DNA of 61,731 nt, counting the filler. It is 8 parts of 8 records of this genome, joined end to end, with 100 filler letters (N's around TTAATTAATTAA, not from the genome) between each part and the next. Parts side by side here need not be neighbours in the genome. Positions count along the whole stretch, not along the records: positions 23,621 to 29,107 come from SRR31147125_31962; 7 more parts are not named here. One strand, given 5' to 3'. Within the stretch, counting starts at the first letter, position 1. Each line of letters opens with the position of its first letter. Under the pieces are notes generated by a model that saw only the letters and a program-made list of their open reading frames with translations, ran no database searches and was not told the origin of the DNA. The position numbers were made by a program, and so were the translations under genes. Positions 1 through 61,731 of the stretch are shown here, in pieces.

Positions 1-97
1 ATGATTAAATAAGTTCATGTTCGTTTCATTATATTTTTTTATGGTTTTACAATATTATAGGTCTAAATCAACTAGCTCAATAAACACTGCCCAAAGC

Positions 98-129
98 AAC
101 TTTAAACCTTAAACTTTGAACTTTAAACT
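98..129. repeat. Heptamer tandem repeat (AACYTTR) x4.5
   Basis: aacttta-aacctta-aactttg-aacttta-aact just past the SDR stop codon. Confidence 0.7.
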
Positions 130-134
130 CCAAT

Positions 135-938
135 CTACTTCAACGGCGAATCCGGCTCGTTTTTAAAAACGGCGTACAGAATCTGGTCAACAATCCATGC
201 CCAAAGTTTGGCTAGCAACACGATTAACTTTCCGTCCCAGAAAGAAATAATCATTTTACGTCGACGGTTTTTAATGGCACGGTACATAATTCTGGCACAG
301 CGCTCTGCCGACATCATTTTACTTTCGTTACGCGGTGTTTTTCCTTGCTGGTTTCCGTCGGAAACAAGTGCAGTTTCTCTAATTTCGGAAGCAGTAAAAC
401 CGGGAGCTGCTACAAGTACATGTAGGCCAGAGCGTAAATATTCTATACGAACCGTATCGAGAAAACCACGAATAGCAAACTTCGAGCTGGAGTAACCGGT
501 TCGTCCCGGTAAGCCAATATAACCACCGGTTGAAATTACTCCAACAATAGAACCTTTCTGTTTTAGTATATGAGGGAGAGCATATTTGGTACAATAAACC
601 GTTCCCCAGTAGTTTACATCCATTACACGACGCAAAACACTCGTTTCGACATCTTCTATTGATGCACGCATAGAAATACCCGCATTGTTTATCAAAACAT
701 TTATCTGCCCAAATTTATCAATGGCAGAACTTATTAATAATTTGCAGTCATCTTCTTTCGTTACGTCGGTTTTTACAGGAAGTACTTCAACCTCAGCGAG
801 CTGTTTTTTAAGCTCTTCGAGACGATCAATTCTTCGGGCGGCTAAAACAAGATTATATCCTTCTTTCGCAAATTTTTCGGCTAAAGCTTTGCCAATTCCT
901 GACGAAGCACCGGTAATTACTACTACTTTCTTTTGCAT
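135..938 (-). CDS. Short-chain dehydrogenase/reductase (SDR)
   Basis: TGASSGIG Rossmann motif, NNAG, catalytic YSSSK. Confidence 0.95.
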   Translation of the reverse strand: MQKKVVVITGASSGIGKALAEKFAKEGYNLVLAARRIDRLEELKKQLAEVEVLPVKTDVTKEDDCKLLISSAIDKFGQINVLINNAGISMRASIEDVETSVLRRVMDVNYWGTVYCTKYALPHILKQKGSIVGVISTGGYIGLPGRTGYSSSKFAIRGFLDTVRIEYLRSGLHVLVAAPGFTASEIRETALVSDGNQQGKTPRNESKMMSAERCARIMYRAIKNRRRKMIISFWDGKLIVLLAKLWAWIVDQILYAVFKNEPDSPLK

Positions 939-1046
939 AAACTATGAATCTGAAGACTGTTGTTGTCTGTAAAAATTTTGAGTCCGAAAAATACACATTT
1001 TTCCGTTTTTATTGAGTAACCAAGAAACAATAGTTTTCAAACAAAA

Positions 1047-3554
1047 CTACTTTTCTAAAAATTTCAGTATGTTTTTGCCCAATTTATTCAAGGATTTCTT
1101 TACATCGTCTTTGGTGGCATCGGCAACAGCTTTTGTTGTTTTCGATAAATCCGCACTAACTTTAGGTTTTCCAACGGGCCCGTTAATAACCACCCCGGCA
1201 GGTAACATCGTAATTTTCTCATTCCCCGGAATTACTTCCAGTATTTTCTGAATATCCGGGCCAAATGCATCGCGCTCAACATTAAAATCTAAACGCATAT
1301 CGAGTAAACTTTCTGCATTTAAACTTCCTTCAACACGAGTTTCCTGCCCAATAACTTTGGTTGTAAAAGGCTTCAATAAAAGACTACCATTATCGATATC
1401 TATGTTGGCAATAAAATCATCAACGTAAACATTTTGCAATTTTTCTTTTTTCAGAATTCCGCTTAATTGATTAAAAACAGGAGAATCGACAATTTGTAAA
1501 TTTTTTGTACTAAAAAAGCCGTCGCCGTTTGCCGACGAAGCAATCAATTTAAGCTGCGGGCTTAACTGTCCTTTTATTCCGAGTTTCGAACTCAATGTAC
1601 CATCACTTTTTCCGGCCATTGGTACCAAATTCTGCATACCCGAAACCGTGTTGTACATTAACGGAATATTGAATTCACTGATATCAATTCCAAAATCGAA
1701 AAGTGGCCTGTTTTGCGTGGTATTTTTATACGAACCGTTCATATTCAACTCTCCGTCGAGCATGTTCATCTTTAAATTTTTCAGAACTACCTGTTGGTTA
1801 ACAGCTCTTATTTCTCCATTAATTTCATCTATTGGAATACGGTTAAAAATTGCACTTTCAATATCAGAACGGAAAGTAAAATCAATATTTTCGGGCACAT
1901 CAAAAGCCAGTATTTCCTCTTCCGGCTCAGCACCTTTTTCTTTTGCATCTCCTTTTTCTTCAGGAACTTCTTCAACATCGGCCTGCAAACGCAGCAATTC
2001 ATTAAAATTTACCTGATTCGATTTCAACTGGAAATTTCCTTTCAGTGTGCCATCTTTCAAAAAGTAATTCAGGTAGTTGGTAACTACACCCGACAACCTG
2101 AAATCGCTTTGTCCAATTGTCATAAAAAACTGGCTCAGATTAATATTTTTAGGCGAGAAATCGAGTTTCCCCTGTGGCACAACTATTTTTTGAGTGAGTT
2201 CCTGCGAATCGAACATAAAATTGTCGAGAACAACCACACCATCCGATTTAATCTTATCGTATGCTTCGTTTTCAATATCGGAATAGTTGCCAATTGCAAC
2301 AAGGTTGGCATCAATTAAACCCGACATATTTACACTATCCAGCGGCAAAGCATCTTTTAAATGCGAAAGGTTTACCTTCCCGATTATTGAACCGTTAAAA
2401 TGTGCATCGCTAACCGGTGTACTAACATTCAGTTTTAAATCAACCGGATTTTCCTTAATCTCGGCATGAGCTTTACTTATATTAATTGTAGTCAAATCCA
2501 ATTCGCCCTGTGGTTTTTCAATCAACACATTGGCACTAATATTCTTAATATCTTCGGGCATGTCGGCATATTGCAGGTTACCATTATCCACATTCATTTT
2601 TAAATTGAAAGCCGGATAATTCTCTCCCGCATAAATTCCATCAACTTTTCCGCTAATCGTTGCAGAACCCCTTGTTGTAATATCTTTTAAATATTCTTCG
2701 TAAACTGGCGGAACCAAGGCAAGAAAATTCTCAAAGTCTGATTCTTTGGTTTCAATTGCCAAATCTATCAACATGGTATCCGATGGCATTTCAACACTTC
2801 CGGTAAGCTGCAGGGGTAAACGATTTATCAGTAATTCGTTTTCGGCAATGGTAAATTTCATTTTGTCCAGGTCAACATCTAAAGCAGTGGTAATGTCGAG
2901 CACTGTATTCGAAATGTATCCAACCTTATCGTATTCCAGCGAAAAATCGTTAACCACGCCCTTTGTTTTCAACTGGGTTGTGTTTCCATACATTTCGCCC
3001 GAAATATCAAAATTAAAGTCATTCAAACTAAGCTTTGTTAGTACCGATTTATCATCGTAAACCAAGCTTGCATTTCGTATCTCAATCTTATCAAGTTGCA
3101 GCTGAAATGGATTCTCCTCTTCTTCGGTATCGCTCATTTCTGTATTTTCAGGAGCCGATTCCGGAGCCACATCCCAATTGGCTTTGCCGTTTTCTTTAAC
3201 CAGCAAATTAATGGTTGGAGATGCCATAATTATTTTCTCCACTTGCATTGCATCCGGGTTAAAAAGCGAAACCAGATTCATGGTAGTTTTTACCTTATTG
3301 ACGCTTAAAAGTGTATCGCCGGAAAATTCGTCAACTCCGCAAATTACAAGGTCTTGAAATTCGGCACTAACCTTTGGAAACTGTTTGATTAACGACAATT
3401 TTAAATCGTTTAGTTCAACCTTTGCATTAACTTGTTTATTTAGGCTTTTCTGGGCAACATCCAATATATTTTGTTTGAAAAACACAGGTATTGCCAGTAG
3501 CATTCCTACCAGTACAATAAATATTATCAGGACGATTAATACGACTTTTTTCAT
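1047..3554 (-). CDS. AsmA family protein
   Basis: N-terminal membrane anchor followed by 835 aa beta-rich body with GKANWD motif typical of Bacteroidetes AsmA proteins. Confidence 0.85.
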   Translation of the reverse strand: MKKVVLIVLIIFIVLVGMLLAIPVFFKQNILDVAQKSLNKQVNAKVELNDLKLSLIKQFPKVSAEFQDLVICGVDEFSGDTLLSVNKVKTTMNLVSLFNPDAMQVEKIIMASPTINLLVKENGKANWDVAPESAPENTEMSDTEEEENPFQLQLDKIEIRNASLVYDDKSVLTKLSLNDFNFDISGEMYGNTTQLKTKGVVNDFSLEYDKVGYISNTVLDITTALDVDLDKMKFTIAENELLINRLPLQLTGSVEMPSDTMLIDLAIETKESDFENFLALVPPVYEEYLKDITTRGSATISGKVDGIYAGENYPAFNLKMNVDNGNLQYADMPEDIKNISANVLIEKPQGELDLTTINISKAHAEIKENPVDLKLNVSTPVSDAHFNGSIIGKVNLSHLKDALPLDSVNMSGLIDANLVAIGNYSDIENEAYDKIKSDGVVVLDNFMFDSQELTQKIVVPQGKLDFSPKNINLSQFFMTIGQSDFRLSGVVTNYLNYFLKDGTLKGNFQLKSNQVNFNELLRLQADVEEVPEEKGDAKEKGAEPEEEILAFDVPENIDFTFRSDIESAIFNRIPIDEINGEIRAVNQQVVLKNLKMNMLDGELNMNGSYKNTTQNRPLFDFGIDISEFNIPLMYNTVSGMQNLVPMAGKSDGTLSSKLGIKGQLSPQLKLIASSANGDGFFSTKNLQIVDSPVFNQLSGILKKEKLQNVYVDDFIANIDIDNGSLLLKPFTTKVIGQETRVEGSLNAESLLDMRLDFNVERDAFGPDIQKILEVIPGNEKITMLPAGVVINGPVGKPKVSADLSKTTKAVADATKDDVKKSLNKLGKNILKFLEK

Positions 3555-3704
3555 GACTTTTTCTTTGGAATCAAAAATACGTAAATGAATTGCAAAATTT
3601 GGTGAGAAAATGTTAAAAAAGATGGAAGACTCTCTCCGCTTCCGGTTCGGGTTTTGTTGAAACTATCGACTTCACTATGTCTTATTAATTACTTGGTTCT
3701 AACT

Positions 3705-3771
3705 CCCTAAATCCCTAAGGGGGGACTTTGGGCAGCCAGTATCACAAAGAAAGGGGAGGTTAGGTGGGGTC
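3705..3771. repeat. Imperfect GC palindrome plus an orphan half-palindrome (REP-like remnant)
   Basis: ccctaaatccc...gggactttggg hairpin at 3705-3732; ggggaggttaggtgggg half-site at 3753-3769. Confidence 0.4.
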
Positions 3772-3843
3772 AGATATTCCCAGAACATTACTAATGGTAC
3801 CACATTTGAGAACCGAAAGCTTCGTAGAAGCACGAAGTATTCC

Positions 3844-5091
3844 TTACAATTCCCCAATCACCATTCTCCGCAGCAACTGCAATGCTGTTTGTGCCGAACG
3901 GACAATATTTCGTTCGCGGTTTTTACCCACAAAAATGTATTTCTTCGCAAACGTTTTTTCTGGGCCCGAAACTGCAATCCACACCGTTCCCACAGGTTTT
4001 TCTTCTGTTCCGCCACCCGGACCGGCAATACCGGTTGTAGCAATCGAATAATCAGTATTCATTACACGTTTTACACCTTCGGCCATTTGGCGGGCTACTT
4101 GCTCGCTAACTGCTCCAAATTGCTCAAGGTTTTCTTTGCTAACGCCCAGTACATTTTCCTTTATTTCGTTAGAATACGATGTTACCGAGCCTTGATAATA
4201 TTCTGAGCTACCCGAAACCGATGTAATTAAATGCGAAATATAACCGCCTGTACAACTTTCGGCAACGGCCAGTGTTTTGGCTTTTTCAACCAAAATCCGG
4301 CCAATTACTTCTGATAAAGTTTCGTTATCGTACCCATAAATTGCTGCCGGAATTATTGGTTTCAACTTTTCAATTTGGGCTTCCACATCATCGCGAAGAA
4401 TTCCTTCGCTCTCTCCCATTGCCGACAAACGCAAACGTACCGACATTGGATTGGGCAGGTAGGCCAGTTTTATATGTTCGGGCAGTTGGTCTTCCCATTT
4501 TTCTATGCGTTCGGCCAGCATCGATTCCGGAATTCCCTGCGTTAAAACTGTTTTATGGTAAATGGCTTTTGTGCGGCGGGATGCTCTTAATTTTGGCAAC
4601 AATTCATGCTCAATAAGGTATTTCATTTCGAAAGGCACACCCGGCATAGACACAAAAATAGTATTGTTTTTCTCGAACCACATTCCCGGTGCAGTTCCCG
4701 TTTTATTGGGTAAAACAGTGCAACATTCGGGCAACATCGCCTGGTCGCGATTCAGTTGATTCATATCAACACCGCGGCTTCTAAACATTTCGGAAATATG
4801 CGTTAACGTTGGCTCGTGAAAAACCAAACCAGTGTTAAAATACTCGCAAAGGGTATGTTTTGTAATATCGTCTTTTGTTGGGCCGAGTCCGCCGGTTATT
4901 ACTACCAAATCCACATTTTTTTCAGCATTATTAATGGCTGCAGTAATGTGTTCGTGGTCGTCGTGCACCGATGTTATCTGGTAAATTTCAATGCCATTCA
5001 GGTTAAACTGTTCGCCCATCCAGGCCGAGTTGGTATCTACAATCTGGCCGATTAATATTTCGTCGCCAATGGTAATTATTTCTGCTTTCAT
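3844..5091 (-). CDS. cinA: Competence/damage-inducible protein CinA (MoCF-like + PncC NMN deamidase)
   Basis: IGDEILIGQIVDTN, TGGLGPT.DD, MPGVPFEM, AESCTGG, TGIAGPGGG motifs. Confidence 0.95.
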   Translation of the reverse strand: MKAEIITIGDEILIGQIVDTNSAWMGEQFNLNGIEIYQITSVHDDHEHITAAINNAEKNVDLVVITGGLGPTKDDITKHTLCEYFNTGLVFHEPTLTHISEMFRSRGVDMNQLNRDQAMLPECCTVLPNKTGTAPGMWFEKNNTIFVSMPGVPFEMKYLIEHELLPKLRASRRTKAIYHKTVLTQGIPESMLAERIEKWEDQLPEHIKLAYLPNPMSVRLRLSAMGESEGILRDDVEAQIEKLKPIIPAAIYGYDNETLSEVIGRILVEKAKTLAVAESCTGGYISHLITSVSGSSEYYQGSVTSYSNEIKENVLGVSKENLEQFGAVSEQVARQMAEGVKRVMNTDYSIATTGIAGPGGGTEEKPVGTVWIAVSGPEKTFAKKYIFVGKNRERNIVRSAQTALQLLRRMVIGEL

Positions 5092-5191
5092 NNNNNNNNN
5101 NNNNNNNNNNNNNNNNNNNNNNNNNNNNNNNNNNNTTAATTAATTAANNNNNNNNNNNNNNNNNNNNNNNNNNNNNNNNNNNNNNNNNNNN
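5092..5191. other. Artificial contig linker
   Basis: N-run + TTAATTAATTAA (stops in six frames) + N-run. Confidence 0.98.
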
Positions 5192-5800
5192 TTTTAGTTT
5201 AACAAGTTTGTATCCAAAGCGTTCTTTTGCGATTCTAGAACCACGTATAATTTTTTCAGGCACCGCTTTTGGCCACATAATTTTCTTTTCTATCCAATCA
5301 ACATCTTTAACAAATCCAAGTGTTTCTAAATGTTTGTGATAATAAGGGAAATTATAGATTGTAATAAACATATTAAGTTGATCAAAACCATCAACAAGCA
5401 TCCCCTGGCGGTCTAGGTCAGTAAAACCAATAGGACCAATAAGTTCATTCATGCCTTTTTCTTTCGCCCAAGCTTCAACAGCAGCAATTAATGCTTTTGT
5501 GACTTCTATATCATCAATCATATCAATGCGCGTAAAACGACCAGTTTTGCGCTTATAAGCATCATTCCAAGCATGGTTGATAATACCTGCAATACGTCCA
5601 ACGACTTTGTTGTCTTTGTAAGCTAAAAATCTAATAGATTCACAATATGCATGTGCAGGATTTTTCTTTTGGTGAAAAACTGTGCGTTCATCTATTGATA
5701 AAGCAGGGACAAATGCTTCAACATGTTTATACATGTGATTAGGGAATTCTGTAAAACGCCATCCATCACGCCAACTTTTTACTTCTTTAATTGTTATCAT
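5192..5800 (-). CDS. GNAT-like acetyltransferase (3' truncated by contig end)
   Basis: Start MITIKEV at 5800 after GGAGG RBS; VVGRIAGIIN, GPIGFTDLDRQGMLVDGF, YNFPYY motifs. Confidence 0.8.
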
Positions 5801-5974
5801 TGTATTTCCTCCGATATCATATATTGTATAATAAATACCATTAAACTTCAATTGATTCTTAAAATATGATGTTTTTTGGTCAAAGTGTTGACTTATGGCT
5901 TTGTTATAGATAAAATAATATATATGTATATATATAGTATATAAATATAAATATAGTATAAATAGGGGACATTT

Positions 5975-6697
5975 ATGCAAAACTACCGTAGTGAGTACAT
6001 TGAGAGTCATGAAATTGATTTATTGGAATTGCTGAGCGAGTTAAAACGTAGAATATGGATTATTCTTAGTTTTTTCATCGCTTTTTTATTTATGGGATAT
6101 GTTTATACAACATATTTTACGGATGCAAAATATACATCGAGTGCATCTGTGATGGTTATAGTTGAAGAAGCTGATGAAGCAGGTGAATATGATTATTTAA
6201 ATGCAGCAAGACTACTTGATTCAGTTGCACAACTGATGACCATGGATGTCATTATGGAAAAAGTTAGTGATTCTTTAGCATTAGATATTCCAAATGAATC
6301 TTTAGGATCATTTGCAAATGGTATATCTGTAGAAGCATCTGAAACAGCATTTTTCATCGAAGTTTCTTATACATCAACTGATAAAGTACTTGCTAAGGAT
6401 ATTGTTAATGAAGTGATTGATCAAACAATATATGTGACATCAGAAACTCAAGAAATTCCGTTTTTAGTCGATCATATCAAGCGTGTATCATATGCGTATG
6501 ATGGATTATATAGCTCTCCAAACAAAGTCATGTATATGGCAATATTTGGTCTAATTGGCATCATGTTAGGTTCAGGGTTGGTCTTATTACTGTATATGTT
6601 GAAAAATACCGTAAAATCAAAAAATGAAATCGTTGAACTTATTCATTTACAAGTATTAGGAGAAATACCAGAATATGAAGTTAGAGGTATTGAGTAA
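5975..6697 (+). CDS. Polysaccharide co-polymerase / BY-kinase modulator (CpsC/TkmA/Wzz family)
   Basis: EIDLLELL N-terminus, two TM helices, SPNK, C-terminal VLGEIP; coupled to the kinase gene. Confidence 0.9.
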   Translation: MQNYRSEYIESHEIDLLELLSELKRRIWIILSFFIAFLFMGYVYTTYFTDAKYTSSASVMVIVEEADEAGEYDYLNAARLLDSVAQLMTMDVIMEKVSDSLALDIPNESLGSFANGISVEASETAFFIEVSYTSTDKVLAKDIVNEVIDQTIYVTSETQEIPFLVDHIKRVSYAYDGLYSSPNKVMYMAIFGLIGIMLGSGLVLLLYMLKNTVKSKNEIVELIHLQVLGEIPEYEVRGIE

Positions 6698-7422
6698 TGC
6701 AGTTATTTAAAAAACGACATCAATCTCATCGACTAGAAGACTATAGATATTTAGTGAGTAAAGAAAAACCTCTGTCATATATTACAGAATCTTTTCAAAA
6801 GGTTGCACTTAATATAGAAACAGCAAATATTGATCATCAATCCAAAATAATTCAAGTGACATCAACACAACCAGATGAAGGCAAATCAACATTAATTACA
6901 AATGTTGGATACTTGCTTGCACAACAGCAAAAGAAAACGTTACTGATAGACTTAGATCTAAGAAGACCAAAACTCCATAAAATATTTCATACACCTAATA
7001 AATTTGGACTAATTGACTATATCATTGGTAAATGTGATTTGGAACAAATTATTAATCATTGCGAAGATTCAGATGTTCATTATATCGTTGCTGGTACAAG
7101 AACTCAACTTATCACACATGTCTTATCATCTCAGAAATTAAAAGATTTACTTGATGAACTTAATCAATCTTTTGACTACATTTTACTTGATTCGCCTCCG
7201 GTGTTATCTGTATCTGATGCACTTTATATTTCAAAACTTAGCGATGCAGTGATCTATGTGATCGCAGAAGATCGTGCGAAAAAATCTGCGATTAAAGAAG
7301 GTGTCGAGCTATTAATGCAGCAAAATGCTAAAATTTTAGGCGCGGTACTCACTCAAAAAACGAGTCATTTCCATACTTATAAATATAAATATGATAAAAC
7401 CTACTATTTAAAAAATGACTGA
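6697..7422 (+). CDS. Bacterial tyrosine kinase (CpsD/CapB/PtkA family)
   Basis: Walker A PDEGKST, IDLDLRRP, LLDSPP, C-terminal Tyr cluster YKYKYDKTYY. Confidence 0.92.
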   Translation: MQLFKKRHQSHRLEDYRYLVSKEKPLSYITESFQKVALNIETANIDHQSKIIQVTSTQPDEGKSTLITNVGYLLAQQQKKTLLIDLDLRRPKLHKIFHTPNKFGLIDYIIGKCDLEQIINHCEDSDVHYIVAGTRTQLITHVLSSQKLKDLLDELNQSFDYILLDSPPVLSVSDALYISKLSDAVIYVIAEDRAKKSAIKEGVELLMQQNAKILGAVLTQKTSHFHTYKYKYDKTYYLKND

Positions 7423-7437
7423 AGATAGGAAAAAACA

Positions 7438-8430
7438 ATGAAACTACTCATTTTTGGATATCAAGATCAACAAATCAATACTTTTATGCACACTATCCGC
7501 CATCAGGTAAGTTTTATTGATATAACTTCTGATATTGAAGAAGTAAGGATGAAAACAATTGATACATTTTATGATTTAATTATATTTGATTCAAAAATGA
7601 TTCATCAATTAGCTGATAAAGAGATGATTTCGTTAAAAGTACAAATAAAAAATCATATGAAGCTATATATTTATATTAGAAACAGTGATTTAGTTCATAT
7701 GAAACGCTATATTAGATGCTATCATGATGGTATGATTTTCGAGCATTATACAAAAAAACGGATGGAAGACATCTTTTTAAGCATTTCAAATCATGCACCC
7801 AATTTACAAAAACGGATGTTATCCAAGTTATTTGTTGAAATTATTACATTAAGAGATATCGAAACTTCTGCACACATTGAAAAAGTAGCACACTATTCGA
7901 CATTGATAAGTATGGGACTTCGAGAGTTAGGATTATATGATTTTTTATCAGATAGATTTATCGATGACCTATATTTTGCAGCCCACTTTCATGATATTGG
8001 AAAAATTGGGATACCTGATGAGATTTTATTTAAGCCGGGTAAGTTCACCAGTGAAGAATTTGAACAAATGAAAAAACATAGTTTATATGGCGATCAAATT
8101 TTTAAAAAACTCGTCGATCATCATCAAAAAAATAGATATATTATCATGGCTAAAATCATTGCATTACATCATCATGAAAAATGGGATGGCAGTGGATACC
8201 CTTCAAAATTAAAAGGAAAAGAAATACCTTTGATTGCAAGAATTGTTGCTCTTGCTGATGTTTATGATGCACTTTGCAGTGTTAGAAGTTATAAGGAAGC
8301 TTTTTCACATGAAAAAGCAAAAGCAATCATCGTCAATGATAAGGGAAAACACTTTGATCCTGATGTAGTTGATGCATTCTTGCTGATGGAACAATATTTC
8401 ATAAAATATAATCAAAGCCACACATCATGA
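7438..8430 (+). CDS. HD-GYP domain phosphodiesterase with degenerate N-terminal domain
   Basis: HDIGKIGIPD, HHEKWDGSGYP, ADVYDAL, GKHFDP. Confidence 0.9.
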   Translation: MKLLIFGYQDQQINTFMHTIRHQVSFIDITSDIEEVRMKTIDTFYDLIIFDSKMIHQLADKEMISLKVQIKNHMKLYIYIRNSDLVHMKRYIRCYHDGMIFEHYTKKRMEDIFLSISNHAPNLQKRMLSKLFVEIITLRDIETSAHIEKVAHYSTLISMGLRELGLYDFLSDRFIDDLYFAAHFHDIGKIGIPDEILFKPGKFTSEEFEQMKKHSLYGDQIFKKLVDHHQKNRYIIMAKIIALHHHEKWDGSGYPSKLKGKEIPLIARIVALADVYDALCSVRSYKEAFSHEKAKAIIVNDKGKHFDPDVVDAFLLMEQYFIKYNQSHTS

Positions 8431-8515
8431 AAATTAAAATTATATATATAGATACATATATTATTTATTATCTCGTGAATACATGAAAAAATGCCACTTT
8501 TGAGTATATATATTA

Positions 8516-8542
8516 TAGTAGTGCTATTAGTAGTGCTATAAT
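8516..8542 (+). promoter_or_regulatory. 12-bp tandem direct repeat overlapping an extended -10 element
   Basis: TAGTAGTGCTAT x2 (8516-8527, 8528-8539); TGCTATAAT at 8534-8542. Confidence 0.5.
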
Positions 8543-8565
8543 TTATGTAAAGGGGAGTGGTTTTT

Positions 8566-9291
8566 ATGTTTTTAATAACACTTGATAGAAGTCAAAAAAT
8601 ACCATTATACATACAAATTTATCATCAGATTAAATCTCATATATTAGATGGACAACTAAAGCACCAAGAAAAGCTCACATCAGAAAAACAATTCGCTGAA
8701 TTTTATGATGTGAGCAATTTTATTGTTAAACGTGCTTATAAATTACTAGAAGATGAAGGTTATGTCCGTAAAATTAAAGGTAAAGGTGTCTTTGTTCATT
8801 ATAGACAGACCATAGAAATTGATCTATCCAATAAATCTTGTATACCGATGCCAATAAATCATGCATATACGTATCGCATGATTTATCATGCAAATATAAA
8901 AGACACATCTTACTTGAGTAAAACTTGGGAAAATAAACCGGATAATCATGTAGAACTTTATCGATTGCTTGTGACAAACCAAAAGTCACCCATCGCGTTT
9001 ATTGAATGTTTTATTGATCAATCGATGCACTTGAAATTAGAACGTTTATTTAATTCAAATAAAAGTTTTTTGAATTTCTTTAATGAAGATATGTCTTTAG
9101 ATGCATCGCAAGAATCCATCATCAATACAGCGATTGCAGATGAGATGCTCATTGAAGCATTAGAGATTGAGCCTGGGTCATTAACAACTATTGTCAACAC
9201 TTATTTTAAATCAAAAAAGTTTGGTGATTTTTGCTATATGAAAACATACTATGTTGCAGCATATACAGAATTGAAGGTGAGTGACATATGA
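8566..9291 (+). CDS. GntR family regulator (HutC/UTRA-like)
   Basis: PLYIQI...KLTSEKQFAEFYDVS..VKRAY..L..EG...GKGVFV winged HTH. Confidence 0.9.
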   Translation: MFLITLDRSQKIPLYIQIYHQIKSHILDGQLKHQEKLTSEKQFAEFYDVSNFIVKRAYKLLEDEGYVRKIKGKGVFVHYRQTIEIDLSNKSCIPMPINHAYTYRMIYHANIKDTSYLSKTWENKPDNHVELYRLLVTNQKSPIAFIECFIDQSMHLKLERLFNSNKSFLNFFNEDMSLDASQESIINTAIADEMLIEALEIEPGSLTTIVNTYFKSKKFGDFCYMKTYYVAAYTELKVSDI

Positions 9292-10025
9292 AGCATATAT
9301 ATCAATCTATTCAAATCGATAGACGTTCTAACTTAGCTTATGATATACAAATTGCTAATCAAATTCGTAATAAGATTATGTTACATAAATTTGATAAAAG
9401 TTTATTAAATCCTAAAAATCTTATGGCTTTATTAGATATTGATGAAAAAACGATCATTAAAGGATTAGACCGATTAGTTCAAAGTGAAGTCCTCGCATAT
9501 GATCAAAACTCAGAACGTTATTTTGTTAATTACAAAGAGTATACTGTCATCAAAGGTAATAAAGCTATTTCATATCTTGATTTAATGAGAAATCTAAAGC
9601 AAAAACCGAAGATAAAAACAATAAATTGTGAAGAAGTTCTATGTGATCAAAAGCTATCAAATCAGACACTATTAGAGACGGGTACCAAACTATATATACA
9701 GTCAAGATTATATTATGGTGATGATTATCCTAGATACTATACAAAAACTTACTTTACTAAAAAGTTTATCGAACAAAACAATATCTCAATTGATGATTTA
9801 GCGCATCAATCCTATGTTCAACTATTAAACGAGCATCATCTGGCGTATCAGACAAAACGAATGATAAAAAGCATATATTTACCAGATGATGTTAATAAAT
9901 TGCTTAATCAACCGATGAAAACAGCAGGACTATCCTCTAGAGAAACATATTATGATCAAGATGGAAATATCATCATATTTTCATTTGTTTATATGAATAT
10001 GAATTATGCTTTAAAAGTCATTTAA
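9288..10025 (+). CDS. GntR/UTRA-like regulator with degenerate HTH
   Basis: Similar N-terminus (IDRRSNLAYDIQI), UTRA-like C-terminus; ATGA overlap with the upstream gene. Confidence 0.65.
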   Translation: MKHIYQSIQIDRRSNLAYDIQIANQIRNKIMLHKFDKSLLNPKNLMALLDIDEKTIIKGLDRLVQSEVLAYDQNSERYFVNYKEYTVIKGNKAISYLDLMRNLKQKPKIKTINCEEVLCDQKLSNQTLLETGTKLYIQSRLYYGDDYPRYYTKTYFTKKFIEQNNISIDDLAHQSYVQLLNEHHLAYQTKRMIKSIYLPDDVNKLLNQPMKTAGLSSRETYYDQDGNIIIFSFVYMNMNYALKVI

Positions 10026-10050
10026 GTTTTTAATTAAATGACTTTATTTA
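10014..10050 (+). terminator. Intrinsic terminator-like hairpin
   Basis: aaagtcatttaa / ttaaatgacttt inverted repeat followed by a T-rich tract. Confidence 0.55.
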
Positions 10051-10108
10051 TTTTATAAATATGGTATAATAGCAAAGGTTATATAAAACGAAGTTAGGAG
10101 TATTTATA

Positions 10109-11389
10109 ATGAAATTTGAAAAATTAGAGAATAATCGTGGTAAATTCACGTTTGAAGTAACACCTGAAGAATTCGAACATGCATTAGATCACGCATTTGC
10201 ACATGTTGCACAAGATTTAGAATTAAAAGGTTTTAGAAAAGGTAAAGTACCTAGAAATGTATATGAAACTAAGTTTGGTGTTGAATCACTGTATGAAGAA
10301 GCAGTTAATCATGCATTAAACCATAAATATTATGAAGTTAGACAAAATCCAGAGTATGGATTTATTGGTGAACCTCAAGTTGATGTTGATTTTGCTTCAA
10401 TCTCAAGAGAAAAAGCATTTAATGTTTCATTAATCTTTGAATTAAAACCTGAAGTTACATTAGGTGAATATAAAGGTATTGAAGTCGCAAAAGAAGCAGT
10501 TGAAGTTACTGATAAAGATGTTGATTTTTCAATTGATCAATTACTTGCAGAAAAATCTGAATTAGTTGTTGTTGAAAAAGCGATTGAAAATGGCATGACA
10601 GCAATCTTTGATTTTGAAGGTTTTGTTGATGGTGAAGCATTTGAAGGCGGTAAAGCTGAAAATTACACACTTGAAATTGGTTCAAATCAATTTATCCCTG
10701 GTTTTGAAGCGCAAATGATCGGTTTAAAAGCTGGAGATCAAAAAGATTTAAATGTTACATTCCCTGAACAATATCAAGCTGAAAACTTAGCTGGTAAAGA
10801 TGCAGTGTTTAAAGTTTCAGTTCATGAAGTTAAAGAAAAAACTCTTCCAGAATTAAATGATGAATTTGTTTCATCACTTGATAGAGAAGATGCAAAAACT
10901 GTTGCAGAATTAAAAACAGCAACAAAACAAAAATTAGAAGCTGAAAAATTAGAACAAGCGAAAGCTAAAGAAAATGAAGCAGTTATTTCTAAAGTTGTTG
11001 AAGCAAGTGTTGTTGAAGTACCTCAAACAATGGTTGAAACAGAATTTGTTCAATATAGAGAACAATTAAAAGAACAAGCAAAACAATATGGACTTGATTT
11101 TGAAATGTATTTACAATTTTCTGGTTTAACTCCAGAATCATTTGAAGAGCAAGCTAGAAAAGATGCTGAAGCTAGACTTAAAGTGACTTTAGTGATTGAA
11201 GCAATTGCTAAAGCTGAAGATTTCAGTGTATCAGATGAAGAGTTAGTTGCAAGAAAAGAAAAACTTGCAGGTATGTATAATTTAAAAGTTGAAGATATCG
11301 ATAAATATTTAACTAAAAATATGATTGAATTAGATATTAAAAACGAAAAAGCATACAATTTAGTGCTTGATTCAGCAAAACGCGTTTAA
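10109..11389 (+). CDS. tig: Trigger factor
   Basis: GFRKGKVP ribosome-binding motif; FKBP domain FEGG...IGSNQFIPGFE. Confidence 0.98.
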   Translation: MKFEKLENNRGKFTFEVTPEEFEHALDHAFAHVAQDLELKGFRKGKVPRNVYETKFGVESLYEEAVNHALNHKYYEVRQNPEYGFIGEPQVDVDFASISREKAFNVSLIFELKPEVTLGEYKGIEVAKEAVEVTDKDVDFSIDQLLAEKSELVVVEKAIENGMTAIFDFEGFVDGEAFEGGKAENYTLEIGSNQFIPGFEAQMIGLKAGDQKDLNVTFPEQYQAENLAGKDAVFKVSVHEVKEKTLPELNDEFVSSLDREDAKTVAELKTATKQKLEAEKLEQAKAKENEAVISKVVEASVVEVPQTMVETEFVQYREQLKEQAKQYGLDFEMYLQFSGLTPESFEEQARKDAEARLKVTLVIEAIAKAEDFSVSDEELVARKEKLAGMYNLKVEDIDKYLTKNMIELDIKNEKAYNLVLDSAKRV

Positions 11390-11433
11390 TTTATTGATAA
11401 ATAGCGTATAATTAAGAATAAATTATGTGATTT

Positions 11434-11466
11434 AACAAGGGAAACCCATAATTTCCCTTGTTTTTA
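11434..11466 (+). terminator. Intrinsic terminator after tig
   Basis: aacaagggaaa-loop-tttcccttgtt followed by T tract. Confidence 0.8.
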
Positions 11467-11475
11467 TATAATAAA

Positions 11476-11502
11476 TTGGCACTCTTGTATAAAGATTGCA
11501 AA
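11476..11502 (+). promoter_or_regulatory. CIRCE (HrcA operator) upstream of lon
   Basis: TTGGCACTC-N9-GATTGCAAA versus consensus TTAGCACTC-N9-GAGTGCTAA; overlaps -35 TTGCAA; extended -10 TGCTATAAT at 11515-11523. Confidence 0.75.
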
Positions 11503-11555
11503 TTGTAAAAAAAGTGCTATAATAATTATGAAAGATAAAAAAAGGATGTGAAATT

Positions 11556-13865
11556 ATGGAACTATCTAAAAGCTTACCAGCATTAGTCGTTAGAGGCGTA
11601 ACACCAATCCCTCACAATGATATTCGAATCGAAGTTGGTCGTACGATCTCTTTAAAAGCAATGGAAGAAGCAGAAAGAAATTTTGGTTCTTTTGCGATTG
11701 TTTTATTACAAAAAAATCCGTTAATTGAAAAACCGGATTTAGAAGATATGGAAGACTATGGACTTTTAGTTAAAGTACAAATGAAAATAAAACTTCCAAA
11801 TGGATCATATAAAACAAAATTACAAATTTTAAATCGTGTGAAAATCACTGATTATTTTGTAACGGAGCCATATTATGTGGTTGAATATGAAGAATTAGAA
11901 ACTATCATCGGTGATCCAGCAGAAGAAAAAACATTAATGAAAATGGTGATTGATGAAGTACATAAAGGCGAGCAAGTACTCCTTCATTCAAATAAACAAG
12001 TCATTGATCGTATGACACAAGGTGTATCAAGCGAAAAAGTTGCAGATATTGTAGCAAACGGTCTTAAAATTAATGAACCTGATAAACTTAAATATGTTAA
12101 AGAATTAGATCTAAACAAACGTTTTAGATATTTGCTCGAAGATATGAATCGTTTAAAAATGATTGTTGATCTTGAACAAAAGATTAATGATGACATTAAA
12201 CAATCGATTGATGAAAATCAAAAAGAATATTATTTAAGAGAAAAAATGCGTGCCATTCAAAATGAATTAGGCGATAAAGCGAAAAAAGAAACAGAAATTG
12301 ATGAGTTAAGAGATAAAATCTTAAAAGCGAAAATGCCAAAATCTACCGAAGAGAAAGCATTAAAAGAACTTGCAAGATTTCAATCAACACCAACTGCAAT
12401 GGCTGAATCTTCAATTATTAAAAACTATCTTGATTTACTTGTAGAACTTCCATGGAAGAAAGCATCTAGAGATAATTATAAACTTGATAAAGTTAAAGAA
12501 AAACTTGATCAAAATCATTATGCACTTGATAAAGTCAAAGAACGTATTATTGAGTATCTTGCTGTTAAGATTATGACCAAACGTAATCCACAGACTATTT
12601 TGTGTTTAGCAGGTCCTCCAGGTGTTGGTAAAACATCACTTGCAATATCGATTGCTGAAGCTCTAAATCGTAAATTTGTTAAACAATCACTTGGTGGTGT
12701 AAGAGATGAATCAGAAATTAGAGGACACAGAAGAACATATATTGGTGCGATGCCTGGACGTATTGTTAAGGGTATGAAAGATGCGGGTACAGTTAACCCA
12801 GTGTTCTTACTTGATGAAATTGATAAAATGTCATCAGATTTTAAAGGTGATCCAGCATCAGCGATGCTTGAAGTCCTTGATCCAGAGCAAAACTCAAAAT
12901 TTAGTGATCATTACTTAGAAGAACCTTATGATTTATCACAAGTATTATTTATTACAACTGCAAACTATTTAGAAAATGTGCCTGCGCCTTTAAGAGATCG
13001 TATGGAAATCGTTAATTTAAGTAGTTATACAGAACAAGAAAAATTTCAAATTGCTAGATTACACTTAATCCGTAAACAATTAAAAGCTCATGGATTAAAA
13101 GAAGCACAATTTTCTGTATCAGATGAAGCTATTTATAGCATCATTAGACATTACACCAGAGAAGCTGGTGTACGTGAATTAAGCAGATATATCGGTGCTT
13201 TAATTAGAAAAGCGATTAAAGAAATCTTATTAGAAAAAGTTGATCATGTACACATTGATGAAAATAATTTATCTGATTATGTCGGTAAACCTAGATTTAC
13301 TCACAATATCGCTGATGAAAAAGAGCAAGTCGGTGTAGTTACAGGTCTTGCTTACACAGCATTTGGTGGCGATACCTTATCTGTCGAGGTGACTTACTAT
13401 AAAGGTAGAGGTAACTTGGTATTAACGGGTAAACTTGGTGATGTGATGAAAGAAAGTGCACAAACTGCACTATCATTTGTTAAAGCCAATGCACAATCAC
13501 TTGATATTGACCCTGATATCTTTAAAGATAATGATTTCCATGTCCATGTGCCAGAAGGTGCTATTCCAAAAGATGGACCATCTGCAGGGATTACAATGGC
13601 AACTGCCATTGCATCAGCTGCAAGTAAACGTCTTGTTAAGAAAAACCTTGGTATGACAGGTGAAATTACTCTAAGAGGTTATGTATTGCCTATTGGTGGA
13701 TTAAAAGAAAAATCAATTGCTGCACATCGCTCAGGACTTAAAACAATTTTAATTCCTAAAGAGAATGAAAAAGATATTGATGATATCCCTCAAGAAGTTA
13801 GAGATAAACTTAAAATTATCCCAGTGGATGATGTCACACAAGTATTTAATTTAGCATTAAAATAG
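11556..13865 (+). CDS. lon: ATP-dependent protease La (LonA)
   Basis: [34 protein letters not shown] catalytic Ser. Confidence 0.98.
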
Positions 13866-13873
13866 TGTATAAT

Positions 13874-13901
13874 AAAAGTAGCCAAAAATGGCTACTTTTT
13901 T
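13874..13901 (+). terminator. Intrinsic terminator after lon
   Basis: aaaagtagcc-loop-ggctactttttt. Confidence 0.7.
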
Positions 13902-13916
13902 ATAAGGAGTTAATCG

Positions 13917-14492
13917 ATGTTTAATCATTCAGAATATATAAAAAGCGCAGAATTTAATAGTCAACGACCAAGTGATCTACCGCAAGTGTTATTACTCGGC
14001 AGATCGAATGTCGGCAAGAGTTCTTTCATCAATGGCTTATGCAATCGTAAGAATCTTGCAAGAATTTCCTCTACACCGGGTAAAACTGTACTCATGAACT
14101 TTTATTTAGTTGATGAAATGTTTTATATTGTAGATGCACCCGGTTATGGTTATGCAAGAAGATCAAAAGTCATGCAACAAAAATTTGTTGAGATGATTGA
14201 TGGTTTTTTGCATGAGAGTGAACAACTTAAAATGATATGTTTACTCATTGATTTTAAAGTTGGGCCTACTGTTGAAGATATTGAAATGTATGAGTATTTG
14301 ATGTCAATGGGACTACCTGTCTTAGTGATAGCGACAAAACTTGATAAAATACCTTCAACAAAAAGATACAAACAAGATAAAAAGATTAAAGAATTACTTG
14401 GAAATCCTACACAATACATTAAAGTCAGTAGTGTTAAAAAGATAAATTTAAATCTTGTTCAACAATATATATATGATAGGGTGCAACCATAA
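13917..14492 (+). CDS. engB: Ribosome biogenesis GTPase YihA/YsxC
   Basis: [25 protein letters not shown]; follows lon. Confidence 0.95.
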
Positions 14493-14511
14493 AATATATA
14501 TAGGAGCTTTT

Positions 14512-15678
14512 ATGAAAATTGCGGTTGCAGGTTTAGGGTATGTTGGGTTGGCTAATGCAGTATTATTAGCACAACATCATGAAGTGATAGCTTATGATCT
14601 TATACATGAGAAAGTTAATTTGGTCAATCATAAGAAATCACCCATTTATGATAAAGAAATTAGTGAGTTTCTAACACATAAACGATTAAATCTATGTGCA
14701 ACCATTGACCAAAAGCATGCCATTTCACATGCATCATATGTTATTATTGCAACCCCTACAAATTATGATCCAGTGAAGAACTATTTTGATACACGCTCTG
14801 TTGAAGCTGTCATTAAAGATGTAAAAACAATAAATCCAGATGCTGTAATGATTATTAAATCAACAGTCCCTGTTGGTTTTATTAAAGATGCACAGAAAAG
14901 ACTAGATACAAAAAACATTATCTTTTCACCAGAGTTCTTAAGAGAAGGACGTGCATTATATGATAACTTATATCCTTCACGTATCGTTATTGGAGAACAA
15001 TCAGATAGAGCTAAAGTGTTTGCAAATCTTTTATTAGAAGGCGCAATTAAAAAAGATGTTGATGTGTTATTTACAGATTCAACAGAAGCTGAAGCTATTA
15101 AATTGTTTTCTAATACATATTTAGCACTAAGAGTTGCATATTTTAATGAATTAGATTCTTATGCTGAAATCAGAGGATTAAACACAAAACAAATTATTGA
15201 TGGTGTAGGCCTTGATCCTAGAATTGGTACACATTATAATAATCCATCATTTGGTTATGGTGGGTATTGTCTACCAAAAGATACCAAGCAATTACTTGCA
15301 AACTATGAAGATGTACCTCAAAATTTAATGACTGCTATTGTCGATGCGAATCGTACAAGAAAAGATCATATTGCAGAACAAATTATTAAAAGAAATCCTA
15401 AGGTAGTAGGTATATATCGCCTAACCATGAAATCTGGTTCTGATAATTTTAGACAATCTGCCATTCAAGGTATTATGAAACGCATTAAAGCCAAAGGCAT
15501 AGAAGTGATTGTTTATGAACCAGAATTAAATGAATCTTTATTCTTTAATTCAAAAGTTTATAAAGATTTAAACGCATTTAAACAAGCATCTGATGTGATT
15601 GTTGTCAATCGTCTAACACAAGATGTTAGTGATTGTTTAGATAAAGTGTATACAAGAGATTTATTTCATAATAATTAA
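14512..15678 (+). CDS. ugd: UDP-glucose 6-dehydrogenase
   Basis: Start [12 protein letters not shown] after [28 protein letters not shown]. Confidence 0.95.
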
Positions 15679-15717
15679 TCAATTGTATATTATTAAAAAC
15701 TATGTTAATATATGATT

Positions 15718-15901
15718 AAAGCAATGACCTAGAGGAGTAGTATATAAGATCATTTAAAGAGACGAATGGAATGGTGGAACCATTTGATTGATATATATAT
15801 GAAGGTAGCTAGTGAGCTTAGATAGTGAAATGAAGTAGTTATCTACGTCAATCTGCGTTAAAGATTTAAGTGCTAGAATTTATTCTAGAACTAAGGTGGT
15901 A
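15718..15901 (+). ncRNA. T-box riboswitch leader (3' truncated), probable Val specifier GUA
   Basis: GA motif, AGTA/GAA loop-E, AGAGA box, GGTGGAA loop, specifier loop GAAG-GTA-G (15805-15807), T-box AAGGTGGTA at 15893-15901. Confidence 0.85.
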
Positions 15902-16001
15902 NNNNNNNNNNNNNNNNNNNNNNNNNNNNNNNNNNNNNNNNNNNNTTAATTAATTAANNNNNNNNNNNNNNNNNNNNNNNNNNNNNNNNNNNNNNNNNNN
16001 N
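15902..16001. other. Artificial contig linker
   Basis: N-run + TTAATTAATTAA + N-run. Confidence 0.98.
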
Positions 16002-17025
16002 GGGGAAACCTCCTCAAAACCATGGACTTTCTTTTCTGGAATCTCAATTGGGAAATCACCAAATTTAGTTACAGAATACAATTCACCATCCTGATCAAAA
16101 AAAGTGGGGAATAATGCAAGTCGTCTTTCAAATGGATGTTTTACAGAAACACTTACGGTTCCCATGTGCCAATAATTTCCATATTTATCTTTGAAAGTAC
16201 TTCCATGTCCGGCACCAGCTGCAAAGCCTTCAGGTCTATAAGCAAAAGGATTGTGTTCTGCGATAGTGTATGGTCCCAAAGGTTGATCGGCAACATAAAC
16301 ACCATCCGAGTAACTTTTATATTCAGTTCCAGGACCTGAATATTGCAGGTAATATTTTCCTTTGTATTTATTCATCCAAGCACCTTCAATCCAGGGATGA
16401 TTGTTGATACGCTCATTGTAATCACCAGGAACTTCCCATCCGTGATCTTCCGTTTTAGCCAGGATAAATTCACTTGGTTTTCCAATCAGATTAAAGTTAT
16501 TTTGATAATCCAGTTCAATTCCCTTAATTGGAAATCTGTGTGAACACTCCCAATACAAATACAAACGCTTATCATCATCTAAAAAGAAGGCAGGATCCCA
16601 AACCGCAACATCTAGAGAGTCTTTTGCAATTTGCCATTTGCCGGATAACGGATCTCCTGATTTGTAGATTGTACTTTTTTTCTGGATGAAGCAAGAAAAT
16701 ACAGTGTATCGTTTAGTTCAATTGCTGTTGGTGCATATTCCTCAGTTGGAATTTCATCGGTCTCAACAAAAACCCATTCTGCCAAATTATTTGAATGCCA
16801 ATAGCCACCAGACTTTGATGCAAACAAATAATATCGGTCTTTAAAATAAACAACTGTAGGATCAGCTGCTTCCCTTCTTGACGAACCTTCTAATTGAAAC
16901 CGGTAATCTAAATCCAATGGATTGCAGAATGTGTTAACCGTTTCTTTTTCATTTTCTTGTTTCTGATTGCAGCTCAACAGAGCTGAAAAAAAAACTAGGG
17001 ACAATAAAGGAAGATAAAATCGCAT
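16002..17025 (-). CDS. GH43-family glycoside hydrolase lipoprotein; frameshift at 16675-16681; 3' truncated
   Basis: Lipobox LLSC, CNPLDLDYRF, REAADP, WDPAFF, WIEG, GAGHG; one extra A in the A7 run joins ORFs 16612-17070 and 15950-16564. Confidence 0.8.
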
Positions 17026-17035
17026 TTTTATATTT

Positions 17036-19588
17036 TTAATATTCATACTTTTTAACATCAATGATTCCAAATTTCACATCAATAAATGGCTCGCCATTTT
17101 TAACTCCTGCCAGTCCCCAACCGGTATTGGCTGAAATAAAAGACTGGAAGTCACCTTCTATTCGTGGGTTAATTGAAAGTGTCCTGCTAACGGCATCATA
17201 TCGGATTCCTGCCAGACCTTCAATTAAACCATAACTGGCCATTGCCCTTGCATACCAATGTCCGCATTCATATTCATTGAAAGGATTCCGTTTTGTACCA
17301 TCGTAACGGGTGCGAACCGCACGGACAATATCCAGTGCTTTGTCCACTTCACCCAAAAGCATCAAGTGTGATGCGACCTGGTATTCAATTCCCGTCCAAA
17401 CTTCATTACTATAAACAAAAGGCAATGAAAGCTTCCCACCTTTTGGCCACGAACAAAGCAGCAATCCAGCATCGTCACCAAATGCATACGATGGTCTTTG
17501 CGGATTGACATGATCGTTTAAATCTGTCTTAAAATTGTATTTGTATACCGAGTTTAAATGACTCTTGAGCTTCTCATTATCAATAAAATCAGGAAGACCT
17601 GCCATTTGGGCAATCCAACAACCCAATACGCCATCGGACAAACATCCTGTTCCATATTGATATTTTGGTCCTTCTTTTTGAAGTAGTTCTAAAGCCTCAT
17701 CAGAATATTTTCCGCCGATTGAGTTTTGAGAAGCAGCGACAGGATCATCAGCTTCCAAACCAGTATATTGTATTTTCTGAATGAAATATTCGCCATTAAA
17801 CAGTTCACTTTCATAAAACGTTTTTCCCTTTTCAAATAACTCCTGATAAAATGAGACATCTTCCCCAAGTTCTGAACCCATTTCTGTAATGGCCACTAGT
17901 GCACCCAGATAAAAACTGTTGCACATACCGTCAGGTCCCCAGAATTCAATATCGTAAGTATTGTGATGGGGCTCTTCCAATATCCCCTTCTTTTTGGGGT
18001 CCCATTCCTGGATACAATAGTCCAAACTTTGTTTCACTGCCGGATAAAGCTTTTTCATCCATTTGGTATCACCAGAAATCCGCCACTCCCGGTAAGCTTT
18101 CATGATCCCGCCCAATTGACCATCTGATGCTGCATACCAAGAATGAGAGGGTTCTTTTATTGGCAAGGTCGACCTGAAATTTTGATGCCCCAATGCATTT
18201 TGGCTGTTAAAAAATTCTGTTTCCCGTAAGGAACGCTCCATGTCCGGGAATAAGTGTGGAATCGATTGTGCATAATTCCAAACATGTGTACATGATCCCG
18301 GGCAACAGCCTTGTTTATCAAAACATCCTTCCCATCCCCAAAGCCTTCCGTCTTTTTGACGAAGTACCGTGGGGGACTTTAAAATGGTAAGGTTAGCAGC
18401 TACAGCTTCAAGCACTTCGGCAGGTAACGAGCTGGAGTAAAAAGTTTCCTGGAACAGATCGCTCTTTTCCCGCAGGTCGTCATAATGAATCGTCCAATAC
18501 CGGATCAATTCTTCAATATTTTTAAATTGCCCCGAATACCAAGGTTCATAATACGTATCACTCAAATCCGGACAACAATCCGATCCGGGCTTACAGTCTT
18601 TAGCAGACTGGGATGTTTGCTCAATGGGGGGAAGTCCACTACGGACTTCGGAATGAGGCACGTACCATGCCATTTTAAGTTTCACTGTTTTACTTTCTCC
18701 GGGTTTAAGGCTGAACGGTACATACAACGATGCCCCCGGTGAATTTTCAGTGACCGTATCTGATTCAAAAGTAAAGTTTGACAGGTCATTCCAGAAGATT
18801 GTCCTGGCATCGAACCATCCACCCCGGAACCAACATAGGTCAACAACCGTTTCCGCATCATCTGTAAAAATGGCAAAATCTCCTTTATAATGGGGCTTAT
18901 CCGGGAAACATTTTTGACTAAGCAAAAAGCCATTCGAGATCCCTAAAATTGAACTTCCTTCATCGTAAGTGCCCCCCAAAATCGAGGGCAGCTCCATTTG
19001 CATTAAATTTTCTGCATGGTATGAAAATGCAGCTTCCAGATTATCCCTACTTGTATTCGTAAATGTATATTCAAGAGCAATCAATGGCATACTGGAATTA
19101 TCAGCATCAGTAGGAATAAATGGACTCCATCCGGTAATCTTAACATCCATCGGGATATCATCATCCTTCAAACTGACTTCACCAAATGGGAACTGTGCTT
19201 TGAAAATGGCACTGTTAAAATGTGGAAGTCCAAAATTTGTGAATTTAGCACCATTCCCCCAGTTATTAACATCTCCAATCTTCCAATCAGGAATAGGCCC
19301 CTCCAATACTTTTGTGCCATTCTCAATTCCTTTTACAGATAACGCTGCAGTTAAAAATGGAGTATTCTTAATGTCTGGCTTGTTCCGAACAGAAACGTGT
19401 GAAATTGCTCCAGTACCTTCCAAACAGATCATCCCAGCACCCATGCCGCCCATTGGAAAAGCTATTTTATTTAAATTTGCCCCTGAATATTCTTCGTTAT
19501 ACTGTCTCGATGAGATCTTTTGGCTCTCATTACAGGCAACAAATACTTGGGATACGATAACGATTGCGTATACAAGTTGGGTTTTCAT
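17036..19588 (-). CDS. GH116 family glycoside hydrolase (GBA2-like)
   Basis: FPMGGMGAG, WSPFIP, GSCTHVWNY, HNTYDIEF, EVWTGIEY, NPFNEYECGHWYAR. Confidence 0.9.
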   Translation of the reverse strand: MKTQLVYAIVIVSQVFVACNESQKISSRQYNEEYSGANLNKIAFPMGGMGAGMICLEGTGAISHVSVRNKPDIKNTPFLTAALSVKGIENGTKVLEGPIPDWKIGDVNNWGNGAKFTNFGLPHFNSAIFKAQFPFGEVSLKDDDIPMDVKITGWSPFIPTDADNSSMPLIALEYTFTNTSRDNLEAAFSYHAENLMQMELPSILGGTYDEGSSILGISNGFLLSQKCFPDKPHYKGDFAIFTDDAETVVDLCWFRGGWFDARTIFWNDLSNFTFESDTVTENSPGASLYVPFSLKPGESKTVKLKMAWYVPHSEVRSGLPPIEQTSQSAKDCKPGSDCCPDLSDTYYEPWYSGQFKNIEELIRYWTIHYDDLREKSDLFQETFYSSSLPAEVLEAVAANLTILKSPTVLRQKDGRLWGWEGCFDKQGCCPGSCTHVWNYAQSIPHLFPDMERSLRETEFFNSQNALGHQNFRSTLPIKEPSHSWYAASDGQLGGIMKAYREWRISGDTKWMKKLYPAVKQSLDYCIQEWDPKKKGILEEPHHNTYDIEFWGPDGMCNSFYLGALVAITEMGSELGEDVSFYQELFEKGKTFYESELFNGEYFIQKIQYTGLEADDPVAASQNSIGGKYSDEALELLQKEGPKYQYGTGCLSDGVLGCWIAQMAGLPDFIDNEKLKSHLNSVYKYNFKTDLNDHVNPQRPSYAFGDDAGLLLCSWPKGGKLSLPFVYSNEVWTGIEYQVASHLMLLGEVDKALDIVRAVRTRYDGTKRNPFNEYECGHWYARAMASYGLIEGLAGIRYDAVSRTLSINPRIEGDFQSFISANTGWGLAGVKNGEPFIDVKFGIIDVKKYEY

Positions 19589-19604
19589 GATTTAGGTATT
19601 GGGT

Positions 19605-20993
19605 TTAATATAGGTCAAGTTGGTTAGTAACCGGTTTTAAGGTTTTTCGGTGAGCTTCTACCAGCCCATTAATTTCGGCAATCGCTTCCGGGTGTTCGTC
19701 TGCAAGATCAAACTTCTCTGCCGGGTCAACTTCAAGATCATATAAAAGCGGAGTTTTATGTGCAGTTAAAGGATCATTTCCATATCCGGACTTGGTAAGA
19801 AAGTGTACTTTATACTTTCCCTTACGAACAGCATAAATTTCAGTACCTCGATAATAAAATATTTCTTCCCTTATTAATTTATTTTCACCTTTTAATATTG
19901 GAGAGATATCATAACCATCATAAGTACGGTCATTTGGAACATCAATTCCACTTAACGAACAAAAGGTTGTAAATAAATCCAATGTTGATCCTGTTTGCAT
20001 AACAACACCCGGTTTTACATAGCCAGGTCCCCAGAAAATACCAGGGACCCGCATTCCCCCTTCATATGTTGACCCTTTTCCTCCAGATAGCAAGCCTGCA
20101 GAGCCTCCATGTGTTTTAAATGATAGCCAAGGGCCATTATCTGAAGTAAAAACGACAATCGTATTATTATCAAGTCCGTTATCTTTTAATGCTTTCAACA
20201 CTTGCCCTACACTCCAGTCAAGTTCCTCGATTACATCACCGTAACGTCCTCTTCTGCTTTTATTTTCAAATTCCGTAGATCGAAAAAGAGGCACATGGGG
20301 CATTGCATGAGCAAGGTAAAGAGCAAAAGGTTTATCCTTATTTTGTTCAATGTACTTAACAGCTTCCTTTGTGTAATTTTTAGTTAGTTCAGATTGATTA
20401 GCTTGTTTTTGCACAATTTCACCATTTCGAAAAAGTGAAATCAAAAAGTACTCTTGCTTTGGATTTCTGCAAGACTCCCAATAATCAATATTTGGGTCAC
20501 GATCCATATCGTTGCTGTATTTCAATCCGTAGAAATAATCGAAACCATGACTGGTTGGTAAATGCTCTGGCTGATGACCCAAATGCCACTTGCCAATGCA
20601 AGCCGTACTGTAACCATTTTCATTCAGGATTTTAGCGAAAGTAATTTCAGATGGTGGCAAACCTCCTTTCGATTCGGGAAAAATAACCCGATGCTTATCA
20701 CTACACATCCCATTTCGAATTGGCAAACGACCTGTCATAATTCCAGCACGGCTTGGAGTACAAACCGAAGATGAAACGTAAAAATTTGTCCACTTTTGAC
20801 CTTCTTCTGCCATTTTATCAAGGTTAGGAGTATGAATGGTTGGATGTCCATATGCTCCTATATCTCCATAGCCCATATCATCGCAAAAAATGACAACATA
20901 GTTTGGGGGAATATTTTCATTCTTTACAGAAACTTTACAAGCAGAACAAACACAGAAAGAAACAAAGCATAAAATCACAAACTTACTTTTCAT
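19605..20993 (-). CDS. Arylsulfatase (formylglycine-dependent, S1)
   Basis: DDMGYGD, CTPSRAGIMTGR (CxPxR), GKWHLG, FTSDNG. Confidence 0.95.
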   Translation of the reverse strand: MKSKFVILCFVSFCVCSACKVSVKNENIPPNYVVIFCDDMGYGDIGAYGHPTIHTPNLDKMAEEGQKWTNFYVSSSVCTPSRAGIMTGRLPIRNGMCSDKHRVIFPESKGGLPPSEITFAKILNENGYSTACIGKWHLGHQPEHLPTSHGFDYFYGLKYSNDMDRDPNIDYWESCRNPKQEYFLISLFRNGEIVQKQANQSELTKNYTKEAVKYIEQNKDKPFALYLAHAMPHVPLFRSTEFENKSRRGRYGDVIEELDWSVGQVLKALKDNGLDNNTIVVFTSDNGPWLSFKTHGGSAGLLSGGKGSTYEGGMRVPGIFWGPGYVKPGVVMQTGSTLDLFTTFCSLSGIDVPNDRTYDGYDISPILKGENKLIREEIFYYRGTEIYAVRKGKYKVHFLTKSGYGNDPLTAHKTPLLYDLEVDPAEKFDLADEHPEAIAEINGLVEAHRKTLKPVTNQLDLY

Positions 20994-21031
20994 AGTATAC
21001 TGATTTAGTGAGAATTATCTATTAAAGATAA

Positions 21032-21699
21032 TTATTTCAGGTATGGTTTCATTGCTTCTTGCCAAATCTTATATCCAGTTGAATTTAAATGAAGTAAATC
21101 TTCAAGATAATTCTCATTTACGGGATTTCCTTCGAGCAACATTGGGTTCCAGATATCAATGTAGTCAATGTATTTCTTTCTTGACTGCTTAATTAATTTA
21201 GAATTAAGTGTGAGCATTCCTTCTTTCAATTCCCATCTTCGCGGACTCGGCTTCATTGACAAAAACGAGAACTGCACATCAGGAAACTGCATTCTGGTCC
21301 ATTTAATCAATTCTTTCCCTTCTTTAAAAATCGTTTTTGGAGAATCACCCGCTGCAAGATCATTGCCCCCGACAAATACGACAATCTGACTGGGTTTATA
21401 AGGAAGAATCAATCGTTCTTTAAAATGTAGAATATCACCCATTTGAGCACCTCCAAAACCACGATTTACAATATTTTTTTCCGGGAAATAGTCTTGAACA
21501 TCCGTCCAAATCGTAAACGAAGAGCTTCCAAGCAACAGAATCCCACCTGGTTCCGGCATCATAACAGAGTCTTTTTTCTCATACTTTGTAATAGATGGTC
21601 CCCATTTTACTTCGGGATCATACTGTGCAAAAACGATGTTGCTTGCAAAAACTAATAGTGCAACTAGTGCTAAACTGAATTTTAAGCTATTTTTTTCAT
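21032..21699 (-). CDS. GDSL/SGNH esterase; probable frameshift in A7 run just after the start codon
   Basis: LGSSS, NRGFGG, GGND, DLLH blocks; ATG at 21699 gives signal peptide MKKNSLKFSLALVALL if one A is added. Confidence 0.85.
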
Positions 21700-21710
21700 T
21701 ATACAAAAGT

Positions 21711-22673
21711 TTAATTATCATCATTCCAAAATAAAGGTGCCAGATAAACACCCCCTCGAGCCCAACCGGCTCGACTAACATACCATTTTCCATCATCAGT
21801 CTGGATTACTTCTGCACAATGTGCAGGAATATCGGCAACCTGATCTTCAACTTCCCAGAGGAATGGGCTGTCACTCTCATAAGCTACAGTATTATCATAC
21901 GGTTTATTGGTACAAACAAATAGGTAGTATTTACCTTTCCGCCTTACTACGTATGGCGATTCTGTTGGACCTCCAAAAGTTCCGACAACAGGATGTGTAA
22001 AAACGACCTTTGGATCTTTCCAATTCACCAAATCATCACTAACCACAGCCACGACAACATGATTGCCTTTTGCCGCCGGACGGTTCGCAGTATAGTACAT
22101 AATCCATTTACTGCCATCTCGAAGAATCATAGGATCACGTCCATCGTAACCATCAGTAACCATTGGATTTGCAGGATGCCTTTCCCAGTTCTTCAAATCT
22201 TTTGAAGTAGCTAAATGAATGCGATAAGTAGTATGACTATCTCCCCCTGCACAATAGAACATGTAGTAAACGCCCTCATGGTATTGCACAAACGGAGCCC
22301 AAAGTAGTTCTTCATTCCATGGGACTTCAGGCGCATAAGATAATCCAAAGGGCTTTTTCACCCATGGTTGTTGAATTAAAGAATCGGCAACAGCATGCGC
22401 AAAATGTTTCTCGTTTAACGGATCCCGTGGCTCTTCGTGGGTAATTCCGTAAAGATGCCACCTGCCTGTATGATCTTGTATAAAACAATGATCGTTAATA
22501 TACCACTGTCTGCTTTCGCCAATTCCCTGATCGTAAATATTGACAAAATCACCAAACGTAATTTTTTTGTAAGACCTATCGGAGGTATCAGTATAAACAC
22601 CTTGTGCAAAAGAGTTAAAACTCAACACGACTATACAAAAGAAGATAATATTGATTGAAAAAAATCTTACCAT
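21711..22673 (-). CDS. Five-bladed beta-propeller glycoside hydrolase (GH32/GH43 clan-like)
   Basis: Signal peptide; INDH, WAP, RDP and ESP motifs. Confidence 0.75.
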   Translation of the reverse strand: MVRFFSINIIFFCIVVLSFNSFAQGVYTDTSDRSYKKITFGDFVNIYDQGIGESRQWYINDHCFIQDHTGRWHLYGITHEEPRDPLNEKHFAHAVADSLIQQPWVKKPFGLSYAPEVPWNEELLWAPFVQYHEGVYYMFYCAGGDSHTTYRIHLATSKDLKNWERHPANPMVTDGYDGRDPMILRDGSKWIMYYTANRPAAKGNHVVVAVVSDDLVNWKDPKVVFTHPVVGTFGGPTESPYVVRRKGKYYLFVCTNKPYDNTVAYESDSPFLWEVEDQVADIPAHCAEVIQTDDGKWYVSRAGWARGGVYLAPLFWNDDN

Positions 22674-22678
22674 ATTAA

Positions 22679-23520
22679 TTAATTAAAATCAGGAATAATG
22701 TAACTGTAAACCTCATAATCCAATTCGCTCCAGGCACTTTGTCTGGGGAAAGGGAAGCCAGGGAAGAGTTCCTGATCATTGGAAATAAAATTGATTTTTA
22801 TTTTTACTTTTTCCATTCCCTGAGTCAAACTGGCTGGAACCATAAATTCATCATCGCGGAACCTTCGGTTCGAGGTTTTTGTACGGTGCAGCCTTTTATC
22901 CAATTCACCTCCCGGATCAGAATACAAACAAGTATTTGAACCCGCCAAATACCAAATTCCGGCAAGCCGAAATTCAGGGCTTTCCGCTGTTGCATCCGCC
23001 ACATAAACTTCAGCAGTTTGATTGGGAAAACTATAATCCAATGTTCTTCGCAAGAGCAAACCAACATTTTTCGGAGAAATTTCAATGGTAAATTCGGAAG
23101 TTCCCCGGGTGTAGCGCCCATCCTTTTTTTGCTTTGGAAAAACTTCTGTTCCTGCCATTTCAGTAAAATAGGTTTTGGGTAACATCTTACTGTCATGTCC
23201 CCATCCCAAAGCCGGGAAATGATCAATCCCCCATTCGTATCTGGAAGAAATTGACTCTACACCAGATGCATCAGGTGAACAATACTGGTGCAACTTTTCA
23301 CTTTCAATATCCCCAATATTTATTTCATCGGTTTTTATCAATGAAGCTGCAGGCAAGCCATACCAATAGCTAACATTCTCATAATGCGAAAGTGCTAAAT
23401 TTTCCGCGCCATGTTCGAAACGAATAACGGCACGTTTGCCAAAAGGCATCATATCTGTCCATAAAAAACGATAACCTGACTCAATCAAATCTTTTTCGTG
23501 TTTGGCTTCCTCTTTTTTTG
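22679..23520 (-). CDS. DUF2961/GH172-like glycosidase, C-terminal part (5' truncated)
   Basis: YRF..D..PF.....EHG..N....Y..V.YWY signature at the start of the visible region. Confidence 0.6.
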
Positions 23521-23620
23521 NNNNNNNNNNNNNNNNNNNNNNNNNNNNNNNNNNNNNNNNNNNNTTAATTAATTAANNNNNNNNNNNNNNNNNNNNNNNN
23601 NNNNNNNNNNNNNNNNNNNN
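23521..23620. other. Artificial contig linker
   Basis: N-run + TTAATTAATTAA + N-run. Confidence 0.98.
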
Positions 23621-23785
23621 TTTTTTACTAATTTTCGTCGTTTTTAATCGTTTATACTCTTGATCCAAAAGACGGCGGGCAATACCGGACATACCCTCAT
23701 TAAGCTCTTTAGATAGCCATATAAGGCGTTTATATTCTTCCGGACTCATCCTGACCGTAAACAATTTATGTCGCAATCTAACCAT
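23621..23785 (-). CDS. Ribbon-helix-helix DNA-binding protein (3' truncated)
   Basis: KLFTVRMSPEEYKRL..LSKELNEGMSGIARRLL beta-alpha-alpha pattern. Confidence 0.7.
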
Positions 23786-23792
23786 TGCAGGG

Positions 23793-23821
23793 ATACTATA
23801 TCCTTGTTTTGCAAATGTCAA
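23793..23821 (-). promoter_or_regulatory. Sigma70 promoter of the RHH gene (probably leaderless transcript)
   Basis: TTGACA (23821-23816), 17 nt, TAGTAT (23798-23793), then 7 nt to ATG with no SD. Confidence 0.7.
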
Positions 23822-23877
23822 TTAATCCTGGACGCACGATATAGATTTAACTACCAAGGGCAGTTTTCATGCCAAGG

Positions 23878-24276
23878 TTATTTATTCTTCGGTGGTTGCC
23901 ATTGTTTATTTCCCGATGGCTGCATTGGCTTGTCAATATCCCATCTTGATTTGGTCGAAGATGCGCCTGGAGTATTGTAAGGATTAATTTCTGCCTCAAA
24001 CCTGGTGCCAGGCTCAACATCTCTATCAATCTTAACATTTAAATTCCGATGATTTTTCGAGCTCAAGCCAGAATACCCAGACTCGGTACCAGCATTCTGA
24101 AAACCTTTTTGTTCAGCAAGTAAATCCCGAATTTCGGCAAGAAGACGAATCCCCTTGTTAATCTTCAAATACCAACACCAAACCTCTCTCATAATCAACC
24201 AAACAACTATTGTAAAAACAAGCATAGCAGAACCAAGCTTAATCATATCCATGATCACATAATCAGCATAATTCAT
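23878..24276 (-). CDS. Hypothetical single-TM membrane protein
   Basis: AAGGG RBS; TM helix followed by REVWCWYLKIN..IRLLAEIRDLL. Confidence 0.65.
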   Translation of the reverse strand: MNYADYVIMDMIKLGSAMLVFTIVVWLIMREVWCWYLKINKGIRLLAEIRDLLAEQKGFQNAGTESGYSGLSSKNHRNLNVKIDRDVEPGTRFEAEINPYNTPGASSTKSRWDIDKPMQPSGNKQWQPPKNK

Positions 24277-24667
24277 AAAAATTTCCCTTTTAAAAGGTTA
24301 AAATTGAATTCATTACTAAATAAATCAAAAAGACTTACCACACCCCACACAAATGAGACAAACAGTTTTAAAGGCTTTTCTGGGCCTAAATGGCCGAAGG
24401 TCTTGACTTGGTTTTCCAGATGTTTTTTTAAAAGCAATTTTTAAGAGGAAGTTGGGGGGATCTTGTGAGGATGGGTGTCTAAGATGCAAGGGGGAAGGCT
24501 TCGAATACCTTCCGACAAGTACATAAATCCAACCGATTCCGGGGCTTGCGCTCATTGCCCAGGGCAAATCAAAACGGGGATATTAACAGCGGCAAAACCG
24601 ACGCAAAATCATTCTACACTCACGTGCCGCTCAAGCAACACTAATAATATTTTCAAAAGTTAATATT
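24277..24667. other. Structured intergenic region; candidate replication origin / packaging signal
   Basis: GC-richer non-coding stretch with hairpins gaagg..ccttc, ttgccc-a-gggcaa, agcggca..tgccgct. Confidence 0.4.
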
Positions 24668-24856
24668 CTATATTGTTTCTGGTTCCTTAACCGCATTTTG
24701 CATATCAATATACTGCCTGCAAAGATCCCACCGGTGGGCACAACAATCATTACAAATAAAACGGGCATCGTCAGCAATGCCAAGCGATTTCATAACTTCA
24801 TCAAGCCACATATCCCAGACTTCCCAATTATTTTTTTTACATGCTTCACACTTCAT
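24668..24856 (-). CDS. Small C4 zinc-finger-like protein (62 aa)
   Basis: CEAC...ICNDC; GGGGG SD-like sequence upstream. Confidence 0.6.
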   Translation of the reverse strand: MKCEACKKNNWEVWDMWLDEVMKSLGIADDARFICNDCCAHRWDLCRQYIDMQNAVKEPETI

Positions 24857-24887
24857 TTATTTAGACCCCCAGAATCACGAATATATA

Positions 24888-25037
24888 TTATATTCTTTTC
24901 AATTTCTTTAAAGTGCATTCATTACAAATTTTATGGTCCTTAACTAAGGTCATGATGTTTAACTTTTCCTCTATTTCTGTAAATTTTTTTCCACACTTAG
25001 GACAAAATTCAGATTTTTTTTTACGTTTATTATCCAT
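24888..25037 (-). CDS. Small C4 zinc-finger-like protein (49 aa; not in ORF track)
   Basis: MDNKRKKKSEFCPKCGKKFTEIEEKLNIMTLVKDHKICNECTLKKLKRI; GGGGA RBS. Confidence 0.65.
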   Translation of the reverse strand: MDNKRKKKSEFCPKCGKKFTEIEEKLNIMTLVKDHKICNECTLKKLKRI

Positions 25038-25046
25038 ACTTTCCCC

Positions 25047-25514
25047 CTAATACCATTCCCCATTAATAACAAAATTTTCATATTCAGCATCATTTTTTGA
25101 AAGCTGTTCGTCATAACCTTGAATCAACTGCTCAATTATTTGAGACTTTGACATATTTAAATATTTAGACAGGCATTTTAAATCAATGGCTGCTTTGCGA
25201 CTTATCGCAAATGATGCGGGCCGTTTCTTTTTGTATTCATCAATCTTCTTTCTGCCTGCACCCAGGCGGCGGCCGCCATGTTTCTTCGTCTTATCCTGAA
25301 AAAGTGTTTCCTGGGACTCTTTTATGTCCAGCTTCAAATCAGATGTGGCTAATATTTCTTGAAGATGGGTCCAGGGGATAGATTTTCCATGCACCATAAT
25401 AATATTATTAGGATACCTTTTAATGGTAGCATGCAGGCCTCCGGATTTGTTTAAGATATTCATACCGTCTGTCACAATCGCTTTCAATTCTTCTATTGAT
25501 TTAACCATGTGCAT
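25047..25514 (-). CDS. DNA-binding protein with GGxRxGAGRK motif and C-terminal RHH
   Basis: HGGRRLGAGRKK followed by SFAISRKAAIDL..LSKYLNMSKSQIIEQLI. Confidence 0.7.
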   Translation of the reverse strand: MHMVKSIEELKAIVTDGMNILNKSGGLHATIKRYPNNIIMVHGKSIPWTHLQEILATSDLKLDIKESQETLFQDKTKKHGGRRLGAGRKKIDEYKKKRPASFAISRKAAIDLKCLSKYLNMSKSQIIEQLIQGYDEQLSKNDAEYENFVINGEWY

Positions 25515-25660
25515 CTCCCTGTTTCATATCTTTATCTTGATTTTATTAATAACATAATCAAGCCAACGTGTCAAGAAAAAATTATTATTATTTTCAATTA
25601 TTTTAGCTATTTTCGAATAGTTTTACCCACACAGCTAAAAAACCGCCTTTAAAACGAATA

Positions 25661-26026
25661 TTATTCTTTATGGTTATAATTATATTTTCGGATACCTTTT
25701 TCATCCGGCTGCATCAAGATCCCCTCATCGGTCATAATTAAAACAAGCTCAAAAGCTTGATTAGCTATAATATTCAATTCAATCATTAACTCCCTGTATG
25801 AGACATATCCTTTTTCCTTTATTATTTTTTTTGCCTCTAAATAATCCCGATAATTCCATTTATGATGGATTGATCCTGATAGCTCTTCAAATTTCATTTG
25901 GCTGTCAAAAAACCGATGTTGAACCTCCATATTGCGAATCAAATCAGGATTGTCCTGTATCACACTGGATAGTTCATCAAGAATTGTATCGAATAAATCT
26001 AAGAAATTAAGAAATTTATCTGACAT
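25661..26026 (-). CDS. Stand-alone FtsK-gamma-like winged-helix protein
   Basis: YLEAKKIIKEKGYVSYRELMIELNIIANQAFELVLIMTDEGILMQPDEKGIRK has the spacing pattern of the FtsK gamma domain. Confidence 0.6.
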   Translation of the reverse strand: MSDKFLNFLDLFDTILDELSSVIQDNPDLIRNMEVQHRFFDSQMKFEELSGSIHHKWNYRDYLEAKKIIKEKGYVSYRELMIELNIIANQAFELVLIMTDEGILMQPDEKGIRKYNYNHKE

Positions 26027-26053
26027 CGAAATAGATATTGAAAAAATCAAAAA

Positions 26054-26665
26054 CTATCTCAGTAGGGCAATAATCCAAAAATGTAAAGGATAAGCCACAT
26101 AATAAAAATACTTCGTAATTTTTCTATTGATTTGCCCAGGGCAGGGCAGAGCAGGTAATTTTTTATGCATTAAAAGCGCCGCGGCCGAACCTGCCATATG
26201 ATAATAATCACCGGTCAGCCATGATATCAAAAGGAAAAAAGCTGCCAGAGCCAATATCAAATAAACAAGGCGGTGATGCAAAAAATAAATGGCCAATACA
26301 ACAAAAATATAAACAGATACAACATTTGTAATAATAAGCAGGGGGCAGAGATTTAGAGCAATTATTCCGTAACGCTCATACAAAATTATGGTGATCAGTC
26401 CAAACAAAAGAATGTACAAATCATTGAGCCGGTGAACGTCCGGAAATAACGAACCATAAACAGGCTGGGCGATACAAGCGCAAGTAATAAGGGAAATAAG
26501 ATAAAGTTTTAAATCTTTGGTGTATTTTAGCCCCTGGGTGATCATGTAGGCAAAGAGGGGGAAGGATAGGGTGCCGATACTTCGTAAAATAAATTCGTAT
26601 TCCGGATAAAAGAAAATACAGCCATGATCAATAATCATTGCGGTAAAAGCGATGACTTTAACCAC
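26054..26665 (-). CDS. TraX/TrbP family membrane acetyltransferase
   Basis: KVIAFTAMIIDH, IG.LSFPLFAY....G...T, KYFYYVAYPLH; GTG start after GGGAG. Confidence 0.88.
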   Translation of the reverse strand: MVKVIAFTAMIIDHGCIFFYPEYEFILRSIGTLSFPLFAYMITQGLKYTKDLKLYLISLITCACIAQPVYGSLFPDVHRLNDLYILLFGLITIILYERYGIIALNLCPLLIITNVVSVYIFVVLAIYFLHHRLVYLILALAAFFLLISWLTGDYYHMAGSAAALLMHKKLPALPCPGQINRKITKYFYYVAYPLHFWIIALLR

Positions 26666-26807
26666 GGCCACTCCCGATGTGCATGACATAATGCAAAATT
26701 CGATATGCAGCAATCAGACAAGCTATGGTAACCACCGGGACACCGATCAGGGTGGCAATGTTTGATATGAAAAGAGGTAGATCGAAACCTGCAGGCAAAG
26801 TAATCAT
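26658..26807 (-). CDS. Coat-like 49-aa single-TM protein without signal peptide (not in ORF track)
   Basis: MITLPAGFDLPLFISNIATLIGVPVVTIACLIAAYRILHYVMHIGSGRG; fills the gap and overlaps the traX start. Confidence 0.7.
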   Translation of the reverse strand: MITLPAGFDLPLFISNIATLIGVPVVTIACLIAAYRILHYVMHIGSGRG

Positions 26808-26826
26808 TTTTAATGATCCATTTTAA

Positions 26827-27291
26827 TTAAAGCTTTATGGATAAACCCAAGGCCAATGCACTACATGATAAAGCGCCAATCAATAGAGATATATTTTTAC
26901 TCTGAATATTTGATGCATCTAAAATCATAATGGTTTCTACTGTTCCTGGAGAAGTCGTCAAATCACTAACGGTAATTTCCGATCTCTGATAAAAGGCGTT
27001 CTTTATAATTTCAATCTCTTCGGGGCTGGCCGTAGTAAATTGATAAGGGTCAGACACCGTAAAATGCAAACCGGAATTGTTATAGTTTAATGAATCAATA
27101 AGCCCGGTTCTTTCTTCGGCTAATAGCTCAGATTTTGAAAAAACTAATAACAAAAACATAATACCAAAAAACGAGTGAAACCGGGAAGACCCGGCATTGA
27201 TAGCGGAAACAATTGCCCGGATTATTATCCCCAGGAGAAGAGATATCACGACTAATCCAAAACCATTTGCAAATGCTTCTAAATCAATCAT
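26827..27291 (-). CDS. Membrane protein, possible minor virion protein
   Basis: Hydrophobic N- and C-terminal helices flanking a soluble segment; overlaps the upstream stop. Confidence 0.6.
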   Translation of the reverse strand: MIDLEAFANGFGLVVISLLLGIIIRAIVSAINAGSSRFHSFFGIMFLLLVFSKSELLAEERTGLIDSLNYNNSGLHFTVSDPYQFTTASPEEIEIIKNAFYQRSEITVSDLTTSPGTVETIMILDASNIQSKNISLLIGALSCSALALGLSIKL

Positions 27292-27671
27292 TTAAATAAA
27301 GTCCTTTCCTCTTCCTCTGTTTTACTTGACCACACCAAGCGAGATGAGGATTCTTCATCTTCAAAATTATCAGGTCTTCTTTTTTCAAATTCAGACAATT
27401 TATAAGTGAACATCTTTTCTTCAAACTCTTCTTTTAAATAGGATTCCCGCCATGTTCCCTTGTTGGCTTGCCACCGCCCCCAAGCTCCCTTGGCGTCTTT
27501 GGCTTCTGCGCTCATGCCTAAAAATTGTTTGATATGTACAAAACCGACAAGGATTAACATAATTGTTACCATTGAGGTCAAAAGTAATCCTAAATCTGTT
27601 TTTACAAAACCAACCAACCCTTGATAAAACTGTGTATAAAGTTGGTTTAACAATTGATTTGCTTCCGGCAT
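27288..27671 (-). CDS. Coat-like TM protein with charged C-terminal extension
   Basis: KTD-x10-IxLI-xx-GF aligns without gaps to the 72-aa coat-like ORF. Confidence 0.65.
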   Translation of the reverse strand: MPEANQLLNQLYTQFYQGLVGFVKTDLGLLLTSMVTIMLILVGFVHIKQFLGMSAEAKDAKGAWGRWQANKGTWRESYLKEEFEEKMFTYKLSEFEKRRPDNFEDEESSSRLVWSSKTEEEERTLFK

Positions 27672-27687
27672 GGATTATCCTTTGTTG

Positions 27688-27712
27688 CCGGGGGATCATG
27701 TAGACCCCCCGG
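27688..27712 (-). terminator. 10-bp hairpin immediately after the major coat gene
   Basis: ccggggggtc-tacat-gatcccccgg with one G.U pair on the minus strand; no U tract. Confidence 0.55.
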
Positions 27713-27723
27713 GCTAATGAATG

Positions 27724-27954
27724 TTAGCCTCTGCTCCAGGTGCGTTTAAGGTATTTATAGCCAACGAACAGCATATTGACACCCACAAAGCCAATGAGGA
27801 TTGTCTGAATTAAACCAGACAGGCTGCTGATGTCAAAAGCGCCAAAAATGGCATCAATACCAGTCGGTGTACTGGCAAAGGCATTGCCGATCATGGCAAA
27901 CAGAGACGTCATAAAGGTGGTGATCAAAATACGGGTTCTTGTGAAAAATTTCAT
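27724..27954 (-). CDS. Inovirus major coat protein (pVIII-like)
   Basis: Strong GAGGAGG RBS; signal peptide ending AFA; 49-aa mature chain with amphipathic N-terminus, TM helix and basic tail YKYLKRTWSRG. Confidence 0.8.
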   Translation of the reverse strand: MKFFTRTRILITTFMTSLFAMIGNAFASTPTGIDAIFGAFDISSLSGLIQTILIGFVGVNMLFVGYKYLKRTWSRG

Positions 27955-27973
27955 ACTTCCTCCTCAAAAAAAA

Positions 27974-28192
27974 TTAACGGGTAAAGACCTTAACAAGCAC
28001 ACCAAACCCCGCAATTATCAGCACTATTGCAAGAAAACCGGCAACAGCTGTACTGACATCTGTTTTGATTCCGGTAAACATATCTGCCGATATCAGCGGA
28101 GTCCATGTCTGGGTTGATGTTGAGGCCATAGACAAGGCGGGCAGGGTGCCCACGAACAAAATGCCAGTGAGTAAACGATTAAGAAAACACAT
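27974..28192 (-). CDS. Second pVIII-like coat protein
   Basis: Signal peptide ending SMA; 49-aa mature chain, TM helix, tail VKVFTR; start overlaps the secretin stop. Confidence 0.7.
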   Translation of the reverse strand: MCFLNRLLTGILFVGTLPALSMASTSTQTWTPLISADMFTGIKTDVSTAVAGFLAIVLIIAGFGVLVKVFTR

Positions 28193-29107
28193 ATCGTATA
28201 ACCTCACTATTGATTAATATGGATACGGAAAAAGTGCTTGTATCCTGATTATCAAGGCCCATCTTTAACCAGCTTAAAGCAGACCTTGACACGCTGCCTT
28301 TGTTATATTTCAAACCGCCGATCAGGGTTGTTTCCCCTGCTCTGAAAACGATTTGATTTTTTATATTCCGAACGGTCACCTGGGGCTGCTGGTACACGTT
28401 AGGTTCCGTACCCACTTCCAGGAAACCGGAAATACTTTGTATGTTTGCAGTGAATTGGGTGGATATCACGTTACCGGATACTGATGGTTTCAAGGTTAGG
28501 ATGAGGCCGGATGATTGGGAGCCGAATTCATAGCCCTGGACAACATTATCAGTTGACCCGTTTAAGGCTGATACAGTGATATTTTTGATATAGGGTATCT
28601 TCTCTGATACGTCGAGTTCAGCCTTGGAGCCATTTAAGGCGGAGATCCGGGCGGACTGCAAGACAGAAAAATTTTTAAATTCGTCCAGGGACTCTACAAC
28701 GGATTTAAGGGATAGGTGGCCAGCTCCCAGATTCACAGCAAAAGCAGATCCACTGCCTTTGACACCTAAGGACAATGGCTTTTTATAAACATCAGTAAGA
28801 GTGGCAGAAATTTTAGACCAATCTACGCCATGTTTAAATGCTTTGCTGTCCTGGGCTTCCAAAATCATGACGTCAAAGACAACCAGGGTAAGATATGGGT
28901 TGTCTTTGAAATAATCATAGATTGTCAAATAGGTATAATAATCGGTGTTAAAGACAATCCTGGATGACAGTTCATCATAAAAAGATTCTTCCACACCAAA
29001 AGATGTTAATAATTTTATCAAATTCTCCTGGGTGCCAGGCATGAGCACCTTGACAAAGGCCGGGGAAGTTTTACGGACGATGAGCACACCTGATTTATAT
29101 TTAAAAA
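28179..29107 (-). CDS. Secretin (pIV/GspD/PilN-like), 5' truncated
   Basis: GVDWS, SALNG..A.L.V....PY, GLILTLKPSV, QPQV..R......RAGET.LIGG. Confidence 0.85.
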
Positions 29108-29207
29108 NNNNNNNNNNNNNNNNNNNNNNNNNNNNNNNNNNNNNNNNNNNNTTAATTAATTAANNNNNNNNNNNNNNNNNNNNNNNNNNNNNNNNNNNNN
29201 NNNNNNN
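29108..29207. other. Artificial contig linker
   Basis: N-run + TTAATTAATTAA + N-run. Confidence 0.98.
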
Positions 29208-29221
29208 TTCAGCTTAAAAAT

Positions 29222-29253
29222 AAACAAAAAACCCCGTCACTATAAGACAGGGT
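29222..29253 (-). terminator. Riboswitch-controlled intrinsic terminator
   Basis: accctgtc-ttatagt-gacgggg-ttttttgttt on the minus strand, downstream of the SAM aptamer. Confidence 0.8.
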
Positions 29254-29276
29254 AATAATATATTAAATAATATAAC

Positions 29277-29377
29277 CTTATCTTTCAAGCTGTGCTTGTG
29301 GGACTTGGCACCTTTGCTTTATATAGCCGGTTGCCGCAGTTATCATAGGGCCCATTCCCTAAACTGCTCTTGATAAG
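29277..29377 (-). ncRNA. SAM-I (S-box) riboswitch
   Basis: cttatcaagag...ggg..gggccctatga...cggcaacc...ggtgccaagtcc...aaagataag matches the SAM-I consensus; the regulated gene lies beyond the contig end. Confidence 0.93.
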
Positions 29378-29390
29378 AAATTTCTATATG

Positions 29391-29419
29391 ATTATATATC
29401 TATATAAATCTTTTTGCAA
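29391..29419 (-). promoter_or_regulatory. SigmaA promoter of the SAM leader
   Basis: TTGCAA-17 nt-TATAAT. Confidence 0.7.
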
Positions 29420-29426
29420 GATATAA

Positions 29427-30686
29427 TTACGAGTTTTTGTAATCTTCGTTGATTAAATATATCATGCATACAAATATTACTACGGCAATACCATGCGCTA
29501 AAGAATCTAACAACAAAATAAATATTACACTCATAGAAAGTGCTATAGCTAATGCATTAAAACCCTTGCCCTTTTTATATATTAAAGATATAGGAACAAA
29601 AATACACAAGAAATCCAATATAGTTCCAACAATGATTCCAAAGCCAGCGATATTATCTATCAAAAAAGCATGACCGCCTATTGTACAGTTTGGATCAAAA
29701 ACTGTTCCTCCTAAAAGGTGAGTTGGTATGACACTTATTGAATAAGTATAGTACATTAATCTGTGCTCAACTGCACCAATAGGGTTTCCTGTCCTTATGG
29801 ATTCAATAACAGAAAATGCCTTGAATATAAGGTTGGACCAATTTGCTCGCCATTCTTCCTCTGGTAAAACCTCGATTACTCCTGTTAGTATAAGAGTAAC
29901 GAAAGTACCTACAATTAAAACGATTATACTGCCAATAACAATATTTGTTTTAATCTTGAATTTTGAAAAAATTATAATAACAATACCAATAGCAGTAGCT
30001 ACAATAGCAAAACTAAATTTAGTTATAAATAGCATAAAAGAAACTATCATAAAAGTTATAATCAGCAAACTATATTTAATAATCTTATTTTTTTCTTTGT
30101 TTTTACAGGCAAGGACTAATTTTTTATCAAACAACACGTAAAAGATAAGAGGACAAAAACATGCAGCGGTAAATACAAAATTATAACTTCCAACACCTCT
30201 TGCGTGATAATAGCCTTTGTTTAATTTTCCGCCAGTAATGAATCTAGATACTGGGTCGGATTGTCCAATGTTTCCAATAATAGTTGTTATGGCGAAAACG
30301 GATATGAGTACTAAGGAAAAAACAAACAATACTTTTAATTCATCTTGATGGTTTTCTTTATAAAAAAGATAAAATAGCAATAAAAACAAAAATATAAACA
30401 AGGCTGTATTTGCAGAAACACCATCAATACCATAAAAAATGTAACTTACGACTGCTACATACACGATACTAAAATAAGTAAGACAAGCGATGACTTTATT
30501 ATTAATAAAAAAACTTTTTGATATGATTACAGCGGTTATAAACCAAATAGCAGAACATAAAATAACAATTACTTTTAAAACATCGACGCCAATTGCGACA
30601 GGAGATATAATCCAAAAGATGATATACATTGCACATATTAAATTTATAATACTTAATTTTGGCTTTTCCTTTATATTAAAATTCAT
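29427..30686 (-). CDS. Polytopic membrane protein, Wzy/O-antigen ligase-like
   Basis: About 11 TM helices, very AT-rich, late loop with R and GGH motif. Confidence 0.55.
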   Translation of the reverse strand: MNFNIKEKPKLSIINLICAMYIIFWIISPVAIGVDVLKVIVILCSAIWFITAVIISKSFFINNKVIACLTYFSIVYVAVVSYIFYGIDGVSANTALFIFLFLLLFYLFYKENHQDELKVLFVFSLVLISVFAITTIIGNIGQSDPVSRFITGGKLNKGYYHARGVGSYNFVFTAACFCPLIFYVLFDKKLVLACKNKEKNKIIKYSLLIITFMIVSFMLFITKFSFAIVATAIGIVIIIFSKFKIKTNIVIGSIIVLIVGTFVTLILTGVIEVLPEEEWRANWSNLIFKAFSVIESIRTGNPIGAVEHRLMYYTYSISVIPTHLLGGTVFDPNCTIGGHAFLIDNIAGFGIIVGTILDFLCIFVPISLIYKKGKGFNALAIALSMSVIFILLLDSLAHGIAVVIFVCMIYLINEDYKNS

Positions 30687-30965
30687 AAAAAACTACTTTC
30701 CTTTCGATTTAAAAAACATAAGGTGTATAAAACTAAATATGTTTGTTAGGTACTTTTTTTAAACGATTAACATAAATAATGATAATTAAAACAACAATAA
30801 ATGTAAAGCAAAATATAATTTTAAAAAGTATATGAACTTATTTTGTACTATATTATGGTAGTAAAAGGCATAATTTTGTAATGAAAACTATCTTAATATG
30901 TTTTTGTGGTGTATAATATATAAATATAAGTATATATGATGAAAGAATTTGGAGAGTTATATATA

Positions 30966-33158
30966 ATGAAAATTAATAAGATATTGATAATAATATCGCT
31001 TATTCTATGTATAAAGCTAACTGCTAGTGCTGAAGGGTTAGACGAAAGTAATATTAAAAACGGAAAAAGGATTGAATTTGAAGAAGCGTTTTCTATTCTT
31101 GTTCCAAATGATTTTGAACTTAAGGAAATAGAGCAGGATGATTTTTTAAACAGCAAAGTTTATGAATACGAATCAAAAGAAGAAAGAATAAGAGTTATAA
31201 TTGGAAGCCAAGAATCTACTGATGTACGTTTTAAGGATTTAGATTACCTTATTAGAAAAGATTTAGATTATAAGCTTTTAACCAATGAACAGCTTTTGCT
31301 CGAATACGAATCATTTGAGCAAAGTATTGCCGATAGTGTTCCCGTTTATATGGATTATTTACCTGTAAGTGCAGTATCCTTTGATGAAAGACTGGCTTTG
31401 GTTTGTAATGCTTATTATACAGATAACGAAAGTTTTGCGACAGGCATGATTAAAGCCTATAGGTATTATTATATGGGCAATATCATTACGCTTTATTATG
31501 ATACCTTAATTGAAGGGAACTATTATAACGAAAATGCTTTTATAGTTTTTGACGAAATTGCAGGCAGTATTGATTTTGAAAGCAACCCAGCAGCAAATGT
31601 GAGCAATCCTGCAGTGTTATCTAGTATTATTTCTGTTTCAATAAAACCTTTGGCTGTTGTTGCGGCTGCACTTTTTATTGGAATAGCTTTGGGGCTTTTA
31701 ACTAGAAGCACAAAAGGTAAAAGGGTTAAACAAAATATAGGAGAAGCTATGGTGATTGAATCTTCTGAGTTGGTTGAATCTTCTGATATAGATGAGACTT
31801 ATGTTGCGGATGAGAATTCTAAAGTTAAGAAGCAGGAATCTAAGGTTGAAGAACCTTATGAGGAAACAGATTATTCTGAGCTGGATTCTGCATTAGATTA
31901 TGATGCAGACGAAGGTGCGGATTGGAACATGTTGCTTAATCAAGTAAAAACTGAAAAGAGTGTTACAGAGCAGAGTGAATTGGATACTGAAAAGCAAGAA
32001 GATATAGATGAAAAAAGCGAAATAACTGTTTATGATGATTCTAGCGAAAATGAAGTGAACGAGCAAATTGAACAAGCTGAGCAAATAGATGCGAAAGCCT
32101 ACAATATAGATGGTCCTATTGATGAAACAAAACCAAATGAGAAACCAGAGGTTGAAGAGCAACAACAAGAAGAACATAAGTTTGAGCATGAGGAGCATAG
32201 CGATTATGTTAATGAATTGCTTTTAAAGCAAGAACTATTAGACGAACAGCAGAGTAAAAAAGATAGAAGGACAGCACTTAATTTTGATCATGGATTTGAA
32301 GAGTTTGATATCGATAAATATGATTTGATTGAAGATGAAGATGAAGAGGATACAGTAAAAATGCCAAAACGACGCTTAGGGGCGCTTGTACAAGGGATAG
32401 ATGAATCTTTGGGCAAAAAAGAGATAAGCCAAGAGATTGGTGGACATGAAGTTGAAGAGGATGCATATGTTGGAGATCATTTTTCTGCTGACAGACAAGA
32501 TGATGACAATATAGATGTCGATGAATATAGTGATATTGAGATAGAGGAAAACGATAGCATCATATACGAGACTTTAAAAAAAGAAAGCCTAATGGATGAG
32601 GAAAATACTATAGATAATGAAGAGTATATAAAAACGCAAGAACCCCAAGAAGAAGAACTTGATTATAATAAGGAGTTTTTTGCATCTAAGCTGGTAAGAA
32701 GTAAAGTAGAAAAGAAAACAGATGTCGATACCGAATATATTGATAGAATGCTGCCTGAAAAGAAAAAAGCGGAAAATAAAAAGAACATTAAAGCTTTGCA
32801 AAAAGAAGTTTTGAACTTTTTACATGATGAGATTTCTGAAAAAGTGGAAATTGTAAGTGATGCTGAAAAGAGTAAAAAAGCTAAAAGAGAAAGGAAAGAA
32901 AAGCTTAAAGGCGCAAGTAAGTTTTTAAACTCTATCGTTAGCCGAATTATTGGTGATGGCGACGCTGAAGACCAGATTTTGTCTGATGTTGAAAGCAGAA
33001 ACGAACTGCATAGAAAAGAAAAGATAGATAATACCAAGTATGATGAGCTTATACCGGGTATTACTGATGCATACGAGGAAAAGGAAGTTGTTGATATTGT
33101 TATGGATGAGTATGAAGAAATTAAGTATTTAGATAAAGAAGAAAAAGAAGATGAATAG
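30966..33158 (+). CDS. Hypothetical bitopic protein with long acidic tail
   Basis: Signal peptide, globular N-domain, one TM helix, D/E-rich C-terminal region of about 480 aa. Confidence 0.75.
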   Translation: MKINKILIIISLILCIKLTASAEGLDESNIKNGKRIEFEEAFSILVPNDFELKEIEQDDFLNSKVYEYESKEERIRVIIGSQESTDVRFKDLDYLIRKDLDYKLLTNEQLLLEYESFEQSIADSVPVYMDYLPVSAVSFDERLALVCNAYYTDNESFATGMIKAYRYYYMGNIITLYYDTLIEGNYYNENAFIVFDEIAGSIDFESNPAANVSNPAVLSSIISVSIKPLAVVAAALFIGIALGLLTRSTKGKRVKQNIGEAMVIESSELVESSDIDETYVADENSKVKKQESKVEEPYEETDYSELDSALDYDADEGADWNMLLNQVKTEKSVTEQSELDTEKQEDIDEKSEITVYDDSSENEVNEQIEQAEQIDAKAYNIDGPIDETKPNEKPEVEEQQQEEHKFEHEEHSDYVNELLLKQELLDEQQSKKDRRTALNFDHGFEEFDIDKYDLIEDEDEEDTVKMPKRRLGALVQGIDESLGKKEISQEIGGHEVEEDAYVGDHFSADRQDDDNIDVDEYSDIEIEENDSIIYETLKKESLMDEENTIDNEEYIKTQEPQEEELDYNKEFFASKLVRSKVEKKTDVDTEYIDRMLPEKKKAENKKNIKALQKEVLNFLHDEISEKVEIVSDAEKSKKAKRERKEKLKGASKFLNSIVSRIIGDGDAEDQILSDVESRNELHRKEKIDNTKYDELIPGITDAYEEKEVVDIVMDEYEEIKYLDKEEKEDE

Positions 33159-33422
33159 ATGTTTATAATGAGCTTATGCAAAAAAGATAAATTGTAAATT
33201 TAGTGTTTAAATCTGCAATTTAACAATTATTCACAATCATATTATTGTATTTGTACAAAAAGTAATTTATAATTGTTGATAAAGGAAAGAAATAACATAT
33301 ATGAAATTTGCATTTTGAACGAAAAAACGGAAAGATTTGAAAACCTTGCATTTTGGTTATTAAAACTAAAATGTTTCAAAAAAGCTTTGTGTTTTTAGTG
33401 AAATGAAGGGATGGTCATAGAT

Positions 33423-34916
33423 ATGGCAAATTGTAAGAACTGCGGAAAGCAACTATCTGAAGATTTAAAGTTTTGTACTGATTGTGGAACGCTTATATCA
33501 GAAGATGATAACAATGATGTTTTAGAAGATATCCAAGATGGGATTCAAGACGGGATTATTGTTGAAGAGATTGATGATAATTTAGAAGAAGAAAAAGAAA
33601 GTTTGGATAAAGAGGACAAACCAAAAGAAAAAGGTTTTTTTGCAAAACTAACAAAAAAATTAAACAATAAAGATGAAAATATAGTTGAAAGTTCTATTGA
33701 GATAGAAGAGGAACCGAAGCTTCCTATAGAACCATCTATAGATACTCCTGTCCTAGACGAGCAAAGTGCTTTTGAGCAAGAAGCATCTAAATGGGCGAAT
33801 GATATTATTGAACCAGAAGAACCAATTGTTGAAGACAAACAGGACTTTGAGTATGAGGCTGGTGTCGTTGAGGATAAGCCTGTTAATGTTAGTAATGTGT
33901 TGGATACAGGAAACACTACAAGAACAACTCAAGTTTATACAACAAGAGGAAAGAACAGCTATGTAGATAAATTTTTAGGTCTAATATTAGTTTTATTTAT
34001 TGCAACGGTTAGTGTAGTTGGCTTTTTATATGGGTCAAACTCATCAGATGCATTTAAAATTATGAATAGCCTAATGTCATATGCCCCTTTGTTTATTGTG
34101 GCGCTTGCTGGACTAATTTTAGCGAGAACAGGAAATATTGATTTTACGCCTATAGCAATTATGGTATTTACGTATTATCTTCTTGTATCAGGGTTCAACC
34201 AACAGCAGTATCCGCTTTATTTAACATATGTTATTGTGGGTGTTATTGCACTTGGCATAGTAAGCGGAATCCTTTCATCTGTGTTCTTGATTCCTAATGT
34301 TTTTATATCTGTACCAATCCTTGCAATTACTTTTGCTTATGCAAATAGTGTATTGATGTCGGGGAATACTATGGTACCTGAGTACGCAGGAGTGTTTACA
34401 GAAGTCTATATTCCAATTGCTTTAGTTATTTTCGCGTTTTTAGCAACATACATACTAATATTTACATCAAGGCTTTCTAAGCCCATTTATAAAAGAAAAG
34501 GAATTATGCAGTCTGACAGAATGTTTTATACTCTAGTTCATATAATTGCATATGTAATAGCTGCTGTTGCTGGTATTGTTGCTTCTATAACAATTGAAAT
34601 TGATTCAAATATTCTTGCAATAGTTGCATATAGTTTTGATTATATGGTTGCTATGATATTTATAATATGCGTATGCGGTTGTAGTACATTGTTTGATAAT
34701 GGGTTTATGCCGCAAATTATATTTATATTGGGTTTTGCAGTTTGGTTTGCTATAGACTTTATTATAGGCAATATGGTAATGACAAATGTTTCGCTATTGG
34801 TGGCTTCTGCAATAAAAGGTGCAATTTTAATGATAGCGCTTGTTGCCGATAGAGTTTATACAAGAAATCAGCTACCAGAGTATTATAATACTGTTTGTAT
34901 GAAAACCAAGGAATAA
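33423..34916 (+). CDS. Zinc-ribbon + acidic linker + degenerate sugar ABC permease-like domain
   Basis: CKNCG..KFCTDCG; GLILARTGNIDF, IPNVFIS, TSRLSKPIY resemble RbsC/MglC permease motifs. Confidence 0.7.
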   Translation: MANCKNCGKQLSEDLKFCTDCGTLISEDDNNDVLEDIQDGIQDGIIVEEIDDNLEEEKESLDKEDKPKEKGFFAKLTKKLNNKDENIVESSIEIEEEPKLPIEPSIDTPVLDEQSAFEQEASKWANDIIEPEEPIVEDKQDFEYEAGVVEDKPVNVSNVLDTGNTTRTTQVYTTRGKNSYVDKFLGLILVLFIATVSVVGFLYGSNSSDAFKIMNSLMSYAPLFIVALAGLILARTGNIDFTPIAIMVFTYYLLVSGFNQQQYPLYLTYVIVGVIALGIVSGILSSVFLIPNVFISVPILAITFAYANSVLMSGNTMVPEYAGVFTEVYIPIALVIFAFLATYILIFTSRLSKPIYKRKGIMQSDRMFYTLVHIIAYVIAAVAGIVASITIEIDSNILAIVAYSFDYMVAMIFIICVCGCSTLFDNGFMPQIIFILGFAVWFAIDFIIGNMVMTNVSLLVASAIKGAILMIALVADRVYTRNQLPEYYNTVCMKTKE

Positions 34917-34950
34917 TTATTTAGCATAAAAAAGAGAATAAAAGTTAAGT

Positions 34951-34982
34951 AAAGGGCTGAAAGGTGAATCTTTCAGCCCTTT
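34951..34982. terminator. Bidirectional terminator
   Basis: aaagggctgaaag / ctttcagcccttt between convergent genes. Confidence 0.8.
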
Positions 34983-35004
34983 GATGTTATTATGTACTTG
35001 TCTA

Positions 35005-35262
35005 CTATTTCTGTTTAAAAATGTGCACAAGAGTACCCCATAAATTTTTTTTGTATTGTGCGCAAGGATACTTCATATTAGCTTCTCGCCGTGAGATTGG
35101 ATTTCGTTGCGTTGTATTGGCACATTTACATCTCATATATAGATCCATATTAAATGTTATGGCATTTGGAGTAAGAACTTGCTCAGACCCATCATCACCT
35201 CTGTATATATTAAATGGACCGCAGTGTTTACATCGTGTACAAATAGCATTTTTACTCATCAT
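35005..35262 (-). CDS. Small Cys-rich hypothetical protein
   Basis: AAGGAG RBS; CxxCxxC plus three more Cys. Confidence 0.6.
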   Translation of the reverse strand: MMSKNAICTRCKHCGPFNIYRGDDGSEQVLTPNAITFNMDLYMRCKCANTTQRNPISRREANMKYPCAQYKKNLWGTLVHIFKQK

Positions 35263-35361
35263 TATATCTCCTTATTTATGATCTTAAATAAAGTATAATA
35301 GTAAAATTTAAAAGATATAAGTGAGCTAAGAGAGCACTATTTAGAACAGGCAAAGCAAGTT

Positions 35362-36018
35362 TTACTGTATATTTCCATCCGTAGTGATTATTTTTACATC
35401 ACAAGCAATATCTTTGCCACTTTTTTTAATTGCTTCATTAACAGCATATGAAAGACCGCCACAGCAAGGTACGTTCATCCTTGCAACAGTAATGCTATTG
35501 ATATCGTTATACTGGATTATTTGTGCAAGCTTTTCGCTGTAGTCTATGCTATCAAGTTTAGGACACCCGATAATGGTGATTTTGTCTTTCATAAAATCAT
35601 TATGAAAGTTTCCATACGCGAAGCTGCAGCAATCAGCAGCAACTAATAAATCGGCTCCGTTAAAAAAATCTGATGTAGGGTTTACAAGTTTAATCTGACA
35701 TGGCCATTGATTCAACATTGATGGAGCTTTTCCCTCGAAATCTTCTGTTTCTTTTTTCATTTGTTTAGAAATGCTTGAAGGACACCCTAAAGTTTTATGA
35801 GCTTTAAGCGGCGTATCAAATTCTTTTTCGATCATAGAGATTGCATCTACAGGACATTTAGGAAGACACATACCAAGTCCATCGCAGTGATCTTCTTTTA
35901 CAAGCTTTGCTTTTCCGTCAACCATGGCTATTGCGCCTTGATGACAAGCATTAGCGCATGCTCCGCAACCTGTACATTTTTCGCTGTCTATATTAATAAT
36001 TTTTCTTTTTATAATCAT
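35362..36018 (-). CDS. 4Fe-4S ferredoxin-domain protein (type often linked to hcp)
   Basis: CTGCGACANAC, CDGLGMCLPKCP, QWPCQ, AADC, GCPKLD, VPCCGG. Confidence 0.85.
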   Translation of the reverse strand: MIIKRKIINIDSEKCTGCGACANACHQGAIAMVDGKAKLVKEDHCDGLGMCLPKCPVDAISMIEKEFDTPLKAHKTLGCPSSISKQMKKETEDFEGKAPSMLNQWPCQIKLVNPTSDFFNGADLLVAADCCSFAYGNFHNDFMKDKITIIGCPKLDSIDYSEKLAQIIQYNDINSITVARMNVPCCGGLSYAVNEAIKKSGKDIACDVKIITTDGNIQ

Positions 36019-36099
36019 AAATTCCTTTCCTGTTAATATCCATTAAAATTGTTATTGTTGTTATTATAGCTTTAGTGTAATATAATTCAATTATAAATA

Positions 36100-36115
36100 T
36101 GTGACAATTATCACG
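36100..36115. promoter_or_regulatory. Crp/Fnr-type operator
   Basis: TGTGA-N6-TCACG between the divergent Fe-S and Crp genes. Confidence 0.6.
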
Positions 36116-36126
36116 AAAGGGTGCTA

Positions 36127-36798
36127 ATGTTTGAAAAAATTAAATTGTTTAGCGGAATCGAATCGAATGTGATACCTAGTATGCTAAGTTGTATAGGTAG
36201 TTATACAAAGATATACCAAAAAGATGAGTATATAATACTTGCAGGTAGCAAGATAACCAGCATAGGCATTATACTTTCTGGTAATGCCAATATAATAAAA
36301 GAAAATATGGCTGGCGAAAGAGTTATAAAAAGCAGCATTTCGGAAAATGATATGTTTGCGCACAGTATTGTCTGTGCGGGTGTAGAAAGTTGTCCTGTTT
36401 CGGTTGTTGCAAAACAAAGAACGGAAGTGCTATTTTTACCATTGAACAGAGTAGTAAAAACGTGTGCTGCTTCGTGTGATTTTCATAATACTTTAATACA
36501 TAACCTTGTTTCCATTCTAGCTGTTCAAAATATGAGTATGGATAAAAACCTTGATTATTTAACTGCAAAAAGTGTAAAAGCAAAAATAGCTAAATATTTA
36601 TTAGACCTAGCTGATACCAATAAAAGTGATATCGTAAAAACGCCTTTCGGTAGAATTGAGCTTGCTGATTTTTTGTGTATAGAAAGAAGCGTACTTTCGC
36701 GAGAATTATCTAAATTAAAAAAACAAGGTCTTATCGACTTTGATAAAAGCACATTTAAGATATTGGATTATGATGCTTTGTTTAAAATTATAAGCTAA
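36127..36798 (+). CDS. Crp/Fnr family regulator (HcpR-like)
   Basis: cNMP-binding fold, C...C.FH, C-terminal HTH LADFLCIERSVLSREL. Confidence 0.9.
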   Translation: MFEKIKLFSGIESNVIPSMLSCIGSYTKIYQKDEYIILAGSKITSIGIILSGNANIIKENMAGERVIKSSISENDMFAHSIVCAGVESCPVSVVAKQRTEVLFLPLNRVVKTCAASCDFHNTLIHNLVSILAVQNMSMDKNLDYLTAKSVKAKIAKYLLDLADTNKSDIVKTPFGRIELADFLCIERSVLSRELSKLKKQGLIDFDKSTFKILDYDALFKIIS

Positions 36799-36815
36799 TA
36801 AGCAAGATATAATAA

Positions 36816-38252
36816 TTACGTATTTTGAGTAAGGGTATAATGAGATAAATATTTTTGGTATCGCTTTTTGTATATTTCTTTTGTTTCGGGGTTATTAATA
36901 AACCCGCTGTGTGCATCACAACCTTCATTAACAAACTGTTTTTCAAAATATATTGAGCAAACTCTTGCAGCTCCTAATGTTGAACTGTTCTTTGAGTAAG
37001 AAAGGGATATTTTCATACCAAAAATATCAGAAAACATCTGACACCAAAATTTGTTGGCAAGTATTCCGCCAGACAAAATAATTTCTTGTGGGAAATCGCT
37101 AAGTTTAACTATGTCGGTATAACAGTGATAGATATTGAAGATTATGCCTTCTAACAGACTATAGTATATATCACCCAACTTATGTTTACCAGACAGGCCA
37201 ATAAAGCTTCCGCTTCTATCCTCGTTCCATCCAGGACTGTGTTCACCAAAGTTAAAGGGCATATAGAATGGTGCTTTTTCTATATCCACGCTATGCAGCA
37301 TATTATCTAAATCGCTAAATGAGTATTTATTACCGCAAAAATCATCTACAAACCAATTTACACAATTACAAGCTCCACTTGTAGCGGCCCCTAAAATATA
37401 TTTTTTGTTACCCATATAATAGCACCATGTTGTAGGTTTTTTTGGTAAAATAGGTTTGGATATTGATGTTCTAATAGCTGCACTAGTGCCTATTGAAACC
37501 GTCATAATCTTTTCAGAAAACTCAGCATCGCATATTTGGTTTAGTGCACCGTCAGAATTTGAAACAAAAACAGGCAAACCTTTTAAAAGCCCCAATTGTT
37601 TCGAGGCAGTTTCGCACAATTTTGCTGTATAATTATATGATACTAGCTTTGCAAATTGGCATGGTTTTATTTTAAGTATATTTAAAATATCGACATCCCA
37701 ATCTAACGTATGGATGTTTAAAAAACCGGTGCCAGAAGCTATAATCTTAGAAACTACGACTTCACAAGTTAGTTTTTCAAAAAGATATTCTGGTAATGAT
37801 GATATATGGATATCTTTAACATCAAAAGACGGATTATTGTTTTTTTGGTGATAGAGTCTCCATACAGGATATTTGCTATGAATATTGCACCCTGTATCAG
37901 CATAAACTTTTTTTCTAAAAGATTCGTTTTTTCGCAAGAACTTTGCAGTTTCAAAAGCTGAGATATTTGCCCAAGTGGTTAGTTTTTGGATCGGTTTTCT
38001 CTGTTTATCTAGAATAAGCATACTATGCCATACACTTGAAAGCGACACGGCATCTATACTAACTTTGTTATCTGTAAGTAGTTTTCTACAGCAATCAAAA
38101 ACGATGTCGATAATGCCGTCGGCATCTTGCGCCTCTATACCACCTATGCTTTTTGGATACGCAATAGAAAATGAATCAATAACGCCTTTGATATCAGAAT
38201 ATATGATTGCTTTTGCTGAAGATGTACTTGCTTCTAATGATAATATGTTCAT
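36816..38252 (-). CDS. FGGY carbohydrate kinase, gluconokinase-like
   Basis: LEASTSSAKA, SSVWHS, SDGA, SIGTSAAIR, GEHSPGW, LSGG. Confidence 0.8.
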   Translation of the reverse strand: MNILSLEASTSSAKAIIYSDIKGVIDSFSIAYPKSIGGIEAQDADGIIDIVFDCCRKLLTDNKVSIDAVSLSSVWHSMLILDKQRKPIQKLTTWANISAFETAKFLRKNESFRKKVYADTGCNIHSKYPVWRLYHQKNNNPSFDVKDIHISSLPEYLFEKLTCEVVVSKIIASGTGFLNIHTLDWDVDILNILKIKPCQFAKLVSYNYTAKLCETASKQLGLLKGLPVFVSNSDGALNQICDAEFSEKIMTVSIGTSAAIRTSISKPILPKKPTTWCYYMGNKKYILGAATSGACNCVNWFVDDFCGNKYSFSDLDNMLHSVDIEKAPFYMPFNFGEHSPGWNEDRSGSFIGLSGKHKLGDIYYSLLEGIIFNIYHCYTDIVKLSDFPQEIILSGGILANKFWCQMFSDIFGMKISLSYSKNSSTLGAARVCSIYFEKQFVNEGCDAHSGFINNPETKEIYKKRYQKYLSHYTLTQNT

Positions 38253-38300
38253 AAATGATAAATTTCCTTTGACTAAATAATTTATGAAACCAAACCGCGT

Positions 38301-38636
38301 TTATTTTATCTCTATTATCACTTTGTGTGGCAAGCAGACAATAATATCTCCAACATCGGTAGCGGATTTTGTGTTTACACAAACCTGATTAGGGCACGAT
38401 GCACATACAACATCTACAGTCATGTCTTTAATAACGACTTCGTTTGTACCAATATCAGTTTCGATGATGAAAGAAGTATCCGTGGATTCAGTTAATTCAA
38501 TAGACTTATATTCTTGTCCATCAATTGTAATTACAACATACTTTTTTTCTTCAGCCGAAAACATTCCACTAAAAAGAACATACAATAATGCTAATATGAA
38601 AATAGATCCAAATATGATTATCTCTTTTTTTCTCAT
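38301..38636 (-). CDS. NusG domain II-containing protein
   Basis: N-terminal TM; ASCPNQVCV, IVCLPHKVII. Confidence 0.9.
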   Translation of the reverse strand: MRKKEIIIFGSIFILALLYVLFSGMFSAEEKKYVVITIDGQEYKSIELTESTDTSFIIETDIGTNEVVIKDMTVDVVCASCPNQVCVNTKSATDVGDIIVCLPHKVIIEIK

Positions 38637-38757
38637 AATATTAAATAATTGATGCTGTCTAAATTTTATTTAAGACGGCAAAAAACACTTTACCTTAAAA
38701 TTTTATCAAATTTATAATAACACAATAAATTTAAAAAAACAAAGCACATCACTTATG

Positions 38758-38790
38758 GAAAAAACAGGTGATTTACATGCCTGTTTTTTC
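38758..38790. terminator. Terminator-like hairpin
   Basis: gaaaaaacagg / cctgttttttc. Confidence 0.6.
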
Positions 38791-38828
38791 TATAGAAAAA
38801 TATTTGGTATCCAGCTTTTAAATTTATT

Positions 38829-39065
38829 TTAGGAACTAGTGTTGCAAAATGTAACAGCATTTATCTTACAAAGGGGAATGACTGTTACTTTACCGTATCT
38901 GTTTGTTCCTTGGTTGCAAGACTTTGTTATCAAAGTAATATAGCAGTCATGTACAGCAGTTAAAAGCCCTGTAAAACAAAACCCATCAACATAGCAACAG
39001 ATTACGCTGTTTATGTTTTCGGTAAGTGCACTTAGTATACATCCGTTTGAATTTTCGTTTAGCAT
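38829..39065 (-). CDS. Small Cys-rich hypothetical protein (Sm-like/YuzF-like pattern)
   Basis: AAAGGAG RBS; FTGLLTAVHDCYITL...VIPLCKINAV. Confidence 0.55.
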   Translation of the reverse strand: MLNENSNGCILSALTENINSVICCYVDGFCFTGLLTAVHDCYITLITKSCNQGTNRYGKVTVIPLCKINAVTFCNTSS

Positions 39066-39364
39066 AAAAAGTCTCCTTTCTGTGTATATATTATTTTATT
39101 AAAATAATATGTTTTTTGTTACAAACAAAAAGAAGCTACAGTTTTAAATTTTTAAATTGAAAATTTGTATATTTCTATATTTTATCATAAAAAAATATAT
39201 GTTTAAGCAATCTTATAATATAGTATAAAACTTTTAAAAGGCATTTACATTATATTATATTTATCAATTTAATTTTTATTAAATAGTAAATTAGTCTTAC
39301 CAAACAATGATAATTTTTAACAAGGCGAAAGCCGAAAATTTTTATTACTATATGGAGGATGATC

Positions 39365-40840
39365 ATGAAAAAAACTAGAATTTCAGTTGTGCTTGTTTTA
39401 TGTGTTGTATTTGCAATGTTGCTTACTTCATGTGCTCAAGCTGGTGTAGCAATGGACAGATCTGAACTTGGTAAAAAAGGTGAACCAAAATACATCTTTT
39501 ACCTAATTGGCGACGGACTTGGGGCTTCTCAAAGACAAGTTTCTGAATACTACCTACAACAAACAACTGGTGATGAAGAAACTAAGCTTTATATGAACTC
39601 ATTACCTGTTGCTGGTATAAACACCACATATTCAGCAGATACACTTGTAACAGACTCAGCTGCTGCTGGTACTGCACTTGCTTGCGGAGTTAAAACAAAC
39701 AATGGGTATATCGCTATGACACCAGAAGGTGTTTCATCAAAAACTCTGATCGAAAGCGTTCAAGAGCTAGGATATGCTACTGGTATTGTTACAAGCACAA
39801 GACTTACGCATGCAACACCTGCTGCATTTGTTGCTCACAATGAATCAAGAAATGATGAAAACGGAATAGCTGAAGAATATGTAACATCTGACGTGGATTT
39901 CATCGCTGGCGGTGGTGTAAGACATTTTTTACCTTCATCCTATGAAGCTGCTGAAGAAGATGCAATGGGAAAATCAATTAAATCAAAACGTGAAGATGAT
40001 AAAGACCTTGTTGCTGAGTTTGCGGATGCTGGATACAAGACTTTTGTTGCTGGAGAAGGTTCTGATGCTTTAAATTCATATGTGCCACAAGATGGTGATA
40101 AAGTTTTTGCTGCGCTAACTTATAGCCATATGCCTTATGAAATTGACAGAACTAATGCTGACACTGATCTTATGAGCTTATCTGAACTAACAGAGCTTGC
40201 TGTTGAAAGACTTTCACTTGATAAAGAAGGATTTATGCTTATGGTAGAGGGTGGAAGAATTGACCACGCTTCTCATCCAAATGACGTTGTTGGAACAATT
40301 CACGATACATTGGAGTTTGATGAAGTTGTAGAAGTTGCTATGGATTTTTATAATCAGTATCCAGATGAAACAATGATTATTGTTGTTGGTGACCACGAAA
40401 CTGGTGGTATGGGTCTTGGGTTTGCTACAGATTATTTCTTAAACATGGATCAAATTGAAGGAATCACAGGTTCTTTTGAAGGATCATACGGATATGCATA
40501 TGAAAAAGACGGCGACAGAGACGCATATTTTAAAATGCTTGAGTCACTTGGAATCAAAGATTTAACAACAGAAGAAAAGGCTGAAATCGAAGTTGGTATG
40601 GATAAAGTTGACCAAGAAATTTTTGATGCAAATAACGGATATGAGTATAACGAAGCAGGTCTTGCTGTTAACTCAGTTATCTCAAAAAGAGTTGGTGTAG
40701 AGTGGACAACATATGCTCATACAGGCACACAAATTCCTTTCGGAGTTTTAGGTTCTAACCAATATCTATTTGGTGGGTTTATGGACAACACAGAAATAGC
40801 ACAAACAGTTGCTGAGATCATGGAAGTTTCAATTGGGTAA
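39365..40840 (+). CDS. Alkaline phosphatase (PhoA-type) lipoprotein
   Basis: Lipobox LTSC, IGDG, TDSAAAGTA, THATPAAF, VEGGRIDHASH, GDHETGG. Confidence 0.95.
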   Translation: MKKTRISVVLVLCVVFAMLLTSCAQAGVAMDRSELGKKGEPKYIFYLIGDGLGASQRQVSEYYLQQTTGDEETKLYMNSLPVAGINTTYSADTLVTDSAAAGTALACGVKTNNGYIAMTPEGVSSKTLIESVQELGYATGIVTSTRLTHATPAAFVAHNESRNDENGIAEEYVTSDVDFIAGGGVRHFLPSSYEAAEEDAMGKSIKSKREDDKDLVAEFADAGYKTFVAGEGSDALNSYVPQDGDKVFAALTYSHMPYEIDRTNADTDLMSLSELTELAVERLSLDKEGFMLMVEGGRIDHASHPNDVVGTIHDTLEFDEVVEVAMDFYNQYPDETMIIVVGDHETGGMGLGFATDYFLNMDQIEGITGSFEGSYGYAYEKDGDRDAYFKMLESLGIKDLTTEEKAEIEVGMDKVDQEIFDANNGYEYNEAGLAVNSVISKRVGVEWTTYAHTGTQIPFGVLGSNQYLFGGFMDNTEIAQTVAEIMEVSIG

Positions 40841-40874
40841 TTTTACTTTAATTTGCAGGCGACAGTTGTCATAC

Positions 40875-40974
40875 NNNNNNNNNNNNNNNNNNNNNNNNNN
40901 NNNNNNNNNNNNNNNNNNTTAATTAATTAANNNNNNNNNNNNNNNNNNNNNNNNNNNNNNNNNNNNNNNNNNNN
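40875..40974. other. Artificial contig linker
   Basis: N-run + TTAATTAATTAA + N-run. Confidence 0.98.
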
Positions 40975-41718
40975 GGGGGCACACTCATGCTGACACCCCT
41001 TAAGGGGCTGGACGGTAAAATCTATGCAGTGGCCCAGGGACCGGTGAACACGGGTGGCTTTGGTGCCGGCGGTACCGCCTCGACCGTCGTGAAAAATTTT
41101 CCAACCGTGGGACGGGTCTTGTCCGGTGCAATCATCGAACGGGAGGTGCCCAACAATTTCAAAGACCAGTCGACCCTGATCTTCAGCTTGCACAATCCTG
41201 ATTTGATTACTGCGTCCAGAGTGATCGATGCGATCAATGCCCAGTTCCCCGACCCGGTGGCGCGAGCCGCGGATCCCGGTACCATTGAAGTCCAGGTCCC
41301 TGATCAATATATGGGCAATACGGTTCCCCTTTTGGCGTCGCTCAGCGAGCTTGAAGTGAACCCGGATACCAAGGCGAGGGTGGTGATCAACGAACGAACC
41401 GGTACCGTGGTGATGGGGGAACAGGTTCGCATATCCACCATTGCCATTGCCCATGGTAATTTGAGTATTGTCGTTCGGGAAAACGTCAATGTTTCTCAAC
41501 CCTTGCCATTTTCCGAGGGGCAGACCGTGGCAACGCCGAGCACCCAGATCAATGTTCAGGAGGATGGCAACAAGCTGATCGTGGTTCCCAAGGGCGTCAG
41601 CATCGGTCAAGTCGTCAATGCCCTCAATGCACTTGGCGTTACGCCCCGCGATTTAATTGCCATATTTCAGGCCATCAAGGCGGCCGGAGCTCTTCAGGCG
41701 GATTTGGAGGTGATTTAA
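40975..41718 (+). CDS. flgI: Flagellar P-ring protein (5' truncated)
   Basis: DGKIYAVAQG, VVINERTGTVVMG, LNALGVTPRDLIAI. Confidence 0.95.
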   Translation, partial: GGTLMLTPLKGLDGKIYAVAQGPVNTGGFGAGGTASTVVKNFPTVGRVLSGAIIEREVPNNFKDQSTLIFSLHNPDLITASRVIDAINAQFPDPVARAADPGTIEVQVPDQYMGNTVPLLASLSELEVNPDTKARVVINERTGTVVMGEQVRISTIAIAHGNLSIVVRENVNVSQPLPFSEGQTVATPSTQINVQEDGNKLIVVPKGVSIGQVVNALNALGVTPRDLIAIFQAIKAAGALQADLEVI

Positions 41719-42050
41719 TGTCCGATTTCAATCCAACGGGGATCGGCAGCACCCTGTTTCAGCTGCAGGCATTCGGTCCCGACAGCGTCGTGTCACGTGA
41801 TCCGGCCAGCAAAGAAAATGACGGACAAAACAAGGCCGACATGGAAGCGGCCAGCCGCCAGTTCGAATCGTTGCTGCTGAATTTCATGATTCGCGAGATG
41901 CGGGCCACGGTACCTGAATCCGGTTTGTTGCCCCCATCCATGGCCCAGGATATATTCACCTCCATGCTCGACGAACGGTATGCCGATGCCATGGCTGAAA
42001 GCGGCGGGATCGGCCTATCGCGGATGCTTATGGAACAACTGGAGAAGTGA
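41718..42050 (+). CDS. flgJ: Rod-binding protein FlgJ (short form, no muramidase)
   Basis: QFESL..MIREMRATVP...MLD..A.....GGIGL. Confidence 0.85.
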   Translation: MSDFNPTGIGSTLFQLQAFGPDSVVSRDPASKENDGQNKADMEAASRQFESLLLNFMIREMRATVPESGLLPPSMAQDIFTSMLDERYADAMAESGGIGLSRMLMEQLEK

Positions 42051-42089
42051 AGGGTGAATCGTTGGCGCCCATCCATAAAAGATGAACAT

Positions 42090-42117
42090 TAAAGTGGAAC
42101 CAAGAAAAAGCCGATGA
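42090..42117 (+). promoter_or_regulatory. Sigma28 (FliA) promoter upstream of flgM
   Basis: TAAA-N16-GCCGATGA. Confidence 0.65.
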
Positions 42118-42216
42118 ATATGCTGAATACCAGTATCTGCCGTGACCACTTGCCCTATCAAGATTGCATCGTTGGTTTATGGGACGACTGGTCAGTGTAC
42201 CATAGGAGATCAATGG

Positions 42217-42544
42217 ATGGAAATTCCCGGGAAACCCCTTGTTTGCGCCGAAACCCAACACGCCTGGCAAAGAAGATCCGCAAGGTGGCGTATCGCCGGA
42301 TCCAGACCGATCGCGAGTTGAGAACGATACCGTTGATTTATCAGAAAATGCCTATGAAATCCGGGAAATGGTACACAAGGTCAACAATTTACCCGATGTT
42401 CGGGAAGCGAAGGTGGCCGAATTGAAACGACGCATTGCATCCGGCTCCTATCGGGTGATGAACGATTCGGTCGCGTCCCGTCTGATTGGAGAGACAGTGG
42501 AAAACAACACTATCTTCAATCAGATGGATGAAGTTGATGATTGA
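42217..42544 (+). CDS. flgM: Anti-sigma28 factor FlgM; probable frameshift in C-run 42235-42238
   Basis: DTVDLS...PDVREAKVAELKRRIASGSY; AGGAG RBS precedes out-of-frame ATGs at 42213 and 42217. Confidence 0.85.
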
Positions 42545-42563
42545 TGCTTATGGAGGAGCTCGT

Positions 42564-43076
42564 ATGAACCAGACGCTTACCCAGTTGCTGGAAACGATGG
42601 ACGATGAGATAGGGGAGTACCGTGAAATGCAGGCCGTTTTATCCCAAGAACGGGACGCGGCAACACGGTCGGACAAAGATCGACTGATGCATATCTGTCA
42701 GGACAAGCAGGCCGTTGGTCAGCGAATTGCAAGAACGGAGAACAGGCGTCAGGCACTGGTCGAACGGTTGGCCAACCACTATGGGCTCCAGAACCGTCCG
42801 CTGACGGTCAGCAATCTGTGCGTCTGCCTTGGGGAGCCATACGCATCTCGTTTGAAAGCGGTGGCCGGCGACCTTAAAACACTTGTCGAAACCGTTCGGC
42901 GGGAAAATGATGCCAACGCTAAACTGTTTTCCCACGCGCTGGAATTGATTCATGGATCGCTGAAGCTGATCAATGAGCTCATATATGCCCATCCGGTATA
43001 CAAAAAACCCGGAAGCGAACATCGAATGCAAGGGTATGCCGGTGACCGAGGCAAAGTATTTTGCGGGAGTGTCTAA
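42564..43076 (+). CDS. flgN: Flagellar export chaperone FlgN
   Basis: GGAGGAG RBS; helical protein with N..N motif between flgM and flgK. Confidence 0.8.
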   Translation: MNQTLTQLLETMDDEIGEYREMQAVLSQERDAATRSDKDRLMHICQDKQAVGQRIARTENRRQALVERLANHYGLQNRPLTVSNLCVCLGEPYASRLKAVAGDLKTLVETVRRENDANAKLFSHALELIHGSLKLINELIYAHPVYKKPGSEHRMQGYAGDRGKVFCGSV

Positions 43077-43132
43077 CATACGCGTGCGTTGCACTTTACC
43101 GTCAGGAAAAGTAGGGCAAGGAGAATACGGTT

Positions 43133-44527
43133 ATGGCCAACATCATTTACGGAATGTTCAATGTCGCCAGTACGGCACTGCTCACCCAGCAGAAGGCGTT
43201 GGATGTAACGGCCAACAATATTGCCAACGTTAATACGGAAGGGTATTCCCGGCAGCGTGTCACCATGGAGCAAAATCAACCGGTACGCTACCAAGGGGGC
43301 ACCCTGGGCACCGGTGTTCATGCCAACCAGTATATTCAGCGCGTCTACGACCAGTTCATCAACGCCCAGCTCGCTGCGTCCGAATCTTCATCCGGTCGGT
43401 GGGACGCTGAACTGGAAACGTTGGAAAAGGCCGAGTTGATGTTCGATGAAACATCCGGTTACGGGCTGAATGATGCCCTGGCGCAATTCTGGAACTCATG
43501 GCAGGAGCTCTCCAACGATCCGTCGGGATACACGGAAAGGGTTTCCCTGATCGCCGACACACAGAATCTCGCAGATGTTTTCAACAGCCTGTCAGAAGGA
43601 TTGTCTGAAGTCCAATCCGACAGCGATGAAAGTGTCGTGGTGGCGGTGGATCAGATCAACACCCTGTCCAGTGAAATTGCCGAGTTGAATCTAAAAATCG
43701 CCGAAATCGAAGCCGGCGGGCATAGCGCCAATGAATTCAGTGATGCAAGGGACATGAAGCTATCGGAACTTTCCGGTCTCATTGACATCAACAGTTTTGA
43801 AGATGCGGACGGTTACTTGACCATTACCACGGCGAATGGCAATACCCTGGTCGATCGGACCACCTCATGGGATCTTACCACCAACGAAAACTCCGATGGT
43901 CATAAAGATGTATTCTGGGTCAGCAGTACCGGGACCCAGAGGAATATTACCGACGATATCAGTACCGGTAAGCTGAGGGGCTGGATCGAGGCAAGGGATG
44001 AAACCATTGCCGGCTATAAAGAGCGACTGGATGAACTGGCCGGGACCATCATCAGCGAAGTAAATACGCTGCATAGTAGCGGAAACACACTCGATGGAAC
44101 GTCCCTGGTCGACTTTTTCACCGGAAGTGACGCTTCTGATATCGCCATCAATACCGATATCGTTGACAACGCCAACCTGATCGCGGCCGCTTCGGGTACC
44201 GAAGCCATACCCGGCGGCAATGGCAACACCGTCGCCATTGCCGAGCTGCAAAATACCTTGACCATGAGCACGAGTACTGCCACTTTTGACGATTTTTATA
44301 ATGCCTTGGCCGGCGATGTGGGAAGCGATGTGGCCCAGGCGCAGACCAACAGTGATCACCAATCCGCGGTGTCTTTACAGTTATCCTCCTATCATGAGGA
44401 GATATCAGGGGTTTCCCTCGATGAGGAAATGATCGCTTTGGTTCAGTATCAGAGTGCCTACAATGCCGCTGCGAAATTAGTTAGCACGGTGGATGAAATG
44501 CTCGAATCCCTCATTGGCATGGTTTGA
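43133..44527 (+). CDS. flgK: Hook-associated protein 1
   Basis: NNIANVNTEGYSRQ, SGVSLDEE, YQSAYNAAAK. Confidence 0.95.
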   Translation: MANIIYGMFNVASTALLTQQKALDVTANNIANVNTEGYSRQRVTMEQNQPVRYQGGTLGTGVHANQYIQRVYDQFINAQLAASESSSGRWDAELETLEKAELMFDETSGYGLNDALAQFWNSWQELSNDPSGYTERVSLIADTQNLADVFNSLSEGLSEVQSDSDESVVVAVDQINTLSSEIAELNLKIAEIEAGGHSANEFSDARDMKLSELSGLIDINSFEDADGYLTITTANGNTLVDRTTSWDLTTNENSDGHKDVFWVSSTGTQRNITDDISTGKLRGWIEARDETIAGYKERLDELAGTIISEVNTLHSSGNTLDGTSLVDFFTGSDASDIAINTDIVDNANLIAAASGTEAIPGGNGNTVAIAELQNTLTMSTSTATFDDFYNALAGDVGSDVAQAQTNSDHQSAVSLQLSSYHEEISGVSLDEEMIALVQYQSAYNAAAKLVSTVDEMLESLIGMV

Positions 44528-44550
44528 TCGATAGACAATAGGAGATCCCT

Positions 44551-45423
44551 ATGAGAATCAGTGCAAGAATTATGGCGGAAAACATTAAAGCCAATCTGGC
44601 CAAGCAAAGCTTGCAATTGATGAACTCACAGACGAAGATAGCCACCGGTAAACGGATCAATAGTCTCTCTGATGATCCCAGCGGTATGGAGAAGGTGCTG
44701 AACTATAGGACGACGCTGACTACCATTGAGCAGTACCAGCAGAACATCACCGAAGCCAAGACCCGGGTGGAGTACACCGAAACGGTGTTGGGACAGATCA
44801 ATGATTTGGTCGATGATGCCACGACAATTGCATCAAACCCGGACTCCGACAACCGGGAAGCGCTTGCTCAGCAAATAGCCAACATGCGTGATCAGATAAT
44901 GGGGTTGGTCAATTCGAAGTACGGCAATAATTACATTTTTCATGGACATCTTACCGACACGCCTCCTTTTGATGAAACCACTGGCGCTTATGACTCCAGC
45001 GCCGGCAGCGATGGCAACCACAGTGTCATTATCGGCGATAGTATACAGGTCACCCTCAACGCCGATGGCAGCGACATGTTCATTGAAAGCGGAGACAACC
45101 TGTTTGCCGTCTTGGATGACCTGGAGACCGCACTTCTGGCCGACAGTGATACGGATATCGCCGCCGCCGTAAATCCCCTTTATCGAATTGGTGATCAACT
45201 GGAAACGACTCGCTCTGGGGCGTCGGCAATCTATAACCGATTGGAAAAGACCGATGAACACTGGGAGGCCTTTAGTCTGTCGGTAGAAAACATGCGGTCA
45301 TCTGTCGAAGATGCGGACGTCACCGAGGCCGCCATCGACCTACAACTCCAACAAGCCTCATACGAAGTGCTTCTTCAGGTGGCCGCCAAGGTGGTCCAGC
45401 CGACACTGGTTGACTTTTTATAA
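44551..45423 (+). CDS. flgL: Hook-associated protein 3
   Basis: TGKRINSLSDDP, EDAD, TLVDFL terminus. Confidence 0.93.
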   Translation: MRISARIMAENIKANLAKQSLQLMNSQTKIATGKRINSLSDDPSGMEKVLNYRTTLTTIEQYQQNITEAKTRVEYTETVLGQINDLVDDATTIASNPDSDNREALAQQIANMRDQIMGLVNSKYGNNYIFHGHLTDTPPFDETTGAYDSSAGSDGNHSVIIGDSIQVTLNADGSDMFIESGDNLFAVLDDLETALLADSDTDIAAAVNPLYRIGDQLETTRSGASAIYNRLEKTDEHWEAFSLSVENMRSSVEDADVTEAAIDLQLQQASYEVLLQVAAKVVQPTLVDFL

Positions 45424-45473
45424 CGACCACAGGCTAATACGCTATTCCCATAAGCCTGCTTTTCAACGCCTGA

Positions 45474-46243
45474 TCATTCATCCACGGTTGTCTGCCGAAG
45501 CACCATGTTTTCACGGCCAGGAATAGTCCCCACGATGATTTCGACCCGCCTGTTTTTTCGCCTGCCGCTTTTGCTATGATTATCCGCAAGCGGACGATAT
45601 TCGCCAAAACCCATTGTGGATACCCGTTTGGGGTCGATTGCCGTATGATCCAGCAGGAATTCGGCGACGGTTGCTGCACGGGCAATGGATAATTTGAGGT
45701 TGGTTTGAAATGGCCCGCCATGCACCGGCACATTGTCAGTATGCCCGGCAATGATAATTCCACCGGATGTGACTTCCTGGGCTGTGATTTGACCGATGCG
45801 CAGAATCAACGGCTGGAGTTCGGTTTTTATATCCGCTTTTCCCGAGTCGAAAGTACTTTCCCCCATCAATCGAATGACCAGTTGGTCTTTGCTTGCATCC
45901 AATTCAACGTCATCTTCGATTTTTCCATAGAGCTCATCGAAATTTTCTTCCATTTCACGGCCGATGAATTGCTTGATTCGTGTGGCAATGGCTGTCTGGT
46001 CAAAGTCCTTGGCAATTATTTTCAGTCCATGCAGGGGGAGTCGGCCACATTTTTTTGACGCTGCATGCCGAATGCCTTCTCCATGGATCCGGCCACCTGC
46101 TTATATTTCTGACGGTCGATCTCGGAGAACGACAACAGCAGCACGAAAAAGCAGAGTAAAAGGCTCATCAAATCGCCAAAAGTGGCCATCCACTTCGGGG
46201 CGCCGGTTTCACATGGAGGGCATTCCTGGTTGTCGTCACTCAT
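45474..46243 (-). CDS. motB: Flagellar stator MotB; frameshift at C5 run 46034-46038
   Basis: WMATFGDLMSLLLCFFVLL and OmpA-like domain (GHTDN, NRRVEI) are in different frames, joined by one added C. Confidence 0.9.
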
Positions 46244-46255
46244 GGCTTACCTTAT

Positions 46256-47032
46256 TTATTCGGATTCTTCCCCAGAGGCTGCGGCGGCTTCCCGTTTCTT
46301 GGGAGTAAGAAATATTTTGAGGGATTCCTCAAGCACCATGGGCGAGACACCTCGGTTGATGGCAATGGCTGCTTCGACAATGATGTTTTTATTCAACCGT
46401 TCCTGTTCGCTTCTCAGGGCCAGTTTGTCGGCGATCGGCAGGGCGATGAGATTGGCGATGACCGCGCCGTACAAGGTTGTCAACAGGGCGACGGCCATGG
46501 ACGGCCCGATGCTGGCCGGATCGGACATGGACGACAGCATTTGCACGAGCCCGATCAGGGTTCCGACCATACCGAAAGCCGGAGCGGTATCTCCCATCCC
46601 CTTGAATACATTCTGACCCGTGGTATGCCGCTGGCTCATCAGGCGAATATCCTTGTTGAGCATGTCTGAAATCAAGCCTTCATCATAACCATCGGACAGA
46701 TATCGAAGGGCCTTGGCGGAGAAAGGATCCGATGGGGTTTCCTTTTCCAGGGCGATCAAGCCCTCCTTTTTAGCGATGCGGGTGAATTCTACCATCTCTC
46801 CGATGATATTCTCCGGCGCTTCCATCTTGACCAAAAAAGCTTTCATGGCCACACTGATGGAACCGATGACATCCGCCATGGTGAACTTGATGAACGTGGC
46901 GGCCAGGGTGCCGCCAACGACAATTAACAGGCCAGGGATATTGAGGAATACTAAGGCGCTGCCACCGATGAGGATGGAGAACAAAATTAATACAGACCCG
47001 CTGACCAGACCAATAATGGTTGCTAAATCCAT
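46256..47032 (-). CDS. motA: Flagellar stator MotA/PomA
   Basis: APAFGMVGTLIGL, MAVALLTTLYG. Confidence 0.93.
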   Translation of the reverse strand: MDLATIIGLVSGSVLILFSILIGGSALVFLNIPGLLIVVGGTLAATFIKFTMADVIGSISVAMKAFLVKMEAPENIIGEMVEFTRIAKKEGLIALEKETPSDPFSAKALRYLSDGYDEGLISDMLNKDIRLMSQRHTTGQNVFKGMGDTAPAFGMVGTLIGLVQMLSSMSDPASIGPSMAVALLTTLYGAVIANLIALPIADKLALRSEQERLNKNIIVEAAIAINRGVSPMVLEESLKIFLTPKKREAAAASGEESE

Positions 47033-48202
47033 CTATTTCCCCGCAGGTTGGCGAATCAGCACTTTATTGGTTATCGTGCCGATAGAGTGGTATTGTTTGA
47101 GCTTATCAATCGCGTAATCGTTTAATTCAGTATCGGCGGCCATGACAAAAGCACCGGTTTTCATATGCACGTTGGCTGCCAGCACCATGCCGGCTTGAAG
47201 CTCCGCCAGGGTCATTTCCTGATCCCTTTTTCGCGCTTGCTCATGCAAAAAGTCTACATTGAAGGTAAAAAGCAATTCGACTATCTGTGGTGATAACTGA
47301 TAGCCCCGGAAACGCTGCAGGTGATCCGGCACGTTTGCCAAAGGGATTTTCCCTTTGTGGGTCAGATTGTCATAGATGGATGCCGCGGAGATGATCTGGG
47401 CGCCGATGGGGATCTCATCGCCGGCAATCCCATCCGGAAATCCTTTGCCGTTGTGTTGCTCGTGATGCATGCGCACCAACAGGGCCGCGGGCTTCATGAT
47501 TTCTATTTCACCGATGATGCGCGCACCCATTTCAGCGTGGGATTGATACCATTCCCGTTCGTCATTGATCATTTCCGTGCGCTGCTTGTTCAGGATGGAT
47601 TTCGGTATGCCTACCATGCCGATGTCGTGAAGCAGGGCCGCGGCCTCGATGACGGAGTTTTCCGCATCCGCCACATCCGGATGACGGTGGGCCAGCTCGA
47701 CGGCGACCGCGGCGGTGCGCCGGCAATGACCGCCCAACTCCTCATCAAAAACCTCCACGATCTGAGAAAACATGCGGATGGTTTGATAATGGTTGGCGGT
47801 TATGATTTCTACTTTTCGTTTAAGCGTTCGTTCCAGGTTCACGATACGCACGCCGATGTCAATCCGCGCCCGCAATGCGTCCAAATCGATGGGCTTGGTG
47901 ACATAGTCGTCGACGCCGCCTGCCAGGCCGTGGAGAATATCTGCTTGGCTATCCTGGGCGCTGATCAGGATCAGGTAGATGTAGGACGACCCTTCGATTT
48001 CGCGAATTCGGCGACACAGCTCGAGGCCATCCAGACCAGGCATCACCCAGTCACTGATGACAATATCAACGGGGGTGCGACGGACGCATTCCCAGGCACG
48101 GTGGCCATCGGTGGCCTCATGGACTACATGGCCCCACGTTGAAATATTCGACGACAACAGTTTCAACGTGACGGGATCGTCATCTGCAATCAGGATATTC
48201 AT
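47033..48202 (-). CDS. Response regulator with HD-GYP output domain
   Basis: REC domain (ADDD, SDWVMP, KP); HDIG, HHEQHNGKGFP. Confidence 0.88.
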   Translation of the reverse strand: MNILIADDDPVTLKLLSSNISTWGHVVHEATDGHRAWECVRRTPVDIVISDWVMPGLDGLELCRRIREIEGSSYIYLILISAQDSQADILHGLAGGVDDYVTKPIDLDALRARIDIGVRIVNLERTLKRKVEIITANHYQTIRMFSQIVEVFDEELGGHCRRTAAVAVELAHRHPDVADAENSVIEAAALLHDIGMVGIPKSILNKQRTEMINDEREWYQSHAEMGARIIGEIEIMKPAALLVRMHHEQHNGKGFPDGIAGDEIPIGAQIISAASIYDNLTHKGKIPLANVPDHLQRFRGYQLSPQIVELLFTFNVDFLHEQARKRDQEMTLAELQAGMVLAANVHMKTGAFVMAADTELNDYAIDKLKQYHSIGTITNKVLIRQPAGK

Positions 48203-48545
48203 GGCGTTGGTTATTTCAATGTTCGCTGCTGGCCTATCGTTAACTATTCTGGTTTTATCCTAAATTAAGCGGCGTCGCAGGCATGTTTGGTGGCTACGAC
48301 TGTTGCAAATCATATCGGCTGCCGGCATTAAAACTTAAATAATGAATTCCGGTACTTTTATTGCCATTTTACGGGACGTAGCGGTGATCGGGGCACAGTG
48401 ATCGGTGGGCTGGAAATGTCCACTTGACAAGCTTGTCGCGGAACCGGTAGGAACAGGCACAATCATCCGGTTGATGGATCTAATCGATTTTCCCCGAAAG
48501 CCTTTTTTATAAAAGCGATGCGAGAGACAACAGGAGACACCCGCA

Positions 48546-48878
48546 ATGGAAAACGACTGTCTTTTTTGTAAAATTGCCAATGGTCAAATGGATACGCCAT
48601 TTCTTTTTGAAAATGAGAATCTGGTGGTTTTTCGCGATATCAATCCCCACGCGCCGGTCCACCTGTTGATCGTTCCCAAACGGCACATCAGGAGCGTGAA
48701 CGACCTGGCCGGCGGTGACAATGCCATTGTGGCCGAGATGATCATGATCGCCAAACAGATGGCCAAGGCAGAAAGGGTGGACTCCTCTGGGTACAAACTC
48801 CTCTTTAATGTGGAAAAAGGTGGTGGCCAGGTAATTTTTCATCTTCATCTGCATTTAATCGGCGGCTGGCAAAAATGA
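48546..48878 (+). CDS. Histidine triad (HinT-like) nucleotide-binding protein
   Basis: DCLFCKI, DINPHAPVH, GQVIFHLHLHLIGG. Confidence 0.95.
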   Translation: MENDCLFCKIANGQMDTPFLFENENLVVFRDINPHAPVHLLIVPKRHIRSVNDLAGGDNAIVAEMIMIAKQMAKAERVDSSGYKLLFNVEKGGGQVIFHLHLHLIGGWQK

Positions 48879-48899
48879 AAAAGGAAAAAAGGTAGCTTT

Positions 48900-49403
48900 A
48901 TGCGGGTTGTAGTGATTATTCCCTCGCGCTATGGGTCGTCCCGCTTCGACGGCAAACCCCTGGCCCATATTTGTGGCAAGCCGATGATCGAGTGGGTTTA
49001 TCAACGGGCTCTTGAAGCCAGATGTGTCGAGTCAGTGCATGTGGCCACCGATGACCAGCGTATCCGCGACGCGGTCAATGGGTTTGACGGAAACGTCGTG
49101 ATGACCGCTACGGATTGCCGATCGGGAACCGATCGGGTCGCCGAGGCCGCCGAAAGCCTCGGGCTGGGGATGCAAGACATCGTGGTCAACATTCAGGGCG
49201 ACCAGCCGTTGGTGGATCCTCGCAGCTTCGATGCCGTGGTTCAACCGTTTTTCGACGATCCCATGGTGAATATGAGCACGCTGGCATTTGCCATCCAAGA
49301 GGAACGTGAAATTACCGACCCCAAGGACGTCAAGGTTACCTTTGATAACCATGGTGATGCGTTGTACTTCTCCCGTGCGACGATTCCCCACGGGCGGGAA
49401 AGC
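48900..49403 (+). CDS. kdsB: CMP-KDO synthetase (3' truncated)
   Basis: IPSRYGSSRFDGKPL, SGTDR, NIQGD, ALYFSR. Confidence 0.93.
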
Positions 49404-49503
49404 NNNNNNNNNNNNNNNNNNNNNNNNNNNNNNNNNNNNNNNNNNNNTTAATTAATTAANNNNNNNNNNNNNNNNNNNNNNNNNNNNNNNNNNNNNNNNN
49501 NNN
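49404..49503. other. Artificial contig linker
   Basis: N-run + TTAATTAATTAA + N-run. Confidence 0.98.
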
Positions 49504-49704
49504 TTTTTTCTTAGTAGCGCTATTGGCTTCGCTTTTTGCGCTGGAAGATTCAATGATGAGAACAGTTAAAATATCACCAATGCCGCGCGCCCGTCGATCA
49601 GAAAAAAGCGAATTAACATAAGGCTCTTGTGCCATTGATTGAAAAGTGGGCAGAATTATAAAGGAGACTACAAAAAGGAATAGTATAGCAACTCTGTTTT
49701 TCAT
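49504..49704 (-). CDS. flgH: Flagellar L-ring protein (3' truncated)
   Basis: SLFSDRRARGIGDILTVLIIE; follows flgA. Confidence 0.85.
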
Positions 49705-49714
49705 TAAAAATGTC

Positions 49715-50461
49715 CTATAATTTCATTATTGCATTTTTCGAATCCTGAATTTCCGCCTTAAAATAGGTACCACTTTGCGGATTACGGACTTTGATAATAT
49801 CTCCGCTACCACCGTTTTCACAAGCGATGCCTGGAAGTATCAATGATAGATTTTTTGAATACACATGAATACTTAATTGGTGTCCCCTCTCTACTACAGG
49901 AATCGTTTCAAGCATAGAATTTGTCAAAATCCTGCCTTTTAAGAGCCTTCTTTTAGCTCGTTTGCCCACAGCCTGAGATAATGTGGCCGGGTTTTCATGT
50001 TTAGACCATGTCACTTCCCGCCTGGCCTGGATGAGATCCTCAGATGACATTATTTGATCTTTATCTACATTTTTTAAAAGTATTAAAACGCGACAATAGC
50101 GGCGCATTTTAGCCCACACCTTGACAGAATTCCATATTCCCTTTTCATTTTGATATGAAATAGAAAACAGAGTTTTTCCTTTCAAATCACCCTTTTTTCT
50201 GGATGAAACTTTAAAAGAAAAATATTCCAGAGTAGGTATGGTGGCTGGCACGGAAAGTAATTCAACATCAAATTCTGTTTCTGGCTCTCGCATTTGTGCA
50301 TAATTTAAAATAGCTTTTTCAAGCACTGTTTGTATACCAGACTGAAAAGAACGATTTTGAGAGGCTACCACCGTATCAGTGATAAAAGCAGATAAAATAA
50401 TAGAAACAATTGTGATGAACCTATAATAAACTTTTAATTTCATGTCCTTAATCCGTAACAA
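49715..50461 (-). CDS. flgA: P-ring formation chaperone FlgA (start may be 50443)
   Basis: SAF domain; VERG...GIACENG..GDIIKVRNPQSG. Confidence 0.85.
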   Translation of the reverse strand: MLRIKDMKLKVYYRFITIVSIILSAFITDTVVASQNRSFQSGIQTVLEKAILNYAQMREPETEFDVELLSVPATIPTLEYFSFKVSSRKKGDLKGKTLFSISYQNEKGIWNSVKVWAKMRRYCRVLILLKNVDKDQIMSSEDLIQARREVTWSKHENPATLSQAVGKRAKRRLLKGRILTNSMLETIPVVERGHQLSIHVYSKNLSLILPGIACENGGSGDIIKVRNPQSGTYFKAEIQDSKNAIMKL

Positions 50462-50474
50462 CTTTATATATGCC

Positions 50475-51263
50475 TTAACGTTTTAGATTATTAACCAACC
50501 CAAGCATATCGTCTGCTGTTTTTATCGTTTTAGAGTTGATTTCATAAGCTCTTTGCACTGTAATCATATTGACCATTTCATCAACAACCTGTACATTGGA
50601 AGCCTCCAAATATCCTTGCCATATCCCACCAAAGCCATCAATGTCCGGCGTGCCTACCATTGGTTCGCCAGAGGCACCTGTTTCTGTTAATAAATTTCTT
50701 CCAACATTCTTCAAACCGGCCGGATTCATAAATTTCGCTATTTCTATTTGGCCAATGTCTTGTGATTCTGCTTCACCTGAAACAACGACAGACAAAATCC
50801 CATCTCGGCTAATCATAATACCCTGAGTATCCGTTGGGATACTAATATTCGGTTCCAGAAAATAACCATCAGAATTGACCAACTGGCCATCATTGGATAA
50901 TTTGAATGACCCATCTCTTGTATAGGCTAGAGTACCATCCGGCATTTGCAATTGAAAAAATCCATCACCTTCTATAGCGAAATCGAGTGAGTTTCCAGTT
51001 TCATTCACATCTCCCTGGAAAAACATTTTCGATGTCGAAACTGGTTTTGTACCACAGCCAATTTGTAATTCCGTAGGGCTCTCTGCCCCTTCTGCTGTCG
51101 TACCGCCTGCAGCTCTTTCTGATTGGTATAATAAATCCTGAAATTCAACTTTGCTGGTTTTAAAACCTGTTGTATTCACATTCGCCAAATTATTTGCTAT
51201 TGTATCTATATAGAGTTGTTGAGCTCTCATGCCGGTGGCTGCAGTTCGTAATGCCTTATCCAC
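50475..51263 (-). CDS. flgG: Distal rod protein
   Basis: ANNLANVNTTGFK, FQDLLYQ, YTRDGSF, GYLEASNV. Confidence 0.95.
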   Translation of the reverse strand: MDKALRTAATGMRAQQLYIDTIANNLANVNTTGFKTSKVEFQDLLYQSERAAGGTTAEGAESPTELQIGCGTKPVSTSKMFFQGDVNETGNSLDFAIEGDGFFQLQMPDGTLAYTRDGSFKLSNDGQLVNSDGYFLEPNISIPTDTQGIMISRDGILSVVVSGEAESQDIGQIEIAKFMNPAGLKNVGRNLLTETGASGEPMVGTPDIDGFGGIWQGYLEASNVQVVDEMVNMITVQRAYEINSKTIKTADDMLGLVNNLKR

Positions 51264-51290
51264 AGTTCTTCACCTCCATTATTTTTCTTA

Positions 51291-51997
51291 TTAAACGACA
51301 CCTACGTCATTGACAGCTTTATCTAATGTTTCATCCTGAGCTTGAATTGCTTTTTGATTTGCCTCAAATCTTCTGTAAATTTCAATCATGGATACCATTT
51401 CTGTCATTGGATCGACATTTGAATTTTCCAAATATCCACTATTTATATGAACAGCATCCTGGTCAACGGGCATCATAATACTCTCATCCAAGGTTTTGAA
51501 ATAGCCATTTCCGACTGGTTGTAATTGTGATGTATCTGTGGCGCTTACAATAGACACATAATCCAGTATGTCACTATTGGATATTATGGCACCATTTTCT
51601 GTAATATCACAATCATTATCGATCACTATGGGGCCACCCTGACCAAGAACCAAATCACCGGAAGATGTTGTCAAAAATCTATCTTCATTAAGAGTGAAAT
51701 TCCCCTGACGTGTGTATAAAATACCCTGATCCGTTTGCACACTAAAAAACCCCGTTCCGGAAATCGCAAAATCAAGTTTGTTGCCCGTTTCTCTTAGTTC
51801 TCCTTGAGAGAAATCAATGACTGAGTTAACTGTTCCCTCAGCCTGCGGGTTTTCAGAAGCATTTTTTATCACCTCTGTAAACGATAAACATTTTTAAATC
51901 CAATGCTATTGACATTGGCCAAATTATTTGCGATAATTTCAATAGATCTGGCGTTACTTTCCAGACCATTTTGAGAATATTCAACACCACGTATCAA
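51291..51997 (-). CDS. flgF: Rod protein FlgF; frameshift at A5 run 51891-51895
   Basis: TTG start after GGAGG; ANNLANVNSIGFK in one frame, TGNKLDFAI...GYLENSNV in the next; one added A joins them. Confidence 0.88.
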
Positions 51998-52037
51998 AGG
52001 GCAAACCTCCAAACTATTATTATCTAACCATAACATA

Positions 52038-52053
52038 CACAAATAACATGCCA
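52038..52053 (-). promoter_or_regulatory. Possible sigma54 promoter for the flgF operon
   Basis: TGGCAT-N5-TTGTG; the -12 element is imperfect. Confidence 0.3.
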
Positions 52054-52329
52054 TGAAATAGATGCCATTTCTGTATTAATAAACAACAGGTTACAATAAT
52101 TATTGATTTGAGTGAAGGTTCCCTGAGTGTAAAGGTAGGAAATATTTACCTAGAACAGGCAGATGTTACCCGCCACTAAAAGAGGATATAAGGTGAGTTA
52201 AAAATTCGTTAGAATAATCTGACTTTTCTATAAAGTCATAAAATAAATGTTGACAAAAGTAAATAAAACAGGCACTAACTTTTAAATAAATAATATCTGT
52301 AAATTACAATAATAACCAATTATTATATT

Positions 52330-53358
52330 TCAAGTTAAACAGGTCAATATAGAACCTGGAATTTGATTTAATGGTAAGGTCATATCTACAGCATCCAGCA
52401 TAATAGCCTGTTTTGGCATACCGAATACTACACAGCTGTTTTCATCCTGAGCAATTGTTTTGGCATCATTATCATGCATGGCTTTGAGCCCCTGAGCGCC
52501 GTCTGATCCCATACCAGTGAGAATGACACCAATCGCATTCCGTCCTGCATTTTTAGCCACCGAATGAAACAATACATCAACACTCGGTTTTTGATGATGT
52601 ACATGGGGTCCATTTTTCAACTTTACATAATACCTTGCCCCATTTTGCATTAACAACATATGTTTATTTCCAGGTGCAATCAAGGCTGTACCTGGTATAA
52701 CGGCATCCTGGTCACGAGCCTCTCTGACTTCCATAGGACAAATATGATTTAACCTTTGAGCAAAAGCTGCAGTAAAACCTTGTGGCATGTGTTGCACAAT
52801 AACAGTACCCGGTGATGAGGCAGGCAAATTCATCAAGACCTTTTCTATGGCTTGAGTCCCACCTGTGGAGGCTCCAATAGCTAATATTTTATGTGTTGTT
52901 TTTAAACGAATCTCATTTTTCGGTTGATTTGAGACCACTTTTGGAACAAATTGTTGGGTTGATTTACTTACTCTGGCTTTGTTAGCAGCAATAATAGCCC
53001 TGACAAGCTGTTTTGTATCAGGATAAGAGAATGTTGATCCTGGTTTACAAATTACATCAACAGCGCCTAATTCAAGGGCAGCTATTGCCATTTCACTATT
53101 TTTAGGTGTCAGGGAACTCACGACAACAACTGGTATAGGATAGTGTTTCATAAGCTTTTCCAGAAAGGATAACCCATCCATTCTTGGCATCTCCAGATCA
53201 AGTGTAATAACATCCGGATTTAGTCGTACAATTTTATCACGAGCAATATACGGATCAATGGCACTACCGACGACATTAATAAACTCACTTTTCGACAATT
53301 CTTCTGTTAAAATTTTCCGTACGACAGCTGAATCATCTATAATTAATACACGTATCAA
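52330..53358 (-). CDS. cheB: Chemotaxis methylesterase/response regulator
   Basis: REC domain plus GASTGG, QHMP, TGMGSDG. Confidence 0.95.
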   Translation of the reverse strand: MIRVLIIDDSAVVRKILTEELSKSEFINVVGSAIDPYIARDKIVRLNPDVITLDLEMPRMDGLSFLEKLMKHYPIPVVVVSSLTPKNSEMAIAALELGAVDVICKPGSTFSYPDTKQLVRAIIAANKARVSKSTQQFVPKVVSNQPKNEIRLKTTHKILAIGASTGGTQAIEKVLMNLPASSPGTVIVQHMPQGFTAAFAQRLNHICPMEVREARDQDAVIPGTALIAPGNKHMLLMQNGARYYVKLKNGPHVHHQKPSVDVLFHSVAKNAGRNAIGVILTGMGSDGAQGLKAMHDNDAKTIAQDENSCVVFGMPKQAIMLDAVDMTLPLNQIPGSILTCLT

Positions 53359-53405
53359 TATGAATTACCTGATATTTTAATCAATAGTAAAAAGATATGA
53401 ATTCT

Positions 53406-53861
53406 TTAATTTTGTTGTATATGAAAAATTATATCTACCTGGCCATCATCAAATTTGAGCTGAATAACCCCATCTGAAAGGTCATTCGTTACATCACACA
53501 GAGAATCATTCAGAGTCGCTTTAGGAGCTTTAATATCATGTACTTCACTCGAATTTGTTATAAAAGGCAACATATTGCCACAAATGATATTAGCGATTTC
53601 ACCCAATGCGTCACACTTTTGTTGTAACGTATAAATCCCATTCTCACCTAGAATATTGGAAGTGATAGTAGAGAGAAGCTCTTCATTAACTTGTATTTTC
53701 AGGTTACCTTTTTGCGGACCTACAAAATCTACCTGAGAGGAAACGAATTTATTTAAATGTAGCTGCTCTTCATTCTCCTGGCTGTCTATGGGAAATAAAA
53801 AGCACAGATTTTGAAAAGTCATCAAAGATACCTGAGTCAAATTCCGCGACAATTTATTCAT
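53406..53861 (-). CDS. cheX: CheX-like phosphatase
   Basis: DALGEIANIICGN (ExxN motif). Confidence 0.75.
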   Translation of the reverse strand: MNKLSRNLTQVSLMTFQNLCFLFPIDSQENEEQLHLNKFVSSQVDFVGPQKGNLKIQVNEELLSTITSNILGENGIYTLQQKCDALGEIANIICGNMLPFITNSSEVHDIKAPKATLNDSLCDVTNDLSDGVIQLKFDDGQVDIIFHIQQN

Positions 53862-54246
53862 AAAGTCCTCCTCCTAAAACATCCATTACTTCTTCTTTTA
53901 ATAATTCCGGAGAGAAGGGTTTATGTACAAAACCGGCTTTAGTTTTTTTGAGAGTTTCTATCCTCTTTTCACTACTTTCAGTAGAAACGACAATAACAGG
54001 AATGTGTTCTGTATCCCGATTCTTTCGTATTTCATGAATCATTTCCTCACCATTCATAATCGGCATATTAATATCAACCAACGCAAGATCAATCCAGTGG
54101 TTATTGATGATATCCAGACCCTCAACACCATTGCCGGCTTGATGGATTTCGCCGATAGGTAATCCACTCATATCCAAGGCTTTTATAATCAAACATCTCA
54201 TAACAGCACTGTCATCCACAACAAGAACACTTAGGGACATTTCCAT
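53854..54246 (-). CDS. cheY: CheY-like response regulator
   Basis: VVDDS, DINMP, STE, KPF. Confidence 0.85.
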   Translation of the reverse strand: MEMSLSVLVVDDSAVMRCLIIKALDMSGLPIGEIHQAGNGVEGLDIINNHWIDLALVDINMPIMNGEEMIHEIRKNRDTEHIPVIVVSTESSEKRIETLKKTKAGFVHKPFSPELLKEEVMDVLGGGLYE

Positions 54247-54267
54247 ACCTCCAGATCAGATTTTCGT

Positions 54268-54750
54268 TTACAACTGCCTTAACAACCCTATTGTCTTTAT
54301 TGTTACATTACCGGTATCAATGTCCAGATACATAGTTCTGGCATGATGACCTCCGACATCGCAACCCTTCAGTACAAGGTTATTTTTCAATAATAGCTTT
54401 TTAAAAATCAGGAAATTTCTTTTACCAATCTCAAAAATATCCTCATTTGTATTTAGGTTAATGCAAGCTCCCCCTGCAACTTTTATAATCATTCGTTCCT
54501 TGACAGCACCCAATCTATAACATTCCTCAAATAATTTGGGTACACCTGTGTCTACAAACATGTAGGGATTCTTCAGGGCTTTTTGTGGATCAATGGTTGA
54601 ACTGGGCAACATGATATGCAATAATCCACCAATTTTTAATACCGGATCGAATACAGTGATTCCCAAACAACTTCCCAACGCATACGTTATAATTCGATCC
54701 CCTTTTTGTGCAGAAACCATCATCTCTGCGACACCTACGACATATTGCAC
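54268..54750 (-). CDS. cheD: Chemoreceptor glutamine deamidase
   Basis: LGSC, HIMLP, KVAGGA, IGKRN, DVGG. Confidence 0.92.
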   Translation of the reverse strand: MQYVVGVAEMMVSAQKGDRIITYALGSCLGITVFDPVLKIGGLLHIMLPSSTIDPQKALKNPYMFVDTGVPKLFEECYRLGAVKERMIIKVAGGACINLNTNEDIFEIGKRNFLIFKKLLLKNNLVLKGCDVGGHHARTMYLDIDTGNVTIKTIGLLRQL

Positions 54751-54795
54751 ATTTTACTCCAGCCTGAAAGACGACTCTCCTGTTACCTGCTCCAT

Positions 54796-55402
54796 TTAAA
54801 ATTCTTGTAGCAAATCGTTATCTGAATCATCTGTAAAAGTTTTATGACCATTTCCATTATCAGTAAATGTACTATTAGAAGAATCTTCAAACTCTTTATA
54901 AAATTCAACGCGATTTTTATCAAATGCATCAGATGCGGTAGGTTTGTTTGATTTTTCTTTCTCGAGTGACACTTGTTCGTCAGCTTCCTTGCTCTTTTGA
55001 TAATGCTTTGTACTAAGTTTGAAAGAATCAACCAGAATTCGCATTTCTTCAGCATAATTGGAAAGTTCTTGTGATGATGCGGCAGATTCCTGGGATGTAG
55101 CCGCATTTTGTTGAGTCACTTTATTCATCTGATCGATTCCTTTACTGATCTGATCGATGCCTTGATTTTGCTGTTCTGATGCTGTGGAAATCTCTTCCAT
55201 CACTTCGCTAACTTTATTTACCTGATTGTGGATTTCCTGCAAATCCTTCATGACTTGATTATTTAAATCAACACCACTTTCTGCATTTGTTTCAGATTCA
55301 GCGATCATAAGCGCAGTATTTTTAGCTGCCTCAGCACTGCGCATGGCCAAATTTCGAACTTCTTCAGCCACAACAGCAAAACCTTTTCCGGCTTCACCTG
55401 CT
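54796..55402 (-). CDS. Methyl-accepting chemotaxis protein (5' truncated)
   Basis: AGEAGKGFAVVAEEVRNLA hairpin tip; C-terminal acidic LQEF pentapeptide-like end. Confidence 0.93.
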
Positions 55403-55502
55403 NNNNNNNNNNNNNNNNNNNNNNNNNNNNNNNNNNNNNNNNNNNNTTAATTAATTAANNNNNNNNNNNNNNNNNNNNNNNNNNNNNNNNNNNNNNNNNN
55501 NN
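55403..55502. other. Artificial contig linker
   Basis: N-run + TTAATTAATTAA + N-run. Confidence 0.98.
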
Positions 55503-55778
55503 TTTTCTTTTCGAAAAACCTGGCAGATGGGATATTGCAGAGCACTGGCTTTGGTTTCAGTATGGGTGTTGCCGGCCGCTATCAATAATATCCTTCGCTC
55601 TCTAAGCGCAAGGGATGTTCGTACCATCGGTTTGCTTTTTCTTAAAGAGATTGCGACCCAATGTGGAAAGTTGGGGTTTTTCTTTGGAGGCAAAGTTGAA
55701 GAATATAAGGGATTATAATGCTTTTCCCCCATTTTTTCAAAAATCATGAACTTATAGAGACGGAAGGTTGCAGGCCAG

Positions 55779-56987
55779 ATGGGCTTAGTTGAAGGTTACT
55801 TTCAAAATAAGGCTAATGTACAAAGTGAAACGGAAAGATCAAAAAATAATTTTTTGGTTTTTGGTGCTCCGCAGATTCTGCAGGAGGAAATCGACGAGGT
55901 GGTTTCTTCCATGCAATCCGGCTGGCTGGGCACTGGGCCCAAGGTGGCTCAGTTTGAAAAAGATTTCAAGGCATATATTGGGGCAGCACATGCCGTGGCG
56001 GTCAATTCTTGCACTGCGGCTTTGCATTTGGCTATGGTAGCAGCTGGTATTCAGCCTGGGGACGAGGTTATTACTACCCCACTTACATTCTGCGCAACCG
56101 TTAACGCCATTATCCACGCTGGAGGCACCCCGGTTTTGGCGGATGTGGACCCCGTGAGCATGAATATTGATCCTACCGCTCTTAAAGACAAAATCACTCC
56201 GCGCACAAAAGCCATTCTTCCGGTTCATTTTGCTGGGCGTCCATGCGATATGGATTCCTTGTGCACAATAGCACGGGAGCATAACTTGATTCTTATCGAG
56301 GACTGTGCTCATGCTATTGAAACCGAATATAAAGGGAAAAAAGCAGGTACTTTTGGTGACTTTTCCTGCTTTAGTTTTTATGTAACCAAGAACGTGGTTA
56401 CCGGCGAGGGCGGCATGGTTATGGCCCGGCGAGAGCCAGATGCTGCTCGGATCAAGACTCTGGCTTTACACGGTATGAGCAAGGACGCCTGGAGTCGCTT
56501 TTCCGATGATGGCTATAAACATTATTATGTGACCGAATGTGGCTTCAAATACAATATGATGGATATCCAGGCCGCAATCGGTTTGCACCAACTGGCCAGG
56601 GTGGAGGAAAACTGGCAGCGGCGTCATGAAGTCTGGCAGATTTACAACCAAGCTTTTGCACAACTTCCTATCACTTTGCCCGCCGATGTCGAGCCGGAGA
56701 CTAGGCACGCCCATCATCTATATACAATTCTGGTTGATGAGGACACATCGAGTATCAGCCGGGATGAGTTCCTAAACCGTATGCACCAGCAAAACATAGG
56801 AACAGGGGTGCATTACTTGAGCCTTCCCGAGCATCCCTATTATCAGGAGCGTTTTGGCTGGGACCAAGACGAATGGCCCCACGCCCGTGATATTGGCCGC
56901 TCCACGGTCAGCCTGCCTTTGTCGCCTAGGTTGACGGACGAAGATGTGTGGGTTGTGATCCAGGCTGTGAAAGCTTGTTTTCAGTAA
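55779..56987 (+). CDS. DegT/DnrJ/EryC1/StrS nucleotide-sugar aminotransferase
   Basis: NSCTAALH, PVHFAG, EDCAHA, SFYVTKN..GEGG. Confidence 0.95.
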   Translation: MGLVEGYFQNKANVQSETERSKNNFLVFGAPQILQEEIDEVVSSMQSGWLGTGPKVAQFEKDFKAYIGAAHAVAVNSCTAALHLAMVAAGIQPGDEVITTPLTFCATVNAIIHAGGTPVLADVDPVSMNIDPTALKDKITPRTKAILPVHFAGRPCDMDSLCTIAREHNLILIEDCAHAIETEYKGKKAGTFGDFSCFSFYVTKNVVTGEGGMVMARREPDAARIKTLALHGMSKDAWSRFSDDGYKHYYVTECGFKYNMMDIQAAIGLHQLARVEENWQRRHEVWQIYNQAFAQLPITLPADVEPETRHAHHLYTILVDEDTSSISRDEFLNRMHQQNIGTGVHYLSLPEHPYYQERFGWDQDEWPHARDIGRSTVSLPLSPRLTDEDVWVVIQAVKACFQ

Positions 56988-57050
56988 CCTCAATTACTAT
57001 ATTTTCTTTCCAAGGCCATAATACTTCATCTTTTTTAAGAAGGTGGGTAA

Positions 57051-57674
57051 ATGAATAATTTTTCCAGCATGAAAGCGATATTGCCGAAGACAATAAAAAG
57101 CTGGTTAAAAAGAAAGCTATATTCTTGTCTTAGGGAAATAAATAAACCTCGAATGATATGGGGTTATTTGGATTCTAGCGGGAAGTGGTGCGCAAGAACC
57201 AGAATCAGTAGTACTGTCTTTTTCTATCATCCTGAGAGAATTAAAATATCAGATAATGTTTTCATATGGCACTACACGATTCTTGATGGGGTTGGGGGCT
57301 TAGAAATAAATGAAGGGTCTCAAATAGGAGCAGGGGTAGGGATTTTTACACATAGTTCCCATATGGCTATAAGGCTATATGGGAGACATTATCATGAGGT
57401 TAGCGAAAACGAGAAGGTAGCTTACCCTATTAAGCCTGTACGTATAGGAAAATTTACTTTCATCGGCGCTGGAGCCACAATTTTACCAGGAGTAACAATA
57501 GGTGATGGCGTAATTATAGCCGCAGGTTCTATGGTTGCTAAGGATATCCCCGATTTTAAAATAGCATCAGGATCGTCAGCTGAAATTGTTGGAGACACCC
57601 GGAAAGTAGACGCGAAATATTTAGAAAAAGATCCTCAATTAAAAAAATGGTATGAGGAATGGCGAAATAACTAA
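57051..57674 (+). CDS. Hexapeptide-repeat acetyltransferase
   Basis: IGAGVGIFTH, IGAGATILPGVTIGDG. Confidence 0.9.
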   Translation: MNNFSSMKAILPKTIKSWLKRKLYSCLREINKPRMIWGYLDSSGKWCARTRISSTVFFYHPERIKISDNVFIWHYTILDGVGGLEINEGSQIGAGVGIFTHSSHMAIRLYGRHYHEVSENEKVAYPIKPVRIGKFTFIGAGATILPGVTIGDGVIIAAGSMVAKDIPDFKIASGSSAEIVGDTRKVDAKYLEKDPQLKKWYEEWRNN

Positions 57675-58091
57675 AAAAGAGATAGCCTCAATTGAAGCGT
57701 ATCCTTTCAATTTTGACGTGTTTCAAAAATAAGTATGCTTCTATAAAATAATAGTTTGCTTTTACTTTTATAATGTTAACCATTTGGTTTTTGCTCTATC
57801 GCCTTGCCGCTTAAGATGTGCAGAACTTAGTTGAACTGCCGGATACCTTGGGCTAGGGTTTTGGAGTTACACATAGGTTCAGATGCTTTGTGCGCCCCAG
57901 CCATTACCCACCCAGTTGGGGCGGGAAAGAAAGCCAGCCTATGAATCCACTTCGACACAATTTCCAAGTTATAGGTCCCATCAATTAAGCGGCTTTACAG
58001 TACTGGCCGTTGAAAACAACACCGGCAAAAGCATCTTCGGAAAGGGGCTTTTTTATGCTGTCAAGGCTTACAGCATGGTCTGAAGCCGTAT

Positions 58092-58829
58092 TTGCACCCA
58101 ACCCATATTGGATTATCTCGAGTGATCGACTACACAAAACATAACTGGCTTGTGTTTAAATACGCCAATCAATGGCTGAGTGACTGGGCCAAGCATATCC
58201 GGGGCATGGTCTATGATCTGGGGTGCGGAGAAAGACCTTATGAAGAATTCATTCTCCAGTATGCAGATAAATACGTTGGCGTGGATTGGTCAAACACCCT
58301 GCACTTATTGAAGGCGGATATTGTTGCAGATATGAACAAACCCTTGACTATGATTGATGCCGCCAGTGCCGATACTGTCTTTTCCGTTTCAGTCATGGAG
58401 CACCTAAGCGAACCGCAAATGTTTTTAAATGAATCGTTCAGAATACTTAGGCAGGGTGGGGCAATGCTTTTGCAGGTTCCCTTCCAGTGGCATGTGCATG
58501 AAGAACCGTACGACTATTATCGCTACACAGAGAATGGTTTGAAATATATGTGCAAGAAGGCCGGTTTTGAGAAGGTAACAGTAACGCCAACCACAGGGTT
58601 CTGGTCCACAATGGCATTGAAAGTTAACTATCATTCATTGCGGTATATACGAGGGCCACGTTTTTTACGGGCTGTTTTGGGTACCTGCTTTATTCCGGTC
58701 TGGTTTGTTGGGCAATACACCGCATTCGCACTGGATAGGTTTGATTTCAATAAAAAAGAGACTGCCGGATATACTGTGGTAGCTTTTAAGGGTGCCGGAT
58801 ATGCTAAGCGAACAGGTTTGACGACATGA
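58092..58829 (+). CDS. Class I SAM-dependent methyltransferase
   Basis: YDLGCG, VMEHL, HEEPYDYYRYT. Confidence 0.88.
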   Translation: MHPTHIGLSRVIDYTKHNWLVFKYANQWLSDWAKHIRGMVYDLGCGERPYEEFILQYADKYVGVDWSNTLHLLKADIVADMNKPLTMIDAASADTVFSVSVMEHLSEPQMFLNESFRILRQGGAMLLQVPFQWHVHEEPYDYYRYTENGLKYMCKKAGFEKVTVTPTTGFWSTMALKVNYHSLRYIRGPRFLRAVLGTCFIPVWFVGQYTAFALDRFDFNKKETAGYTVVAFKGAGYAKRTGLTT

Positions 58830-60271
58830 GCCTGCGCAAATCTGCTGCCTCTGGTGTTCGCTGGACAACGGTTTCTATGATTGGGATCACTATCATGGAA
58901 ACTGTTCGCCTTATTGTCCTCGCGCGTCTTTTGCCACCCAATGCCTTCGGGCTTATGGCCATGATGATCGTGGTTATCGGGCTTGGACAGATATTCAGCC
59001 AGATGGGTCTGGTCCAGGCGGTTATCCAGCGCCCAGAGCCCAAGGACGACGAACTCGTTTCCCTGTACTGGCTGAATATCGCCGCCGGGCTCAGTGTTTA
59101 CGCATTGCTTTTGTTGGCAACTCCATTAGTTGCCAAGTTGTATAGTTCCCCCGAACTCAAATCCATGCTTCCCTATGTGGGGTTGATGTTTGTCTTTAAC
59201 CCGATGGGGGATTTGTACCGGGCCATGCTGGAAAAGAAACTGCACTTTAAGCACTTGGCCGGTGTTGAACTGGCTGGAGCTTTTGTTGGCATGGTGTTAT
59301 CCATTGTTTTAGCCGTAGGGGGCTTCGGGGTCTGGTCGCTCATTTGGGGGCAGCTGACCACAGTCGCCTGCCGAAACATCGGATTTTTTGCCTTGGGGCA
59401 AAAGATGTTCAGGCCTCGTTTGCATTTTCGCAAAGATGACCTGCAAGGGTATCTCAGATTCGGCCTGCACCATGTGGGGGCTCAAAGTGTAAACTATTTC
59501 AACAAAAGATTGGATCAGCTTCTGATTGGAGCTTTGCTTGGGCCGCAGGCGCTTGGATACTACAGCATGGCTTTTAATTTGATTATGCGCCCGGTTCAAA
59601 GAGTGAATCCGGTATTGATCCGGGTTGCCTTTCCCATTTTGGCTAAGGTCCAAACCGATCAGGACAGATTGAAACGTGGATATTTTAAGCTTCTCAATTT
59701 TGTCACAAGCATCAACGCCCCACTATTATTGGGTATAGCTGCAGTATCGCCTATAGCGGTTCCTTTGCTTTTGGGTCAAAAATGGGACCCCATAATACCA
59801 CTTGTTCAACTGCTTTGCTTCTATACTTTTTTACGCTCTACAGGTGATGCAGGTGGAGCTCTTGTTTTATCTAAAGGAAGGACAGATATAGAGTTTTACT
59901 GGAATATATCTTTGATCATTGTATTTCCGGCGATGATAACTATAGCTGCCTTATCAGGTGAATTAAAAAACGTTGCTTTAACATTAGTTGTTGCACAATT
60001 TATTATATTGTTTTTATGGTATTATTTTGTGATAAAAAGAATTTTAGGATCGTGTTTTACAGAATATATAAAAAATATTTTCCTACCTTTAGGCTATGCT
60101 ATTGTTATGATGCTGTCTGTTAGTTTATTAATTTCAAAAATTTTTGTTTTTGTAAGTATATTTAACATGATGTTTTTGATTTTATTTGGTGTAGTTTTAT
60201 ATGCTGGAACATATTGTTTTTTCCAGAAAAATAATTTTTTGTCACAACTTAAAATGGTTTTTTATAAATAG
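58826..60271 (+). CDS. Polysaccharide flippase (Wzx/WzxC family)
   Basis: SGVRW, LARLL.P..FG, LGYYSMAF; multiple TM helices. Confidence 0.92.
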   Translation: MSLRKSAASGVRWTTVSMIGITIMETVRLIVLARLLPPNAFGLMAMMIVVIGLGQIFSQMGLVQAVIQRPEPKDDELVSLYWLNIAAGLSVYALLLLATPLVAKLYSSPELKSMLPYVGLMFVFNPMGDLYRAMLEKKLHFKHLAGVELAGAFVGMVLSIVLAVGGFGVWSLIWGQLTTVACRNIGFFALGQKMFRPRLHFRKDDLQGYLRFGLHHVGAQSVNYFNKRLDQLLIGALLGPQALGYYSMAFNLIMRPVQRVNPVLIRVAFPILAKVQTDQDRLKRGYFKLLNFVTSINAPLLLGIAAVSPIAVPLLLGQKWDPIIPLVQLLCFYTFLRSTGDAGGALVLSKGRTDIEFYWNISLIIVFPAMITIAALSGELKNVALTLVVAQFIILFLWYYFVIKRILGSCFTEYIKNIFLPLGYAIVMMLSVSLLISKIFVFVSIFNMMFLILFGVVLYAGTYCFFQKNNFLSQLKMVFYK

Positions 60272-60279
60272 GAGATTTA

Positions 60280-61731
60280 ATGCCAGGTTTATTTGGTGTT
60301 GTAAGAAATAAACAAATATATAGGCCTCAATTCGAGGAGGCATCAAAAATTCTTAATTATCACTCTTGGTATAAACAAGATGATATCTTTGAAGATATGT
60401 TGGTATTTGCTTCTAGAGTTCATTTAGACGTTTTGGGAGAGCATGATTCTCCAAATCATATAAATGGTATTTTTTGCTGGTCTGAAGGTGAGGCCTATAA
60501 TTTAGATTCACTAAAAAATCAAAAGAATAAAAAACTAAGCCTTTCGGTAATTGAGGCATATTTAAATGATTACTTAGAATGTTTTCTATCGCAAGTGGAT
60601 GGTTGTTTTTCAGCTGTTTTATACGATAAAAATAAAGAAACTATATTTTTAATATCAGATAGGAACGGGCTAAAACCGCTATACTTTTATCATAAAAATG
60701 GCCATTTTGCTTGGTCAAGCGAAATCAAGTTTTTTCTTGGTTTGCCTTATTTTACGCCATCTATCCGCAAAGAGGCGTTTGATTGTTTTCTTGGTTTGGG
60801 TCACCTTATAGGAGATATGACTTGGTTTCATAATGTACACTTATTGGATCCAGCTTCAATCTTGAAATATAACAATGCCACTCAAGAATTAACAATACGT
60901 AAATATTGGGAGTGGGACAATATAAAGCCTCTGGCTATATCGTTTGAGGAGGCAACTGAACATCTTGGAGTGTTGATTGATAGAGCTATCAATAAAAGAA
61001 TCTATGAAGAGGAAAGAATAGGTATATCTTTAAGTGGTGGTTTGGACTCAAGGGCTATCTTGGCTGCGCTACCAGACAATAGAGAGGCAACATGTTATAC
61101 CTTTGGCAAGCCGGGTTGTTTGGATGTGGATATTGCAAAGCAGATTTCTTGTAAAAAAGGATGTGAGCATTATATTTATGGCCTTGACTCAGCCAACTGG
61201 CTTGATGGGCGCTTTTGGGGTGTTTGGAAGACAGATGGCATGTTCTCTCTTTTACATATGCATGCTCTTGGGGCAGTAAACAATGTTAAGCAATACATAG
61301 ACATCAATATAAATGGTTATTTGGGAGATGCTGTTATTGGAGGTTCGTATCTCAAGGGTAAGTCTTATGATATGCCAATTAATGAAGAGATAGCTTCCTT
61401 ACATTACGGTTCATTTTATAAATATTGTTTATTTGATAAGTATAAAAATATATCTAAAATTGATCCTTATTTAGTTGAAAATCGAGGCCGAAGGTTTATA
61501 AACCCTGGAACGTTGTTATGGACTGACCAGATTGAGCAACGCAAGCCCTATATGGATAACAACATTATAGAATTTGTTTATGGCTTACCCGATATTTATA
61601 GAGTTAATTCGTCAATATATAATAAAGCACTTTTGTTGAAGTACCCTGAATTTTATGAGAATATTCCATATTCTAAAACTGGAAAGCCTATTTCTGACAA
61701 ATCATATTTATATAATAAAATTTCCAAAAAA
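60280..61731 (+). CDS. Asparagine synthetase-like amidoligase (3' truncated; not in ORF track)
   Basis: GGAG RBS; MPGLFG start; DRNGLKPLY, WSSEIK, LSGGLDSR, NGYLGD; open to the window end. Confidence 0.88.
   Translation, partial: MPGLFGVVRNKQIYRPQFEEASKILNYHSWYKQDDIFEDMLVFASRVHLDVLGEHDSPNHINGIFCWSEGEAYNLDSLKNQKNKKLSLSVIEAYLNDYLECFLSQVDGCFSAVLYDKNKETIFLISDRNGLKPLYFYHKNGHFAWSSEIKFFLGLPYFTPSIRKEAFDCFLGLGHLIGDMTWFHNVHLLDPASILKYNNATQELTIRKYWEWDNIKPLAISFEEATEHLGVLIDRAINKRIYEEERIGISLSGGLDSRAILAALPDNREATCYTFGKPGCLDVDIAKQISCKKGCEHYIYGLDSANWLDGRFWGVWKTDGMFSLLHMHALGAVNNVKQYIDININGYLGDAVIGGSYLKGKSYDMPINEEIASLHYGSFYKYCLFDKYKNISKIDPYLVENRGRRFINPGTLLWTDQIEQRKPYMDNNIIEFVYGLPDIYRVNSSIYNKALLLKYPEFYENIPYSKTGKPISDKSYLYNKISKK

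Follow-up and report, generated by a model that had tools for sequence, protein, structure and literature searches.

The contig at positions 23621..29107 (5487 bases) is part of an inovirus of Desulfobacter hosts, which are sulfate-reducing bacteria, and very probably covers about half of a filamentous phage genome, the phage being temperate or chronic. The window, meaning the whole 61,731-nucleotide stretch of DNA analysed, is composed of eight contigs chained with N44-TTAATTAATTAA-N44 spacers, and the element picked out by an earlier sequence-only reading coincides with exactly one of these, bounded by two spacers. It carries the C-terminal two thirds of a secretin, small virion genes located after pIV (not before pIII), a TraX-family gene, and a variable lysogeny/regulation module comprising p129, RHH-like regulators, two zinc-ribbon mini-proteins and a membrane protein. 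All 13 ORFs are open and on the minus strand, and each one listed in the earlier gene order was recovered in its place:

28179..29107 (ORF 28179-29105), minus: pIV-type secretin, C-terminal 308 codons (PF00263, phrog_1012)
27974..28207, minus: c77, candidate pVIII-like coat precursor, 77 aa; likely start ATG at 28192
27724..27954, minus: c76, second candidate pVIII-like coat precursor, 76 aa (PHROG matches, strong RBS)
27288..27671, minus: p127, leaderless single-pass membrane protein, 127 aa (conserved in nine related loci)
26827..27291, minus: p154, membrane protein with three hydrophobic segments, 154 aa (homologs, AF2 model)
26658..26807, minus: p49, leaderless small hydrophobic protein, 49 aa (conserved in nine related loci)
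26054..26713, minus: TraX-family polytopic membrane acyltransferase (PF05857); likely start ATG at 26689
25661..26050, minus: p129, 129 aa, helical N-terminal part and FtsK-gamma-like winged helix (homologs)
25047..25514, minus: p155, probable DNA-binding regulator with RHH-like C-terminal part, 155 aa (phrog_3887, phrog_876)
24888..25037, minus: zn49, 49-aa CxxC...CxxC zinc-ribbon ORF (sub-threshold Pfam, RBS)
24668..24856, minus: zn62, 62-aa cysteine-rich ORF, CxxC...CxxC (ORF and cysteine pattern only)
24277..24667, no strand: 391-base non-coding region, not more structured than chance
23878..24276, minus: p132, 132-aa single-pass membrane protein (hydrophobic segment 11-29)
23621..23821, minus: RHH-like small regulator, 67 aa, end cut at contig edge (weak matches)

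The secretin and the phage core of related loci

The contig edge falls within the secretin gene, with the loss of ~145 N-terminal codons. The remainder matches PF00263 (E 1.4e-14, 54.5 bits, cut-off 27.5) and phrog_1012 'protein IV of M13' (1.4e-13), in agreement with the secretin label first given to it, and aligns with residues 146-453 of 453-aa homologs in Desulfobacter chromosomes at 76-81% identity. A Zot/pI gene (PF05707, E 1e-30 to 1e-31) stands immediately before the secretin in all 13 related loci that reach this position, and before it lies a pVI-like DUF2523/phrog_306 'Ace-like' protein (2e-11). Upstream of Zot/pI the relatives also encode a pIII-like protein of 455-494 aa with a leader and a C-terminal anchor; they have a small gene in the position of an ssDNA-binding protein, and the fullest copies contain a Rep-like phrog_33635 endonuclease (2.1e-10). 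Because the secretin and TraX score above their Pfam cut-offs and Zot, Ace, pIII and Rep-like genes are found in relatives, we read the contig as part of an inovirus, as had been proposed from the letters; the Zot/pI, pIII/pVI and Rep genes that the proposal called for were located in relatives, a Rep-like gene in the fullest copies. For the phage in the window itself, which has nothing upstream of secretin residue 146, we infer pI, pIII, pVI and Rep from these relatives only.

Loci for a conjugative (F-like) pilus, a type IV pilus or type II secretion can likewise encode a secretin, TraX and small membrane proteins resembling pilins, and the nearest NCBIfam models to the secretin are MshL and GspD, although it falls far under their cut-offs. 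The sequence-only reading had named VirB4/TraC, a relaxase or PilB in the flanks, without Zot, as the signature of such a locus. No conjugation or pilus ATPase genes appeared in any Pfam scan of the relatives' flanks, and VirB4/TraC, relaxase, coupling protein, PilB and prepilin peptidase were absent from the flanks scanned; these hold instead Zot, an Ace-like pVI, pIII-like and Rep-like endonuclease genes and an integrase at a tRNA, within a multi-copy 10-11 kb unit. The outcome favours a phage, and a pilus or secretion locus is extremely improbable.

By tblastn, all six small ORFs lying between secretin and TraX recur as conserved proteins in related loci (E 1e-5 to 1e-48), whereas the DNA of the same stretch has diverged such that blastn found no match over most of it. 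This conservation of protein despite diverged DNA indicates that the ORFs are not chance occurrences. The order c77-c76-p127-p154-p49-TraX is kept in nine related loci, including the distant L018, whose secretin and TraX are 51% and 35% identical to those of the window. A hydropathy scan assigned one membrane segment each to c77, p127, p49 and p132, two to c76, three to p154 and five to TraX.

Coat candidates and small virion genes

Architecture, including leaders conserved in the family, and weak profile matches suggest that c77 and c76 are candidates for two tandem pVIII-like genes. The c77 leader ends ...SMA (cleavage site assigned by eye) and would yield a mature protein of ~49 aa that is acidic at first, continues into a hydrophobic core and has K/R at the C-terminus; the protein is conserved among relatives (tblastn 1e-5 to 1e-19; alignment), and 6/8 family members have structural PHROG matches at E <= 0.1, the best being to phrog_1646 'major coat protein' (0.0018). 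The c76 leader ends ...AFA and precedes a mature part of ~49 aa with four basic residues at its C-terminus. The ribosome-binding site of c76 (GAGGAGG) is stronger than any other in the operon; the c76 product matches phrog_28600 (0.0038) and phrog_6548 'major coat protein' (0.011), the latter matched at 1.1e-6 and 3.5e-6 by homologs in L018 and L017, and structural PHROGs are matched by seven of the ten family members. We therefore regard c76 as the best candidate for the major coat. Profile scores for the window's own coat-like proteins range from 0.004 to 0.012, and comparison with solved coat proteins gave no match. Relatives leave no room for a coat gene at its usual site, the gap that separates the ssDNA-binding-like gene from pIII, which measures 80 bases in L004 and 0 in L039; this supports the assignment of c77 and c76. 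It also bears on the 'expanded virion gene set' reported earlier: a modest surplus stands, but expansion overstates the case, since relatives have nothing at the usual coat position and most of the 'extra' coat-like genes correspond to the normal small virion set, shifted to a place after pIV.

The proposed mechanism is that ssDNA would be extruded via the pI-pIV channel and coated by c76 and c77 after their Sec insertion and processing, with p49 and p127 serving as leading-tip proteins. p49 is a candidate pVII/pIX-type tip protein with a single hydrophobic segment, detected by tblastn at 1e-10 to 1e-15 across nine related loci. p127, a candidate minor virion or assembly protein, has a hydrophobic segment at residues 27-45, a conserved basic motif past the helix and a variable acidic tail; it matched no family in Pfam, PHROGs or NCBIfam, and the Atlas leads were all sub-threshold.

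p154 belongs to a tiny family (19 clusters among 1.84 billion representatives at E <= 0.001) and is 52-56% identical in close, Desulfobacter-type relatives and 28% in L018. Its AF2 model (pLDDT 77.9 overall, ~90 in the outer domain) predicts an OB fold for an outer domain of ~65 aa (residues ~58-125). The best structural match was the Shiga toxin 2 B subunit (Z 10.8, rmsd 2.6, 70/72 residues aligned), followed by other AB5 B subunits (Z 8.3-9.5) and SSB-type OB folds (~Z 7; Foldseek was also run). The OB fold is common, and likeness of fold alone indicates no function. On the model, p154 is a candidate minor coat or tip protein that would display the OB-fold domain outside the membrane or virion; a place at the virion tip in particular is conceivable, if somewhat less than an even prospect.

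TraX at the end of the morphogenesis block

The final gene of the morphogenesis block fits its TraX label, matching PF05857 above the cut-off (E 5.3e-15, 56.4 bits, cut-off 25) over profile positions 4-217 of 217; it also matches phrog_5529 (4.7e-8) and, less closely, NCBIfam TrbP (1.6e-6, score 28 against a cut-off of 206). Its closest relatives are at most 63% identical, all of Desulfobacter type. The gene is broken or shortened in four of the ten loci that reach it (a frameshift in L003, an early end in L004, an internal deletion in L008 and two stops in L018), indicating that TraX is dispensable for prophage survival.

The substrate of F TraX is a leader-cleaved pilin. By analogy, the window's TraX may acylate a coat protein at its newly formed N-terminus, in the way F TraX modifies pilin, a proposal that we regard as plausible but not the probable outcome. 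TraX could otherwise be cargo acting on a host surface structure (pili or a receptor, as in superinfection exclusion) or on a lipid, in keeping with its loss from 4/10 loci that kept their remaining genes, its location at the border of the variable module, and the suggestion by the XacF1 authors that TraX affects host type IV pili. We consider cargo rather unlikely, as the gene is co-oriented with the coat genes, lies three genes downstream of them within a block conserved down to 35% identity, and has counterparts in the morphogenesis operons of Xanthomonas inoviruses unrelated to this one, while both coat candidates have predicted cleaved leaders that resemble the known TraX substrate.

p129 and a possible link to site-specific recombination

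p129 probably starts at the ATG at 26026, for a length of 121 aa. Pfam gave nothing for the window protein at E <= 1, nor did its AF2 model match any fold significantly; the earlier guess that it is FtsK-gamma-like was borne out through homologs, with PF09397 scoring 37.0 bits (cut-off 30.6) in L026 (127 aa) and 30.2 bits in L006 (121 aa). The family profile matches solved FtsK gamma domains (2j5o, 5.2e-6; the XerD-FtsK-gamma fusion 5dcf, 3.7e-4) and host FtsK C-termini in 148/161 genomes.

An unlikely possibility, which we put forward tentatively, is that p129 would work together with a Xer-type recombinase to integrate or excise the phage at a dif-like site, standing in for the integrase module of sister prophages. 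That p129 instead has no Xer link and is a conventional winged-helix protein that regulates transcription or binds DNA has nearly an even chance of being correct: winged helices are common among regulators, IclR and MarR regulators also match the profile at 1e-3, the adjoining genes are regulator-like, and the window contains neither a recombinase after p129 nor, in this contig, a dif-like site. Against a plain regulator, the top six profile matches are all FtsK gamma domains, and p129 occupies the position where sister prophages have their integrase. Of eight loci inspected, six have a Xer-like recombinase beside the p129 homolog, as does L026, and a variant dif site lies close by; the D. vibrioformis prophage, the single p129-bearing copy with both ends seen, has its p129 homolog after TraX and dif-like sites on both flanks. 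The distant prophage L018 begins at a canonical-type dif beside host genes.

Regulatory genes and the intergenic region

p155 is a probable DNA-binding regulator, matching the transcription-regulator families phrog_3887 (5.3e-4) and phrog_876 (6.3e-4) and the Pfam Ltp repeat (23.0 bits, cut-off 23.2), with a homolog (40% identical) in the regulatory region of prophage L003. The 67-aa ORF at the contig edge has weak Arc-like phrog_3431 (0.042) and NikA-like (0.071) matches; immediately downstream of its 50% identical homolog in L006 is a 403-aa gene (phrog_11698, 3.1e-43) that we read, by eye only, as a rolling-circle Rep. Both ORFs labelled 'RHH' in the sequence-only reading exist, but the assignment has weak matches only. 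zn49 has a good RBS and many sub-threshold zinc-ribbon Pfam matches (best 0.0017); zn62 has no family match, and neither has a homolog in related loci. The N-terminal 70 aa of p132 are 46% identical to an 86-aa ORF of the prophage-bearing locus L004. The 391-base region, which had been called structured, is no more so than chance: folded as DNA it gave z = +0.66 and +0.57 against shuffles for the two strands, with no Rfam match at E <= 1 and no dif-like site. Promoter- and terminator-like sites in the contig were not above shuffles.

Prophage copies and distribution

As a prophage the element spans about 10-11 kb and is present in 9/161 Desulfobacter-family genomes with up to five copies per chromosome. 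L039 is a whole prophage, running from a CI-like repressor to an integrase adjoining tRNA-Leu. A public assembly, perhaps of the same sample, has a 9866-base contig (run X1) that contains the window contig.

Damage in several relatives, namely a pIII split by two IS elements (L005), a ~1.1 kb insertion in the secretin (L010), the TraX lesions and a methyltransferase gene present as a remnant only (D. vibrioformis), could point to a decaying or domesticated inovirus that no longer makes phage, for example a prophage gone cryptic or a secretion filament retained by the host. This is improbable given the intact ORFs of the window and the five copies found in one chromosome, which are 93-99% identical over ~9.7 kb (the shared stretch stops ~0.2 kb beyond TraX) and lie at different tRNA genes, indicating recent spread. 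Word depth also speaks against it, at 75 for the 9866-base contig compared with 16, 24, 28 and 114 for four other contigs touching the stretch, although contig depth is a poor measure.

Comparison with known systems

The filament of Ff phages (M13, fd, f1) is exported by a pI-pIV pair and built from a leader-bearing coat of ~50 aa when mature, and one tip carries pIII and pVI, the opposite tip small leaderless proteins. The window resembles Ff in its pIV (phrog_1012 match) and its candidate leader-bearing ~50-aa coat, and its relatives have the pI-pIV pair; in contrast, Ff has one pVIII before pIII, whereas the window has two pVIII-like genes and its small virion genes follow pIV, and Ff lacks TraX, a p154-like protein and integration. 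F-plasmid TraX and RP4 TrbP (pilin N-acetylase) share the Pfam family of the window's TraX, which it matches at full length, and their likely type of substrate is alike, a small membrane protein that loses a leader and assembles into filaments, this being putative for the window; the conjugation genes, however, are absent from the element, and the TrbP score is low. The outer domain of p154 shares its small OB fold with the AB5 B subunits of the Shiga, heat-labile, pertussis (S5) and typhoid (PltB) toxins (Z 10.8 to 8.3, rmsd 1.9-2.9, identity 4-16% over 65-73 aligned residues), but p154 has no A-subunit partner and is membrane-anchored at both ends, and the resemblance is of fold only.

The claim of an 'undescribed system' went too far. 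Three IMG/VR viral contigs (L008-L010), recorded without description, belong to the same lineage with the same gene order and secretins 72-79% identical, and differ in what follows TraX, an integrase in place of the window's p129. TraX in inoviruses likewise has precedent, being annotated in cultured Xanthomonas and Stenotrophomonas inoviruses: 12 phage records hold a TraX-family gene, and Xanthomonas Cf1c/XacF1 (Coriovirus), Xf109, Xf409, SMA6, XacF13 and fSU1 share with the window its position in the morphogenesis operon. XacF1 ORF9 directly follows pI (PF05857, E 4.6e-46), yet is just 22% identical to the window's TraX over 207 aa and comes from a host of a different phylum. We know of no gamma-like gene in the XacF1 group, which also differs in lacking a secretin gene and in having coat genes at the usual place before pIII. 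XacF1 integrates at dif via host XerCD; XafT of the Vibrio satellite phage TLC-phi is phage-encoded and activates XerD in place of FtsK, leading to integration at dif. This is the role tentatively proposed here for p129. By sequence profile p129 is an FtsK-gamma homolog, whereas XafT, to our knowledge, has not been described as one. The newer leads are the tandem candidate pVIII-like genes, the predicted OB-fold outer domain of p154 and the FtsK-gamma-like p129 at the integrase position.

Composition of the window and of the phage contig

The phage region corresponds exactly to one contig of the window, 23621..29107 (5487 bases). The window comprises eight contigs from several molecules, joined by spacers that each consist of 44 N, TTAATTAATTAA and 44 N. 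Because the phage region is one whole contig, the other genes of the window are not physically linked to the phage genes. G+C across the contigs ranges from ~0.27 to 0.53, and the set is probably a mixed bin.

Joints and phage contig of the window
5092-5191, spacer
15902-16001, spacer
23521-23620, spacer
23621-29107, phage contig, all genes on the (-) strand
29108-29207, spacer
40875-40974, spacer
49404-49503, spacer
55403-55502, spacer

On the contigs lying beside that of the phage are genes for proteins resembling sulfatases and glycoside hydrolases, which is unlike Desulfobacter.

All ORFs named in the sequence-only reading, from the secretin through the coat-like ORFs and TraX to a last RHH-like ORF, were found on the (-) strand and in the order proposed. 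The structured intergenic region that it also described was not borne out: the 391-base non-coding gap at 24277-24667 folds no better than shuffled sequences (z +0.66 and +0.57) and matched no Rfam family. Promoter- and terminator-like sites were not enriched (22 against 17.4 +/- 3.8 expected and 8 against 5.0 +/- 2.3, respectively). The phage contig has no terminal overlap, and a repeat search returned only short repeats that are probably due to chance.

In a public run, which is possibly the source of the same DNA and hence not independent, the 5487-base stretch lies inside a 9866-base contig at positions 3318-8804; the public contigs showed no differences from the stretch and no joints within it. 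Four other public contigs sharing just 18-33 letters with the stretch were disregarded as loose ends. The 9866-base contig extends past the secretin end of the stretch by 1062 bases and past the opposite end by 3317 bases, about the amount needed for the remainder of the secretin gene, pI, pVI, pIII, a ssDNA-binding protein and Rep.

Related loci identify an inovirus prophage

The secretin matched PF00263 with 54.5 bits (cut-off 27.5) and phrog_1012 (M13 protein IV) at 1.4e-13. A large protein collection held 38 homologs at E <= 0.001, the best 23 of which were 76-81% identical; most of these 23 are 453-470 aa long, all of the named ones are from Desulfobacter, and several are encoded on contigs of 1.9-6.5 Mb. 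The window ORF aligns to homolog residues 146-453, indicating that the gene is cut by the contig end. Scans with a secretin alignment identified five loci in species genomes, three in IMG/VR and nine in metagenomes. Nine of the 12 IMG/VR and metagenome loci were analysed, and three short ones (L014, L015, L019) were left out. Single-protein scans of IMG/VR with the secretin or with TraX gave no matches, the three loci there being recovered by the alignment-based scan.

The window contig stops within the secretin gene, 145 codons from its start, and has no Zot/pI ATPase gene. Such a gene was found immediately 5' of the secretin gene in 13 of 13 related loci extending that far (L003, L004, L005, L008-L013, L016, L018, L026, L039). 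In relatives the pI stop overlaps the secretin start. The Zot proteins of relatives matched PF05707 (E 1e-30 to 1e-31) and phrog_197 (1.9e-47). Before Zot, relatives encode a 108-110-aa DUF2523 protein (phrog_306 'Ace-like', 2e-11), and also upstream is a protein of 455-494 aa with an N-terminal leader, a C-terminal hydrophobic anchor and no family match, which we read as pIII-like. The fullest related copies additionally encode a 97-99-aa protein and a 427-aa protein (phrog_33635 'endonuclease', 2.1e-10); an alternative Rep-like protein of 403 aa matches phrog_11698 (unknown function) and contains a histidine motif recognized by eye. No Rep was detected in the window contig, and the Pfam Rep families had no match in the flanks of relatives. 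One complete copy (L039) has the following gene order.

Gene order of the complete copy L039
First half: CI-like repressor, zinc-finger protein, DNA methyltransferase, Rep-like, 99-aa protein, pIII-like, pVI-like
Second half: Zot, secretin, c77, c76, p127, p154, p49, TraX, excisionase-like HTH (as in L005), integrase, tRNA-Leu

The sequence-only reading had favoured an inovirus or inovirus-derived filament, and had named as the alternative a conjugative or type IV pilus locus, with flanks carrying VirB4/TraC, a relaxase or PilB/prepilin peptidase and no Zot. Pfam searches covering the window contig and the flanks of L003-L006, L018 and L026 detected no VirB4/TraC, PilB ATPase, relaxase or prepilin peptidase, and the flanks of relatives do encode Zot. 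The inovirus reading therefore stands: judged by gene content, the element of the relatives is an inovirus prophage and the window contig a real inovirus fragment.

Candidate coat and tip genes follow the secretin

The order of the six genes that follow the secretin, up to and including TraX, is kept in nine related loci, including the furthest of them, L018 (secretin 51% and TraX 35% identical). The proposed unusual gene order was borne out, as candidate virion genes follow pIV, and two of them are pVIII-like. These two ORFs, c77 and c76 (named, like the others, by length in amino acids), have leaders that are conserved in 10-11 relatives and that by eye end in A-x-A (ALA before TT and SFA before TP, respectively). 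The new N-termini are T/S-rich, and the mature products would be 45-49 aa long, with acidic residues followed by a hydrophobic helix and then K/R. Both thus fit the major-coat architecture of ~50 mature residues, one membrane helix and a basic C-terminus. Hydropathy analysis assigned one membrane segment each to c77, p127, p49 and p132, two to c76 (leader and helix), three to p154 and five to TraX.

Structural PHROGs were matched at E <= 0.1 by six of eight c77-type proteins of relatives (best 0.0018, 'major coat protein') and by seven of ten c76-type proteins (best 1.1e-6 and 3.5e-6, phrog_6548 'major coat protein'), while c76 of the window itself gave PHROG coat matches at 0.004-0.012. Profiles of c77 and c76 searched against solved structures matched no coat protein, and profile-to-profile comparison of c77 with c76 returned a probability of 16.6%. 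One relative (L005) carries a second copy of c76. Between the two candidates, c76 appears more likely to be the major coat protein because it has the best Shine-Dalgarno sequence. The usual site offers no space for a coat gene in relatives, the 97-aa gene and the pIII-like ORF being 80 bases apart in L004 and abutting in L039, which argues that the coat genes have moved behind pIV.

The products of p49 and p127 are leaderless and single-pass, as are the tip proteins pVII and pIX of Ff, and by this analogy they may be tip proteins of the pVII/pIX type. Profile-to-profile comparison gave no match between p49 and p127, and an Atlas look-up of p127 returned scores of 0.84-0.85, under the level that counts.

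TraX

The TraX gene of the window is intact, matching PF05857 with 56.4 bits (cut-off 25) over profile positions 4-217 of 217. At E <= 1e-5 the large collection contained 22 relatives with up to 63% identity, and all those with a named source were of Desulfobacter type. A tblastn search of 50,697 phage records returned three matches to uncultured 'Bacteriophage sp.'; the one examined (L002) lacked inovirus genes and was set aside.

TraX has a precedent in inoviruses, since ORF9 of XacF1, located directly 3' of pI, matches PF05857 at E 4.6e-46; the authors of the XacF1 report had noted the similarity of ORF9 to TraX. TraX-family genes were present in 12 Xanthomonas/Stenotrophomonas inovirus records, some annotated TrbP. 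The window and XacF1 proteins share only 22% identity. The position of the gene suggests that TraX could act on c76 or c77, in the way that TraX of F modifies pilin.

A predicted OB fold in p154

The p154 family is small, with just 19 clusters among 1.84 billion representatives. Its shorter members (113-125 aa) resemble plain leader-bearing proteins, their start corresponding to the second hydrophobic segment of p154. An AF2 model built from 21 sequences (pLDDT 77.9, and ~90 for residues 60-123) contains a small beta-barrel and one helix. When the model was compared with every chain, the top match was the Shiga toxin 2 B subunit (Z 10.8, rmsd 2.6, 70 of 72 residues aligned), followed by other AB5 B subunits (Z 8.3-9.5) and then by SSB-type OB folds (~Z 7); Foldseek concurred (E ~1e-3, TM 0.77 on the target). 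As modelled, the outer domain of p154 is an OB fold of the AB5 B-subunit type, a resemblance of fold only. AB5 toxins include an A subunit, whereas the Pfam and PHROG matches of the contig ORFs revealed no A-subunit-like gene at the p154 locus. Inovirus tips are five-fold and AB5 B subunits are pentamers, which makes a pentameric p154 outer domain at the virion tip an attractive idea.

p129 resembles the FtsK gamma domain and may be linked to Xer recombination

No Pfam family matched the window protein p129 at E <= 1. Two D. vibrioformis proteins with 35-38% identity to it score 37.0 bits (L026) and 30.2 bits (L006) against FtsK_gamma (PF09397, cut-off 30.6). A seven-member profile with the window protein as its first row found FtsK gamma domains as all six of its best PDB matches (5.2e-6 to 6.6e-4), a XerD-FtsK-gamma fusion among them, and a three-member profile matched host FtsK at its C-terminus in 148 of the 161 genomes. 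The label 'FtsK-gamma-like' given from the sequence is thus confirmed through homologs, of which that of L026 exceeds the cut-off, and through the family profile, the window protein alone having no Pfam match. A Foldseek search with the AF2 model of p129 (pLDDT 70.6) returned nothing at E <= 0.001, with FtsK gamma at rank 5-6 (E ~1.3).

Eight loci with strong homologs of p129 were examined. Two of them are the prophage copy itself and a fragment. In the remaining six, from six genomes, the p129 homolog lies ~130 bases upstream of a gene for a XerC/D-like recombinase of 298 aa, whose sequence varies little from genome to genome (89-95% identity). Likewise, the gamma gene of L026 is beside a Xer-like recombinase (PF00589 at 1.4e-43, plus a SAM-like N-domain). 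A variant dif-like site precedes the gamma gene by ~0.9 kb in L026 and in four of the examined loci. Four closed chromosomes each contain one canonical-type dif and one or two variant sites 65-235 kb away, and a control search of the same four chromosomes with the reversed pattern found no sites.

A conserved cassette was observed in L051-L056 and at L026:8511-10850, consisting of a variant dif-like site, a gap of ~0.9 kb, an FtsK-gamma-only protein and the 298-aa XerC/D-like recombinase. This cassette occurs once or twice per Desulfobacter genome, 65-235 kb from the canonical-type dif, and could represent either a small element or a module dedicated to recombination.

In the D. vibrioformis prophage the gamma gene comes right after TraX, as in the window. 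This prophage starts at a variant dif-like site, and at its far end a site with the same first 15 bases overlaps the end of the 403-aa Rep-like gene. At its left border the L018 prophage meets a canonical-type dif, beyond which lie housekeeping genes of the host. With up to 7 mismatches allowed in 26 positions, no dif-like site was found in the window contig (shuffled sequence gave 0.07 hits per 5.5 kb at this loosest setting), and no recombinase gene was seen there. Taken together, these arrangements suggest that the lineage integrates in two ways, by an integrase at tRNA genes and by Xer at dif-like sites, with p129 belonging to the latter.

In this picture p129 may activate a recombinase; counting against it, the window contig shows neither a recombinase gene nor a dif-like site, and the p129 model had no significant fold match. 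A more specific proposal, which we consider possible though on balance unlikely, is that p129 is a stand-alone FtsK-gamma domain switching on a Xer-type recombinase away from the septum, for integration or excision at dif-like sites, and that the host cassette serves as a landing pad.

Spread, copy number and damage

A profile of p154, chosen because this is the most lineage-specific gene, detected the element in nine of 161 genomes of the family around D. vibrioformis; four of the nine hold 5, 3, 3 and 2 copies. The five copies on one closed chromosome (L039-L043) have ~9.7 kb in common at 93-99% identity. Four of the five fetched stretches include a tRNA gene (Leu-CAG, Pro-TGG, Pro-GGG, Glu-CTC) and the fifth has none; a tRNA directly adjoining the prophage end was checked for L039 only. 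Similarity among these copies stops ~0.2 kb past TraX and the downstream integrase region differs, suggesting that the part after TraX is a swappable lysogeny module. For most products of the window's own post-TraX half (p155, two zinc-ribbon mini-ORFs, p132 and the last RHH-like ORF), family matches are weak or absent, and p155, p132 and the RHH-like ORF have homologs in the regulatory parts of other copies. The best match of this half in a DNA search of the 161 genomes was 72% identity over 174 bases, and hence no close copy of it exists among them.

Three independent assemblies break off in the first third of the secretin gene, at residue 146 in the window (29105), 127 in D. vibrioformis (L006:1) and 102 in D. 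curvatus (L007:1). The multi-copy state may be behind such breaks in short-read assemblies; the breaks may accordingly be a repeat or multi-copy effect, or else mark an insertion hot spot. One isolate prophage carries an insertion of ~1.1 kb in the secretin (L010:5445-6552). In L005:1483-8327 two insertions, an rve/AAA_22 element and an IS encoding a DDE transposase, divide the pIII-like gene into three pieces. Of the ten loci that extend to TraX, four have a broken or short copy of it, and at L018:12292-12909 the TraX-matching frame contains two stop codons, so that this gene seems to be decaying.

A MAG labelled as Planctomycetota includes a 72-kb contig that carries an intact prophage copy (L004), whose secretin shares 97% identity with its counterparts in Desulfobacter genomes. 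The label is likely a binning error; otherwise the host range would be wider. BrnT/BrnA, a HicB-like antitoxin and AbiEii are encoded in or beside the D. vibrioformis prophage (L006:3505-3980 and 7208-7597; L026:4222-5170). Overall the lineage is well defined, multi-copy and apparently recently active.

Discussion

The sequence-only reading had presented the element as the best candidate for an undescribed system. No printed description of the lineage, or of a phage gamma-domain protein, was found in the literature searched, and the lineage may be listed in the supplement of Roux et al. 2019. In support of the claim, then, nothing in print was found; against it, the lineage is already catalogued and TraX has a precedent, making the system less novel than first held. 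The leads worth testing are p154 and p129. Copies are carried by isolates (D. vibrioformis DSM 8776, D. curvatus DSM 3379 and a third isolate genome), and the predictions can therefore be tested at the bench in cultivable sulfate reducers.

The arrangement indicates that virion gene order is not fixed in inoviruses, which is relevant to detectors that seek the coat gene beside pIII. Three ideas are offered: that TraX of unrelated inoviruses modifies the coat, that a protein anchored in the membrane or virion presents a B-subunit-like OB domain, and that a free FtsK-gamma domain commands Xer recombination. If true, the last would bear on how Xer-exploiting elements escape the need for FtsK, a question that to our knowledge has been answered so far for TLC-phi only. 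There the known analogue for the role of p129 is XafT, reported as a phage Xer activator; p129 would then represent another, second type of such phage factor, one that directly mimics the host activator.
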